Source of the DNA: Psammoneis japonica
Taxonomy: Eukaryota
Direction: 5' to 3'
NCBI GenBank assembly: GCA_008632985.1
Contig: QPGO01000054.1
Location: 186,001 to 250,000, forward strand
DNA: 64,000 nucleotides
In this document: one piece after another, positions 1 through 64,000 of the stretch
How the letters are laid out: the number at the start of each line of letters is the position of its first letter
Numbering within the stretch: position 1 is the stretch's first letter
Notes under the pieces: generated by a model
Database searches by the model: none
The model's input: the letters and a program-made list of their open reading frames with translations, nothing else
Told to the model about the DNA's origin: nothing
Translations under genes and position numbers: made by a program

Positions 1-362
1 CAAAGGCTGAGGCTGCACCAGTGGGAGAGAAAACACAGTGTCTTTGGAAGGCCAAAGAAGAGATGTCAGCACTGCAACCAACCAAGCTCTGCTCCTGTCC
101 TCAGTGATGGGTGCCAGGAAAGATGAGATGTGATGTGATGGTTGACACTCCTGGAGTGTCCATGCACTTGGATAGGATGAGCTGCTTTGCTTGCATTCAG
201 AAGGTGAGGTGGCTGAGCCACTCTGTCAGATGGTTCCCAAAAAGTGCAGAAAATGCACTGTGATGGAGAAAAGAAATCTTGTGCAACTGTGTGCTGAGCT
301 GGGGCTCTGCAGAACAACTGTCCTTCTTCCTCTGCAAGGATTTGGGCATCAAGGTCAACTCC
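1..362 (+). mobile_element. Degenerate Ty1/Copia (CoDi-like) reverse transcriptase fragment
   Basis: Diverged copy of 2461-2845. Translation EGEVAEPLCQMVPKKCRKCTVMEK...LCAEL matches the diatom Copia RT pattern EGEMAExLxxxxPxKYxKYxVMEKGKxxLYVxL once Y->C changes are allowed for. Confidence 0.75.
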
Positions 363-399
363 TCAGCACATGTGCTGGCTGATGTGTCACTGGGTGAGC

Positions 400-3300
400 T
401 GAGCACTCTGGTGGATGGCACTGCTCCCCTGCCCAACTCAAAAGGTGAGAGGCAGTGCACAACATCTCCAAGACCATGAGCAGTCACACACAGGAGTTGT
501 CATTGATGTTTGGCCAGTGCATCCAGCTGTTGAAGAGTCACTTGAAAGGGGGAGTGATGTCTGGACTGAGATTGCAACATGACCACCAATGTGGATGGCC
601 AGACAACTGGAGCTAATCTGAAACTGTGTGGTGCAAAAACAAGTCTGTCAGAGCTCAGTGCACACCATCATTGATGCCAAACTTGACCCACTCACCTTCT
701 GTCAAAAGCCTGTCACATGGCAGATGTGGGCAACTGTGACTGACAAGGCAAAAGATCTGATTGGGCAGGCATTGTGTCAAGCAGTGCCCAGCTGGGCAGA
801 TCAAGGCTCACCCTGACAGGGTGATGGTGACCTCCCAACCACATGAGAGCAAGAAATCTAAGCCAAAACAGCTGCAAAAAACAAGTGTGTCACAGCCCCA
901 TGTTCTCCTCACTTGGCAGTGGTTGGTGTGCCAATGTGGCAACCTGGTGGCTGATGTCAAGAACAAGCACACCAAGGTTTAAAAGACAAGTGCCCAACAA
1001 CACTCAAGAGGGCCTTCAACTGCATCTTCTTCTTTGTCCCACCCAAACATGGCTCTGCAGTTCAAAGCTGCAGCAGCCTTTCTTGCCACCAAACCCACCA
1101 AAAGAACACTGTGATTTATGCCAGGATGCAAAACAGGTCAAGGAAGGTGAGTGCAGTGGAGGAGGTGACCACAGTGCTGTTGTCAGAGCACTGGACAAGG
1201 CAGAGGATGACCAAGCCAAACAACCAGGGATCCAATCATGAAAAGAGAACACAGATGTGTGGGCTGCCCAGCCAGCTCCTTCCAGATGGCTTAGATGGTC
1301 TGGAGGAGAATCTGAAGGCTGCTCACTCACCCCCCTCTTGAGAGGCAGTGCTGCCATCTCACCTGCACAGTGCCCAGCCATGCCTCACAAGCAACAACAA
1401 GAAGCTCCTGACAGATGTCCATGACACACCTCCTCATTGGCTGTGCATGATGTGCTGCAATGCTTGCACCAGTCAGGACTGCCAAACTTTGAGGCTGGCA
1501 TTGGGATTTCCCCATGGCCAGCAGTTTGGGGTGTCATTTGACAGTGCTGAGGACAATGCCCCTGTGCCCCACATGATGCCAAAGGGCATGTGCAACACAG
1601 CTCAACCCCACTGGCTGAGCATGGCATGTGCACATTGCCTTTGTCCCACCCCACAAAGACTTGATGGCTCTCATCAGCCAAGTCTCTGCCACAACCCAAC
1701 TCACTGCACCTGTGCATGCAGGTGCTGTCAAGGCCTGCTGCCACCACACACAAAACATTGCGATGTTCCCCTCTGACAGGATGCCCAATCACACAGCAAA
1801 CAAGAGCCAGCGCTGCTGAGCTGCCCAGTTGCCTGGCACAATGTTGCAAGTGCACACAGCAAATTTGTGTTTTTGGCCTCAACATCAGTGCGCTGGAAGG
1901 AAATGTGGCACATTGTCAAGGGCTCCCAGCTCAAGGCATGTGTGGTGGTGTGCGCTGCTCATCAAACCTGCAGACACATGCACCAGAACCTCACTCTCTG
2001 TTTCAACCCTTTGTTTGTCCACAACATTGTTTTCTTCATTGTGTTTTGTGCAATGTCCAGATTGGGTGATGACAACTCTGCCCTGGGCCTCAGGTTGGGT
2101 GCAATTCTGACTCAGACTCCAGCGACAAGAAAAATGACCATTCCTCCTGGCTGAGCAAATGGAGATTGGAATTGTGGCCAAAGTGATCACACATGTGCAA
2201 CCTCTTCATCCAACATTTTGAAGACCTGATGGGGGAGGGGGTGTTCCTTGCAGATTAAATGGTGTCAGTGAAGAAAGGCTTGAAGGTGTTTGGCAAGGCT
2301 GGAGCAGAAGCTGTGGTGTCAAGGAGATGAATCAACTTGACTGCAGGGGTGGTGCAGCCCAGCTGCTGGTGTTTGCCACAGACATCACAAGAGTGCAAAA
2401 ATAGAGTGCACCAAGAAACCACATCACACACCTCAAGAAACAGATGTGGGGCAGCATCATCAAAGGCTGAGGCTGCACTGATGGGAGAGAAAGCAGTGTC
2501 TTTGCAAAACCAAAGAAGAGATGCAGTGCTGCATGCAACCAAGCTCTGTTTCTCTCCTCAATCATGGGTGCCAGGAAAGATGAGATGCCATGATGATTGA
2601 TGCTCTTGGGGATGAGCTGCTTTGCTTGCATTCAGAAGGTGAGGCAGCCAAGCCAATCCTCTGCCAGATGGTCCCCAAGAAGTGCAAAAAATGCACTGTG
2701 ATGGAGAAAGTAAAATCTTGCGTGGCTGTGTGTTGAGCTGAGGAAGGGGCTTTGCAGAACAACCCCACAAGCAAGGGGCCTTGCTGCTCTGGAAGAACCT
2801 GCTCTTCTTCCTCTGCAAGGATTTGAACCTCAACAAGGTCAAACTTGTGTGGCTGATGTGTGGTGAAAAAGACTGCCAATGGCAAGCAGTGCAAACCATC
2901 ATGTGGCAAGTTGGTGACTCGAAGCTGTCCCACATCATTGAAAACAGGAAGTGGCCAAGAACATTGCTGAAACTCTCAAGAGTGGCAAGTGTGGAAAAGA
3001 GAGACACTCCCATCCACCAAGGTGAGACACATGGCTGTGTTGGTGCAACCACAGATTTCTCAGATGGCAATGCTGGCAAGTTCATTGCAAAGAGCTGCAT
3101 TGCTTGAACCCTGGAAGAAGCCCCAGAGAACATGGATCATGGAGCCACAAAGCTGGACCTGGATTGCAAGGATTTGTTCAGCAAGTCAGTTGGTGGTGCA
3201 GAAACTCAGCGCATGAAAGCAGACCCACCTTGTCATTTTGCAAAAAGCTGCTGCACTTGTCCCTCTGAGCTCTGGACCTGACATCCAAATGGCAGCAGTG

Positions 3301-3790
3301 TCCTTCCTGTGCTCTGGAGTTGCAAGGCTGAACAAGGATGACTGGAAAAGAAGCTGCTGCAACACTGTGTCCAAAACTGTCCTGCCCACATGCAAGGCAG
3401 ACAAGAGCTGGTTCCCACCCTTGAAGCTGACAAGGACACTGCCATCCATTGAGTGGCATCTGGACACATCATGATTTGTGGCTCACCAGGACTGCAAAAA
3501 TCAAGATGAGTTGTCTGTGTCTTTGTGGGAAAGAGGCCAGCATGTTCCTCATTCACCAAGCAAAAATTGAACACACCAAGAGCCAGGCTGAGGCTGAATT
3601 GTCCAGAGGAGATGATGAATGCCTCTTGTCATTTAGACACAAGGTATTTCTTGGAAAAATGCAGGGCTGCAGTGTGAAGGACAATGTGGTGCATGAGGCA
3701 ACCAAAGTGCAGTGCTGTTGGAGAGAAATGGATGTGAAGCATTCCCAAACATCACACAAAAAAGAAACATTCCCTCATCTCTGATCAGCG
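400..3790 (+). mobile_element. Degenerate, internally deleted CoDi-like Ty1/Copia LTR retrotransposon (gag-protease-partial integrase-RT-RNase H)
   Basis: Motif remnants in Copia order. Gag: FGQCIQLLKSHLK and CGNLVADVKNKHTK..DKCPTTLKRAFN. Protease region: NKKLLTDVH..CNA and VSFDSAEDNA. Integrase start: FGLNISALEG and LTLCFNPLFVHNIVF. RT: SVKKGLKVFGKAGAEAVV-KEMNQL, LLLWKNL, TIMWQVGDSKLSH (WHVDDLK) and PDIQMAAVSFLCS. RNase H: KQKLN-TKSQAEAEL and QGCSVKDNVVHE-NQSAVLLERNG. Many frameshifts. LTRs were not identified. Confidence 0.85.
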
Positions 3791-5044
3791 CACCCACTCT
3801 TGACAAACCAAGATGCCAGTCATTGAGATTGTGAGGTCATGGTGTGAGTTTGTGGAGAGCCCAGAATTTCAGCACTTTTGCCTGTCACCAATCATCAGGT
3901 CATTTGATTGGGAAGCTTCCAATTTGGTGCAACTCAACAAAGGTGGTGTTGCAAAAGTTGCAATCACACCCAGAGAAGATCAAAGAAGGCTCAGTTTGAG
4001 CATTTTCATTGACATCCACAGAAAATGGCTTTTGAAGCTTGCAACTGGCAAAGATGGAGGAATGCACAATGTGTTTCTTGCACAATCAACCCATTGCAGT
4101 GCCAGACCAGCAAGAATCCCTGCTCTCTCTCTCTCTCTCCTCTCTCTCTCATTGATGCAGTGTTTTCTTCAACTGTGATGTGGAAACTGTTGCAGCTCTT
4201 TTTCAAAAAGAAAAGTCAAGGTGGTGACAACAGACATCCATCAATCTTTGTTTTTTGTGGTTTGCACACAAGGGATTGGAAGCTTTGGCTTTCCAAATCA
4301 CTTTTTTGCTGGAGACACTCCTCACAAATGATCACCATCATTGTGGTTGCAACGCTGCTTGGCATTTGGTGCATGTGGCTAGAAACTTGTTGGCGGCAAT
4401 GTGCTTGTTGCTGACACTCTTGATTCATTCTGTTCTGGAAGGAATGGCCATTGAAGTTGCTGCTGATGACAGTGTCAAAAATGTTGAGCCCAGCACAACT
4501 CAAAGAGGAGCACATGAGAGGGAGAAAGACAGTGAATTAGAATGGATTCATTGTTGAAGCTGCTGCACTGGACCCAAATGTGAATGCAGCAAAGGCCTTG
4601 TGAGAGCCAGAACAACAATGCAAGTGAACATGATTTCTCATCATCAGAAGACACTGGGGGCAGCATTTGCAACTTCCATCATTCAGTGCATTGCAAGCCT
4701 CCCTCTGCATGTCCATTTTGAAAGTTGCTGTGCATGGCAGTGTTGTGCACCAACAAGAAATGTGAGCAATGCAGCATTGGTCTGCTGGTGTGTTTGTGCT
4801 TGGCTGTGAGTTGATGTCTTCTTTGGCATTTGTGGTCTGCCCATGGCTCTGGCCCATGCAATTCTTGTCACTCAAACTGGTGGTGCCATCGGAATGGAGA
4901 GCCAGCTTGTGAGTCCTTCTGGGTGCCACAGCAGGTGCAACAAATGATGCTGGATGAACAGGCTCACCACAAATTTGACAGCAACCTTCACTCATGGCAT
5001 TCAATCTTAGTGTGCCTGTTCTGCCATCAGGCGCAACAAACAAT

Positions 5045-5720
5045 TCAAATGCAAACACCATTTTCAGTTTTCAACCTCTTGGATGTTGTGTGTTGGCATG
5101 AATTGTTTTGCTCCTTGTGCGTGAAACACAGGGATCTTCCATCATGCTCTGGAAAAGTGCTCCACATGCAATTTGCCCAGCAAAACACTCTCCAACCTTT
5201 CTTCTGTTAATCAAAATGATTCATGCACACAAGCTGCATGTGTTCTCCCCACAGAAACTTCTTGGTGCCACCACACATGAATGTGGCACAAAGTGGGGTG
5301 AACGTCATCATGAAAAAGAAAGATGTGGCCATTTTGAGAAGATCAAAAACACAAGAATTGCTTCCACAGCACTTGCAGACTTTGGGAGGGAAAAACAAAT
5401 GACACAATGCATTGGTGTCAACTTGAGCCAAAAACCAACATGTCAAAACCTTTGTTCTTGACAACAAATGGAATGTTGTCACAACTGTTGGCCACAGAAA
5501 GACAGCAAAGTTGGCCTTGTTCTTCCAGAGATTCAAAAGCCAAAAGAAAATTGACATTTCCCACCTTGGGAGCACCAGACATGATGACCATCACTGGGTG
5601 GGGAATCAAACTTTGGTTGTTGCATGTTGCTGCCATGCACTCACAAAGACAAACAGCAAACAGCATTGCCGGCGCTCCTCTGAGAAAGTGTCTGCAAATG
5701 CACAGAGAGCAATCAGGAAA
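5045..5720 (-). pseudogene. Hypermutated duplicate of the 3' half of the class-3 lipase gene
   Basis: Aligns to about 8015-8715. Still reads IPHPVMVIMSGAPKVGNVNFLLAFESLEEQGQL and FTPLCATFMCGGTKKFLWGEHMQLV, with frameshifts and the GHSLG motif degraded. Confidence 0.93.
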
Positions 5721-6800
5721 TCTTGTGTGGCTGTGTGTTGAGCTGAGGAAGGGGCTCTGCAAAACAACCCCACAAGGGGGCTTGCTGCTCTGGAAGAACC
5801 TGCTCTTCTTTCCCTCTGCAAGGATTTGAGCCTCGACAAGGTGACTCCTCTTGTGTGGCTGATGTGTGGTGAAAAAGACTGCCAATGGCAAGCAGTGCAA
5901 ATCATCATGTGGCAAGTTGGCAACTTGAAGCTGTCCCACATTGAAAACAGGAAGTGGCTGAGAACATTGCTGAAACTCTCAAGAGCGGCAAGTGTGGAAA
6001 AGAGAGACACTCCCATCCACTGAGGTGAGACACATGGCTGTGTTGGTGCAGCCATGGATTTCTCAGATGGCAACAGCAAGTTCATTGCAAAGAGCTGTGT
6101 TGCTTGAACCCTGGAAGTGGCCCCAGAGAACATGGATCATGGAGCAGCAGAGCTGGACCTGGCTTGCAAAGATCTGCTCAGCAAGTCCTTCAGTGATGCA
6201 GAAACTCAGTGCAGAGAAAGCAGACCAACATTGTCATTTTGCAGAAAGCTGCTGCACTTGTCCCTCTGAGCTGGACCTGATGTCCAAATGGCAGCATCCT
6301 TTCTGTGCTCTGGAGTTGCCAGGCTGGATGAGGATGACTGGAAGAAATGCTGCAACACTGTGTCCAAAACTTTCCTGCTCATGTGTGAGGCAGACAAGAG
6401 CTGGCCAGTTCCCACCCTTAAAAAGCTGACAAGGACACCACCATCCATTGAGCAGCAGACAGACACATCATGATTTGTGGTTCACCAGGACTGCAAAAAT
6501 CATGAAAATTGTCTGTGTCTTGGTGGGAAAGGGGCCAACATGCTCCTCATTCACCAAGCAAAAATTGAACACACCAAGAGCCAGGCTGGGGCAGAGTTGT
6601 TCAGAGCAGATCATGGCATGCTGCTTCTGGTCATTTAGATGAGAGGCATTTCCTGGCAGCATGCAGGGCTGCAGTGTGAAAGACAATGTGGCACACAAGG
6701 CAACCAAAGTGCAGTGCTTTTGGAGAGGAATGGATTTTTGAAGCATTCCCAAACATGCACAAAAAAGAAACATTCTCTTGCCTCTGATCAGCGCACTCCC
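5718..6800 (+). mobile_element. Second copy of the degenerate Copia RT/RNase H region
   Basis: Reads CVELRKGLC, LLLWKNL, IIMWQVGNLKLSH, SFLCSGVARLDEDDWKK and KQKLNT. Duplicate of about 2713-3800. Confidence 0.85.
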
Positions 6801-8014
6801 TCTTGACAAACCAAGATGCCATTCATTGAGATGGGGTGAGGTCATTGTGTGAGTTTGCAGAGGGCCCAGAATTTCAGCACTGTCGCCCATCACCAATCAT
6901 CAGGTTCTTTGATTGGGAAACTTCCAACATGGTGCAACTCAACACCGGTGTTGTTGTAAAAGTTGCAAGCACACCTGGAGAAGATCAACCCTCACTTTGA
7001 ACATTCAACATCCACAGAAAATGGCTTTTGAAGTTTGGCAAAGATGGAGAATTGTGCACAATGTGATTCTTGCACAATCAACCCAGTGCAGTGCACCAGA
7101 CCAGCACGAATCATCCCTCCTCTCTCATTGGCAGAGTTTTTTCCAACTGTGCTGTGGAAACTGTTGCAGCCCTTTTTCAAAAAGAAAAGTCAAGGCGGTG
7201 ACAACAGACATCCATCAATCTTTGTTTTTTGTGGTTTGCACACAAGGGATTAGAAGCTTTGGCTTTCCAAATCACTTTTTTGCTGGAGACACTCCTCACA
7301 AATGATCACCATCATTGTGGTTGCAATGCTGTTCAGCATTTGCATGGCTGGAAACTTGTTGGTGACAGTGTGCTTGTTGCTGACACTCTTGATTCATTCT
7401 GCACTGGAAGGAATGGCAATTAAAGTTGCTGCTGATGACAGTGTCAAAAATGTTAAGCCCAACACAACTCAAAGAGGAGCACATGAGAGAGAGAAAGAGA
7501 GTGAAACGGAATGGATTCATTGTTGAAGCTGCCGCACTGGACCCCAATGCGAATGCAGCAAGGGCCTTGTGAGCCAGAACAGCAATGCAAGTGAACATGA
7601 TTTCTCATCATTAGAAGACACTGAGGACAGCATTTGCAACTTCGATCATTCAGTGCATCGCAAACCTCCCTCTACATGTCTATTTTTGAAAGTTGCTGTG
7701 TAAGACAGTGTCGTGCATCAATCAGAAATAGGAGCGACGTAGCATTCGTCTGCTGGTGTGTTTGTGCTTGGCTGTGAGTTGATGTCTTCTTTGGCATTCG
7801 AGGTCTACATAGCTCTGGCCCCAGCAATTCTTATCACTCTAATTGGGGTGGTGCCATCGGAATAGAGAGCCAACATATGCGTCCTTTTGGGCGCCATACT
7901 AGGTGCAACCAATGATGCTGGATGAATAGGCTTACCACGAATTCGACAGTAACCTTCACTCATATGGTTATTAATCTTAGTGTATCTGTTCTGCTATCAG
8001 GTACAACAAACAAT

Positions 8015-9613
8015 TCAAATGCAATCACCACTTTCAGTTTTTTCAACCTCTTGGATATTATGTGTCGGTATAAATTGTTTTGCTCCTCCCGCATGAAACA
8101 CGGGGATCCTCCATCGTGCTCTGGCAAAGCGCTCCGCATACAACTCGTCCAGCGAAACGCTCTCCAACCTTTTCTTCTGTCGATCAAAACGATTCATGTA
8201 CACAAGCTGCGTGTGTTCTCCCCGCAGAAACTTCTTGGTGCCACACGTGAATATGGCACAAAGTGGGATGAATATCATCATGAAAAAGAAAGATCTGACC
8301 ATTTTGAGAAGATCAAACACGAGAATTCCACAGTAACTGCGGACTTTGGGAGGGAAACTAATGACGTAACCCCGCGGTTTCAGCTTGAGCCGAAAACCAA
8401 CATGTCGAAACCTTCGTTCTTGACAACAAATGGCATGACATAACGCCAACGCCCCAATAGGAGGTGACAATGTGACAATGTCGCGATAGTTGGCCACATG
8501 AAGGCAGCGAAGTCGCCCTTGTTCTTCTAGGGATTCAAAAGCCAACAGAAAATCGATATTTCCCACCTTGGGAGCACCAGACGTAATGACCGTCACTGGG
8601 TGGGGAATCGAACTTTGGTCGTTGTGTGTCGCTGCCGCGCACTCAAAGGCAAACAGCGTAGCTAGAGCTCCTCCAAGAGAGTGTCCGCAAATATATAGAG
8701 AGTAATCTGGACATTCCTGAAAGACTTGCTCCAGCTGTGTCATTATGATCTTGTACTTTTCTTTCTTCATTGACAATTTAGTCTCTGTGTGAGTGCTTTC
8801 CGCCCTGACCCCCTGCTTGTCTTCGTTTGCGCTGGTGGTATTAGTAGTCCTTGTATCCGCGTCCACTGAACTCAATTGAAGAGCTCCATTTCGACCTTCA
8901 CGTGCAGTGCTACCAAGAAAGAGAGAGTCAGTCCAGCCTTCTTCGCCATAGAGATACTCCTTAAATCCAAAATGGATGGCAAGATTATCAGGCGGACCAG
9001 CTACGGGGTTTTTCAGGTTGGACAAGATAGCTTTGGCGTCTTGCTGAAAATCTTTAGTAGTGACTGAGCCACGAAAAGCTACGGTCACTCGTTTGAGAAC
9101 ATGGTTAATTCCAATGGCATAGACACATTCTTCTTCGCTACGGGCATCATCGACGTGGAGAACAGAGTTCGTGTCCAGCTCTTCACTGCTCAGGTTCCAA
9201 GCTTCCTGATACATGTAAACACGTTCGTCACAGGCCACCATAGTTCGGATGCGGTCCAGGTTTTCATTGTAGAGCGTGGCAACGTCACGAAAGGAACAAG
9301 GGCACTCCAAGACGCGTTGAATCAAGTCGGGGTCGCTCTTGTCAATTTCTCCCTGTCGAATGAGATTTCGAATGTCAGGATAACAAACATAAGGTACGAT
9401 GCTGTAAGGTGAAATGAAGCAGAGTTGGATCTTGCGAATGTCAGCGAACTTTTTTCTATAATAGCATGTGAAGCATGATAGAACTGCTCCGTTATCAGCA
9501 TGCGTACCTAGCAAAGGTCTCCTGGCTTCTTCGTAGATCGACATGGAGATTTTCTCCTCCGTTTTGGGAGACTCTGATGCCTGGTTTTCGACGTCTCTCT
9601 CGTCTTCTGCCAT
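8015..9613 (-). CDS. Class 3 (fungal-type) triacylglycerol lipase
   Basis: 532-aa ORF with VTVAFRGS, IHFGF, the ICGHSLGGALATL nucleophile elbow, SGAPKVGN, and NYRDIV. Confidence 0.92.
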   Translation of the reverse strand: MAEDERDVENQASESPKTEEKISMSIYEEARRPLLGTHADNGAVLSCFTCYYRKKFADIRKIQLCFISPYSIVPYVCYPDIRNLIRQGEIDKSDPDLIQRVLECPCSFRDVATLYNENLDRIRTMVACDERVYMYQEAWNLSSEELDTNSVLHVDDARSEEECVYAIGINHVLKRVTVAFRGSVTTKDFQQDAKAILSNLKNPVAGPPDNLAIHFGFKEYLYGEEGWTDSLFLGSTAREGRNGALQLSSVDADTRTTNTTSANEDKQGVRAESTHTETKLSMKKEKYKIIMTQLEQVFQECPDYSLYICGHSLGGALATLFAFECAAATHNDQSSIPHPVTVITSGAPKVGNIDFLLAFESLEEQGRLRCLHVANYRDIVTLSPPIGALALCHAICCQERRFRHVGFRLKLKPRGYVISFPPKVRSYCGILVFDLLKMVRSFFFMMIFIPLCAIFTCGTKKFLRGEHTQLVYMNRFDRQKKRLESVSLDELYAERFARARWRIPVFHAGGAKQFIPTHNIQEVEKTESGDCI

Positions 9614-10126
9614 TTTTACGCTGAACGCTATTTCTCTTGAGATACAAACTGAATCTCACTTTTGATGATTGGTGCGGAGTGTGGAAAGTATCGATCGCTT
9701 CTGCGATGCTTCTGCATTTTGGATTTGGCATCGACACGACGAACGACGAGCAAAAAATTTCAAAAATTGCTTCAATATAAATATTCATTCCCGAGAATAA
9801 TCATTGACAGCCGCAGCTTTCCCGCCTTTTCTTCATCACGTCTCTCAACTCTCAATCTGTTTCCGCCATGATGATGGTTCGGGCGATGAGCAAAATGCGT
9901 GTCGGAAGCAGAAGTGGAGCCAACCACCACTTCTGAGCTTGATCCGTTGCAACAACAGTAGTCTTGAGGATTGATGACTTCTGTTGCTGGTCTAGGTCCA
10001 TTTTGGTGCTAGAATTTTCATCTGCGACCCAAATTTTCTGCCGCCTGCTTGACACTTGACACACCACAGCATTCCGCGCACCAAACCAACCATAAGAACA
10101 CACAAGACAGCATCCGTCCAAAAGCA

Positions 10127-11007
10127 ATGTTGATGTCGGCGATTATACGGCTACAAATGATCGTCTTCGCTGCTTTCTATGGAAACGTGCGCTCCTTTTC
10201 TCGTCCGTCGAAGCCTTCATCATGCCATCGAACAAAAGCAGTGTACGCCGGGGACCAAAGAGATGAAACCATGTTTGATGAGAGTGATTGGAGAAAATAC
10301 CAAAAAACATCACCCTTGAAGCAAAAATTCGAAGGAGCGGGTGGAATTCTCTATAAAACGTCGGTCTTTTCACCAGAGGATCACGCCGCGATTCTTCACG
10401 ACGTGTCTCTGCTTGCTCATTTCATGTCGGCAGAAACAAGCTCGTCTGTGGCCGTGAAACGAGTCGGAGCTCCTATCTTGCCGGATTCTAAAACTATGAA
10501 ACTGTTTCGAGAAGGATCTCTATTGAGTTTTTTACACCGAGTAGTAGGGGACGAGTATGAGCTTGCCGAAGACATCCCTGTTGAGGTGCGAGTTTTGCCT
10601 CGCTGTGAAAAACAATTGCTCATACCTGATCATTCACTGTCATGTTTTGTTGTCAATAGGCTCGAGTCTATGAACAGGTAGGATCGGGTATGGTGTGGCA
10701 CGTAGATGATGTCTTGTACGATCCTCCTCAGATTGAAGCAGTCTTTACAGTCGAAAACAACTCGGATTGCAGGACCATGTGGAAAGAAAACGACAAACTT
10801 GTACAAGTTGAAACCGACGACAATTCTGTTGTCTTGCTTCGAGCTGGTGGAGTTTCACATTGCGTTTCTTCTCTGAAACGTGGCAGACGAGTGATTATAA
10901 AGTGTGCGTTTGTGGAAAAGGGTGCGCAAAAAGTCGAGCAGGTTGTTCGGCAGTTTGAGAATCCCAGGAAGAAGCCGAGGAAGAATCACAAGAGAAAAAG
11001 TGGCTAG
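10127..11007 (+). CDS. 2OG-Fe(II) oxygenase-like protein, probably plastid-targeted (2 exons)
   Basis: Intron 10586-10659 (GT..AG) joins IPVE to ARVYEQVGSGMVWHVDD. Has an HxD motif, a distal His (SHCV) and RRVIIK. N-terminal signal peptide is followed by VRS-FSRP, resembling the ASAFAP motif. Confidence 0.75.
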
Positions 11008-11322
11008 TCTCAGATTGCTAGGTACACGACTTCTCTCGAGAGCTAGACTCTAGAGAGACAAGGTTTGACGACTTGCCCATTTAGGCCTCTGGGAATAATC
11101 CATAATGTGGCGGGGTCCGCCGTGGCCCGTGGCTGCACGCGCAGGACGAAGGTCGGACGCTCATTCTGTACATGGTACGTGGAACCCCTGATCAAGATTC
11201 CTTTCGTACCTACGTAACATACTACGTTGTTCATTTCAATGGAATCCTATTCTCAACGCATCAAGATGCCGATTTTTCAGGTCATTCTCAGCACTGACAT
11301 TTCGTTTGCAAGAAGATCGACC

Positions 11323-12394
<1,072 letters not shown>

Positions 12395-12941
12395 TATGAG
12401 ACCAATGCCTTGCGGTTCATAAAATGAGTAGCTCGCATTACCGGACTGGTATGTACTATTATACGTCTAGGCCCTCTAGAGCATAGCTATAGAGCCCTTT
12501 TCTCCATCCAACAATAGGGCTACCGGTAGCACTCATCGTCTCCCTACGCATACCCAGTCGTAGTGCCGTAGGGCCCTGCCTACCGGTAAGCTCTTACTAG
12601 CAGGAGTAGAAATTGTGAAGCTTCGAGAAAGTAGCCTAGACGACCGCCGATTACTCTATGGCCTTTCTCGAGTCTGCTGTAGACTAGTTCCTTGTTAGTT
12701 GTCCTGAAATAATATGTAAAACTAAAAAAATATTTCTTTATGGCGCTACTGAACCCAGCTCTGCCATTGCACAAGGAAATAAATTCTTTCATGATGATTG
12801 ATAAACCCCACTCAAGACTTGGCGCCCGGAGTAGCTCCAAACCACTCCGGTGTGTCTTGTGTCCCCATAGTCATGAGCCATACATACCATGATGTACCAC
12901 TGACGTATGTAAAGAAAAGTATATGTAGATTGACTAGTTGA

Positions 12942-15641
12942 CTACTGTTGCTCAACCTCAGTCTTCCTGCGTTTCGGAGAAGGCGATCGCATCTGTGCGG
13001 GCGACTTGTCGTTCATTTCCGAGGTGTGTCCGGCGTCGTTCAGCATAGACGATACAAACTCTGTGTAAAGAGACACAAAGGGTTGAGTCAGATACGATCC
13101 CAAATACGCATTAAAGAGAAAGCAATAGATTATGATACTTTAAGCGACTCACCCTTGTTTACCGGAGAATACTCCCCCGAATGATTCTGGAATCCCGGAG
13201 ACTTGAAAGGCGTAAGAGCTGAACTTGAGGGACTGAGAGCAAAAGGCTCATTCCAAAATCCTTTTTCTCTTCCGTTAGGAGTTGGTAGTCCTCCGAGGAT
13301 TCTTGATGAATCAAATGGGCTTGGAGCTGCCATATCGCGATGAGAGTCGTCGAGTGATGATTCGTCTTGAGTAACGTTGTTAGGGCTTCTTTCTGCGGTA
13401 AATTTAGGCGACGGACCATCTCGACTATCCGTAACAACTGCCGAGGGAACGGGACCGGGAGGAGGCATTTTCTGCGTATCACTCAAACCGCCACCTTCTC
13501 CGTTTCTTGAAGAGTCACTGTAGGACATTGACGGTGTTGCCAGAGTCACTTCTGCCAGCGATTTCCCTAGCTTACCACTCGTAGATAGATCATCACCGTG
13601 AGAATTCTCCTGCTTCTCGCTAGTCATAGGTTTCGAAGGTTGCCTTATTGCAGAAGGGATCTGAGCAATCGGTGAAATAGACACTTGGCGAAACTGGACC
13701 TCCGTCGCTGCCTTGCTGCCTCCACTTTTCGAAGCTGCACTGCCAATACGGATGCGCACTTCAGGTTCCCTCTTCACACATGGTGTCTGGACATCACCAA
13801 AGAGGGTTTTGCTTAGCTCGTCACTAATGGCGTTACGCGGTGAGAATGAGAACCCTTCACTGATATTTGACATGGGTGTCATTCCTTGGACGTTCACGGG
13901 TGCCGCCGGGCTATGAAAGCTTCCGAACGAGGACATCCGAGGAGACTCAAGAAAGGATTTGCGACCGGTAGAGAACTCAACGGACTTGTCGAAAGTCGTT
14001 CTCTTTGTGCTTGCAGGTGTGACACTCATCCCAAAGAAAGGTGACATCGACGATGAGCCTCGTTGATTCCCTCCGGAGGAGCCTTCCTTCTCGTCGATAG
14101 CTCTCTTGTCCCCGTGAGGCGACTGCATGAAGATGTTTCCACTTCCTCTCGATCTCGTACTATCGTCATACGACGAGGACATGCTTCTTGAAGAAAGGGG
14201 TTGGAGAACCGGTTGGTCGTCATACGGCGAGGCGGTCGTGTAGGAAGAGGAGTGGGAATAAGCAGGTCCCACAGATTCAAACGAGGCTCTTGGTTGCATA
14301 TTCTCCTTTCCATCAAAACTGGGTGGATTCGAAGGATGCATTCCATGCAGCCCTTCAGGGTTCATATGGGGCGGAGGTATGTAGACGCCACCTGGATGAT
14401 ACATTGGTGGACCAAGACCACCCATTCCGTGCATGTGCGGATGAGAATTCGGATAGGCAGAATCTTCCTTCCTTTTCTTTTGATCCTTCTTTTTACGCGT
14501 GTTCTTCCCGCGACCTCTTCCGGAACCATCTTTACCGCGAACGGCTGCAAGAACACCTTCCAAATCACCCATGAAGTCAAACCTGCCGTCATCTGTGTAG
14601 CGAATATGCGCCTCGTCGCAGTTCTGCTTCCTTGCGAGATACTTCTCAATCTTGCGTCTCATGGAGGAATTCCAGTGGTTCTTGATGGCATTGTCCGTTC
14701 TATCATTTAAATATGAATGGTATCAGAAGTGACGATACGCATGAGAAAGGGTGGTGTCAATCGAAGACGGTATAGAAACGAGTGAGCTTCAAGCTTACCT
14801 TCCCGGGAGCATCTTTGCTATTTCTGCCCAACGATTGCCGACGGTCATATGCGCTTCCAAGATAGCACGATCTTCTTCTACCTTCCAAGCCTCCTTTGAA
14901 ATATCTGGGTTGAGGTGATTATGCCAACGTTCCCTGCACTGCTTTCCGATGCGCCCAGGCAAATTTGAAGCAATGAGTGACCACTTCTTCGCTCCGTGCT
15001 TCTTTACAAGCTCAATCACCCTGCGGTCTTCATCTGCTGTCCACGGCCCTTTCACGAGAGTAGGCTTCAATACCTTTTGCCACCTGTGGAGACATTGTAC
15101 CTCGGTACGATCAGGAAGACGCTGCGAGATCAGCTTCCAGTTCTTCGCACCGTGCGCTTCGACGGCGCCCCGCAAAGCTTCGTCCTGGAGGAAGGTACAA
15201 ACACAAGAGGGAATGTGAGCATTGCAGCCCTGTTATCTGTTATGGGATCTTTTTCTTAGATTTTCAGACGCATACCTCTTCCTTGGTCCATTTGACGCCA
15301 GTTGCTTTCTTGACGTACGGTGGTCGAACCTTTCCCATCGCGTTCGATACCGTCATTCCCTTCCCACCTTTAGCGGAGCCTGGCGGCGGGGGTGGAGGAG
15401 CGCACATTGGAGCCCCTGTCATAACCATCGGGTGTGGTGGGGGTCCGTGGGGATGAGGGGGGTATCGATGCATCGGCGGGTATCCAGGTGGTGGCGGCCC
15501 GTGTCCCCCCATGTGATGCATCGGAATGAACATCATGTGAGGATGCTGCTGGTGTGGGTGGTGAGGAGGGGGAGGAGGTGGGTTGTGGTTCCTTGCATCA
15601 TACGGACCTGGCGGTGGTGGCGGAGGAGGAGGATTCGACAT
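12942..15641 (-). CDS. MYB3R: 3R-Myb (R1R2R3) transcription factor, 4 exons
   Basis: Exons 15641-15276, 15184-14799, 14699-13153 and 13060-12942 with GT-AG junctions. Three Myb repeats (KWTKEE..QCLHRWQKVL, KGPWTADED..KQCRERWHNHL, WKVEED..RTDNAIKNHWNS). Inferred last exon ends in SPSPKRRK. If unspliced, the stop is at 13130. Confidence 0.93.
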
Positions 15642-16309
15642 TTTGTTGCTTGAGTGCTCGTTCTGACGACTTGTATCGATTTCAAACAAATTGGGGTTGA
15701 CTATTCAAGACAATCGGACAATTTTGTAACCTCGACAGCAGCGGCTTGGTCAAAGAGTCTTCGTTGTTGAATCCCTTTGAGGTTCAAAAGCTTTGATCAA
15801 CCCGTTGTGAGCGATTTGGGCTTCTGTTTTTCTTGGTCCGATTGAAAAGTGAGGAGACTTCCAACCGCGATATCGAAGAGGGGATGGCTAGCGTTGCCGT
15901 AAAAACATACTGGCTTTCTACGCAACGGTAAAATTCGTTGGAATTTTTTGAATATCTGAATTTAAATTTCGCCAAACATGACCGATGTATAAAATGATTA
16001 ATATATTTATAATTATGTCATGTACAGTTTCTAAGGTATATAAAAGTCGGTTCCCACGATTGCCACGAAGCTCCTCAGTACTAAATTATCGTAGAAAGTA
16101 GAAATTCAGTAGAATTGTACTAAATGGAATTCGCCACCACTCAAGCGCCACGACTGAAGGCATCCACAGTCACATTATTTTTTGGCTCCCAAGCAACAGC
16201 AAGCCGAGCAAAACTACTGTACGGTAGGCATCTTCAATACACTCTACCTTAGTAATAACTGTGATGATTTGATGCGTAATCACTTTTCTCCTCATTGCGT
16301 TTTGCATAT

Positions 16310-19300
16310 TTACCACATGTGTGCCGGCAACGAAGAGAGATCAAGCACTTCGCTCCCTCGTTTCGCAATGGAAGCTGATTCAAGAATGAAATACTTTGCA
16401 CCCTTGAAAAGGACACTCCTAATAGTGCCGTTCCAAAACGTATCTTGGTTCATCAACCCCCCAAGTATCTGGGACGCGCTGAAAGAGGACCCGCACGCTT
16501 CATCAGCTGTTCTCCCCAACAGTGAAGCTGCGAGATCATTCGAGACAATGGCATCAATCTCGGTGCTTCCATCGCTTATATGAACTGCAAACTGATATTT
16601 CAGATTCTGATCAGAGCTCCCATCAGTAGAAGGTGCGCATAGACTGCGCAAGCCGATTTCGTCCTGTTCGACATCTGGTGTAGTCCGGATAATACGAAAG
16701 CTTAACCTTTTTGATGTAGGTGGTGTTTCTGCGACGAACTTTGCCAAGCCATATCTCTCGGCACTTCTGGCGACTGCGCTTGACTGTCGTAGACTTGCAT
16801 TCGGAGGATCTGTCACCTCACCTCCTCCTCCTGATCCAACCGCGATTCCATCGAGGGGAAGAAGACCACTTTGTGGGTTATACGGATCTTTTCTAATGAG
16901 TCGCTTCTGGTGATCCTCGAGAAGGGTTCGAATTTCAAAAGTTCGTTCTGGCAGAGGAGTCAATTGTGACTTTGAGTAAACCATAAGGCCTGCATCACAA
17001 ATGGGAGAGCAAGTCAGAGCACAGGCAGCTGTGAGGATTTTCCGGCTTGTTGCCAACACTGAAGACAAATCGGATCTCCAGATGCTACTTACATCGCAAG
17101 CCGTCAGCTAGTTGATTTTCTTGGACATGTCTCAACCTAATAAATGTACCAACCCCAAGATGGTTCCGCACAAGATCCCAATGTGGTTCCTCCCAAATTG
17201 CAACGTTCACAACACAGCCACACAAGCACTTAGGAGGCTCCAGACACGATACAATGGAGAATCGGGTCGGAGCCGCATTGTAATCGTTTTCCGAATCATC
17301 ACCATTGAGCTTACGCACGGTGCCCCGAATCGATACGAGGGCTTCTGAAGGCGGATCCCCAAACTTGATAGATTCGCTCGCCACAGATGTAGCAATGGGT
17401 AGCCTGTTATGACAATACAGAGGAATCGAGCAACGTGAGAGACAAAGGGATCATACTATGTACGCACAAGGAACGCAAAAGCTGCAAAGCAACGTACGGG
17501 TCGGAACGAGGTGGACCGGTTCCATCCCAAACTCTAATGAAACCTCGAGGTGTCGTTCCATTGAGGACTTGAGGTGGAACGGGGATAATGGCCGAAATCA
17601 TTACTGTCAAATCGCGACTAATGACCTGCTCTCGGTCTCCAGTGTCTCGGATACGTGTCGTATCAGACAGCTTGAATCGATGCTCTGGTTTCATCATGGT
17701 TGGGTAGGACAGAATTCGTTCCTGAGACCAGTTCCAGAGTTCGACTGCACGGGTATGGTCTTCTTCCCCGTACGTGTACGACGTCTTTGCGGTGGACTCG
17801 ACAGTCCAGTCTTCAGGATTGACGTCTGAAGTGGGGTCAGCCGTACTTTCTTTGGGGCGGACCATTACATATGAGCTCTTGCGTCTCCCGACAAGTTGAG
17901 TATCGCCTTGCCATTGCTGATGTCAATGAAACGATCATAAATCCCGAGGTGAGTTTTCAAGTTTTGAAGAATAGTCTGCACATGAACTCGATCGTTCAAA
18001 GCATGACGTACCTGAAGACAGACTCGATGACATCGAACCACGTCTCCTGCCACTAACGGCTTTGGCAATTCTTCTTTATTCTTACAAAACACAATGAGGG
18101 TGACCAACGTAAGCCCTGACGAAGAATCCGTCTGCTGCTGCTGAGGGAGATCAAGTGTCTCATCCACAATGTGCATGGTGACCATCCAATCACCCCGTTT
18201 GGTCAGAGTAGGAGAGCTGAATCCAAGCACTGTACCAAACACGTGCAATTCTTTATGGGCGTAGCCCGGTTGTTCGAGAAGGGTCGGTAGCTCGTTCTAA
18301 AATTGAAGTAAGCAATAGCACAGATGGGTTGAGTAACGATAGCGAAACCAACGCAAAAGCAACAACACTGAGACTCACCAGTTTTGTATAGTGAAACTCG
18401 GTTCTCGGCTTCTTCTGGACTGGTCCCTCATTGTTCGCTTGAGCAGCATGTTGCGCTGTTGGTTCCGGTTCAATCAAGTGTGGTTGGTCTCTCTCTTGTT
18501 GTTGTTCTTCTTCTCGTTGCTCCTCGTTTTCCTCATTTAATTTCTGCCATTCGTGAAAAGCCTTCACCAGTGACTCCTCGTCTTGCTCGTTGGTTGGGTC
18601 GGACACTACCAGTTCACCCCACTCACTCAATTGCATGTCAAACTCCAAACTAGCATCTGGTTTACAGCTGGCCAGCTTGATTTGGAGCCCGCGATAGTCA
18701 AACCGCACCTTGCTGCCGCTCATTCCGCCGCCTGTATTCATTTTCATCAGACTCTTGTCACCAATACAAATACAGTAGTCCGAAAGTGTCTCAGAGTCAA
18801 ACCAAGATGTCGTATTGTTTGTATCGAGGGGTAAAATGCATAGTGCTGGAACGTTTGCCAGTGACATCAAGAGCGACGACTTGCTGGGTGCTTGTTGTTT
18901 CATAAAGTCCGCAACGGACTGCGCGTATTTTCCATAGAAAAAGACACGCATCCGACTCGGTTTCCATGGACTCCCAAAGGCGGCAGCGGTGACATCCTTG
19001 AGTTGTTGTGTTTGAGGAGCGTCCAACTGAGTCACTTCAATGCTAATGGCTTGCCTGAAGAGCGTCCCAAGCGGACCATCGTCTTCAAAGGACTTGTACG
19101 ATCGCATGGGCAGCAACGAAGGACTGCCATGGCTTGTATCAACAACAGTACCGGTGCCAGAGTGATGATCTTGCCAGTCACGTCGATGTGTACGCCGAAG
19201 TGGCCATACCTTTTCAATCTGAAGCAGACCGAGATTGACTTGATGGCTGTACAAATCAATCGCATCCAAGGACGAAACGACTGCAATCGTCTCACTCACG

Positions 19301-19782
19301 TGTGGAACGCTCTTTCGCTTTTTCGGTGTTTTGGTAAAGGGAGTGATAGGCGCTGGAGCTGCACCCTGCGTCTCGGGTTCGTCTTGCTGTGTCTCTGGCA
19401 AATCATCGTCATCCTCTTCATTCTCAGCCATGTTTTCATCGTTCTCGTTCTCGTCATCTTCTGACCCAACCAGTCGCTTCAACATGTATTGTCCCAAGAA
19501 AGCATTTCGTTCTTTTTTCCATTGCTCGAGAGAAATCAATTCTTGAGGTTCCTCCTCGTCTTGCTGAACAGCAGTGCCCGTCGGTGGAGTTGGGGAGCTT
19601 TTTCTGGAGGACGAAAAGGTTGAAATCGATAGCCGATACTCATCTTGTTTTTGTTGCTCTTGTTGCTGCTCTTCGGGTTGCTGATCCTCCTCCACATCCT
19701 CTATATTTGCCAGAGGTAAGAACCCTCGAAAGAAGCTTACGAGACCACTCATGCTTTTATCTCTTAACGCCGTCGCTGTCAT
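16310..19782 (-). CDS. POT1: Protection of telomeres 1 (POT1)-like OB-fold protein with long N-terminal extension, 5 exons
   Basis: Exons ~19782-18379, 18296-18012, 17916-17498, 17403-17093 and 16989-16310 splice in frame. OB1: YTKL..HVFGTVLGFSSPTLTKRGDWMVTMHIVD..LP..GDVVRCHRV. OB2: DLTVMI..VWDGTG..IRLRHV. C-terminal OB: YQFAVHISDGSTEIDAIV. Start codon uncertain (19794, 19782 or 19752). Confidence 0.85.
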
Positions 19783-20218
19783 GTTGTGTTGCATCTTGCA
19801 TCGCCTTCGCGGTGCGTGCGTCGTGCACTTCACTTCTTTGACTTCATGCCATTCAGACTTCACGCTTTCCGTTCGAATAATTCTAAATATATTCATATCT
19901 GAATGACAAGCCAATATAAAAATGGCGCGAAAATCATCATCATTGCTTTCTATACATGCTTGATAAACATACATTCGAGCTCGCTCCGCTTCTTTTTTGG
20001 GGCGCACACTTCGTGATGGATGTCGCCCATGGCGCCAACCCCGTGCTCCGACAGAAAACAGTGACGCCGCCGAACAAACAACGCCGTCAGAATAACATTT
20101 CTCTTTGCATACATCTGAACTAGGCTGTACCGATAATTTCCTTTCGTAGCTGCCTAGAGTACGCTACAGCAGAAACATCCCGAGCGCTTCCATAAAACAC
20201 GACTTGCAACATAGTACC

Positions 20219-23200
20219 ATGACGGACGAACAGAATGACGATTTGATTGTGTCAATCCCAGACGAACAGTCAAGCAATCAAGAAGATCATTCAGATGATG
20301 CCGAGAGTGACAGCAGTTGGCTGGATACGCCTTTGTTTTCACCCGAGTCTGCCGACATGATGGAATCTCAGAATCGCTCCTTGTTTGCCAGGTGGCGTTC
20401 TCCAGGGTTGCGTCCCGTTGTACCGAGATCGAGTCGTCGTCCACGCGACTGTTCTTCCAGACTTGTTTTTCTTTGGGATGATTTTGTATCCAAGAGCAAG
20501 TTGATTATTTTAATTGTGACTCTATGCGTCCTCTGGCCGTTTGGTGTGGTTTCGTACAAGAGCTTTTCTCAGTCCACCGACAGTACCTTTCATCCAATCC
20601 CAAACACTCCGTCGGCTCGTGCGCAACAAGCATTCGCCGAGAGTTACAAGAATGATTGGTCCAACCCGCTTCACCCCATTTTCATCGTGGCACTCGAATC
20701 CGGTGAGACTCTTACCAACACAACGTCGCCGGCATACCAAGTTGCACGCAGCTTTTCAATAGGCCTAGATCAAACCTTAAACACGACTTGCTGGGACGGT
20801 CTGCCGTGTCCCTCCAACGAAACCTGGACACGAGTATCATCCTTTTATTCCTTTACCGATTTGAAAATGTCCGCCTTGGCCAATGGCTTTGCTACCCGAG
20901 ACGGAAAAACATCGCTGATTCAAGTACAATATCTGCTGCCGTCCAACGAGACGGATCCAAAAGCTCGTATCCGAGAATTGCAAGACAAGATCCAAGAGTA
21001 CGGCTCTGGCTACAATAGCAATGATACTTTTACGGTTTCATACACGGGTCTCAAATTATTCCAGTCGGATCTCATGGATTCATCCAAAACGGAATTACGA
21101 AAAATGGATGCCATTGTTTTGCCCTTGGCGCTATTTCTTCTTGGTGTGGTGCTCCCCAACGGAAGAGCAGGAGTCGTTTGGGTGATTCCTCTCGTGACGA
21201 TTATTTCCACCGTTTGTGCTTGGTCCATTGTCATGCGTTTCATTGCATCCAAGACACAAATCACGCAATTCACACCATCCGTCATGATGAGTCTCACACT
21301 CGGAATGGGAGTCGACTATACTCTCTTTTTGCTGTCACGCTATCTAGAAAAGGACATGCCACAACGTATTCCCAACATGATTCATAACGGAGGAAACGTC
21401 ATTCTCACGAGTGGAATCACGCTCATGTGTACCTTTTTAGGTCTTTGCTTTTTGCCTCTGAAAATGTTGAAGAGTATTGGGATTGGTGCGTCGGTCGCCA
21501 TTGGCTCGGCCCTAGTGGTGAATTTGACGGTTGTTCCGGCCCTTTTGCATACGCGTCTCGGCAAGTGGATCATCAAGCCACCTGCTCCTGAGCAGCAACA
21601 ACAACAAGCCGACCAACCAGAAGAAGATAACGTCCAACAAGCGTTGGAGGAGCCTCTCATGGATACGACCGAGTCGCACCCAGAAGACACTGAACCTCAA
21701 GGAGGGCAGACGGAAAAATCAATGTGGTTTCTTCTCGCCAAAAATTTGCTGCATCCAACGCGATCCATTGTTATACTTGTCGGAATCATTTTACTTTTAC
21801 TGCCAGTCGCATGGCATGCCGCTCAAATCAAGTCTTCCATATCGTTCGACCTGCTATTACCATCCAAGAGTCCTTCGCTTCAGACCTTTCATTCCTTGGG
21901 AAAGAAGCTTGGTTGGGGAAGACTCAGTCCGTATAGGATCCTATTCAATGGGCGGAACTCTTCAGTTCAAATGACTTCGAATCACGGCTTTGATCTTGTT
22001 CACAAAGTGATTGATGAGTTGATAGCCATTGACTCCAAGCATGATGCTGAGTCAAGACACGCACATGGTGCTAGACACGGTGCGGTCCAGTCTGTTGTGG
22101 GCGTTGAGCTGGAGCCGGCGAGTTTTGTCGAGGTTGACATGATGGACGAATGGAATGCCCTCGTCGATCACGAGGTCACAAACGTTACCGGGACCAATAG
22201 TACTACCATGTACAATGGCGTTGCCGTCCTTCATAATGCGCATGTACCTCACACAATCTACAGCGCTGCCAAGATTTGCGGATCCATGAAGCGCTGCACT
22301 GTGGAAAAGCTACGCATTCTCGATTACATTGATCGCGAGTTAACCACCGACAATGGCTACGTCACCTACGTTGTTGCAACCCTGGGAGTAAATCCTTTTT
22401 CCAATGAGGGAGTAGCATGGCTGATTTCAGCCCGCGAGACCATTGCAAGACTAGAAAAGAGCGGGGCACTTGGCGGTGTTGAAGTTTACATTGAAGGTGG
22501 GGCTGGGATCGCTTACGATGCCGTGCAAGCTGTTTATAGGGCTTTCCCAACCGCCATTGTTCGCACAATGATCGTCGTGTTTTTGCTCATGGCATTTTTC
22601 TTTCGAAGCATCATCACCCCATTGAGGAGCATTGTAAGCATTGGATTGACTCTCAGCTTTGTCTTTGGCTTGGGTGTCCTTGTCTACCAGCACGGAATTT
22701 TGAACTGGACGGGAATCCAGAGCTGGAGCACGCTCGACCCTAGCGAGATCTGCTGGCTTAGTCCAATAACCGCCTTTACCATTATTGTTGGGTTGGCTCT
22801 TGACTATGATGTATTCCTCATCAGCCGCATCCTTGAGTACCGTATGGAAGGCTATGACCATAAGAGTTCAATCGTTGCAGGTGTTGAAGCAACTGGAAGC
22901 ATAATTACCGCCGCTGGAGTCATAATGGCAGTAGCTTTTGGAGGTCTCATGCTAAGTTCTTCTCCGGCTTTGTACCAATTGTCTTTCTTTTTGACTACGG
23001 CGGTGCTGCTAGATACATTTGTGATCCGAACATTGATTGTGCCAATAACAATGGGGTATACTGGAAAATTCAGTTGGTGGCCGAGACAGCTGCCTCGGGA
23101 ACGGACTCGGTTGTTGGAAGAGCGTTTAGACGAGCAGGCTGGTGGCAACGGCGCTCAGGAGGATCAAGTTCATTCAGGTAGAGAGTTGTACTTGTCAGTA

Positions 23201-23275
23201 CCACCTGAACCTACGGAAGAAGAAATATCTACTGGTTCAGCTGGCGGGATCGCAGCTTCTGTCAACCAGCAATGA
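20219..23275 (+). CDS. MMPL-family (RND superfamily) membrane transporter
   Basis: Intronless ORF of about 1018 aa with two repeats of 1 TM + large loop + 5 TM. MMPL motifs LGMGVDYTLFLLSRYLE and VGLALDYDVFLISRILE, plus LLDTFVIRTLIVP. Confidence 0.9.
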   Translation: MTDEQNDDLIVSIPDEQSSNQEDHSDDAESDSSWLDTPLFSPESADMMESQNRSLFARWRSPGLRPVVPRSSRRPRDCSSRLVFLWDDFVSKSKLIILIVTLCVLWPFGVVSYKSFSQSTDSTFHPIPNTPSARAQQAFAESYKNDWSNPLHPIFIVALESGETLTNTTSPAYQVARSFSIGLDQTLNTTCWDGLPCPSNETWTRVSSFYSFTDLKMSALANGFATRDGKTSLIQVQYLLPSNETDPKARIRELQDKIQEYGSGYNSNDTFTVSYTGLKLFQSDLMDSSKTELRKMDAIVLPLALFLLGVVLPNGRAGVVWVIPLVTIISTVCAWSIVMRFIASKTQITQFTPSVMMSLTLGMGVDYTLFLLSRYLEKDMPQRIPNMIHNGGNVILTSGITLMCTFLGLCFLPLKMLKSIGIGASVAIGSALVVNLTVVPALLHTRLGKWIIKPPAPEQQQQQADQPEEDNVQQALEEPLMDTTESHPEDTEPQGGQTEKSMWFLLAKNLLHPTRSIVILVGIILLLLPVAWHAAQIKSSISFDLLLPSKSPSLQTFHSLGKKLGWGRLSPYRILFNGRNSSVQMTSNHGFDLVHKVIDELIAIDSKHDAESRHAHGARHGAVQSVVGVELEPASFVEVDMMDEWNALVDHEVTNVTGTNSTTMYNGVAVLHNAHVPHTIYSAAKICGSMKRCTVEKLRILDYIDRELTTDNGYVTYVVATLGVNPFSNEGVAWLISARETIARLEKSGALGGVEVYIEGGAGIAYDAVQAVYRAFPTAIVRTMIVVFLLMAFFFRSIITPLRSIVSIGLTLSFVFGLGVLVYQHGILNWTGIQSWSTLDPSEICWLSPITAFTIIVGLALDYDVFLISRILEYRMEGYDHKSSIVAGVEATGSIITAAGVIMAVAFGGLMLSSSPALYQLSFFLTTAVLLDTFVIRTLIVPITMGYTGKFSWWPRQLPRERTRLLEERLDEQAGGNGAQEDQVHSGRELYLSVPPEPTEEEISTGSAGGIAASVNQQ

Positions 23276-24151
23276 TGCAGTCTTCTATGTTTCTTCGCTC
23301 TAATTATTCGAGTGACTTACCAACCAGAAAAGCGAATTCAAAGTCTGGGTGTTCGAACTCAAAAAACCGGTGTTCGCTTCGAAATAGACGAAGCGGTATC
23401 ACACCCCGCCTCCAGTATAAGTTTCGACCCAGTTTCAAGTTGCACAAATCACGTCGCTTTGCTTCACCACCTAGCATATGGACCGGTGTTGATTGATGAA
23501 CGTGGCCTTCCTGCTTTCCTCTTTGCATTCTGGTCGTTCGTTTCTTTTCGTAGAAGTATCTTGAGAATATTGAAAATTTTGAGTGAAAAGGCGCAACCTG
23601 TCGCTTTCATCCAACCTTGATGAGCGGTCCAAAATTCTTAGAGTTTGTTTTGTGTCACTGTGAGGACGTTTTGATGACCCAGTTTTCCTGTCAGCCTTTC
23701 AAATCTATTACTCTCTACGAGCAAAGTAGACTCTCTAGCTAGTATTTATAGGGCCCTACTTCTACCTAATGGCTATAGTCTACGTGCGTGGCTGGGGCCT
23801 CCGCCTCCAAGCAACACAGAACTCAAACAAGCAGTCGTGAATTCAGTCGTGTTGATCGCTCGTCAAGACTGAACATAGACAGAATTCATACCGGTAGGGC
23901 TACATTCGGTTCAGTCCAATTACAGACCTCCCAAGCCGAGCCGGGGAGTGGGTTCAGTCGGCCTCTACAGTATCTCGTCGCATCTTGCCTGACCCTGCCC
24001 CTGCCATCACCCTGCAATTCTACCGTATCTTCCATCTCCCGAAAAACTTGAGTTTCTGTTGCGGTTGTTGTATTGAATCCCCTTCCTCTCCTCATAAGAG
24101 GCAGAATCAACGAGCTGAAGCAGCCTTTACACTATTGTAAATAAACGAGTT

Positions 24152-25512
24152 ATGTCCAACGAAATTGACGGAGAACAGCAAGGGCGAGACGTGCAAAAGC
24201 CTGTCTGTCACTCAGATTTGCCAGAGAAGTTGTGCAATCAATTCAAGCATTTGTTCGATCGTATCTATGACTTGTTCAATGTCCATGATGAAAGGGAAGA
24301 AATCCAGCGAGCAGGACAGCAGATCTCTGATCTCATCATACAAGAAGTTACCAAGGAACCGATTCTCGCAAGAGCTGCTCACAAGGAGGTTCTTGGATGG
24401 TCTTTGCTTGGTGTGGTTTGTGAGAAAACCCATGCAAATCCCATTCTTCATGCGGCCATCAAGTTTCTGATCAATGTGAACCCACATGCCTTGCTATGGA
24501 AATGGAGCAATGAATTTACATCCTCCGGGAGCCCTCTGCAATGCATCGCCTCGGAGCATTGTGCTTTGCTGCCCTGGATTGCGAGGAACCATATTTGGAT
24601 TTTTGAGCACCCGACCGTTCGAAACAATGGCGACATACTTCACGGTGGCTTTCTTCGAAGCTACACTTATGGAGACTGTGAGGCATCCATTGTGCGTGAA
24701 TTCTTTGAGTTGTACCCTCGAGCTCTCGAAACAGAAGACAAATATGGTAGGTGGAGCATACCGTTGCACGTGGTTCTTTCGGGATGGTCGGGATGGAAGA
24801 GTGCGACTTCGGCTTGGTGAAATGGATGGTTAAGGAGTATCCTGAAAGCCTGAAACGTCGCAACGGTAAGGGGATGACTGCCTTGTTCAAAGCGTGTGAA
24901 TTTATTTCATCTGTTGACCACGAAATGGATGTGGATTCATGCTCGGAGAACATGGCAAGCATCTGCCGCTTTTTCATGCAAGAGTATTCCGAGGCTGTCC
25001 GCATCAAGGCACGACGAGGGCGTGGACTGCCACTTCATTACCTGGCCCGTCGATGTAACAAGAGACTAATTCAAGAGCTTGTGATTGACATGTTGAAAGT
25101 ATATCCCGAAGCTGTACACGTCAAGGCCAGAAACTTTCTTCCAAAGTTGTCGACTGTGCCTTTTATCCGAGCGATCGGGCCACTTTTGCAACGGCAGGCT
25201 GAGTTGAAACAAGAGGAAGAGTCCCTTGAGGAAAGTAGAAGGCTCTTTCAGGGGTTTTCAGAGTCTGATGCGGGGGCGGGCGTGGTCCCCGAGAAAATCA
25301 GCGAAGTATTCTCAATGTGGGTGGCCACTCGCGTAGTGACATTTCGGGATCAACATGCTGCCTTAGAGATGGAGATTGCTGGCATTAAAGAAGCTTTTGA
25401 AGGAGACGACGAGGTAAGTGACACGGACGAGGAAAGTGGCATGGAAGGTGATTGCGACTGGTCCCAGTACGACGGAGACTCCTACGTAGACCCTTATGAG
25501 TGTCCATTCTAA
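24152..25512 (+). pseudogene. Ankyrin-like repeat protein gene split by a frameshift at about 24779-24797
   Basis: Two overlapping ORFs (24152-24820 and 24751-25512) of one repeat type (ELYPRAL..IPLHV, KEYPESLKRRNGKGMTALF, GLPLHYLA). The frame switches at the duplicated TCGGGATGG. Could also be a sequencing error. Confidence 0.65.
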
Positions 25513-26174
25513 GTGACTACTACGTCAAATGCCCGACGTACTGAACGTCACATAAAACCACCACCCCACTTTAACTTCTCATCTTTTCACAAACTATGAC
25601 ATGCATTTCCACAAACTGCGAGTGCACGGCACAACGATCACCACTCACTTAAGCAGCGAATGTCATGAATCCACGACAAACACAATCAGAAACAAGGTTC
25701 CACCAACCATGGCACCACCCGATGGCGGGATTGTAGTAGAGGTGGCGCACCTCCACCCGCACACAAAATGTCCGAACACGCCTCACCAGTCGCACAATTT
25801 ATCAATGTCGAGAGCTCCAGTCTACAAGGGGAGGACAGCACCGAGACGTTAGAGTCGTGCAGACAGTGCCAACGTCATCGCAAGCATCTCCATCCGGGGC
25901 ACCTCCAGTGCAATCTGAATCAACTGTTGGACACTTCTGAATGATGCATTCTGTGTGCTGAAGAATGGACTTGGAAAGCCTTGAGCTTTCCATGGACCAG
26001 GAGTGACTGTGAATCTCCAGCTGATGACAATCTTTGGGAATGAGCAGCTGACGCCCGGGGGATGAACTCTTCCGCATTCGAACGGAGGACAAGCACCTCC
26101 AACCATGCAGTCCATGAACCAGGCCAGTTCATGGGCACACCCAGAGCAACACTTGGCTGTAACTTGGTTGCAGA

Positions 26175-26401
26175 NNNNNNNNNNNNNNNNNNNNNNNNNN
26201 NNNNNNNNNNNNNNNNNNNNNNNNNNNNNNNNNNNNNNNNNNNNNNNNNNNNNNNNNNNNNNNNNNNNNNNNNNNNNNNNNNNNNNNNNNNNNNNNNNNN
26301 NNNNNNNNNNNNNNNNNNNNNNNNNNNNNNNNNNNNNNNNNNNNNNNNNNNNNNNNNNNNNNNNNNNNNNNNNNNNNNNNNNNNNNNNNNNNNNNNNNNN
26401 N
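26175..26401. other. Assembly gap (N run)
   Basis: Run of N. Confidence 1.
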
Positions 26402-27439
26402 GGGGGGGGGCAGAACGGGTGGCAGGGTGGTGGGTGGTGCCGTGCATCCATCACACTCACATGAGCACCCCATCAAGCTTGTTTGCTCTTCCGTGCAATT
26501 CATGGCATTGACACAGTGTTCAATGCAGTTGTCACAACATCACAGGCTGCAGTGCCACTTTATGAGCTCTTTGCATGTGTTGCCATCTGCAGGGAGTTGG
26601 GGATTCTTGCATGCAATGCGGTTGCCTGCATTTTGCCAGCAATGCTGTGCAACATCTGCCAGGGCATCTTTGTTGTCTTCACAAATGAGCAAGGTGGACG
26701 TGAAAGGCACTGGGGTGGGAGAAGAAACATCCCTCCAATTCTTTGCATCACAGTCAGGGCATTGCCTTCCCAGGGAATCCCAAAAGACACATTTGACCCA
26801 ATCCTGATGGAGCAAAGGACAGGGTGATTTGAAGGAGGTTTGTCAGAAAAGTGCTTGCAAACATCAAGACAGTCATCACTTTGTGTGCAATGAGCCTTCC
26901 TCTGCTTGTTTTTGCCTGAGATTCTGATTGCTCACCTGAGCGTCATTTGCACAAAGGCTGAAACAATCTTCCCAACAGCACAACCAATTGGTCAGTCCCT
27001 GAGACAGAGCTCTCATCTACAACAGGGGCCACACAACCTCTGGACAGGCCCTCTAGAAAGTGCACTCAACCACATCAGCTTGATGATCATCACACTGTGT
27101 CTGGACACCAACAAGGGCAAAGACAAAGAGAACAAGAAAAGTGGCATCAAGAACTTCATGGTTCTTCAAAGAACTGTGTGAAAGATGTGCACACAGCAAG
27201 ACACAACAAGATGATTTGCTGCTGGTGTGGTGCACAGGCAGTGCCAAGTCCTTCCAAGGATTCCTCTCTACAATGGAGATTGTCTCCCCTCACTGGACAA
27301 CAAGATCCTTGTTGCCATTCAAAGCTCAACCTGGAAACTCCTTTGCCTCTCCCTGACTTGTTTTGTGAGCAGTTTCTTGAGACTCTGCTCTCTTGGGAAT
27401 CTACATTGTTCTCAGAAAAATTTTTGTGTGTTTCTGTTC

Positions 27440-27700
27440 ACAACCAGGTCAGCCACTTGGTTGCCAATCACACCACTTCCAGGAGCCATTTAGCTGGCCT
27501 GTGACAATTGCAGGGACTCCACTGGTTGATTGTGCAGGATCAGTCTTCGGTTGCTCTCCATCTTCTCATCAAGCTGAGGGCTGTGATGGCGTGCTGTCTC
27601 TGATGCAGTTTGCACCCCAACAATTGATGGAATTTTGTTGGATTGCAAGATGCGAAGGTGTGAACAACTGGTGTGACAACAAAGCACTGGTGAAGGTCCT
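27440..27700 (+). mobile_element. Degenerate non-LTR retrotransposon (LINE) RNase H fragment
   Basis: FSW..GTPLVDCAGSVFGCSPSSHQAEGCDGVLSLMQF..WCDNKALV back-converts to the RNase H pattern SYRAEGYGxLS..xCDNxALV of diatom LINEs. Confidence 0.6.
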
Positions 27701-28199
27701 TTTCACTGTTTCATCAGGGGCCCAAATCTGTGAATCCTCCTGTCAGCTGACAAGCACAAGACTGCAGTCTGGGAAAACATTTGTGAGGAATTCTACACAA
27801 ATTCATTCATGACAAGAAATCAGTCTGATTTGTTGTAAATGACACCCTTTTGTGACAAACTGGTGTGATTTGCAACACGCAAATGTCCCCTGCGGCCTTC
27901 CAAAAATGCCCCGACTTTGTCAATCAAGAAAAAAGTGCAGATTGGTGAGTTTGGTGTAATCCAGTGAGTTGATGCCAACAACCCACTTCATTTGATGTTT
28001 GGAATCACAACTCTGATGACTGAGAATTGACAGATTGACTTGCACTCTGATGACTGATTTGCACTGTTGTGCTGCAATTCTTTTTAAATCCATCATCTGC
28101 AATGCACAGTTGTTCTTCAATGTGTCAATGTCACACAATCTTTCTTTGAATGACGACACTGCCACCACCTGTTTTTTTTGTCCACCAAGCTGCCACCCA

Positions 28200-29200
28200 T
28201 CACCAAACCACCATCAACTCCAGTTCATGCACCTCAGCGCAGTCAACCACATGGTCCCCCTCATCATCTGGCATGCTGAGTTCTCCTTCTGCTTGTTTTT
28301 CTCTGTTTTTCAGAATCACCCTGCACAACTCCTCCCATTGTTTGAGTTGTTCATTCATCACCTCTTGTTTGATCTCCTTTGCCATGTCTTTGAAGAACTT
28401 GTTGGCCCTTGGTGACCACCCTTTTCTCTTCCTTGGTGTCTTGTGCCACTTTCTGCTGCCTGCACCTTCCTCTGTTGGTTTGGAGCATCCCACCATGAAG
28501 CAATTGAGCTGTCTCATGCACTGTGTTTTTTTTNNNNNNNNNNNNNNNNNNNNNNNNNNNNNNNNNNNNNNNNNNNNNNNNNNNNNNNNNNNNNNNNNNN
28601 NNNNNNNNNNNNNNNNNNNNNNNNNNNNNNNNNNNNNNNNNNNNCCCCCCCCCCCCCTCTTCTCCCATGAGTGGCCTCAAGAGGCAGTCACAGAACACAA
28701 TGTGCAACATCAGTTTTTCTCTCTCTGAGAGTCTCTCCAGTGATGGGAGCACACAATTGCCACACTGCTGTTGTGGTGTGTGCATGTCACTGTTTCAATG
28801 GATGTGGCAAATGGCACAATCAACAGATGCCAGTGTTGAACTTAGACAGATAAAAAGTGCTTTTGCCACTCACAGCAAAATCTGCTCTGCTGTGCCTGAC
28901 AAGCATTGGATCTCTTTGCTGTCAGCCACTCTTGGCACCACAACTTCTCTTGTTTGATTTTCATCCAAAGGAATTGCAGGGCCATGTCTTCTGCTGCACC
29001 TCTGTCAGCTCTGTCAGTGCGCCATCCATCAATGTTGGTCTGCACTTCTGGGCAAATTCTTGGTGCAGCAAGCCTGTTTCCTCCAGAATTGCCTTGCATC
29101 AAACACAAATGTGATGCTCCGGAACACTTTTTCTTTGATGTGATGTCTCACCTTGACAATGTCTCTGCCAACCTTTTTGTCACATGGGTCATCCACTTGC
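28200..29200 (-). pseudogene. Degenerate ORF of an uncharacterised repeat-associated family
   Basis: Protein-like remnants DIVKVRHHIKEKVFRSITF, QFLWMKI..EWLTAKRSN and RKGWSPRANKFFKDMAKEIKQ..WEELCR lie in order on one strand across a gap. Family not identified. Confidence 0.35.
28534..28643. other. Assembly gap (N run)
   Basis: Run of N. Confidence 1.
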
Positions 29201-30024
29201 TTGGATTCATCTGCCTCTGAACTGTCATTGCCATGGTGCCTGCTCCCCTGCCATTTGCCTGTGTTTCTTTGCCTCAATGCCCAGGCAAACACACGTGCAG
29301 ACAAATTGGCTGGTCAGCATTGAGGTCAATGAATGTCCAACATGGTGCAAGTCATTCATTCTCTTTGCTGTCAAGCACATCTCACTTCATTCTTGTGGAT
29401 GAAACAGCAATGGCTGCATTGAAAACTGCAGCCCATTGTGCAGTGACATTCCTCACTCTGATGGAACATGATGAGACAGTTGCAGATGTGTTTGCTTGGT
29501 GAAAAGTGAGCTCCTCCCTCATCTGACATTTCTGCAAGAAGAAGCACATCTCTGTGGTTGAGCCAAATTGTGAACTCCTCCCTGTGAACAAGATTGTAAA
29601 CCACCAGTGCACTCTGGTGCATCCATGCCACTGTTTAGCCTGCAAACATCCAACCAGGATCATGTCCTCAAATGTCATGACAATGAACCCTGGCATTGCA
29701 AATTTCTGCAGGGTTTTCATTGGCATTGTGACAAGATGGGCACTGTGTGTCCTTTGCAAGAATTTCTTTGTTTTCTTCTTTTGAGGCATGGTTTTGGGAT
29801 CTCATGGTGTGTGAGTCACAAGCTCCTCCCATGCATGCTGCACTCATTGTGGAGAGCCCAGAGTCTGAAACAGGCTGGAACCAATTGCTCAATTGTCCAT
29901 GCTCTGCTCTTTGAAACACCTTTCAAGATCATCACCTGCAACAATCTGGTCTTCTGGAATGGCACCACAAGGAAAACAGACCTCCCCAACATTGTGCAGT
30001 GCAGATGCAATCATGCATTTAGAC

Positions 30025-30400
30025 ATCATGGTGGGAACTCTGGGAAGCACACAGCAAGGCAATGCACATGAGGATGATGCAAATTCCTGAAAATCATTGC
30101 AACAATGCCAATCTGAAGCTGAGCATGCAACTGTCTGCTGCAACAAATGTCAAGAACACCTGGCAAAGGACAGAGAGGTCTTGATGGGTTCTAGAGAAGA
30201 TTGCACATCTCACTCTGCTTCCAAGATTCAAAGCTTGGCTGCCCCAATCAAGCTGCATCTAAAAGAGAGCACAACAAAAGCAAAGCACTCTGTGCTCCTT
30301 TTGTGGCACTCCTTGGGTGCACCATTGCCAGTTGCTTTGACGGGGCATCACCAGAAGGTGACGCCCATCCTGGCCAGCAACCATTGTCCTTTTTTTCTGC
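30025..30400 (+). mobile_element. Degenerate LINE ORF2 3' end
   Basis: WWELWEAHSKAMH..SLQQCQSEAE resembles the WxxRNxxxHG C-terminal motif of LINE ORF2. Homologous to 49285-49560 on the opposite strand. Confidence 0.5.
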
Positions 30401-33400
30401 TGCACTGACCAGCATCATGCTGGAAGTGTGGGTCAGCCAGCACCAGCAATGTGCACGTGTGTGCAAGTGGCGGCAATGTCCTGTGCTGCACAGGCAGCAG
30501 CTGTGCAGAGGTCTTCCAGCAGCATGGTTCAACTGGGGGCATCCACACTCCTGCAGCCCCATTTTGACATCATGTGTCATGTTTCATGGTGGGCTCATGC
30601 AATGACACAACCCATCAGAATTTCAACAGCAACTGCGCCATGCCAAAGTGCCACAAAAACCAACTGCAAACCATCTTTGATGGTGCTCATGTCATTTGTT
30701 GATGGCATGAGATGACAATCTGAAGGCACTTGAAACACACCTGATCCTGCCATGGATGCAGGGTTGGCCTCAGCTTGATCAAGCTTCTTGTTGCTGCAGT
30801 GCTCTGGAAGAATGCCACATTGCACTGCACACCAAATAAGTTGATGGTTTGGAGTGTTGAAACCAACCAAGGGAGACTGCAAGATCTGAGGAGAAGAACA
30901 ACACAACTGGAAAGGCAGAGACAGGCTGAGGTGAGGAGTGTGGGGGGGCATTGTCAAGGAGATGGAGGGGATTGTTGAGCTCAAATGAACATTTCAGCAA
31001 GAAATGAGACAAACTCAATGCTGCAAAAGTGTCTCAGATGCCAAGCCTCTTCAACTTCCAAGTTCTTGTGACAAGCCAACATGACAATTGCACCCAGGTC
31101 CTGATTGAAGACTTTGCTGCCCATCCTGACACTGACTTTTCTCTGAGCGCAAAGCCAAGTTGTTGGGCAAAAAATTGCCATGAAGAACAAGATGCTCCAA
31201 CCAGATGTGCTTTGTGTGTTGCTGTTTGGCTTTGCTGAAGTGTTTGAGGCCAACCTTGTGTCTGCAGCTTTCCACAAACTTTTCCAATGGCAGCAGACTG
31301 CAAATTGCCAAACACCAACAACCAACATAAAATCCTGCACATCAACAGCAATTGAGGCACCAGCACATTCAGCAACTCGTCCAATGGCCCCTGAAGTGTC
31401 ACGCTGACAACAACTTGCAAACCCTCATTGACAATGGGCAAAGATTTGACTGAAGCCATGAGGAGGAGGGAGCAACAACACAAAGGAGCAGTGCACAAGA
31501 TGCCAAAAAAGTTCAAAGTGCAAGGGAGAGCACTTTAGTCTGTCAAGAATGAACAGAAATTGCAGCACAAGAGGTGCCAAGAGATGAATTTTTACATTGG
31601 AAAACTTGTGGAAAAGGCACCTTTTTTGTCCATTCTTTTGGCATTTTTCTGCCGCTCTTTTCACAGGTGAGCTTGCCAGAGAAATTGCAATGTGTGCTGG
31701 GTTGTGTCAGAGGGAAACATTTGTGGCATGATGTGGGCTTTAATGCAGAAATCACACTGGAGTCACTTCAAGACCACTGTGTGTCGGCATCATCACACCA
31801 ATTGTGCTTTTGCACAAGTTGCCTGGAGACTGGACACCACATTGGGTGGTGGTGGAAAGGGAGATCACTTTCATGTTTTAGACCAATGTTGCCAACCTTG
31901 CAACCCCTTCCTTTCACCTTTTTTGAGACCCTCTTTCTGCTTCTTTGCCTTCTCCCACCTCTCTTTGTTCTGGGAGATCACCAACCCGGCCCCACCATGA
32001 TCCTTGCTCAAGGGAGGGCTGGAAAGGGCACTGTGAAAGCCAGTCAGAGCTCAGCATTTGGGATTTCCACTCAAAGAGGGGGCCCTTGAAATTCAAGGAC
32101 TTTCTGATTCACCAATTGACACCATTTTTCAGGGGAATCTGGGTGCAGTCACTTGGGGAAAAGAAGGTTGAGACAAAAACTCTCAAAAAAGCAAACACAA
32201 GAGTCAGGAACAACGCAGAGACCAACAATCATTTTCTTTTCAGGCCCACAGAAAAACACAGCAACTCTCTTACAAAAACAACCCACAAGAAAGAAAAGCA
32301 CAACTGCTGCTGGTGCTTCATGACAGACATTTCAGAAGAATCTGCTCCACCAAAAAGTGGCTGCACACAGTGGCAGCTGCGTTCCTTTCTTGGCAACATG
32401 GGCACTCAATCCCTAAAACGCAAAGGCTCTGTCAAACAGAGCAAACACCAAGTGAGTTTTGTGCAAGAGGTGGGTGCATCAGAGCAACTTGAGTGGGCAA
32501 AAGGTGTGCCAAGAGCAAACAGTGAAAAAAAAATGCACAAGAGGAGAGGTGAGAGAGGGCCTTCATGTCATCATGGTCATGACCCCACAACAAAAAAGGA
32601 AACAGGTGCTTGCAAGTGATCGATCATCACCAAGGCCACCAGGATCACAGAGCAACATGCAACACAGAGCTTCACAAAATGAGCAACACAAGTTGAACTC
32701 CAGCCATCCCAGAAAAGGGAAAATCAACCATGCAAGAGCACTTTGGAACAATGACGTCAATGGCTCTAGCTGCATTGCCTCTTCCAGGTGACTCCCAATT
32801 TTTGCAGGCACAAGCACATCTGGGAGCATCCCGCTCAACAGGCACAAGAAGCAACCCAAATCTTTTTGATGCTGCTGTGCAAGGAACACAGAGAGCCAGC
32901 GGACACACCAAAGCAGCACAAGATTTGTGATTGAGCAAAAAGCACAAGAGCACAGAAGAGAAAAGACCAAATGCCCTGCAGTTGTGAGTGCTCTTGCGAG
33001 CCTCACTCTGGAGGACTCTGTGAAGCCTCAACTCAGTCAAGGTGGTGCAACAAACACCCCATGACTTGAGAAAAGGACACACAATGGCTCCAGGAGACAC
33101 CGGAGACAAAAGACAGCATGTTCCCTCCAGGTCATTTGCAGTCTCTCCAAGGATTGCTGCACTTTGCCACCCGGCCAACTGCTGCTGTTGTCATTGGCTG
33201 TAAGGTGCAAAATTTTTGTCTCTGGTGTGGTGCTGGGAGCAGAATTTTCCAAACATCTTCCTTCAGCACATTGTTGGAAAGAAGTGTGGCAAGAAGATGG
33301 CACACAATTGTGCAGACATCACCAGGTGGGGTAGAACAACACCAATTTTTTGTGTCAGCAGCAAGACCCTCCCTCTGAAAGGTGTTGCACACAGATTCTG

Positions 33401-34084
33401 TGCTGCTGGCGGGCCACACAAATGCATCATGAAGGAGGGAGTTGCCAAAACCAAGGAAATCTTGCTGGAGCTCCACAAGGTTGCACTCACAGTTGTGCTG
33501 CTTTTCCTCCTCTGGGTGCAGTCAGTTCATGGCAGGCAGAAGCAGGTTGTGTCATGTCAAATGTTGGTCAACCATTTTTCCCCAACTCACCTCAAGACTG
33601 TGCCTGCTCAGGGGAGCACACATTTGGGCACACTTCTGGACAAAGCAGTGAACCCATCTTGCTCAGGGTTCATGCTGTTGCAGACAATGCAAGGAAAGAG
33701 AACTCCATGTTTGCACCCTCAGACCTTGGGTCATTCCCAGCTTCTTTTTAAAGCTGCCTGCCAATGTGGCAAAGAATGGCCAAACTCCACATTTCCTTTG
33801 TGAGTGGCCCAGGAGTGAGAAATTTCTTGAGTTGCAGTCTCTGCCTCAGTCAGGAGTTTTTTTTTCCAAGGGCAAATCTCAGCATCACTGTGCTGGCTGC
33901 ACATGATGTTCTTTCTGTCTCATCATGATCCTCATGGCAAACAAGCTGGCAAGACTGCCATCACCAGATTTCTTGCGCAGGCAGAATTTGCCATTCTGAG
34001 ATGTGGCAATGCTGCCCCCCCTGCTCCAGAGCACTTGGTGGAAAAAAGAGTCAAGCAGTCAAGCACAGCTGGCTGCCAACAATG

Positions 34085-37000
34085 CTGCAGAGTCATGACA
34101 GCATCTTCACAACAGAGAATCAAACAAAATGACAGCAGTTGCTGTCAGAAAAAGATTGCCAGCTGAAGTGTGGCACTTCTCACACCATGACACACAACAA
34201 CCAACACACAATCAGGTCCTCCAGAGCACAGAGAGGCCACTGGTGCCTCCTCAAGTCTCTCTCACTGTCTGTGCTAGAGATGCTTTTGCAAGGCTTTTGC
34301 TGAGGAGCTCATTTGTGCTCACTTTTTTTTTCTCCACAAGTTTCTGTTTTTTCAGATTCTCTCAAAGGTGAAAAGGGTTGGAGGCACAAAACACACATGG
34401 CTTTTTGCGCTGTCAGCACAGCCCCACTTCCCTGACACTTCTTGGCACAGAGCCAACCACAGGTGGTCCAAATGAGTGCATGTGTCCTGAGTGCTTGGAG
34501 CAAGCCATGGGAAGAGCACTGCCTGTCAAGTCATTGATGCTGTTCCATGACCCAAGAATCTGCAAAATCATGGCAAGAACATGCAAAGTGGTGGAGTTGA
34601 TGGTTGTTTGCAAAAGGAAACAGGAACACTTGGCATGCAACAGGCCTTGTTTTTGCAATGTCTTGGACAAACAAATCACACACTTGATGTTTGCTCCTAG
34701 AATGCTAAATTGGCTGACTGTGATCATGAATCATGACTCCTGCCATTTTAAGTCCAGCATTGAAAAGGTGCTGTGAAGGATTTTTGTTTGTGGAACTGTG
34801 GGACAGGCAGAGACCATTGAAAGTGGTGCTGGGACAGGCTCCAAACTGCACTCATTTTTTCCACTCCATTTGGTGCACTGAAAGTGCGAGTCAGCCTGTT
34901 GCTGCATTTGTTGCTGGACAGAGGTGCAAAGGCATCTTAAAATGATTGACCCCCCCCCCCCCCAACCTCTCTTGCTGCCTGGAAAGCAAAGTGCCACACA
35001 TCATTTTGAAGCACACGAAACTGCACATGCATTTTTGTTGCACAATGTCAGCTCCAAACACTGCTGTGCAGGCTTTGCCTCTTCCCCCCCTTCAAAGTCT
35101 GAAAAATCCATGACTTCTCACAACAAGAAGGCCAGTGCCAAACCACCCACAATGTGCAGCTGGCCATTGGCTGGCCACACAGTCTGGTGTGCCTTGCACA
35201 CCACCTGACATGGCCTTGTCCAAATTGGAAAGCAGAGGCCAGCAAGTCTGTGTGACAGCTTGAAAAGCCATGGTTGCACATGTGGTTGCTCAACTCCACA
35301 CACCTCCTGTTCAAGAACAAGTGTTCAGGAGAGAACAGTGGGGTGCAACACACAGTGCACACACCAGTGCCCAGCAGAGGCAACTCAAGCATCTGTGTTT
35401 GTGCCCCTGGCATCACTCACTTGGACAGCACACACCAGAAAAAGGCATTCATGGAAAGGCCACCCAAATTTGTGCCCTGTCAAGGCCCTCACACATTGAG
35501 TTGAGCACCTGCACTTCTCCTGTGCTCCACCTGACATGATGCCATTGAGTGCGCACTTTCAGCAAAACTCCTGGTGACTCCCCTCCCCTCCTGCCCATGT
35601 CACCAGCATGCTGTGCAATGCAATTCTCACCCCAGAACCTGCCAACCTGGTTTTTGCCACACAGGACACTGCTGCCTGGTGCCTTTGGGCTGCCAGTCCA
35701 ACGGCATTGCTGTGCACCTGTGTTGATGCTGATCAGACTCAGCTCTTGGGGTTGGTGCATGATGGCACTCTGACAAAATGCTGCTCCACCTGCACTTGCA
35801 AAGGGAGGACCCATCATGGGCAATTTCACTCATGACATGCTTGCAGGTGGTGACTTCATCCTTCATCCCAATGATGAAGTCCCAGCGAATCCCCAAGATG
35901 CCTGATTGTCCCCACAATCCACCAGCCTCTTCCCAACCTGCTCTCTCATGCCCTCTGTGAGTGCTGCTGTGCTGTGGGTGGTGCTGGATGGCCCTGCCAC
36001 TCCAGCTTGTGCTTTGGGAATGAGTCTTTTCTGCATCTGTCAGCAAAGCCAGTCCAGCCCATTGCTGGAATTTTGAGATGCAGGAGAAGGAACAAGAAAG
36101 GTGATGGCAGCCACCCACCTCATGGAATTTGACAGTCATTCAAAAAAACCTGCCCCTTGGTGGTCATGATTTCCACCACCAATGACAAACAGTTTGAGCT
36201 CATTTGCAAGAGCACAAGAGCAACAGGTGCTGCTCTGGCTTCATTGCTCTCATTTCCTTGAAAGAGCAACCAAGAGCAACAGCCGCAGTGGACAGTTTTA
36301 ACACTCCCAACTCTCTCCCCCCCCTTTGGCTCACCTCTCTCCTGCCCTCCTCTGGCCGTGCCACCTCAGCTTGGGTTTTGGGAATGAGGCTTTTCTCCAT
36401 CTGCTGGCAAAGCAATCCCAGTCCATTGCCAGAATTTCTGGTGTCTCTGGTGCAAACAGAGAGATGCAGGAGAAGGAAAGAGACGGGCTGTGGCAGCCAC
36501 ACCAAAGCACAAGAAGATGAGAACAAACCCCATGACACAGACTGACAGATGGTCAGACGTTGTTGTTTTATTTTATTTTTGCAGTGCTGCAGTTCGATTT
36601 TGTTTTCTCCCTCCAACATCCGACCTCGTTTTTAAGGTTTGGGCCTTGTGCCGGTGCAGTGCAGTGCTGCAGTTTCAGTTGATGCAGAGTCATGACAACA
36701 TCTTTGTGATGGAGAAAGAAACAAAATAAGAACTGCTGCCAGAAAAAAGATTGCCAGCTGAAGTGCAGCATTTCTCACACCATGTCAACCAACACAAAAA
36801 TGAGGTTGTCCAGTGCACAGAGGCTGATGCTGGCCACGCCCCCTCAAGTCTGTCTTGCCATCTGCATCAGACATTCTTGCAAGGCTTGAGGAAATGCACC
36901 ATGTTCCCACTGCAAGATTTTCTAGTCTCTGGGGACAAACAGCATGTTTGCTGAGGAGCTCATTTGCACTCACAGCTTCTCTCCAAAAAAGTCCCTGAAA

Positions 37001-37345
37001 GATGGTGGTGTGGATTTTCTCGAGCCAACACATGTGGGTTGGAGGCACACCACCACATCATGACACCACCTTCAACAGGCATTTTTCCATGCAGTTGCAA
37101 CAACTGGGACTTTGGTGTCAACACAGTTCCACAACACTTCTTGGCACACAGCCAAGCACCAGGTGATCCAAATGTGCGCGTGTGTCCTGAGTGCTTGTTG
37201 AAGCAAGCCATGGGAAGAGCTCCTCCAAGCAAGTCATGGACGCTGTTCCATGACCTGAGAATCTGCAAAATGGAAAGAACAGGCAACATGTGGCGGATTT
37301 GATGGTTGTTTGCAAAATGAGACAGGAGAACACTTGGCAAGCAAG
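34085..37345 (+). repeat. Dispersed direct repeat pair, about 34085-34645 and about 36683-37345
   Basis: Shared segments such as GCAGAGTCATGACA..AAAGATTGCCAGCTGAAGTG and TGTGTCCTGAGTGCTTG..GCAAGCCATGGGAAGAGC..GCTGTTCCATGACC. Coordinates span both copies. Confidence 0.85.
35400..35880 (+). mobile_element. Degenerate tyrosine recombinase of a DIRS/Ngaro-type retrotransposon
   Basis: Reads GHPNLCPVKALT-VEHL, then QDTAAWCLWAASPTALLCTCVDADQTQLLG..SDKMLLHLHLQ..PIMGNF..MLAGG. This back-converts to the YR tail SARSLRAxGAxALLxxxVDxDxIxLLGRWxSDxMLRYLH. Confidence 0.72.
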
Positions 37346-37643
37346 GGGCTCATGATGGCATCATTGTTCCGTTGGTCGTCAGTCCGCTCCCTGCGCACTC
37401 TGCTGTCAAGGGATAAGCCCTTGCGCGCTGTCGTCTTTTTTTTTTTTTTTTTTCGATTTTCGTTTTCTCCCTCCGACCTCTTTTCTTGCAGTTGTATCTA
37501 TTCACCACTCTCCGACCCACAATTGTCAACACCTTTCTTTTCAACTTCGACAACATGTTTTGTGCAGCATGACAACACAAGCATCTGAAGCAAGCACCTC
37601 TGAGCAGTGAACAACAGGGTAACGAACGAACAACCTCATCAGC

Positions 37644-38558
37644 ATGAGACCGACGACTACTTTTGTGTTTGTAATTGTTGCAGCAGTTGTCCTTAACTCG
37701 TCGCTTTTAGACAGACTGTTTACTAAAGGTTTCTCAGTTCCGCCAGTCCCAGGTGCGACGATTCTCGTCACAGGAACGTCCTCGGGACTAGGGAATCACC
37801 TCGCTCGATACCTGGCGCAAGAAGGCTTTGTGGTGTTTGCAACGGTTCGACGCAAGAGTGATTCAGAGACGTGGGAGTCCTATTCCAATCAAGTCACGAC
37901 GACTGGCAATGTTGTACCAATAATTATGGACGTTGCGTCCGACAAGAGTGTAATGGATGCTCGCGTCGCCATTGAAGATTATCTAAAAAGCAATCCAAAG
38001 CTAACCTTTGTGGGAGTCGTCAACAATGCAGGAATTCATGTCATTGGCAGCCTTCGAGAACTGGAAGTAGATGATTACCAGCGGAACTTTGACGCGAACG
38101 TTTTTGGAGTCGTTCGAGTAACCAAGACGTTCCTCCCGTTGCTTTCAGATGGCGGTCGAATTGTCAATATTGGAAGTTTGACCGGCAGACTCACGAACAA
38201 GGGCGGTGTTCCCTACAGTGCCACAAAGCATGCACTGGAGGCCATGAGCGATTCATGGAGAATGGAGCTCGCTCCCGACGGCATTTCAGTTTCGCACCTT
38301 CAACCTGGATTTCTGCAATCCAAGATTTGTACAAATCCTGAGTATTGCGACGATCCAGCCGGACTAAATGCCTTTGTCAGTGCGGTCCATCATGCTCTGA
38401 CTTCTGCCTATCCAAGAACAAGATATGCAGTTGGATGGGTGAGGTTCTTTCCGTGCTGGATGGCAATCGCCACTACACCACTTTTACCTGACCGCATCCA
38501 TGATGCAGTTATTGCCTTCTTGAATTGGTATACGGGCGGATTGAAATATTCCATGTAA
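37644..38558 (+). CDS. Short-chain dehydrogenase/reductase (retinol/17-beta-HSD-like)
   Basis: N-terminal hydrophobic anchor, ILVTGTSSGLG, NNAG, and the YSATK catalytic motif. Confidence 0.93.
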   Translation: MRPTTTFVFVIVAAVVLNSSLLDRLFTKGFSVPPVPGATILVTGTSSGLGNHLARYLAQEGFVVFATVRRKSDSETWESYSNQVTTTGNVVPIIMDVASDKSVMDARVAIEDYLKSNPKLTFVGVVNNAGIHVIGSLRELEVDDYQRNFDANVFGVVRVTKTFLPLLSDGGRIVNIGSLTGRLTNKGGVPYSATKHALEAMSDSWRMELAPDGISVSHLQPGFLQSKICTNPEYCDDPAGLNAFVSAVHHALTSAYPRTRYAVGWVRFFPCWMAIATTPLLPDRIHDAVIAFLNWYTGGLKYSM

Positions 38559-39008
38559 TCGTAGTTTCCATATTGTTGATACGTTGAGTTTTACAAAGCG
38601 TAGTCTTGGAGAGCTCCAAAAGCAGGGCTAGACCTCTGTTTCAGTGAAGATGGTATTACCTGCTTCAGTCTATTGGTCTCTCTACTAGAGTTGCTACTAT
38701 TATACTCTACTACCAGTAGCTCTACCGGTACAATAGAGGTGATGAATTGACAGCTACCGGTAGCTGTGGATGGGCGGAAAAAAGAACGTCATGTTTTGTC
38801 AAAATTTGAAGCAATTGTTGTCAATTCATATAAAAATTTATGCACGTTTTTTTGGTCAGAAATTTTGGTCAAAATACAGTAACACTACCGTAGTATCAAG
38901 TAGCTTGGATAGAGGAATCTGGAATCTCATTCTCGCAGAGCTGTGGACGGCCGACGACAACAAAACGAAAAACGAGGAAAAAACACACAAAAAGAACGGG
39001 AAGCAACC

Positions 39009-39386
39009 ATGATCGATCCAATGGCAAATTTAGACGGAGGCGCCGCCCCTGGCGCCTCTACCAGTGATACAAATACCAAGGAAGTGTTTGATCCAGCCAT
39101 CCTTAATTTGAATTTGAAACGAATAGACACCATTCGATCGTTTATGGGAATTGTCTCTGGCTGTGTCGCTGGTATTTTCGGGCTGACGGGGCTTCAGGGT
39201 CTGGCATGCTTTGCATCTCTGCATACGTTGGTGGCTCTCTTTATTTGGGCCTTCAAGATGAATTGTAATCTCAAGGCGTACACGCGACAGTCCTTTCTTG
39301 GATATCTCACAACAAATCTTCAGGCGTGTGCCCTCTCTTTCATGCTCTTTTGGACTCTTTTTTATGGGCTGGTGTACCTGTTTTAG
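39009..39386 (+). CDS. EMC6: ER membrane protein complex subunit 6
   Basis: 125 aa. NLKRIDTIRSFMGIVSGCVAGIFGLTG and FMLFWTLFYGLVYLF match the Rab5ip/EMC6 pattern. Confidence 0.93.
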   Translation: MIDPMANLDGGAAPGASTSDTNTKEVFDPAILNLNLKRIDTIRSFMGIVSGCVAGIFGLTGLQGLACFASLHTLVALFIWAFKMNCNLKAYTRQSFLGYLTTNLQACALSFMLFWTLFYGLVYLF

Positions 39387-39637
39387 GACACTTTTCACAG
39401 TCAAGGGTGGAGTGTCGGAGGTTATGACGAAATAGGAAGTACGATTAGCATGGGGATGGCCGGAAGGAACTGCTTCAGTTAGTACGTGAAATGTCTTGTT
39501 TACGATTTGCGCTATTGGAGAAACTGCAAGTTCACGCAACACGCGAGGCGACGACTCCTACATAAAGTCTACCGGTAAAGCTACAAACATGTTACTTGTA
39601 CCGTGATCTCATTCGCATCTGACTGTCCAAAGTGTCC

Positions 39638-40354
39638 TTATCTCGGAGCACCAAATGCTTCCGGCATGCGTTCCACCGTGTACTTGTACCCGCTCACATA
39701 CATACATGGAACGCCCGGTATCTTTCGAATCCTTCCTCGCAATTCCTTGTCACATGTCGCGACTATAAAGCATCTCCATTGTTTGGCCATTTGAGTCAGG
39801 CAGTCATCCGCATAGCAGCCCTTGCAGTTGCAGGGGATGCGTTCAAAGCGAGGATCCTTTGCCAGTCGAAGAGCGATCTTGTACTTGCCACCCAGCTTTT
39901 CTAGTTCTCCCATGACACAATCCGTGATACATGGAATGCACTTGGCCAACAAGCAATCCATCATGGAACGAACAATGTCAAGCTTTTTTCTGTCGAGAGA
40001 AAGATGATGAAGACAAGAAATGAGATGGTGTCGATTGGACCAGACACAAAACATGCCTGAACAACATCTCGTTTCTTCAGTTACAAGCAAAACTTCACAA
40101 TCCATGACTTCTCACCTTATGCTAAAATTGATAAAGTTGGTATCGACCAGAACGTGATAAGGTGGTCCCAATTGTTCATTGTACTGAAAAAAGAGCGCAG
40201 ACACGGCTTGTTCGACTTGCCGTGGCTCTTCTTTCTTCTTCTCCTCTTCCCTTTTCTTTCTAGCTTTTTCAGATACAGATGCAATTCTTGTATCCTTGTG
40301 TGAAATTATTTTCTTGGTTACCGCAAACTTGCGAGTCTTCTTTGCCTTTCCCAT
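39638..40354 (-). CDS. FCF1: rRNA-processing PIN nuclease FCF1/UTP24, 2 exons
   Basis: Motifs [42 protein letters not shown] and YADDC..VATCD. Exons 40354-40116 and 39989-39638. Confidence 0.97.
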
Positions 40355-41127
40355 GGTCGTTTAGTTTGTTCTCTGCTGTATCAGTACGTCGTTGTGCGTG
40401 TGATGATCAAAAAATGCTTTTCCTGCTCACTCACGGAGAGAAGTAGAAGTCTAGGCGTTGACTGTGATTCGTCCAAAAGCGAATAGAACGGGTAGCGGGA
40501 TTGACGTTTGCAACTCTATGGCTGACGAGCTCAATAAGTCAAGAACAGGCCCTCGTACGTCGAGAGCTGTCGGAAGGGTGGGGGGAGGCGAGCTCCTGCT
40601 GACCAACTGTAGCGTGTACTCAGCGCAAGAAAGACAAGCTTTTGCTAAATCTATCAGTCAACGCAAAGACGTCCCGATCCTAAATACCAGTAAGTTTGTA
40701 AGACAACGAATTCAGCATGCGAATGTTGTTCGTTGTTGCATCATGTTCGTTGGTTTGTCTCGCGTGTCTGGGTGCTGGGTGCTGGGTGCTGGGCGGGTGT
40801 TGCTTGTGTGTTGGATGGTTGCGTGGTGTCGCGTTGTCGACTGGCGCCAGACAGACAAACGTCTGGCCGGATCCTAGCAGAAAGTCCGTCGTACGAACGT
40901 TTCTCATACAAGAAGTACATACGGTGAATTGTGTACAGGCATACCGTATTTGATTTCCCTGGAATTCATATGAATTCAATGGAATTCGAACGAATTCGTT
41001 CAATAAAAAAGATCGAAAGAAGTTCGACCTCTTTTCGTCTCACAATTTTGAGTTGCCAGTATTCTATTCCTACTCGCACCTCACGAAATATCTTCTTCTC
41101 TCAGAAAACACACACAGGCAATAAAAC

Positions 41128-41775
41128 ATGGTCGTATCTACCGCGCATAAGAAGCTCGTGATTGAAATCATCTCTGACGTTGTGTGTCCTTGGTGTTGGG
41201 TGGGAAAACGAAAGTTGGAAACGGCATTGAAAACATACAAGACGCCGTTGGAGGACGTTCAAGTGATTTGGCGTCCATATCAACTCAGGCCCAATACGCC
41301 AATCGAAGGTACTCCCAAGGCTCCCGACACTCCAGACAATCCTCGTGTGGGTCATCGTCTAAAACAAGCTGGCAAGAGCGTCGGGATCAACTTTTCAGGC
41401 AAGACGGATAGAACCCCGAACACGTTACTTGCGCACGCTCTATTGGAGTATTCCTTGGATCGTTATGGTTGGAAGAAACAAAACGAAGTCCAGGAAGCTA
41501 TCTTTCAGGCATACTTTACAGATGGCGTCTTTCCAAACGAGAAGAATCTGATCTCAATCGCTCAAACATGCGGTCTTGATACGGAAGGAGTCGAAGCAGC
41601 TCTTCAAGACAAGAAATTGGTAGACAAGGTTTCAACGTCTGTGCAGGAGAACTATTCGGCAGTACATGGACAGGGCGTTCCTTTCTTTATCTTTAACGGC
41701 CGCCCGGCCTTTTCTGGCGCGCAGGACGTGTCAACTTTTCATCAGGTGTTAGACGCAGTTTTGCTTGAAGATTGA
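41128..41775 (+). CDS. DsbA/FrnE-family thioredoxin-fold oxidoreductase
   Basis: Motifs ISDVVCPWCWVGKR, WRPYQLRP and GVPFFIFN..SGAQ. Confidence 0.93.
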   Translation: MVVSTAHKKLVIEIISDVVCPWCWVGKRKLETALKTYKTPLEDVQVIWRPYQLRPNTPIEGTPKAPDTPDNPRVGHRLKQAGKSVGINFSGKTDRTPNTLLAHALLEYSLDRYGWKKQNEVQEAIFQAYFTDGVFPNEKNLISIAQTCGLDTEGVEAALQDKKLVDKVSTSVQENYSAVHGQGVPFFIFNGRPAFSGAQDVSTFHQVLDAVLLED

Positions 41776-42161
41776 AGAATACGATGTGGACCAAATTTGC
41801 ATAGTGCTTTAAGATAAAACTTAAAAACCTGTACTTATCGTTTCTCTAAATTAGCCGACTGTAAGTCGAGTTTGATTGAGGAGTGAAATGAAAGCAGGGG
41901 TTGGACGGTAAATAAGGATGTATGTAGGAATTTCGTCGATGATTCAACTTGTGAAATTGAAAATCTCCTTCCGAGACAGTTTGTCTGTCACCCGACACCC
42001 ACCCCCACTGCGCACTGCGCCGCCGCCGCCGCTCGCCGCCAACTTCAAACTCTACCGGTAAGACCGACCATGATACCCTCTCTTTTTTGACACTGAACGT
42101 ACAAGCTCGCACCCGCTGTCACGTATCAACTCTCAACACAAAGCGCATACATAGATAAACA

Positions 42162-42659
42162 ATGTCAGATCGTAAGGCACGACTTGCAGCTCTTGCAGCC
42201 AAGGCCGGGCGAACCAAGCCCGAGTTGGCAGCACCAGAAGCAATGGACGAGGACGAGACAACAGCAACACAAGGAACTTCTGACCAGCAGCCACAAGTCA
42301 AGTTTCGAAATTATGTTCCCACATCCAATGCGCTAGAGAACAGCGAATCATCGTCTCCACCTACAAAAAAGGCCCGAACAAACGAAGAATCTCAAGAGGA
42401 TAAAACGAAGAAATCGTCCGCTTTGGAACAGGCCTTGGCCAAGGCGCAAGAAGAAGCAAAGACAGTGTCGAGCTCCAACGACGTAGCAGCTATGGGACCG
42501 AAAAAGATCAATTGGGATCTGAAAAGAGACATTCAATCAAAGATGGAAAAACTAGAGCGACGAACACAACGGGCGATTGTTGAACTTTTGCGAGAGCGAC
42601 TAGAAAAGGAAGCGGCTGAGGACAATCAGGATGAAGACTCGGACTCCGATTTAGATTGA
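42162..42659 (+). CDS. CWF18: Splicing factor Cwf18/CCDC12
   Basis: Motifs RKARLAAL, KFRNYVP and PKKINWDLKRDIQSKMEKLERRTQRAIVEL. Confidence 0.93.
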   Translation: MSDRKARLAALAAKAGRTKPELAAPEAMDEDETTATQGTSDQQPQVKFRNYVPTSNALENSESSSPPTKKARTNEESQEDKTKKSSALEQALAKAQEEAKTVSSSNDVAAMGPKKINWDLKRDIQSKMEKLERRTQRAIVELLRERLEKEAAEDNQDEDSDSDLD

Positions 42660-43424
42660 CTTCTGTATAAAATAGAAGCACGGCTTAATAATGATGCAGG
42701 GAATTCTAGAGACCCTATGCCTGAGAGAATTCTGTGCAACGTACTTCAAGCGGAGAACGGAGGCTGTGATAAACTTGAACGATGTAGGTTATTCTGAAAC
42801 AAAACCACAATGTTTTTATGGGGTATAGCTGCTTTTGATCTATCTTAGATTTGTAGGCTCTTTTCCTAATAACCCGTCGGCATTGAAATCATGGGCTTCC
42901 TCTATTTCAGGAGGGTCCTGTCAAATCATTGACGGCGTCAATTCAATTCAATCTTAAAATTTACACCGCTATTTTCAGCGGCCACCTACGGCTTAGTCAC
43001 GCCTGATTTTCCCTTTCATCCCCCTTATGCTCGACTTCATGCAAGGAAATGGCCCGAGGCCACTAAACGTATGGTGACAATGAGTACGAAGTCCCTTTCA
43101 AATTGTGAAAGTAGCTGTCCCTGCTTACTCCATAGGTGGGTGGATTGTGATTTGCTGCATGTGTAAAAGGAACTGAGTGTTGTTTGTCGCAGTCCGGTCC
43201 ATTCTGTGTTCTTGCGCTTGTCATAATCTTGTCTGCAACCTTGAGAAATAGATGGGGTACTACTGTAACTTTAACTGAGGTACCCTATCTCGATCTCGTG
43301 TACTAAAGGTTTTATATGCATTCAAATTATTTCTCCTCCTGTGGCTGTGAAAAACTTTGCTAGTTGCGCGGGAAAAGTATCGTGTAATTGATGAAAAGGG
43401 TGTGGAAGATGACGCATCAGATCC

Positions 43425-45953
43425 TTAGGCATCGCAAAGTGGAACCAGCGTTTCGCCCAGTTCGTCCATGATGTTCCAAATAGCGGTGTTGCTATTGGTG
43501 ATACTCTCCTTCCACTTTTTGGAAGCTCGCTCGGCCTTGGCTACCGCAAGTTTTGGCTTAATGACGTTGTCTAGGAAAGCCTTGTCGAGTATGTGCTTGT
43601 TCTCGTACACACCCACAAAGTCCTCCACCAATTCAATTGCACAGGCACTTGCTTGTTTGCCGATGGCTTTGGCAAGGCCAGGTTTGGCATCATTAAGACC
43701 CTCAATCAATTTAATTGCAGACCTAAGATTTCGAAGGGAAGCAGCCACTTTGCCCTTCTTCATGATGCTCTGAGTAGCAGCCACCTTGCGTCGAGACGCA
43801 TCGTATGCCTTCTGTCCATCTCCAAGTTTAGTGCGTCTCCCGTAGGTTGAAAGAAGGTTGTCAAGGCACGACGTGTACGCACAAGTAACCTCATGAAAGC
43901 CGTCGGGAAATGGACCGTCGGGTGCCCTGATTTGAAACTGAAACAATGTTACGCCGCCATTACCGGTGCTCACTGCAACACGATCTCCGTCGCCCGAGAC
44001 AGATACTTTGCTTCCAAACGAGTCTTGTCTATCAAACGAGTTTTCCGTTTCCGGAGGATTGAGATCCTCTCCTGTTTGACTCCACGCTGATCCATCAAAG
44101 TCGTAGACCCGTGCTATTCCCACATCTTCGCTGCCTTGTGGGAATCCAACGCCTAAACGATTACCGTCGCTAGACATGGATGCGGTAACACCAGTAGCCG
44201 TATTGATGTCGCTCGCCTTGACTGCTATTCTTCCAGATTTCTTCCAAGATGTCCCGACTAAGCGGAACGACTTAAAAATAGTGTCTGCCGATTCAACGGA
44301 AGAATCCTTCATGGCAGTTACAATGTGATCACCCTCAGCTGACAATGCCATAAACAATCCTTTGAGATTGGGTCCAATCTGACTCCAAGAAGACCCCTTC
44401 TCTTCGTAGACCTGTACTTCTGATGCACCCCAGACCCCTTGGCCCAGCCGGGTTGACACCGCAATACGCTTTCCGTCTCGAGACAAGTGTACGTTTCGAG
44501 AACGAACGCTGATACTCGAAGACTGTACCCACGAAGCTCCTTTCATGTCGTAAACATAAATTGTAGGGCCAAAGTCATTAACTGCCGTGATAAAGCGGAG
44601 GCCATCTTCTGAGATTTGTACTGCAGTTCCTAATTGTTGGTTTGCGTAGGTACCGTTGATGGTCGCGATACTTTTCAAGGTAGCACCATTCCAATCGTAA
44701 ATGGTTACACTTCCAATATCCGTATCGCCGGGTTCGCCGTGGCCATCATCATCGTAAGGGACGGTCGGTGCCGCCGAGGGTGCATTGGCGCAACACTGGA
44801 CGCCAAACGATTGCACCTCACCACAACTGTACTCTTCGTCCGGATTGTTCCCCGAAAATTCCAATCTACCACAGTCAGCTAACAGCTCACCCACCAACAC
44901 GGTTCGATTCGGATCCGGAACCACTTCGCCATTACTGCACACACGACATGCATCTTTACTAGCCATAGGATTGTCACATCCACAGTACAGCCCCAGCGTG
45001 TTTTGAAAGGCAGGACAGGACTCGTCGTGAGGATCGCGACGATAGCCAGCACCCGCAACATCTAGACAGGTGTGTCGAAAGAAAATCTGCCGTCCCAACG
45101 TTTCAGGAGGAATCGCAGAGCCGTCTTCGCATAGGTCACAAAATGGTACACTGACTTGGCATCCGCAATGCTTGACTCCCACATAGAACGCTGAATTACA
45201 TTGCCGAGAAGTAAGTTCAGCAGCCATGAGTTGGTATTCGTAGCAGGTGAGTGTACCTAGAATTGGGTCGTCTTGAATGGCAATCTTTTCCCAGGAGTCC
45301 TGGGGAATCAACGATCCATCCGAACAAATGGAGGAACAGGCTTGTTCATACTCATAATCATAATCGTCGTCAGCTGGATACTCATAATCGTCGTCTACGT
45401 ACACATCATCGTCATCGTCGTAGCCTTCTTCAGCTGGAGAGTCATCCTCTGGATTTCCAACAACGATACGTGAGCCGTCTTTAGACATGGACAAGGATGC
45501 GCCTCCCCTCGTCAACACGTACTCCCATGTTGAAGTAGATTCATTCCAGTCGTACAAGGTAAACCGGCCGACATTGTCGTCGCGGATTATATAATCCGCG
45601 AACAGTAAGACGGCAAGACGTTTTCCATCGGATGTTAGCAGAACCTGGCCCAGAAAATCATATCCCTGACCCTGGATTTGATTCCCAAGCTGGATCCATC
45701 CTCCTTTGCGTACGAGATTGCGACGATCGCGGAGATCAGGTGGTCGATGATTCGAGGTGATGCCTTCTGTAGTGAAATGTGATGACGAAGAAAAGGAAGA
45801 AGGACGCCCGACCGAAGTAGGCTTGATCCCGCCTTTCACAATGCCTGAAGAGAGGCGGTTCGAAACGATAGCAAATGGAATGAACAATGTCGCACACAGC
45901 AGAAGAGCAACAATTCTATCTTTCTGCGCGTTGCCACTGTACCCCACAATCAT
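43425..45953 (-). CDS. Secreted or membrane-anchored beta-propeller protein with inserted Cys-rich repeats
   Basis: 842 aa with an N-terminal TM segment. Repeats W.Q.G and (L/M)S.DG.R(L/I)AV are interrupted by an acidic tract and three C..C.(D/N)G..IP modules. Helical C-terminus. Confidence 0.8.
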   Translation of the reverse strand: MIVGYSGNAQKDRIVALLLCATLFIPFAIVSNRLSSGIVKGGIKPTSVGRPSSFSSSSHFTTEGITSNHRPPDLRDRRNLVRKGGWIQLGNQIQGQGYDFLGQVLLTSDGKRLAVLLFADYIIRDDNVGRFTLYDWNESTSTWEYVLTRGGASLSMSKDGSRIVVGNPEDDSPAEEGYDDDDDVYVDDDYEYPADDDYDYEYEQACSSICSDGSLIPQDSWEKIAIQDDPILGTLTCYEYQLMAAELTSRQCNSAFYVGVKHCGCQVSVPFCDLCEDGSAIPPETLGRQIFFRHTCLDVAGAGYRRDPHDESCPAFQNTLGLYCGCDNPMASKDACRVCSNGEVVPDPNRTVLVGELLADCGRLEFSGNNPDEEYSCGEVQSFGVQCCANAPSAAPTVPYDDDGHGEPGDTDIGSVTIYDWNGATLKSIATINGTYANQQLGTAVQISEDGLRFITAVNDFGPTIYVYDMKGASWVQSSSISVRSRNVHLSRDGKRIAVSTRLGQGVWGASEVQVYEEKGSSWSQIGPNLKGLFMALSAEGDHIVTAMKDSSVESADTIFKSFRLVGTSWKKSGRIAVKASDINTATGVTASMSSDGNRLGVGFPQGSEDVGIARVYDFDGSAWSQTGEDLNPPETENSFDRQDSFGSKVSVSGDGDRVAVSTGNGGVTLFQFQIRAPDGPFPDGFHEVTCAYTSCLDNLLSTYGRRTKLGDGQKAYDASRRKVAATQSIMKKGKVAASLRNLRSAIKLIEGLNDAKPGLAKAIGKQASACAIELVEDFVGVYENKHILDKAFLDNVIKPKLAVAKAERASKKWKESITNSNTAIWNIMDELGETLVPLCDA

Positions 45954-48900
45954 TGTTTAAAAGCAGTAGCAGCCGTCGTGGCACTTGCACTAAACTTAGA
46001 GGATAGACACAGAGAAGGAAAAGCTTTGAAGAATTCTTCTCCTTTATTTTTCAGACGAGTTATTGTCGTCTCAGCATTATTTATTATTTTTGATGTTGAT
46101 GTGAGCAGATGCCCGCCTCCCCTCATGTGTCAAGGAGCGAAGTTCTCTCTCGCTCGTGATTTATGATTTATGATCTGTGGGAAATCTTTGGTCGGAACAC
46201 GTATGTACAGTACGCAGATTTCTCGGTGTCAACTAATTATATAACATTAATGTTTATTCAGATCCAGAGATGTTCATTACATTTCGCGGCAGGCTGCGTG
46301 TGTGCAGTGCTGTACAGCACGGCACCGCGCGTTATTCTTGTTTTGAGTTTCTGGATGTGGTGGTTGTGGTTTGGTTGTTCTGGTTGGAATGGATCAGTTG
46401 CCATCTGCGATTGATTTCCGCATTTGGGCACTGGGCTTTCCGATTCAGCACGTTGTTGTTGCAATCATTTGTTTTTTGTCTTTCGCAGCAAGTGCACAGT
46501 GCAGCAGCTCTGTGTTGCAGGGTGTCAGAGACTGAATCACTTTTTCACATCAGAGACAGGAGCATCGCAATGTCATGGGTGTGTGGCAAATCCAGTGGTC
46601 AAAAGGAGCAAGAGTGATGATGTGTGAAAAAGCATTGCATCTCAATGATGCAGAACTGAGGAACTGTGCACAGTGGGCGCATTCTTGTGTGTGTGGCACC
46701 CCACCAACTTCCCCCCACAAGCGAGATGAGGACTTAAAACCAAGAAGCTGCAAGCTCTCCCACAACAGGGAGCTCTCTTGTTCAGCCATCTGACTCTCCA
46801 CTGTCCAGTGTGCAAAGTGGCAGACATCTTCTGCACTCTCAATTGTGCTGCTCAGCAAGTTGCAGGCTCTGTCACACTTTCTGAAGAGGTGTGTGCCTCC
46901 CACTTGGTTTTGGATGCCCCTGGCTGCCAAGGGAGGACTCTTGGTGGACTGTGCCATCCCAGCATTTGGCAAGCCCCCTTCTTCCCACTGAGCTGAGGCA
47001 TGTGGTGTGTCATCTTGCTGTCATTTTTTTTCAACTCATGGAGCACTCTGTGGTGGCTGCCACATCTGAGCTTGACGCCTCCTCCCTGGTCTGCACAACA
47101 ACAAGGCTCTGGCAAGCACAACCCTGCACTTTTGGACACCATGCTCTCCACCAGCTGAAGATGACAAAACTCTTTGAACAGAGAGTGCCAGCAAAACTTT
47201 TGTCAGCAGAGTCATTTGGCTGACACCATGTCTTTTTGCTGGGGTGCCATCAACAAGGAGTGTTGCTTGGCCACAGCCGCCATCACTCACACAGCTGGCA
47301 ATTCAGGCTCCCACACCACCAAGGCAAGTTGGCCCCAGTTGACACTCTGCCCCTGGAGGCCAGGATTTTTGATGTGCAGGCAAAACAAACTGCTGGAAGT
47401 TGTTGAGAAATTCATTTAAGATCCGCACAAATTGTCCCCTGTTTTCCTTGCTGCTTGGCAGCCAACCTCATTGTGAATGGCACCATGCTGGGATCTCATC
47501 ATTTTCAGGAGAGCACTTGATTTACAGCTTTGGACCCTCTCCTGGTTGCTTGCACAAACAAAAGTTCTCTTGGTCTGACAACATTTGTGGTCAAGTTGAC
47601 TGGCACTCACACAAGCTCCTCACAAGCAGACACATCTGTGAGCAGGCTTTGTGGGGTGAAGCCAGTGTGAGACCTCCTCTCTGAGAATGAAGTTGCACAT
47701 CATTGAAACTCTGCATGCCCCAACTGCTGCATTTTGTGTTGACATCCAATGGAGGATTGGGGCTGCATCCTTGGATGCCCACACAACCATGGTTGGCACA
47801 CCAAGTGTCTTCTTTTGCTGGGTCTCCAGGCATGATGCAACCAACTGGGTGCCACCATGCCCCTGCTTTGTGACCTCATTTCTGGCACAGAGGCCTGGTT
47901 TGAGGAAGAAATGTTCCTTGCAGCCACAATCTTTCACTCTGACAAGTGGCTGAACCCCAAGATGACATTGGAGACAAAGCTTCAGCAGTCACTTCTCAGT
48001 GCACTGGTCCCTTGCACAGCATGCTTGCTTTTTGTAGCCAGGCCTGTGGCAACAGCCAGTGTGAATCCAAAAAAAGAGGAACCCAACTGGAGACAGCTCA
48101 AATGGGTGCATGCAGCCAGGTGCAAATGTGGAGTGAATTGCAGGAAGAACACAATCAGACACAGTCACAATGAGTGTGAGAGCAATGTAGATTGGTCAAA
48201 GTGGAGCTCACAGAGTCATTTGCCAATGCAGGTGGAGCACTTGGCAAAAGACACAGGGACCACACTTGTGCAAAACTGTGAACAAGTGTCTCACCCATTC
48301 AACATCAAGAGTGCACAGTTGGTTTTCAATGATGAAGCCAGTCTTCAAACCCAGTGCCAACAATGTGAAAGGCCTCACAGCACAAGGTGTGCAGGCCATT
48401 GCAAGTCATTTGATTTAGATGGATGCCTCAAAACGGTGCCAGAACAGGCTGCTCCTGATTGCTTTTGCTCAGCTGACAGCATGGATGTCAGCCTGTTGCC
48501 ATTTGCTGTCACATGCTGGCTGACAAGAAAAGGATTGGGGAGAGCCACAAACAGCTCCACAAGATGCTCCAAAAGAGAAATTTTTTGTTTTTTTGTCATG
48601 CACATTAGAGGCACAAAGGAAGTGGTGCTGTGAGGTTGATGCAATTCACCATGTGCATCCAGTTGTGCATCAGCAAAGAGTTGGCTTTGGTTGGCCCATG
48701 CCAGCATCCTAACTGCAAGTGCCCCATTGCAGTGTGTGTGCAGTGCAACATCCCTGGTGACACTCCCAACCCCCTTCCTCACATGGCCCCTTTCTCCTCC
48801 AACCACCAGCCAGCTCCACAGTTGAAGGGGTGCCTGGAAACTGCAGTGCAGCTGGACTGGGGTGTGGTGTGTCCCTTGTTTCTTGTTGAAACAACAGCAA

Positions 48901-49139
48901 GAGCAACTTTTGTCAACTGGATTTTGGTTGTGATGTGCTGAGCTGTTTTTTTGTGCACCCAACAACATCAAAGACAGATTTGTCAAGAAGAGCAATGACA
49001 ACATTGCATTTGACAAAGTGACCCAGCATCAAAAAAAGACCAAATCAAATTTTTAAGTGCTGTCACTCCTTTGCCAGCCAGGCCAGCACCAGCTGATCCA
49101 CACTCCCAGTGCACTGCATCACATGGCAGGTGCTTGCAT

Positions 49140-50066
49140 GGGATTGGCCAGAATGGGCACCATCAGAAGGTGACACCACACTGAAACAACTGGAATGGAA
49201 AAGATGACAATTGGAATTTGCTGCAAGTCTTTTTGATGACACACATGTTGGCTGCACAAAAAAACCAGATCACCACAGCAGTGTGGCAAAAGGGGACAAG
49301 GACTGGCCGGCATGGGTGTCACCTTCCTGTGATGCCCTGCCAAAGCAGGTGCAGAGTGCTTCGCCTTTCTGATGCTGGCTCTCAGTCTTGGTTTGATTGC
49401 AGCAACCAAGTGTTGCACTGTGGAAAAGTGCTGTGTGTCACATGCTCTTCCAGTGAGTCCAGCCACAAGAGCTTCTTGATCTTGCAGCTTGAGGCATTCT
49501 TGGCATTTGTTGCACGTGACAGCAAGCTCTGCCTCTGTTTGTTGGCATTGCAAGGAAATGGAGGAAAATGTGTGTGAAGTCACCTTGAAAGTTTGTCATC
49601 TCCACCCTGTCAAGGTCAAAGAGGCAATTGAGCATTGGTCCACCCACCCCCTTCATGTTGGAGCTTGCATGATGCTCCACCAAATGAACTTCAGTGTGCA
49701 CAGTCCATTCAATGGCTCTTGTGCTGGAAGTCTGTGGCACCTTTGTGGTGCACTTGAGGAATTCAACCCTCTTGTTGGATTGCCAGTGCAGAGCTCTTGA
49801 CTGCTCTGCAGCCACAGCATGCCCCACCTCTAAATGTTTTTTTTTCCATTTCATTGCACTGCAATTGTTTTGCCATTTTGCTGTGTTCAATTCTTGGTCT
49901 TTGTTTGCCTGATGCAGTTCCTTGGCAGGAGCCTGCACAGGATTGGCCAGAATGGGCCCCACCAGCAGAAGGTGACACCCCACTGAAACAACTGGAGAAT
50001 GGAAAAGATGACACTTGGAATTTGCTGCAGTCATTTTATTTTGATGACACACACATTGGCTGCACC
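49140..50066 (+). repeat. Direct repeat pair, about 49140-49257 and about 49940-50066
   Basis: GATTGGCCAGAATGGGC..CTGAAACAACTGGA..TTGGAATTTGCTGCA..TTGATGACACACA occurs twice. Confidence 0.85.
49285..49560 (-). mobile_element. Degenerate LINE 3' end related to 30025-30400
   Basis: QCQQTEAELAVTCNKCQE..AAIKPRLRASIRKAKHSAP..GHHRKVTP aligns with QCQSEAEHATVCCNKCQE..APIKLHLKESTTKAKHSV..GHHQKVTP. Confidence 0.55.
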
Positions 50067-50389
50067 ACAACAGCAGAAAACAGTTGCACTCAGAGAGTGC
50101 TTCCACAGAAGCCACAATGGAAACCAAATGCACCTGGGGAGTTGCTTGAAAAGCAAACACCAACTTGCATCAGAAGGTGGCTCATTTGCATGCCAAGAAG
50201 AACTGCAGCAAGAACACAAACAGATCTTTGCTCAAAGCAGTGAGGCTCAACAAGCCAGTGCAGAGAAGAAGGGCAGCACAACAGGACTTGCAGGCATGCA
50301 ACAGAAAGCTGTCTTGAAGATGGGGCCAGTTGGTCTTTGGAAAAACACCTGTCTCATGTGGAAACCATGCTGGATCTTTTGCATGAATG

Positions 50390-51830
50390 TCAGTTGATGA
50401 CTGGTGCCAAAGGAAGGCTCACATTCATGCTCGTCAGTGATGCAACAGAGAGACAGCAATTTCACCAAATGGAGTGAAGGACTTGATCAGCAAATTGAAA
50501 AAAAGGATGTTGTGAACTGATTGGCATGGGCACAAAAGCAACTCAGAGAGTTGACAAAGCTGTTGGTGGTGGTGTGCTGGTTGTTGCCAAAGTGCACAGA
50601 ATTTGTGCTGGAATCCATGTAGAAAATTTCTTGAATCTGCAGAAAACAGTGAAGAAGAACAACAAGCATGCAAACCACAAAGAGTTGGTGCCAATCATTT
50701 TCCACTTAAAACATTGCTTGACATGCCAAAACAAGGGCCGTGTGCTGTTTGTTGAAATGGCCAGAATGGTCTTGGTGGGCCCAGCAGAGCACCATCCAAG
50801 AAGGGTGACACAAGCACAAGAGTGTGCACAGAAACACATGCAGGGGCTGAGAGTGGGTGGCTGATGTGGAAAAGTGGAGTGACCCAGCATCAATGCAGCT
50901 GTGAGACTCATTGGCAACATGATGTGTTGTTGTCAGCAATTCTTGTGCAGCATGCAGGGTTGTCACCCTCCAATGTGCAGCTGCAACAACAGACAAACTG
51001 GTGCAGGGAGGGGTTGAGCTGAAATGTCAGCAATCAGCAGCTGCATCTGCTGCAATCAGCACCAGCACCTGCTGACATGAGGCAGGAATGTCTGACAATT
51101 GGCCAAGATTGATGCCACAAAGCTGTCACACTGGATCCATTGCACAAATGCTGGCTCATGATGTGGCAAATGGATGGTTGTTGATTGGTGCCAAAAGAAG
51201 GCTCAGTGGCATGATGGAGAGACAGCAATTTCACCAAACAGAGTGAAGGACTTGACCAGCAGATCAAAAAAAAGGATGTTGTAAAGTGATTGGCATGGAC
51301 ACAAAAGCAGCTCAGAGAGTTGACAAAGAGCTGTTGGTGGTGGTTGTTGCTGAAGTGCACAGAATTTGTGCTGGAATCCATGTAGAAAATTTCTTGAATC
51401 TGCAGAAAATTGTGGGGAAAAATGTGCTGTGAACCACAAAGAGTCAATGCCAGTTATTTTCCACTTACAAACATTGCTTGACATGCTGAGACAAGGGTGT
51501 GTGCCATTGGTTGAAATGGTCAGAATGGTCTTGGTGGGCCCAGCAGAGCACCATCTGAGAAGGGCAACATCAGCACAAGAGCACGTGTGGAAACACATGC
51601 AGGAGCTGAGGATGGGTGGTGGCTGACATTAAAAAGTGGAGTGACCCAGCTTCAGTGCAGTTGTGAGACTCATTGGCAATGTGATGTGTTGTCAGCAACT
51701 CTTGTGCAGCATGCAGGGTCAACCTCCTGCAATGTGCAGCTGCAACAAGAGAGAAGCTGGCACAGGGTTTGAGCTGAAATGTCAGCAGCTGGCAGCTGAG
51801 TCTTTTGCAATCAGTGCTGGCACCTGCTGG
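50390..51830 (+). repeat. Tandem duplication with about 780-bp period
   Basis: About 50390-51070 matches about 51180-51830, for example GAGACAGCAATTTCACCAAA and CACAGAATTTGTGCTGGAATCCATGTAGAAAATTTCTTGAATCTGCAGAAAA. Confidence 0.9.
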
Positions 51831-52069
51831 GACAAGACAAAAAAGAAACAAAACCAAACTTCTGCATTCAAAGACCTCCTGTTGTGCTTCCACCCTGCAA
51901 CTCCAGCAACAAGCCAACCCACACCCCAGCACATTGCAACATGTGGCAGGAATGTGTGACAACTGGCCAAGGTTGATGCTGCAAGTCTGTGGCACCCATG
52001 GGAAATGACTGGCAGCAGCAAAAGCTGCATCAGTGAAACAGAGCCTCAACATCAAAGCACTTGGAAAGA

Positions 52070-52650
52070 AAGCAGTTGACAATTTGACAAGTCAATCATC
52101 CAAAATGACCTTCACAACATGCAGAACTTGTGCCGAAACTTGTCACATGGAATGAAGTTGCAGGCAACCAGAAGAAAAGCCAGATTTCACCAAGTTGGTC
52201 TTGCACTCAAACTTCTGGGAGCAGCAACAATGTGAGATTGTTCCCAACATGCAGCAGGGATCTCACACTGACAAGAGGGAAAAAAGGAGTTGTTGACACC
52301 TGAGAGGTGCAGGCAGAGAGCAGTCAACAGTTTGGCAAGTCAACTGCCCAAAATGACGTTCAAGGCATGCAGAGCTTGCACTGAAATTTGTGTTGAAATG
52401 CACACAAATAGAAGAAAGGCCAAATCACACCAAGTTGGTGGGGTGTCTCAAATTCAAACTTCTGGGAGCAGCAACAATGGAAGATTCTTTGCCACACAAA
52501 GCAGAGAACTTGAACTGACATTTGGCAGAAGGGGGGTCATTGATGCTGGAGAGTTGTGAGTGGAGTGCAGTCAACAGTTGGGCAAGTTGACCATCTAAGA
52601 TTGCTCTCAGAGAATGCACGCAGAATTTGTGCTGAATCTTGTGCAGAAAC
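52070..52650 (+). repeat. Diverged tandem repeat, about 247-bp unit, about 2.3 copies
   Basis: Units start at about 52072, 52320 and 52567 (GCAGTYRACA..CAAGT). The first two share CACCAAGTTGGT and CAAACTTCTGGGAGCAGCAACAATG. Confidence 0.75.
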
Positions 52651-53953
52651 TTTTGCAGATTTTGGAGAAAATCACAAAGAAAAATGACAAGCAACCAAGC
52701 CAAAAGAGCTTGAGGCTAATTGCTTTCTAACACTTTCCAACAATGCTCTGGATTGCCCATGATGATGAAACAAAGGCACATCCACAGAAGAAGCAGTTGG
52801 AAAGAGCAGGTGAGAGCCATCATTGCACCATCAGAGAAAGGCAACATCAGTGCGCCAGAAATCATGAAAAAAAAACATGGGATGTGTGGCAGAGAGATGA
52901 TGGCAGAATTGTGACAAGACAAAAAATGGATGGACAAGAGCAGCAGCACCTGGCTGGAGATCATCTGGAACACTGGCCAAGGTGAGCCTTTGCTCTGGAT
53001 TGTTGTGGTTTCATTTTGAGATGCAGCACCACACTGTTGGGCTGCACATGCACCCACCTCTGGTTAAAAAAAAAAGATTGCCCCACAGTTGTGTTCATGT
53101 GTGAGCAACAACATGCGAGTTTTGTAAAAAGGGATCCCCCCCCTCCTGGTGTGTGCACCCCTGCTGGGTCTGCTGTGTGCCCAATTCACACAACACCACA
53201 CACACACCAATGTGTCTGCACAGCAGGGGGTCTCACATGTCTCACACATCTGGGGGAGACAACTGTTCTGTCACAGAGTTGCCGCCCTGCTGTTTGATGC
53301 AAAGGCAAGCTGCAGTCATGACACTCACAAATGCAACACAAAATCAGCGAGATGGTGGTGGCAGCAGTGCAAAAAAAAATCAGAGGGTGGGGCAGCTTGG
53401 TGGTGTGTGCAGAGCAGGTCTCCCAACAAAACAGCATGCAGCCAGTGTTTGCAGGAGACTTGTTTGTGCAGCAGTTGTGAGAGCCCTGCAAAAGTCATCA
53501 AGAACACTGCTTGTCAGTGTGTCCAAATGTGGCATGACATGGTCAACAGTGCACTGAGAAACCCAACATGACCATCCAATGAACCACTGTCCAATTGTTG
53601 TGTGACAAGCCTCTCATTCTGATTGACAATGCAGTTGTTGATTCACAAACAATCAAGTCCCACAGTGGGAGATGCTGTTTTTTGTTGTTCGTTGAGCACT
53701 GCATTGGATGCAACTTCAAACCACAACATCATGTGGTGTGAAATCATGCACCAGCTTCCTGTGTGGTTGTGATGTGTGTTTCTGTTTGGCAGTGAAGCCA
53801 ACACACAAGAACCAAGTGTGGATCCAAGCTTGCACCTCAAGCAACCAGGAGGAGGTGGCCCAAACCAAACAAAGCAACCCGGAGGCAAGGATTCTCAATT
53901 TGCCAAAATCAAGTGATTTTGCCAAATCCAGCTGGCCATCCACCCTGGAGGAC

Positions 53954-55762
53954 TCTGGGCGGTGGTGGACACAGTTGGAGCATGCTGGACGGCAGGTGCA
54001 TTTGGACAGAGTGCTGGATGGCAGGCACAGTTGGAGAACCCCAAATGGTGGGCACAGTTGGAGGATGCTGGACTTTGGGTGCCCAGTTGGAGAGAGTGCT
54101 GGGCTGCTGTTGGAGAATGCTGGATGGTGAGTGCAGCTTGAGAATGCTGGATGATGATGGGCAAAGTTGGAGGATTCTGTCTGCAGGGTGCTTGATGCTG
54201 GATGGTGGGTGCAGTTGGAGAGGATGATGGACAGCAGGTGCATTTGAAGGATGCTGGATGGCAGATGCAGCTGGAGGGTGCTGGGCACACTGAATGGTGG
54301 ATGCAGCTGGAGGGCTCTGGGTGGCAGGCCCAGTTTGAGGACAAATGATTGCCATTTCATCCATTGAGTTTTCAACATTGTTTTTTTTTTTGCTGAATGA
54401 CCACTTGCATTTGCCAGTGGAAGCACATGCTCCCAACTTTCTTGATTCTCTGCGCTTGAGCNNNNNNNNNNNNNNNNNNNNNNNNNNTGCATCAATGCTG
54501 TTCTCTGATTTGTTCAAGGTCTGCCATGAAAAGCTCAAGCACAAATGTGATTGCAGGTTGCTTCTGCACACAAGTCAAGAGCTTGTGTGGTTGTTGATTG
54601 CCCAATCATGATGGGGAGGCCATGGATTTGTCTCAGGAGAAGGTGGGCCTGTGATCTCACCGCAAATGGGCAAGCATGGATGGTCATCCAAATTCGGGAG
54701 AAAGCACCGACTAGAGTCATGCATCTGGTCTCAACCATGCACCATCTTGAACTTGTGCTTTAACGAATTCTGCCATGACAGGCGCAGTTGGGCAAAACTG
54801 AGCAAATGAAGTTGGAGCTGAGGCAAGTCAAAGCCGCTGGCACTCTTCTCTGGTCTGGGCGGTGGTGGACACAGTTGGAGCATGCTGGACGGCAGGTGCA
54901 TTTGGACAGAGTGCTGGATGGCAGGCACAGTTGGAGAACCCCAAATGGTGGGCACAGTTGGAGGATGCTGGACTTTGGGTGCCCAGTTGGAGAGAGTGCT
55001 GGGCTGCTGTTGGAGAATGCTGGATGGTGAGTGCAGCTTGAGAATGCTGGATGATGATGGGCAAAGTTGGAGGATTCTGTCTGCAGGGTGCTTGATGCTG
55101 GATGGTGGGTGCAGTTGGAGAGGATGATGGACAGCAGGTGCATTTGAAGGATGCTGGATGGCAGATGCAGCTGGAGGGTGCTGGGCACACTGAATGGTGG
55201 ATGCAGCTGGAGGGCTCTGGGTGGCAGGCCCAGTTTGAGGACAAATGATTGCCATTTCATCCATTGAGTTTTCAACATTGTTTTTTTTTTTGCTGAATGA
55301 CCACTTGCATTTGCCAGTGGAAGCACATGCTCCCAACTTTCTTGATTCTCTGCGCTTGAGCNNNNNNNNNNNNNNNNNNNNNNNNNNNNNNNNNNNNNNN
55401 NNNNNNNNNNNNNNNNNNNNNNNNNNNNNNNNNNNNNNNNNNNNNNNNNNNNNNNNNNNNNNNNNNNNNNNNNNNNNNNNNNNNNNNNNNNNNNNNNNNN
55501 NNNNNNNNNNNNNNNNNNNNNNNNNNNNNNNNNGAGAAGGTGGGCCTGTGATCTCACCGCAAATGGGCAAGCATGGATGGTCATCCAAATTCGGGAGAAA
55601 GCACCGACTAGAATCATGCATCTGGTCTCAACCATGCACCATCTTGAACTTGTGCTTTGACGAATTCTGCCATGACAGGCGCAGTTGGGCACAATTGAGC
55701 AAATGAAGTTATGAAGTTGGAGCTGAGGCAAGTCAAAGTCAAAGCCGCAGGCACTCTTCTCT
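53954..55762 (+). repeat. About 900-bp tandem duplication containing a degenerate ~24-27-bp minisatellite, broken by gaps at 54462-54487 and 55362-55533
   Basis: 53954-54461 appears identical to 54854-55361, and 54637-54852 closely matches 55534-55762. Internal unit resembles GCAGTTGGAGGATGCTGGATGGTGG. Confidence 0.9.
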
Positions 55763-55929
55763 GCCCCCCCCCCCCCCCCCCCCCCGCGACCCGCCACATT
55801 CGAATACGATGGAAATACTGGCGCTTTGCTTTGGCTATAACATTACCTAGATGCTTAAGGGCTGAGTTTAGATTACGAAGTGCGCAAAAGCAGAATATAC
55901 ATCGGCTTAGGGATAACAGCAATGGGATC

Positions 55930-57507
55930 TCAACGAGAGCACGACCCTCCCGCTGTGTTTCTTCTCACTCGAGTTGGCGGAGATGTAGTGGCCTCGTGAT
56001 AAGAAGATGTGGTGCGCATGCCCGGGAATACGCCAGAAGCCGTGGGCCGCACCAAAGCTCTTCCGCCCGTAATTCTCGACCCGTCAAATGTCTTGTACAT
56101 GTTGACGACATTATCAGAAATTCCGTCTTCAGCGGTTGCCACAGCCACCACATCGCCGCAACGAGAAAAGACCGTGACAGCCTTCTGAGTAAGCCTAAAG
56201 CTCCGTGAACTCGTCCTTCGCCGATCCAGATTTACAATGTTGACATAAAAGACGCCATTGCTCTGAGAGTTCGCGAGAAAGGTCCGTCCATCCGCTGAGA
56301 AACCCCATCCAGCACTGCCCCGGATATTTGAGAGATAAAACACTCGACGGTTCTCTTCGAGATCCCACACAACCACTGTTGTGGGGGAGACAAGCGAAGC
56401 TTGGGTAACCATGACAAAATATCGTCTATCCGGCCCGAACCCATACTTTCGTGTTCCTCGGGATAGAGTATGTCGGTAAATGCTTCGGCCATCGGACTGG
56501 CGAATAACGGCGAGGCGCGATCCTGTCACCTCAACACGGTATTGGTCGCCACCGCTGGTAACTGGAGCAGTCGGCGGCCTCATAGGCCCAGTTTTGGAGC
56601 ACTCACAATCCACGCCAGGTTTTGGAGCGTTCACGTCGTATTCCTCTCCCTCTGTTTCTTCTGGTGGAGAACCAGTACCGCCACTTCCTGGAAGACCAGC
56701 AATAGGAGCACCGCCTAATTGTGAAGACAAAGCGTTGTTACGGGATTCTGTGTGCGCTCTTGTTGTGCTCTCGAATTCATCCGAATCCAGAGACATGCAC
56801 CAATTATAGTGCTCAAGATGGCTAACACTCCAATCGTGTCCACAATTTCTTCGCCGATTCGCGTACCCTTGTCGAACAGCAGTTTCAGCATAGGCATCGC
56901 AAACGCATCTCTGCAATGCTTGTTGTCGATATTTTTCGCCGTCTTGAGTTAGAAGAACATGGCTTCCAAAGAGGCACCACGAGGAATGGTATGCAAATCT
57001 TGAGTCCCACTCTGGGCCTTGATATCCACATTCGTACTGGAGGTTCTTGTTATTTTGTGTCACGGCTTTGCGACTATAACCCTGGCATGCTTGTTCTTGA
57101 AAGGCACACAGTAAGAAATCGCTGTTTCGGCGGAGCTCTCCCTGTTGCATGGCGGCAAGATTCTTGACTTGCATGCACCAGTCATAGTGTGTTGCCTTTT
57201 GCAAGCTCCACACGGGGCCTCCCAAATTTGATCCACACGGCAGGGCTTTCATTCGTCTCGATACATCCACTGCCGAATTGGCGTAGTTTTCACAAGGCCT
57301 CACCCAGAGCTGGTCTTGGTTTGCATATGGGTTTTTATTGCAGTTGTCAGTCACGCACGGCAGCTGCAACAGGCGTCGGGATTGCTCCTTCGGTTTCGTA
57401 TCAGCCGAATGCAACCTCTTCCTACTGATGCGAAGCTGGAAAACAAGGCACACCGCACATAGCACGGCGACAACACGAAACATATCTTTTGAGAAGGATC
57501 GATTCAT
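55930..57507 (-). CDS. Secreted protein with three CxxYxxxAV..CG..W......HxxWC repeats and a C-terminal beta-propeller-like region
   Basis: Intronless ORF with probable ATG at 57507 and a hydrophobic leader. Three Cys/His/Trp repeats, then GFGPDRRY / GFSADGRT / FSRCGDV blade-like motifs. Confidence 0.78.
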   Translation of the reverse strand: MNRSFSKDMFRVVAVLCAVCLVFQLRISRKRLHSADTKPKEQSRRLLQLPCVTDNCNKNPYANQDQLWVRPCENYANSAVDVSRRMKALPCGSNLGGPVWSLQKATHYDWCMQVKNLAAMQQGELRRNSDFLLCAFQEQACQGYSRKAVTQNNKNLQYECGYQGPEWDSRFAYHSSWCLFGSHVLLTQDGEKYRQQALQRCVCDAYAETAVRQGYANRRRNCGHDWSVSHLEHYNWCMSLDSDEFESTTRAHTESRNNALSSQLGGAPIAGLPGSGGTGSPPEETEGEEYDVNAPKPGVDCECSKTGPMRPPTAPVTSGGDQYRVEVTGSRLAVIRQSDGRSIYRHTLSRGTRKYGFGPDRRYFVMVTQASLVSPTTVVVWDLEENRRVFYLSNIRGSAGWGFSADGRTFLANSQSNGVFYVNIVNLDRRRTSSRSFRLTQKAVTVFSRCGDVVAVATAEDGISDNVVNMYKTFDGSRITGGRALVRPTASGVFPGMRTTSSYHEATTSPPTRVRRNTAGGSCSR

Positions 57508-58082
57508 GATTGCAGTTCTCGGACGAAGGCAAAAACGCTGAAGCGACAAGTATATACACGGAAAAGATTGTGCCTTCTGGTAGAGTGAATGTAGACTCTC
57601 GGTGATTATCCGCCTTAGCATTCAGTCGTGAGTCATGCTGCTTGTAAAAAAGGACCATTACTTTGCAGCAATGCCACGAGTGAAAGAAACGGCGGGAACT
57701 ACTCTCTCTAGCTAGAGAGCTAGTAGAGATTAGAGAGAGAGTAGAGTGTACCGTACCGCACGGACGGCAGCACTTGATAGTCGGTGCCACGACTCAAAGA
57801 AAACGCGGTTGCGGGTCCGCGTTAGAATTTCTGTTTCGAACTGCGTGAATTCACAAAAGTCTCGGTTGGCGTCGCAACCATCGCATTTGGTCAAGAAGAA
57901 GCTCTACCCATAGGCCTGTGCTCTGCCGGTAGCTAGAGAGGGTATGCCATAAAGGCTCTCTCTACTAGAGCAGCAGACAGAGGAGGACAATGGCAGGCAA
58001 GGATGTGTCCCAAGGCTTTCTAAACAGTGGCAACGGGGTGGCGCTGCATGCAAATCTGTCTTAAAAGAAGTCGTCGCCTTTC

Positions 58083-60309
58083 CTAGCCTCTTGGTGGTGG
58101 CATGCCTTCAACAGTATTCCACGGTAGCAGGCTTCTCCACAGAACTTCGAGCATTGGTAGATCGGGATCAATGACGTTTGTAGGTGGACCGCCAATTTGC
58201 AAGAGATTACCTCCAAATCGTGCCCCGGCTTGCTGTTCAAGTAGCTGTTCCCTCCGATTGTTCCAATCCTGCCGGAGAAATCTAAAGAATCAGTGTTGAA
58301 AACAAATGGATAAGACGCTCTTGCGTAGAAAGGGGGAGCGCAGAAACGCCGGGACCGACAGACGTACCTGTCGTTGGGAAGAACTTACCTGCGTCGATTC
58401 GGATCAATAGCTAGAGCTGGCCCAACCAAGTTTGGATCTAGCGGATTTGCATCTGGCGGAAGCGTCCTAAAACGGTCCTTGTAGTCGTCCGGGTCCACTT
58501 TTTTGTATCTGCAAAACGCGGTCTTGATCGAACCTGTTACTGGTGCTCCTAGATTGCAGCAGTTCTCATAGAGCCACAACAGAACCTTGTTGCTCGACCA
58601 AAGCTTGTGGTTTCGATCTACAAAGATTTGAATCATCAAGTCGCACGTGGTGCTGGCACTACGGCAGAGGGTGGGGTCCAATTCTTCCTCTTGCGCTGTT
58701 GACATTCTGTTACGCAAGTCAACCAACACGGAGGGCCAGTCGGTCTGAAAGGATCGACCTGTCTTGTCTACTTCATTCTTGTCCAAGAGCATTTCCACAA
58801 CTTTGGGGAACTTCTGTATCGCTGAGACAAGGGCTTCGCTGGCACGGTCCAATGACACTACGTCTGGATCAGAAAGGTGCAAGCGGTGAAGCGCAAGCGC
58901 ATACGAGTAGGACCAATTCGGCAGGTCTAGCAATTCGCATTGATATTGCTTTTCTGATGCTGGTTCACGGTAGTGAATTTGAATCTTTGACATTTATGAA
59001 TATAGAGACAAACAGTAACTTTCGTTAGCAAATTCAGCCACGTGACATCACCCCGCACCCCACCCCTTCGCTACAATAACTTACCCGTTGACTCTCCACA
59101 AGGTCCACAACAAATTGATCGTGAGAGCTGGTCAAAGTGGCAAGTCCATAGTAGTCGAGAAGCAGCAGGACACCCATTGGGTCGCAAAGTGGATTGAGGG
59201 ACAAGAGATATCGGGAAACTGCAAGACATGTTCGAATGCAACTTTGTGTGAAGACGTGAGAAATAAACAACATTAGTTCGTGCAATATATGAAACTTACC
59301 CGGCGACACCACTAACTTGAATCAGTCGAAACAATGCATGAAAGTATGACGCATTCTCCTTCAAATCGTAGTCCATAAAAAAGCTTTTCTTTGAGTCAAG
59401 TGGTGTAAAACCAGCCAAGGTTGAACATTCATACACCCACAGACATCGTTTCAGTACGGAGAGGCCCTCCTGACTCTGGCTCGTTTGGTACAAAACCATG
59501 CAGAGTTGAAGGAGTGCTTCCACCACAAAAGGGTGATGTGCTACATAAAGAGCTAAAGCATTGACATCGCCGGTTTGTTGGATGCGCTCATAATCTGAAA
59601 AGTCTCGTTGATATGTATCTGAGCGAATAAAGGTAAACCATCGCGACAAGTCGACTTCGTCTTGACCGACGGTTCCTTCCATTGTATACGGCCACGGCAA
59701 GGTACGTGGTTCATCCTGATAACTCGTCATGCCCAAGCCTCCACCGATATAATGAGGGGGGCGCTGTTGTGCCCACTCGTCTCGGGGGGGTCCAAACAAT
59801 AGTCTCGTTGCACGTCGTTGTGAACGGGATGGTGCACTGTCTTCTGTATCGTTTCCAAGCAGAGAGGTGCGCATGACATAGTCAATATCTAGATCTCTTG
59901 CATCCATACCATTTACAATCACTGCAAACCAAGACGGAATCGAAGGGTCATCCATGGGCGTAGCTGATGTATTTTTCTTGTCGTGTGTCGCAAACTCAGC
60001 AAGAAGGGCATCTAAGTCTTCTTGTTCCTGTGGTTCCTGTTCTTCTTTCGCTAAGGAATCAGATATTTTCTTCGGTTCTACTTCTGACTCCTGTATCAAT
60101 TTTTCTGAAGAATCTTCTCCCTCCTCTTCACCGCCATCACCATCACTGACGTCCTCCTCTGACGAAGACTCTTCGTCTACCATGGCGAGAAAAGCAGCAC
60201 GTTTTTGCCCCGTCACATTTTCTTCTTCCTCTTCTTCACTCTCGGACTCGAGTTGTCGCTCAGCAGCTTCTCGCTCCTCCCTCAAACGTCGAATAGCTCT
60301 TGAACTCAT
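58083..60309 (-). CDS. TCF25: Ribosome quality control factor TCF25/Rqc1, about 4 exons
   Basis: Motifs MSSRAIRRL, HHPFVVEALLQL, G-CIRTCLAVSRYLLSLNPLCDPMGVLLLLDYY, LPNWSYSYALA and LWRSLLPWN. First intron 59299-59242. Confidence 0.92.
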
Positions 60310-60874
60310 CTTTACGATACTATCGTTTCTTGTTTCAATCAACAACAGCAATGTTCAATGTGAACGCGGTCCATCGCAGGTCCATCGTCCATCGTCCATT
60401 CATCCGGCCGGTGGACGGTGCGCGGCAGCGCGGATGCGCGACTCTGAAGAAATCGTAATGTTATATTGACTGTATCTATTGCCTTTATATTGCCCGTTAG
60501 TACATAACGCTTTACAATATTTAACGTCGTGTACTAAGACATAAAAAGCAACATTATAAGAAGGTCTTATAATCCATAAGTACGTTTAATCTTGTTTGCA
60601 TCATTGTTAAATAAATTCTCCTTAAACGGGTTTGTCTTGAAGAATATATTTCTTTTAAATAATTACATAATATCAATGTCACTCCATAAGAATGACAATT
60701 AGTCCGAATAGATTTTATGTTAAACGACAGTTTCTATCCAAGATCGATGGACTTTAAGTACAAAGAAGGGGGGGATCACAAATCCTCGCTTCTCTCGCTT
60801 GCATTCATTTGAAAAGTTCATCACAGCGACTTCGCTCTTTGCTCTCATTCTGATTTTTGAAAAGAGGAGAAGCA

Positions 60875-62805
60875 ATGGTAATATTCAGCAATTGGGTGCA
60901 AGTGATTGCATCTGTTACTGCCTTTGCCTGGGTGCCAAGTGCCGCAGGAGTGAGTTTGTCTCGTGGTGTTTTCTTTGGTACCAGTTACCAGAGGATGCGA
61001 AAGATACACATTAATAGTACGCTGCTTTCACTAACTCTGCAATTTTTTCTCTACAACTCCCAAAAAAGGACAATTCGTATTCTGGTACCCTTACATGTGC
61101 CGGAGGATCTGCCGGCACCTATATCAAGGGAGAAGTGGGACACGGTGAAGCTGCATACTGGAGGGCGAGCCTTGTTGAAGGCGCTTACGCAAAGATTCGC
61201 TTTTCCAGCACATCCTGTGGCTTGCGTCCTCTCTTGTCTCTGCATTATGGAGCCGGCCAAGATCTGGAAGGACAGGAAGTCACCGAAGCGGTCCTGACAA
61301 CTGGATATCCGAGTCGTTGTGATGGTACAATCACAGACCCAAGGCTGAATCTCGAGCAAGTTCCTTCGACGGGAGACTATAACATTACGGTGATTGGTGA
61401 TGGCGATCCTCTCCCAGGAGGTGAACCTTATCAATACAAGATCAAAATCATATCATCCGACAAAGACAGTGACGGCGAGGGCGATGCGTGCGATTTATGC
61501 CCAAACACGGATATGGATACAAATGTTATGGTTTTGGAACTAGATACGACTGTTCCGAATCTGATGGTAGGCGAAGGGTGCTCATTGAATGATTTAATGC
61601 CATCTTTCCTTACAACTTGTGCGAGTGATGCCCTTGAGCAAGGTACTGAAGCAAACAGGAGCCGATTATTCCGGATTTGCATGGCAAACATCTTTAAGCA
61701 ATACGAAGCTGATGGGCTCATATCTGCCGACGAGCGTCTACTGCTGATGAGGAACGGAGTGCGAATGATTGACGAGGTAATATTTGATACCGTTACAGGT
61801 GGTGAGGGAGGACCAGGTGGCGAGGGAGGACCAGGTGGTGACGCATTTTCATGCACGTGGGGTCCTAGCTCACAAGAAGAGTGCAAAGCATTGCTTTCGT
61901 CTCGACTCCCATATTCGCATGACGAAACCGAGACGCAGAACTCCAACAGGATTGGACATCGCTGGGTCTTCCTCGGCGACTCCACTACTGCTCGCATGAT
62001 GCGAAATTCAGCATTGACAAACTATCTTTCACGTGACGCCACGCAGCGACTGCAACTCTCTTGTCCCGACAAGTACATTTGTGACCGCCGCAGTGTAGGT
62101 TCCAACTGCATGTTCAACGACGAGTTTGGATTTGAGTACAGACCTGATTTCGATTGGTTTCCACCCGACTACGACAACAATGCAGAGGGGCCAGTCGGAT
62201 ATACACCCTATTGTCTTGACTGTTCCGGGTGCATATCCAACTTTGTGATTTGCCAAGATGGCCAACCAGGTCAACCCTGCGAAAATCTCACTGTTCCAGT
62301 GACATACGGTGGATACTTTGCAGTGGAATTTGCGAGAGACGTGGAAATGCAAAGCCCAGAATTTGACACCACTCAGGAGCACATCGCCGCCTTCATGAAA
62401 CGTACCTTCAATTCAGATGCCAGCATCGTCGAGACTTTGGGGTATCCTGTTTGCGTCGTTAACGTCGGGACTCACGACGGGTTGATTCCAAATATCACGA
62501 CGCCCGAATTCATCTCCAATGTGGAGTGGTACCTTGGTCTGCTCTCCCCACAATGTGAACACATTATTTACCATGGTGTTGTTGCCCCAGATGGAGATCG
62601 GTATCCGGGTCACTCTGACCGCATGTTTCTTTGGAACAACGAAGTAAGGGACTTGCTGAAAAGTAATCCTGAGTTTAGCAGCAAGTCCACTTATATTGAT
62701 GTTTTTAACACATCGAAAAACGAAGAGCACGCGGACAAAATTCACATGGCCGCAGAATGGTACCAAGCCTTCGGAGGTTTCTTTCAGGAACTCATTGAAA
62801 ATTGA
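60875..62805 (+). CDS. Secreted modular protein with C-terminal SGNH/GDSL-like esterase domain, 2 exons
   Basis: Signal-peptide exon 60875-60949 splices (intron 60950-61068) in frame to the 556-aa ORF. Has a TSP3-like DSDGEGDACDLCPNT motif and SGNH blocks WVFLGDST, NVGTHD and DKIH. Confidence 0.82.
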
Positions 62806-63396
62806 ATGTATGCGTCTATTTCATCCGTTTCTTCTGCAATGAGGTTTAATTCTATAAGCGTTGCTAAATACATACAGTACACTGCATCTCGAAGCAACAG
62901 ATACCGATGGCTGTGAGCTATCCCAATCCGTAAAGTTGGTTGCCTGAGGAGAATCCTCACATCTAAGACTTTTTTTTTGAGGGTATTGAACTCAACATGT
63001 TGGTAGGATACACTTGGACACAGCCCAACAACGTGTCGGTGGGAAATCAAGGAGTGAAATTCCAAGCGCTCAAACTTATCAAAACCGAAATCGCTTCTAC
63101 CCTCTCTTACCCGGAGTCCGAACGCAGTTCACATAGGAATGATGCTACTATGTCCATTTCTCAATTCAGTTCTTTCGCATCTTGATTTGTTCTTCTCCCT
63201 TCTATCACGCATCATCTAGACTATGCCTCTGCTGCCTTCCTTTGCAAGAGCGGCGTTGGCTTCACCGCTCATACTCTGCAACTTCGTCTTTGTTCGTGCC
63301 TCCTTTCCCTCTCCCTCTAAAGCATCATCTGAGCCTCAGCTGACGTAACCCTACGGCGTCGGCTTCACCACTCATCCTTTCCACGTTCCTCCTTGT

Positions 63397-64000
63397 TCAT
63401 GGTTCTTTATCTTCCTCTAAAGCATCATCTGGGCCTTCGTTTGCTTCGACTGTAGTCGTGGTGTTGGCTTCTCTCTCCTCCTCTCCACCTTCATCCGTGT
63501 TTGCGCCTTCTGTGTCGTCAGTGGACGAATAGTTGCCATCCTCGTCCGGCCAAATGCTGTCTGCAAGTGAATTATAAAATTCATCAGACGAGAGGCTATC
63601 GCCGTTGCTCATTTCTCCCCGAGGAAGCGAGCCACTCTGTTCCTCGCCGTCACCATTCATTACTTCCGACTCGGACTGTGGCGGTTTCGACCGTGACCGC
63701 CTGAGAGACGACAGGATGCCCCTGGAGCCTGAATTGGAAGCAAAGTTGTACATCCAACCTGATGACTCACTGTCACTTGGTTCTCCATCCCCATCCCTTG
63801 AACCGCAAGCCTGACAAGTCACAAATCGTTTGACTGCAAAATACAAATCTGGCTTGAGCAAGGAGAGTGCAGCCGATGTGGCTCCTTGCAAATGTGAGAG
63901 TGTCCCACCGACAAAGTGAACCCAACTGGGCATCCATGTCGCCAACATAAACAGTACAATCATGTACGGCACCCACATGAGAATAAACACAGCTACAATG
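63397..64000 (-). CDS. Partial 7TM GPCR-like receptor (last TM helices and acidic tail), 5' end outside the window
   Basis: FILMWVPY (TM6-like) and HLQGATSAALSLLKPDL (TM7-like), followed by a Ser/acidic tail. Confidence 0.6.
   Translation of the reverse strand, partial: IVAVFILMWVPYMIVLFMLATWMPSWVHFVGGTLSHLQGATSAALSLLKPDLYFAVKRFVTCQACGSRDGDGEPSDSESSGWMYNFASNSGSRGILSSLRRSRSKPPQSESEVMNGDGEEQSGSLPRGEMSNGDSLSSDEFYNSLADSIWPDEDGNYSSTDDTEGANTDEGGEEEREANTTTTVEANEGPDDALEEDKEP

What the first reader, a model, noticed from the sequence alone, without database searches (positions are those of the whole stretch)
4950..8715. Dual CpG->TpG/CpA and TpA->TpG/CpA hypermutation, shown by a duplicate of an intact gene
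Seen: the intact lipase gives an unmutated reference for its copy inside block 1. 8681-8707 GTGTC-CG-CAAA-TA-TA-TA-GAGAG-TA-ATC becomes 5688-5714 GTGTC-TG-CAAA-TG-CA-CA-GAGAG-CA-ATC: all five CG/TA sites convert and nothing else changes. 8053-8076 vs 5081-5104 has five differences, four at TA and one at CG. Established: CpG loss follows 5mC deamination (many diatoms methylate TEs at CG via DNMT5), but fungal RIP creates TpA rather than removing it. Inference: an extra A:T->G:C process targeted to TpA acts on silenced repeats. Candidates are Pol-eta-like error-prone repair (WA hotspot, as in somatic hypermutation) or a TadA-like DNA adenine deaminase. I am not aware of this being described as a genome-defence system, but cannot search the literature.
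Basis: partly seen in the sequence, partly recalled or inferred. Interest (0 to 1): 0.95.

Follow-up and report, generated by a model that had tools for sequence, protein, structure and literature searches.

The report
CpG- and TpA-erasing mutation domains, diatom
In this diatom DNA, three long gene-free stretches have had almost every CG and TA letter pair turned into TG or CA, and a gene piece copied into one of them shows the change directly, pointing to a position-targeted DNA editing process whose TA half has so far been reported in only one other alga.

Summary
Three blocks (about 1-7500, 25850-37400, 46340-55800; roughly 28 of 64 kb) hold CG at o/e 0.07 and TA at 0.05, with TG/CA at 1.8-1.9. 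Flanking gene regions have CG 0.95 and TA 0.59.

A 1-kb copy of the lipase 3' part inside block 1 has 41 of 46 CpG and 33 of 42 TpA changed to TG/CA; other positions differ at 6%. Contigs from raw reads carry the same letters at 60-100x.

The copy belongs to a 3-kb tandem duplication. The block edge (~7500) lies inside the second unit, so the same sequence is erased in one place and spared in the other. Targeting is therefore positional, not sequence- or repeat-driven.

Hits fall at random on either strand, ApA is not hot (Pol eta rejected), non-CpG C is not hot, and TCG is preferred.

Best reading: silent-domain 5mC deamination plus a TpA-specific adenine deamination. The mechanism is inferred, not shown.

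A 2026 preprint reports TpA hypermutation in Bigelowiella natans. I found no report of a dual form, or of any such process in diatoms.

The parts
1..7500 (.). Block 1, a CG/TA-erased domain that runs off the left end of the window. Its right edge lies at about 7480-7510.
   Evidence: Per 500 bp there are 0-4 CG and 0-3 TA, with TG/CA at o/e 1.4-2.4. No Pfam family was found except the lipase remnant.
25850..37400 (.). Block 2, an erased domain with core 26410-37050. It contains N gaps at 26175-26401 and 28534-28644.
   Evidence: The edge zones are TA-poor but still hold about half the normal CG.
46340..55800 (.). Block 3, an erased domain with core 46480-55360. It contains N gaps at 54462-54487 and 55362-55533.
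4701..5736 (-). Erased copy of the lipase 3' part (catalytic GHSLGG region to the stop) plus about 350 bp of its downstream flank.
   Evidence: Alignment and fate table. Weak Lipase_3 match, E=8e-4. Fragmented tblastn match to P0001.
7668..8740 (-). Intact counterpart: the downstream flank and 3' part of the lipase gene (the gene is 8015-9613 on the minus strand).
   Evidence: Lipase_3 E=3e-22. 79% identity to P0001 in one frame. Normal CG and TA content.
2713..5721 (.). Unit 1 of a 3.0-kb tandem duplication, erased over its whole length.
   Evidence: Purine/pyrimidine-coded seeds. blastn 86% identity over 2795 bp.
5718..8714 (.). Unit 2 of the tandem duplication. It is erased up to about 7500 and untouched beyond, so the domain edge lies inside the unit.
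50383..51767 (.). Duplication inside block 3 (50383-51008 vs 51170-51767) in which the two copies resolved old CG/TA sites independently.
   Evidence: 17 adjacent CA<->TG double differences in 592 columns; no other double type occurs more than once.
34083..37349 (.). Duplication of about 2.6-2.7 kb period reaching the right edge of block 2 (34083-34645 vs 36680-37349).
   Evidence: Four CG kept in the edge copy correspond to TG, CA, TG, TG in the inner copy.
3645..3646 (+). A residual TpA in block 1 that reads CpA in all contig depth of run X1.
   Evidence: It is the only difference in 6.1 kb. Sequence context ggTAtt.

Best explanation
SHOWN. The window is nuclear DNA of a diatom, with gene-dense stretches alternating with 8-11 kb gene-free domains. 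Inside those domains two context-specific transition processes have run almost to completion: CpG>TpG/CpA and TpA>TpG/CpA.
- Each dinucleotide takes one hit, on either strand at random, and is then immune.
- The rate is at least about 30 times that of other positions.
- The process continued after local duplications.
- What is hit is decided by position. DNA that comes to lie inside a domain is erased, while the identical sequence next to an active gene is spared. The edges are sharp and lie 130-600 bp from genes.

INFERRED. The domains are heritably silent, CpG-methylated chromatin.
- The CpG arm is deamination of 5-methylcytosine. It is probably enzyme-assisted, because TCG is preferred.
- The TpA arm is deamination of adenine to inosine in the context 5'-T-A. 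The likely enzyme is a TadA/ADAT2-type deaminase recruited to the same chromatin, or to a slightly wider zone.

The net effect strips a domain of all CpG, all TpA (hence TAA/TAG codons and TATA-like sites) and any coding sense, without changing its G+C content.
For: - Fate tables and Fisher tests on the lipase pair.
- Block-wide dinucleotide o/e: CG 0.07, TA 0.05, CA 1.80, TG 1.91. The other dinucleotides stay within 0.2 of their normal-region values. G+C is 48.5% in blocks vs 47.8% outside.
- Polarity from the outgroup lipase.
- Raw-read contigs support the letters and bridge the edge.
- No strand coordination: 32 TG and 42 CA outcomes, runs-test z=0.64.
- One hit per site: only 3 of 42 TA became CG and 1 of 46 CG became TA.
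- Positional targeting: a tandem duplication with the domain edge inside unit 2.
- Activity after duplication: CA<->TG double differences number 22, 17 and 5 in three within-block pairs. In the two longer pairs no other double type exceeds 2. Leftover CG/TA sites were lost in one or the other unit.
- Rate bound, my arithmetic: 1/46 and 1/42 sites kept, against 6.2% change elsewhere, gives at least 30-fold per base. From: 6199 TG+CA against 115 CG and 87 TA gives about 27- and 36-fold at equilibrium.
- TCG preference from two data sets. Strand choice: TCG 21/31 vs other CG 22/61, p=0.007. Residual sites: TCG-containing classes are rarest and GCGC commonest. Cross-prediction of strand choice from residual-site rates gives permutation p=0.01.
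- TA is lost before or beyond CG at the edges: TA 9 vs 61 expected, CG 44 vs 83 expected.
- De novo TpA>TpG/CpA hypermutation of about 1000-fold in local domains was measured in B. natans, with an ADAT2 candidate.
- Diatoms methylate CpG on silent DNA through DNMT5a and carry RID-related DNMT4 of unknown function (passages of PMC9998398).
- TadA variants edit DNA adenine in a YAC context and can be evolved to deaminate cytosine (passages of the review PMC13109818). That native TadA/ADAT2 act on A34 after the universal U33 is recalled, not looked up.
Against: - No methylation, chromatin or expression data exist for these blocks.
- No genome is held, so no deaminase, DNMT or TET/JBP gene of this organism could be looked for.
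- TpA is self-complementary. An A-centred event (deamination) cannot be told from a T-centred event (a modified thymine mispairing with G).
- Residual TpA sites are strongly biased to TTAA, TTAG/CTAA and CTAG. This suggests TAY is a better substrate than TAR. However, rates derived from that bias did not predict strand choice in the lipase copy (n=33; log-likelihood worse than the null; permutation p=0.23).
- The blocks hold no recognisable TE or viral gene. A 'defence against invaders' role is therefore not shown.
- The edge-zone windows were chosen after looking at the site lists, so the p-value is optimistic.
- Read support may come from the assembly's own data.
- Only one window of one genome was seen.
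Confidence: 0.55

Rival explanations
1. A thymine-centred modification. A TET/JBP-type dioxygenase oxidises 5-methylpyrimidines at self-complementary YpR steps in silent chromatin: T at TpA to 5hmU, and 5mC at CpG to 5hmC. 5hmU mispairs with G, giving T>C, and oxidised or deaminated 5mC gives C>T. One enzyme would then explain both arms.
For: - Both targets are 5-methylpyrimidines followed by a purine in a palindromic step, and both arms share the same domains.
- Sequence cannot separate T>C on one strand from A>G on the other.
- That dinoflagellate 5hmU is enriched at TpA is recalled, not looked up.
Against: - The full-text search for 5-hydroxymethyluracil plus diatom listed 15 papers; all listed titles are dinoflagellate-centred and the papers were not opened.
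- T in TpG would also be a 5-methylpyrimidine-purine step, yet TG is the stable end product.
- The TA arm reaches further than the CG arm at the edges, which fits two activities better than one.
Confidence: 0.15
2. RIP-like, repeat-induced mutation. Duplication itself triggers the changes, as in fungi.
For: - Local tandem duplications lie at the right edge of all three blocks.
- Duplicated copies inside blocks mutated after duplication.
- Diatoms carry RID-related DNMT4.
- TCG preference resembles basidiomycete RIP-like mutation (recalled).
Against: - About 1.2 kb of unit 2 (7500-8714) is duplicated but untouched. This includes about 500 bp of non-coding flank.
- Most block sequence has no second copy in the window, and depth is single-copy.
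- TpA is destroyed, not made.
- There are no strand-coordinated runs.
Confidence: 0.08
3. No dedicated enzyme. Ordinary decay of methylated CpG is combined with a repair or replication bias of heterochromatin that happens to hit A:T, for example mismatch-repair patches filled by Pol eta.
For: - CpG decay in methylated DNA is universal.
- The duplication is old (6% change at other sites), so a long time was available.
Against: - ApA is at background: 4/157 against 40/85 at TpA. Pol eta's WA signature is therefore absent.
- Transversions at TpA are few: 7 against 40 transitions.
- Near-total loss, with 1 of 42 TpA kept, needs at least a 30-fold rate.
- TCG is the preferred CpG context. In human SBS1 TCG is the least mutable CpG (recalled).
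Confidence: 0.1
4. Artefact of base calling or assembly at modified bases, or foreign DNA with a native CG/TA-free composition maintained by selection.
For: - N gaps cluster in the blocks.
- One 508-bp stretch is repeated at 100% identity with gaps in the same phase.
- The platform of run X1 is not on record.
Against: - Contigs built from raw reads at depth 60-100 agree at all but one base and bridge the edge.
- Strand-specific miscalls of a symmetric site would also give CG and TA calls, and these are absent.
- A host gene fragment shows the conversion against its own intact copy and an outgroup, so the composition was acquired in place.
- The two copies inside blocks differ by CA<->TG doubles.
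Confidence: 0.03

Closest known systems
TpA hypermutation of integrated NCLDV and virophage DNA in Bigelowiella natans (Mettrop et al., bioRxiv 10.64898/2026.01.13.699255; I read the abstract, Results and Discussion)
   Same: - TpA>TpG/CpA only, on either strand.
- Confined to local domains with normal DNA around them.
- Long-term signature of low TpA with high CpA+TpG.
- Many affected sequences have no annotation.
   Different: - The preprint text has no CpG arm; 'CpG' occurs 0 times.
- Its TpA depletion is partial (rho 0.45 for the NCLDV region), whereas here o/e is 0.05.
- Its targets are identifiable viral insertions, whereas here no viral or TE gene was found.
- It measured de novo rates, whereas here rates are only inferred from a duplication.
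- The lineage differs: Rhizaria there, a diatom here.
- Its supplements could not be read.
Decay of methylated CpG (5mC deamination), as in vertebrates, plants and diatom TEs methylated by DNMT5a (PMC9998398, passages)
   Same: CpG>TpG/CpA in silent DNA; unmethylated gene regions keep CpG (o/e 0.95 here).
   Different: - Depletion is far deeper (o/e 0.07).
- TCG is preferred.
- It is coupled in the same domains to a TpA arm that 5mC chemistry cannot explain.
Fungal RIP (Neurospora) and the RIP-like TCG hypermutation of basidiomycetes (Microbotryum; PMC5381629 seen only as a search listing; the TCG target is recalled)
   Same: Irreversible transition mutation used against unwanted DNA; possible DNMT4/RID link; TCG preference as in basidiomycetes.
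   Different: - RIP makes TpA, whereas here TpA is erased.
- RIP hits both copies of a repeat in strand-coordinated bursts, whereas here one copy is spared and the hits are strand-random.
TadA/ADAT2 tRNA adenosine deaminases and the DNA editors derived from them (review PMC13109818, passages; amphioxus and trypanosome ADAT2 acting on DNA as cited in the B. natans preprint)
   Same: A>I after a 5' T/U; variants also deaminate C; the product reads as G.
   Different: No such enzyme has been identified for this organism. Natural genome-wide, chromatin-targeted DNA editing by this family has not been demonstrated.
Somatic hypermutation phase 2 (AID, mismatch repair, Pol eta; WA hotspot)
   Same: C deamination and A:T mutation occur in one locus.
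   Different: ApA is not hot here, changes are 85% transitions, and the process is heritable and domain-wide.

Membership tests
B. natans-type TpA hypermutation | A>G / T>C restricted to TpA | tested here: met
   40/85 at TpA against 4/157 ApA, 4/161 CpA and 7/133 GpA.
B. natans-type TpA hypermutation | Confined to local domains amid normally mutating DNA | tested here: met
   Three blocks with edges under 300 bp wide.
B. natans-type TpA hypermutation | Targets are integrated viral or other foreign sequences | tested here: inconclusive
   Among 182 block open frames of 75 aa or more, the only Pfam match is the lipase remnant. The longest frame has 0 relatives among 1.84 billion proteins. The one identifiable target is a host gene fragment.
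B. natans-type TpA hypermutation | De novo rate about 1000 times background in mutation-accumulation lines | not testable with these tools
   Only a lower bound of about 30-fold.
Methylated-CpG decay | CpG>TpG/CpA with TG/CA excess | tested here: met
   41 of 46 CpG converted; CG o/e 0.07 and TG/CA o/e 1.8-1.9.
Methylated-CpG decay | Affected DNA is 5mC-methylated | not testable with these tools
   No methylome is available; methylation is inferred from diatom biology.
Methylated-CpG decay | Accounts for all the context-specific change | tested here: not met
   The TpA arm is of equal size.
Fungal RIP (ascomycete type) | C>T mainly at CpA, creating TpA | tested here: not met
   C>T at CpA is 4/157; TpA is destroyed.
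Fungal RIP (ascomycete type) | Both copies of a duplication are mutated over the repeated length | tested here: not met
   Unit 2 beyond 7500 is untouched.
Fungal RIP (ascomycete type) | Strand-coordinated runs of mutations | tested here: not met
   Runs test z=0.64 on 74 sites.
Pol eta / WA-type error-prone repair | A>G hot at both TpA and ApA | tested here: not met
   ApA 4/157.
APOBEC/DddA-type TC deamination | C>T at TpC irrespective of the 3' base | tested here: not met
   Non-CpG TCH 3/101 against other non-CpG C 11/269. A 5'-T preference is seen only within CpG.
ADAR-type editing | 5' U or A tolerated, 3' G preferred, dsRNA substrate | tested here: not met
   ApA is at background. There is no 3'-G preference: TAG 9/20 against TAC 12/18. 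The substrate type is not testable.
TadA/ADAT2-type deaminase acting on DNA | A deaminated after a 5' T/U | tested here: met
   This matches the pattern only; no enzyme was examined.
TadA/ADAT2-type deaminase acting on DNA | A deaminase-fold gene of this family that acts in the nucleus on these domains | not testable with these tools
   No genome is held.

The most novel reading that the evidence does not exclude
Diatoms, and perhaps the SAR lineages at large given Bigelowiella, have a chromatin-domain-targeted DNA editing system with two arms. One arm is a natural DNA adenine deaminase specific for 5'-TA. The other is an assisted 5mC deamination that prefers TCG. Together they irreversibly erase both self-complementary pyrimidine-purine steps from any DNA that falls inside a silent domain, whatever its sequence or copy number. 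The domains grow by tandem duplications that carry flanking DNA across the edge. Much 'unannotatable' unique DNA in such genomes would then be the end product of this editing.
Probability: 0.4. Interest if true: 0.9.

Novelty: new variant of a known kind. Interest (0 to 1): 0.8.

Why it matters
A heritable, position-targeted A:T>G:C editing of nuclear DNA is almost unknown in eukaryotes. The only report I found is a 2026 preprint on one chlorarachniophyte.

Finding its end state in a diatom, coupled to complete CpG loss, would extend that report in three ways:
- The process would be older and wider than one species.
- It would act on position (chromatin) rather than on viral sequence.
- It could convert about 40% of a region into unrecognisable unique DNA while leaving G+C unchanged.

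This bears on several questions:
- how TE and viral remnants are annotated;
- how mutation-rate and molecular-clock estimates are made;
- how genome size grows in diatoms;
- the search for natural DNA adenine deaminases.

The tandem duplication found here is a natural experiment, with the same sequence erased in one place and spared in the other. It makes the targeting rule directly testable.

Tried and rejected
- The whole genome is not held, so there was no genome-wide scan and no search for deaminase, DNMT or TET genes.
I used stop-to-stop frames by the standard code instead. The 32 + 150 frames of 75 aa or more matched only the lipase remnant, plus one sub-threshold LYRIC match (E=0.008, 16 bits against a cut-off of 30).
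- The longest block frame (265 aa) had 0 hits among 1.84 billion representative proteins.
- No period-3 purine/pyrimidine signal in the blocks: 0 of 80 windows above 6, against 24% of 118 normal windows. RY-codon scoring picked out only the lipase copy.
- No Rfam family and no tRNA in the window.
- The metagenome scan for close lipase relatives gave only two overlapping contigs at 35% identity. There is therefore no orthologous block to compare.
- No RNA holder was listed for the stretch.
- Earlier findings of this scan: none on this genome or this pattern. The word search returned only phage cases.
- The 3'-neighbour model for the TpA arm failed cross-validation.
- The idea that TTA residuals arise from TCA>TTA is not supported: TCH 3/101.
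- Literature searches found no paper on TpA or dual CpG+TpA erasure in diatoms. The library lacks most subscription journals.
- The search and its first hit were irrelevant, because 'YAC' there means yeast artificial chromosome.

Full report
**What the window is.** The long open frames outside the blocks are ordinary host genes: class-3 lipase, an NAD-dependent epimerase/dehydratase-family (GDP-sugar-type) enzyme, an MMPL transporter, a short-chain dehydrogenase, a DSBA-like protein and Tcf25. The lipase's best named relative is from the diatom Seminavis robusta (55%), and other named hits are diatoms. No whole genome is held.

**The observation.** The homology is longer than stated: 4701-5736 aligns with 7668-8740.

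Fates of dinucleotides in the intact copy:

| Site class | Aligned | To CA | To TG | Kept | Other |
|---|---|---|---|---|---|
| CpG | 46 | 23 | 18 | 1 | 4 |
| TpA | 42 | 19 | 14 | 1 | 8 (3 of them CG) |

Outside CG/TA, 52 of 835 positions differ.

Transition rates, both strands pooled:
- A/T transitions: 40/87 at TpA against 15/457 elsewhere (p=4e-24).
- C/G transitions: 43/92 at CpG against 14/378 elsewhere (p=3e-23).
- A>G by 5' neighbour: TpA 40/85, ApA 4/157, CpA 4/161, GpA 7/133.
- C>T by 3' neighbour: CpG 43/92, CpA 4/157, CpC 4/93, CpT 6/120.

Polarity is given by an outgroup. A 79%-identical lipase (P0001) matches the intact gene in one frame over 337 aa. It matches the block copy only in fragments of 47-65% that change frame.

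**Scale.** The pattern is not local to the copy. In 500-bp windows, three blocks hold 0-8 CG and 0-5 TA, where flanking DNA holds 15-38 CG and 10-40 TA.

| Dinucleotide | o/e in blocks | o/e in normal DNA |
|---|---|---|
| CG | 0.07 | 0.95 |
| TA | 0.05 | 0.59 |
| CA | 1.80 | 1.15 |
| TG | 1.91 | 1.14 |

The other twelve dinucleotides change little (each within 0.2 of its normal-region value), and G+C is 48.5% in blocks against 47.8% outside. The blocks cover roughly 28 of 64 kb. All four N gaps lie in them.

**Is it real DNA?** Logan contigs of run X1 (word depth 60-100, similar in the block and in the gene region) agree with window 2700-8800 at all but one base. A 353-bp contig spans the block edge at 7425-7777.

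The single difference is T>C at 3645. That position is one of the few residual TpA sites of block 1 and reads CpA in the run.

The run may be the assembly's own data and its platform is not on record, so this excludes a consensus error but not every artefact. A strand-specific miscall of a symmetric modified site would, however, also produce CG and TA calls, and these are missing.

**A natural experiment.** Purine/pyrimidine coding is blind to transitions. Under that coding, 2713-5721 and 5718-8714 are two units of a 3.0-kb tandem duplication.
- Unit 1 is erased throughout.
- Unit 2 is erased up to about 7500 and untouched beyond. The untouched part includes about 500 bp of non-coding flank downstream of the lipase stop.

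The same sequence has therefore met opposite fates according to where it lies. This argues against sequence-intrinsic or purely repeat-induced targeting and for a positional (chromatin-domain) rule.

In the part that is erased in both units, most TG/CA states near the edge (7100-7500) are shared. A few leftover CG/TA sites have since been lost in one unit or the other. The edge thus stood at the same place before the duplication and still stands there after about 6% divergence.

**The process kept running after duplications.** Copies that both lie inside blocks differ chiefly by adjacent CA<->TG double differences. These are the mark of an old CG or TA resolved independently in each copy:
- 22 in 1728 columns (2713-4500 vs 5718-7469);
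- 17 in 592 columns (50383-51008 vs 51170-51767);
- 5 in 290 columns (1-315 vs 2461-2760).

In the two longer pairs no other double type exceeds 2.

**How the hits fall.**
- Outcomes TG (32) and CA (42) alternate at random along the lipase copy (runs z=0.64). There are no strand-coordinated bursts.
- Each dinucleotide takes essentially one hit.
- Within CpG the strand with a 5' T is preferred: TCG 21/31 against other CG 22/61, p=0.007.
- Among the residual CpGs of the blocks, classes containing TCG are rarest and GCGC is commonest.
- Rates derived from those residuals predict strand choice in the lipase copy (permutation p=0.01).
- Non-CpG TC is not hot (3/101).

**Residual TpA sites.** These are strikingly biased. 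Survival relative to normal DNA runs from TTAA 0.52, TTAG/CTAA 0.31 and CTAG 0.14 down to ATAC/GTAT 0.006, with GTAC and ATAT at 0. A strand-independent multiplicative model fits these numbers by my own arithmetic.

Rates from that model did not predict strand choice in the lipase copy (n=33; worse than the null; p=0.23). Whether TAY is a better substrate than TAR therefore stays open. The proxy for ancestral tetramer frequencies (mostly genic DNA) may also bias the figures.

**Edges.** In the five edge zones taken together (1512 bp), TA is 9 against 61 expected and CG is 44 against 83 expected. The TpA arm therefore reaches further, or acts faster, than the CpG arm. I chose these zones after seeing the site lists. 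The edges lie 130-600 bp from the nearest long open frames.

**What the blocks are.**
- Single-copy by depth.
- Complex sequence; Tandem Repeats Finder reports only short arrays (45-104 bp, periods 22-27), all in block 3.
- No Pfam family in 182 open frames apart from the lipase remnant.
- No relatives for the longest frame.
- No coding periodicity and no RNA genes.

Their origin is unknown. Local tandem duplications reach the right edge of all three blocks, which suggests one way in which flanking DNA is drawn in. The block-3 case includes 508 bp at 100% identity with gaps in the same phase, and this may be an assembly effect.

**Mechanism.**
- Shown: two dinucleotide-specific transition processes, strand-random, one hit per site, domain-limited and long-lasting. 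They run at least about 30 times faster than change at other positions (my arithmetic).
- Inferred: the domains are CpG-methylated silent chromatin, as diatom repeats are (PMC9998398, passages).
- Inferred: the CpG arm is 5mC deamination, probably assisted, given the TCG preference.
- Inferred: the TpA arm is adenine deamination after a 5' T. That is the context of TadA/ADAT2 enzymes (recalled) and of TadA-derived editors (PMC13109818, passages). It is also the candidate proposed for Bigelowiella.

Rejected or disfavoured mechanisms:
- Pol eta: ApA is cold.
- ADAR-like editing: no ApA signal and no 3'-G preference.
- General TC deaminases.
- Ascomycete RIP: it makes TpA, hits both copies and works in strand runs.

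A thymine-centred modification cannot be excluded from sequence alone.

**Literature.** A 2026 preprint reports about 1000-fold TpA>TpG/CpA hypermutation of integrated NCLDV and virophage DNA in B. natans mutation-accumulation lines. I read its abstract, Results and Discussion.

Seven full-text searches found nothing on diatoms or on a dual form.

**Verdict.** The kind of process is known from one recent preprint. The dual, near-complete, position-targeted form in a diatom is a new variant.

Noticed in passing
window 2713-8714; 34083-37349; 53954-55763: Local tandem duplications (periods of about 3.0, 2.6-2.7 and 0.9 kb) reach or span the right edge of all three blocks. This may be how flanking DNA is carried into a block.
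   Followed up: partly
window 53954-54461 vs 54854-55361: A 508-bp stretch is repeated at 100% identity, with N gaps (54462-54487 and 55362-55533) at the same phase of the 900-bp unit. It is either a very recent duplication or a scaffolding effect.
   Followed up: no
L001 1-1000 and 1936-2476; L002 410-1164: Two overlapping contigs of another diatom-like organism, from two metagenomes and 99.8% identical to each other, show patches with TA o/e 0.09-0.15, CG o/e 0.23-0.34 and TG/CA o/e 1.3-2.1. This is the same 'TA first' composition as the edge zones here. The contigs are too short for a firm reading.
   Followed up: partly
window 3645: The assembly has TpA here, whereas all contig depth of run X1 has CpA. 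It is the only difference in 6.1 kb and sits at a residual TpA of a block.
   Followed up: partly
blocks (1-7480, 26410-37050, 46480-54460): Residual TpA sites are mostly TTAA, TTAG/CTAA and CTAG; GTAC and ATAT are extinct. Residual CpGs are richest in GCGC. The four palindromic CpG tetramers survive about twice as well as a strand-multiplicative model predicts.
   Followed up: partly
window 58385-60351 (-): The Tcf25 domain is split over two open frames (profile positions 1-108 and 162-293). This probably reflects an intron.
   Followed up: no
window 55764-55786 and 34950-34963: Long poly-C runs, one of them exactly at the right edge of block 3.
   Followed up: no
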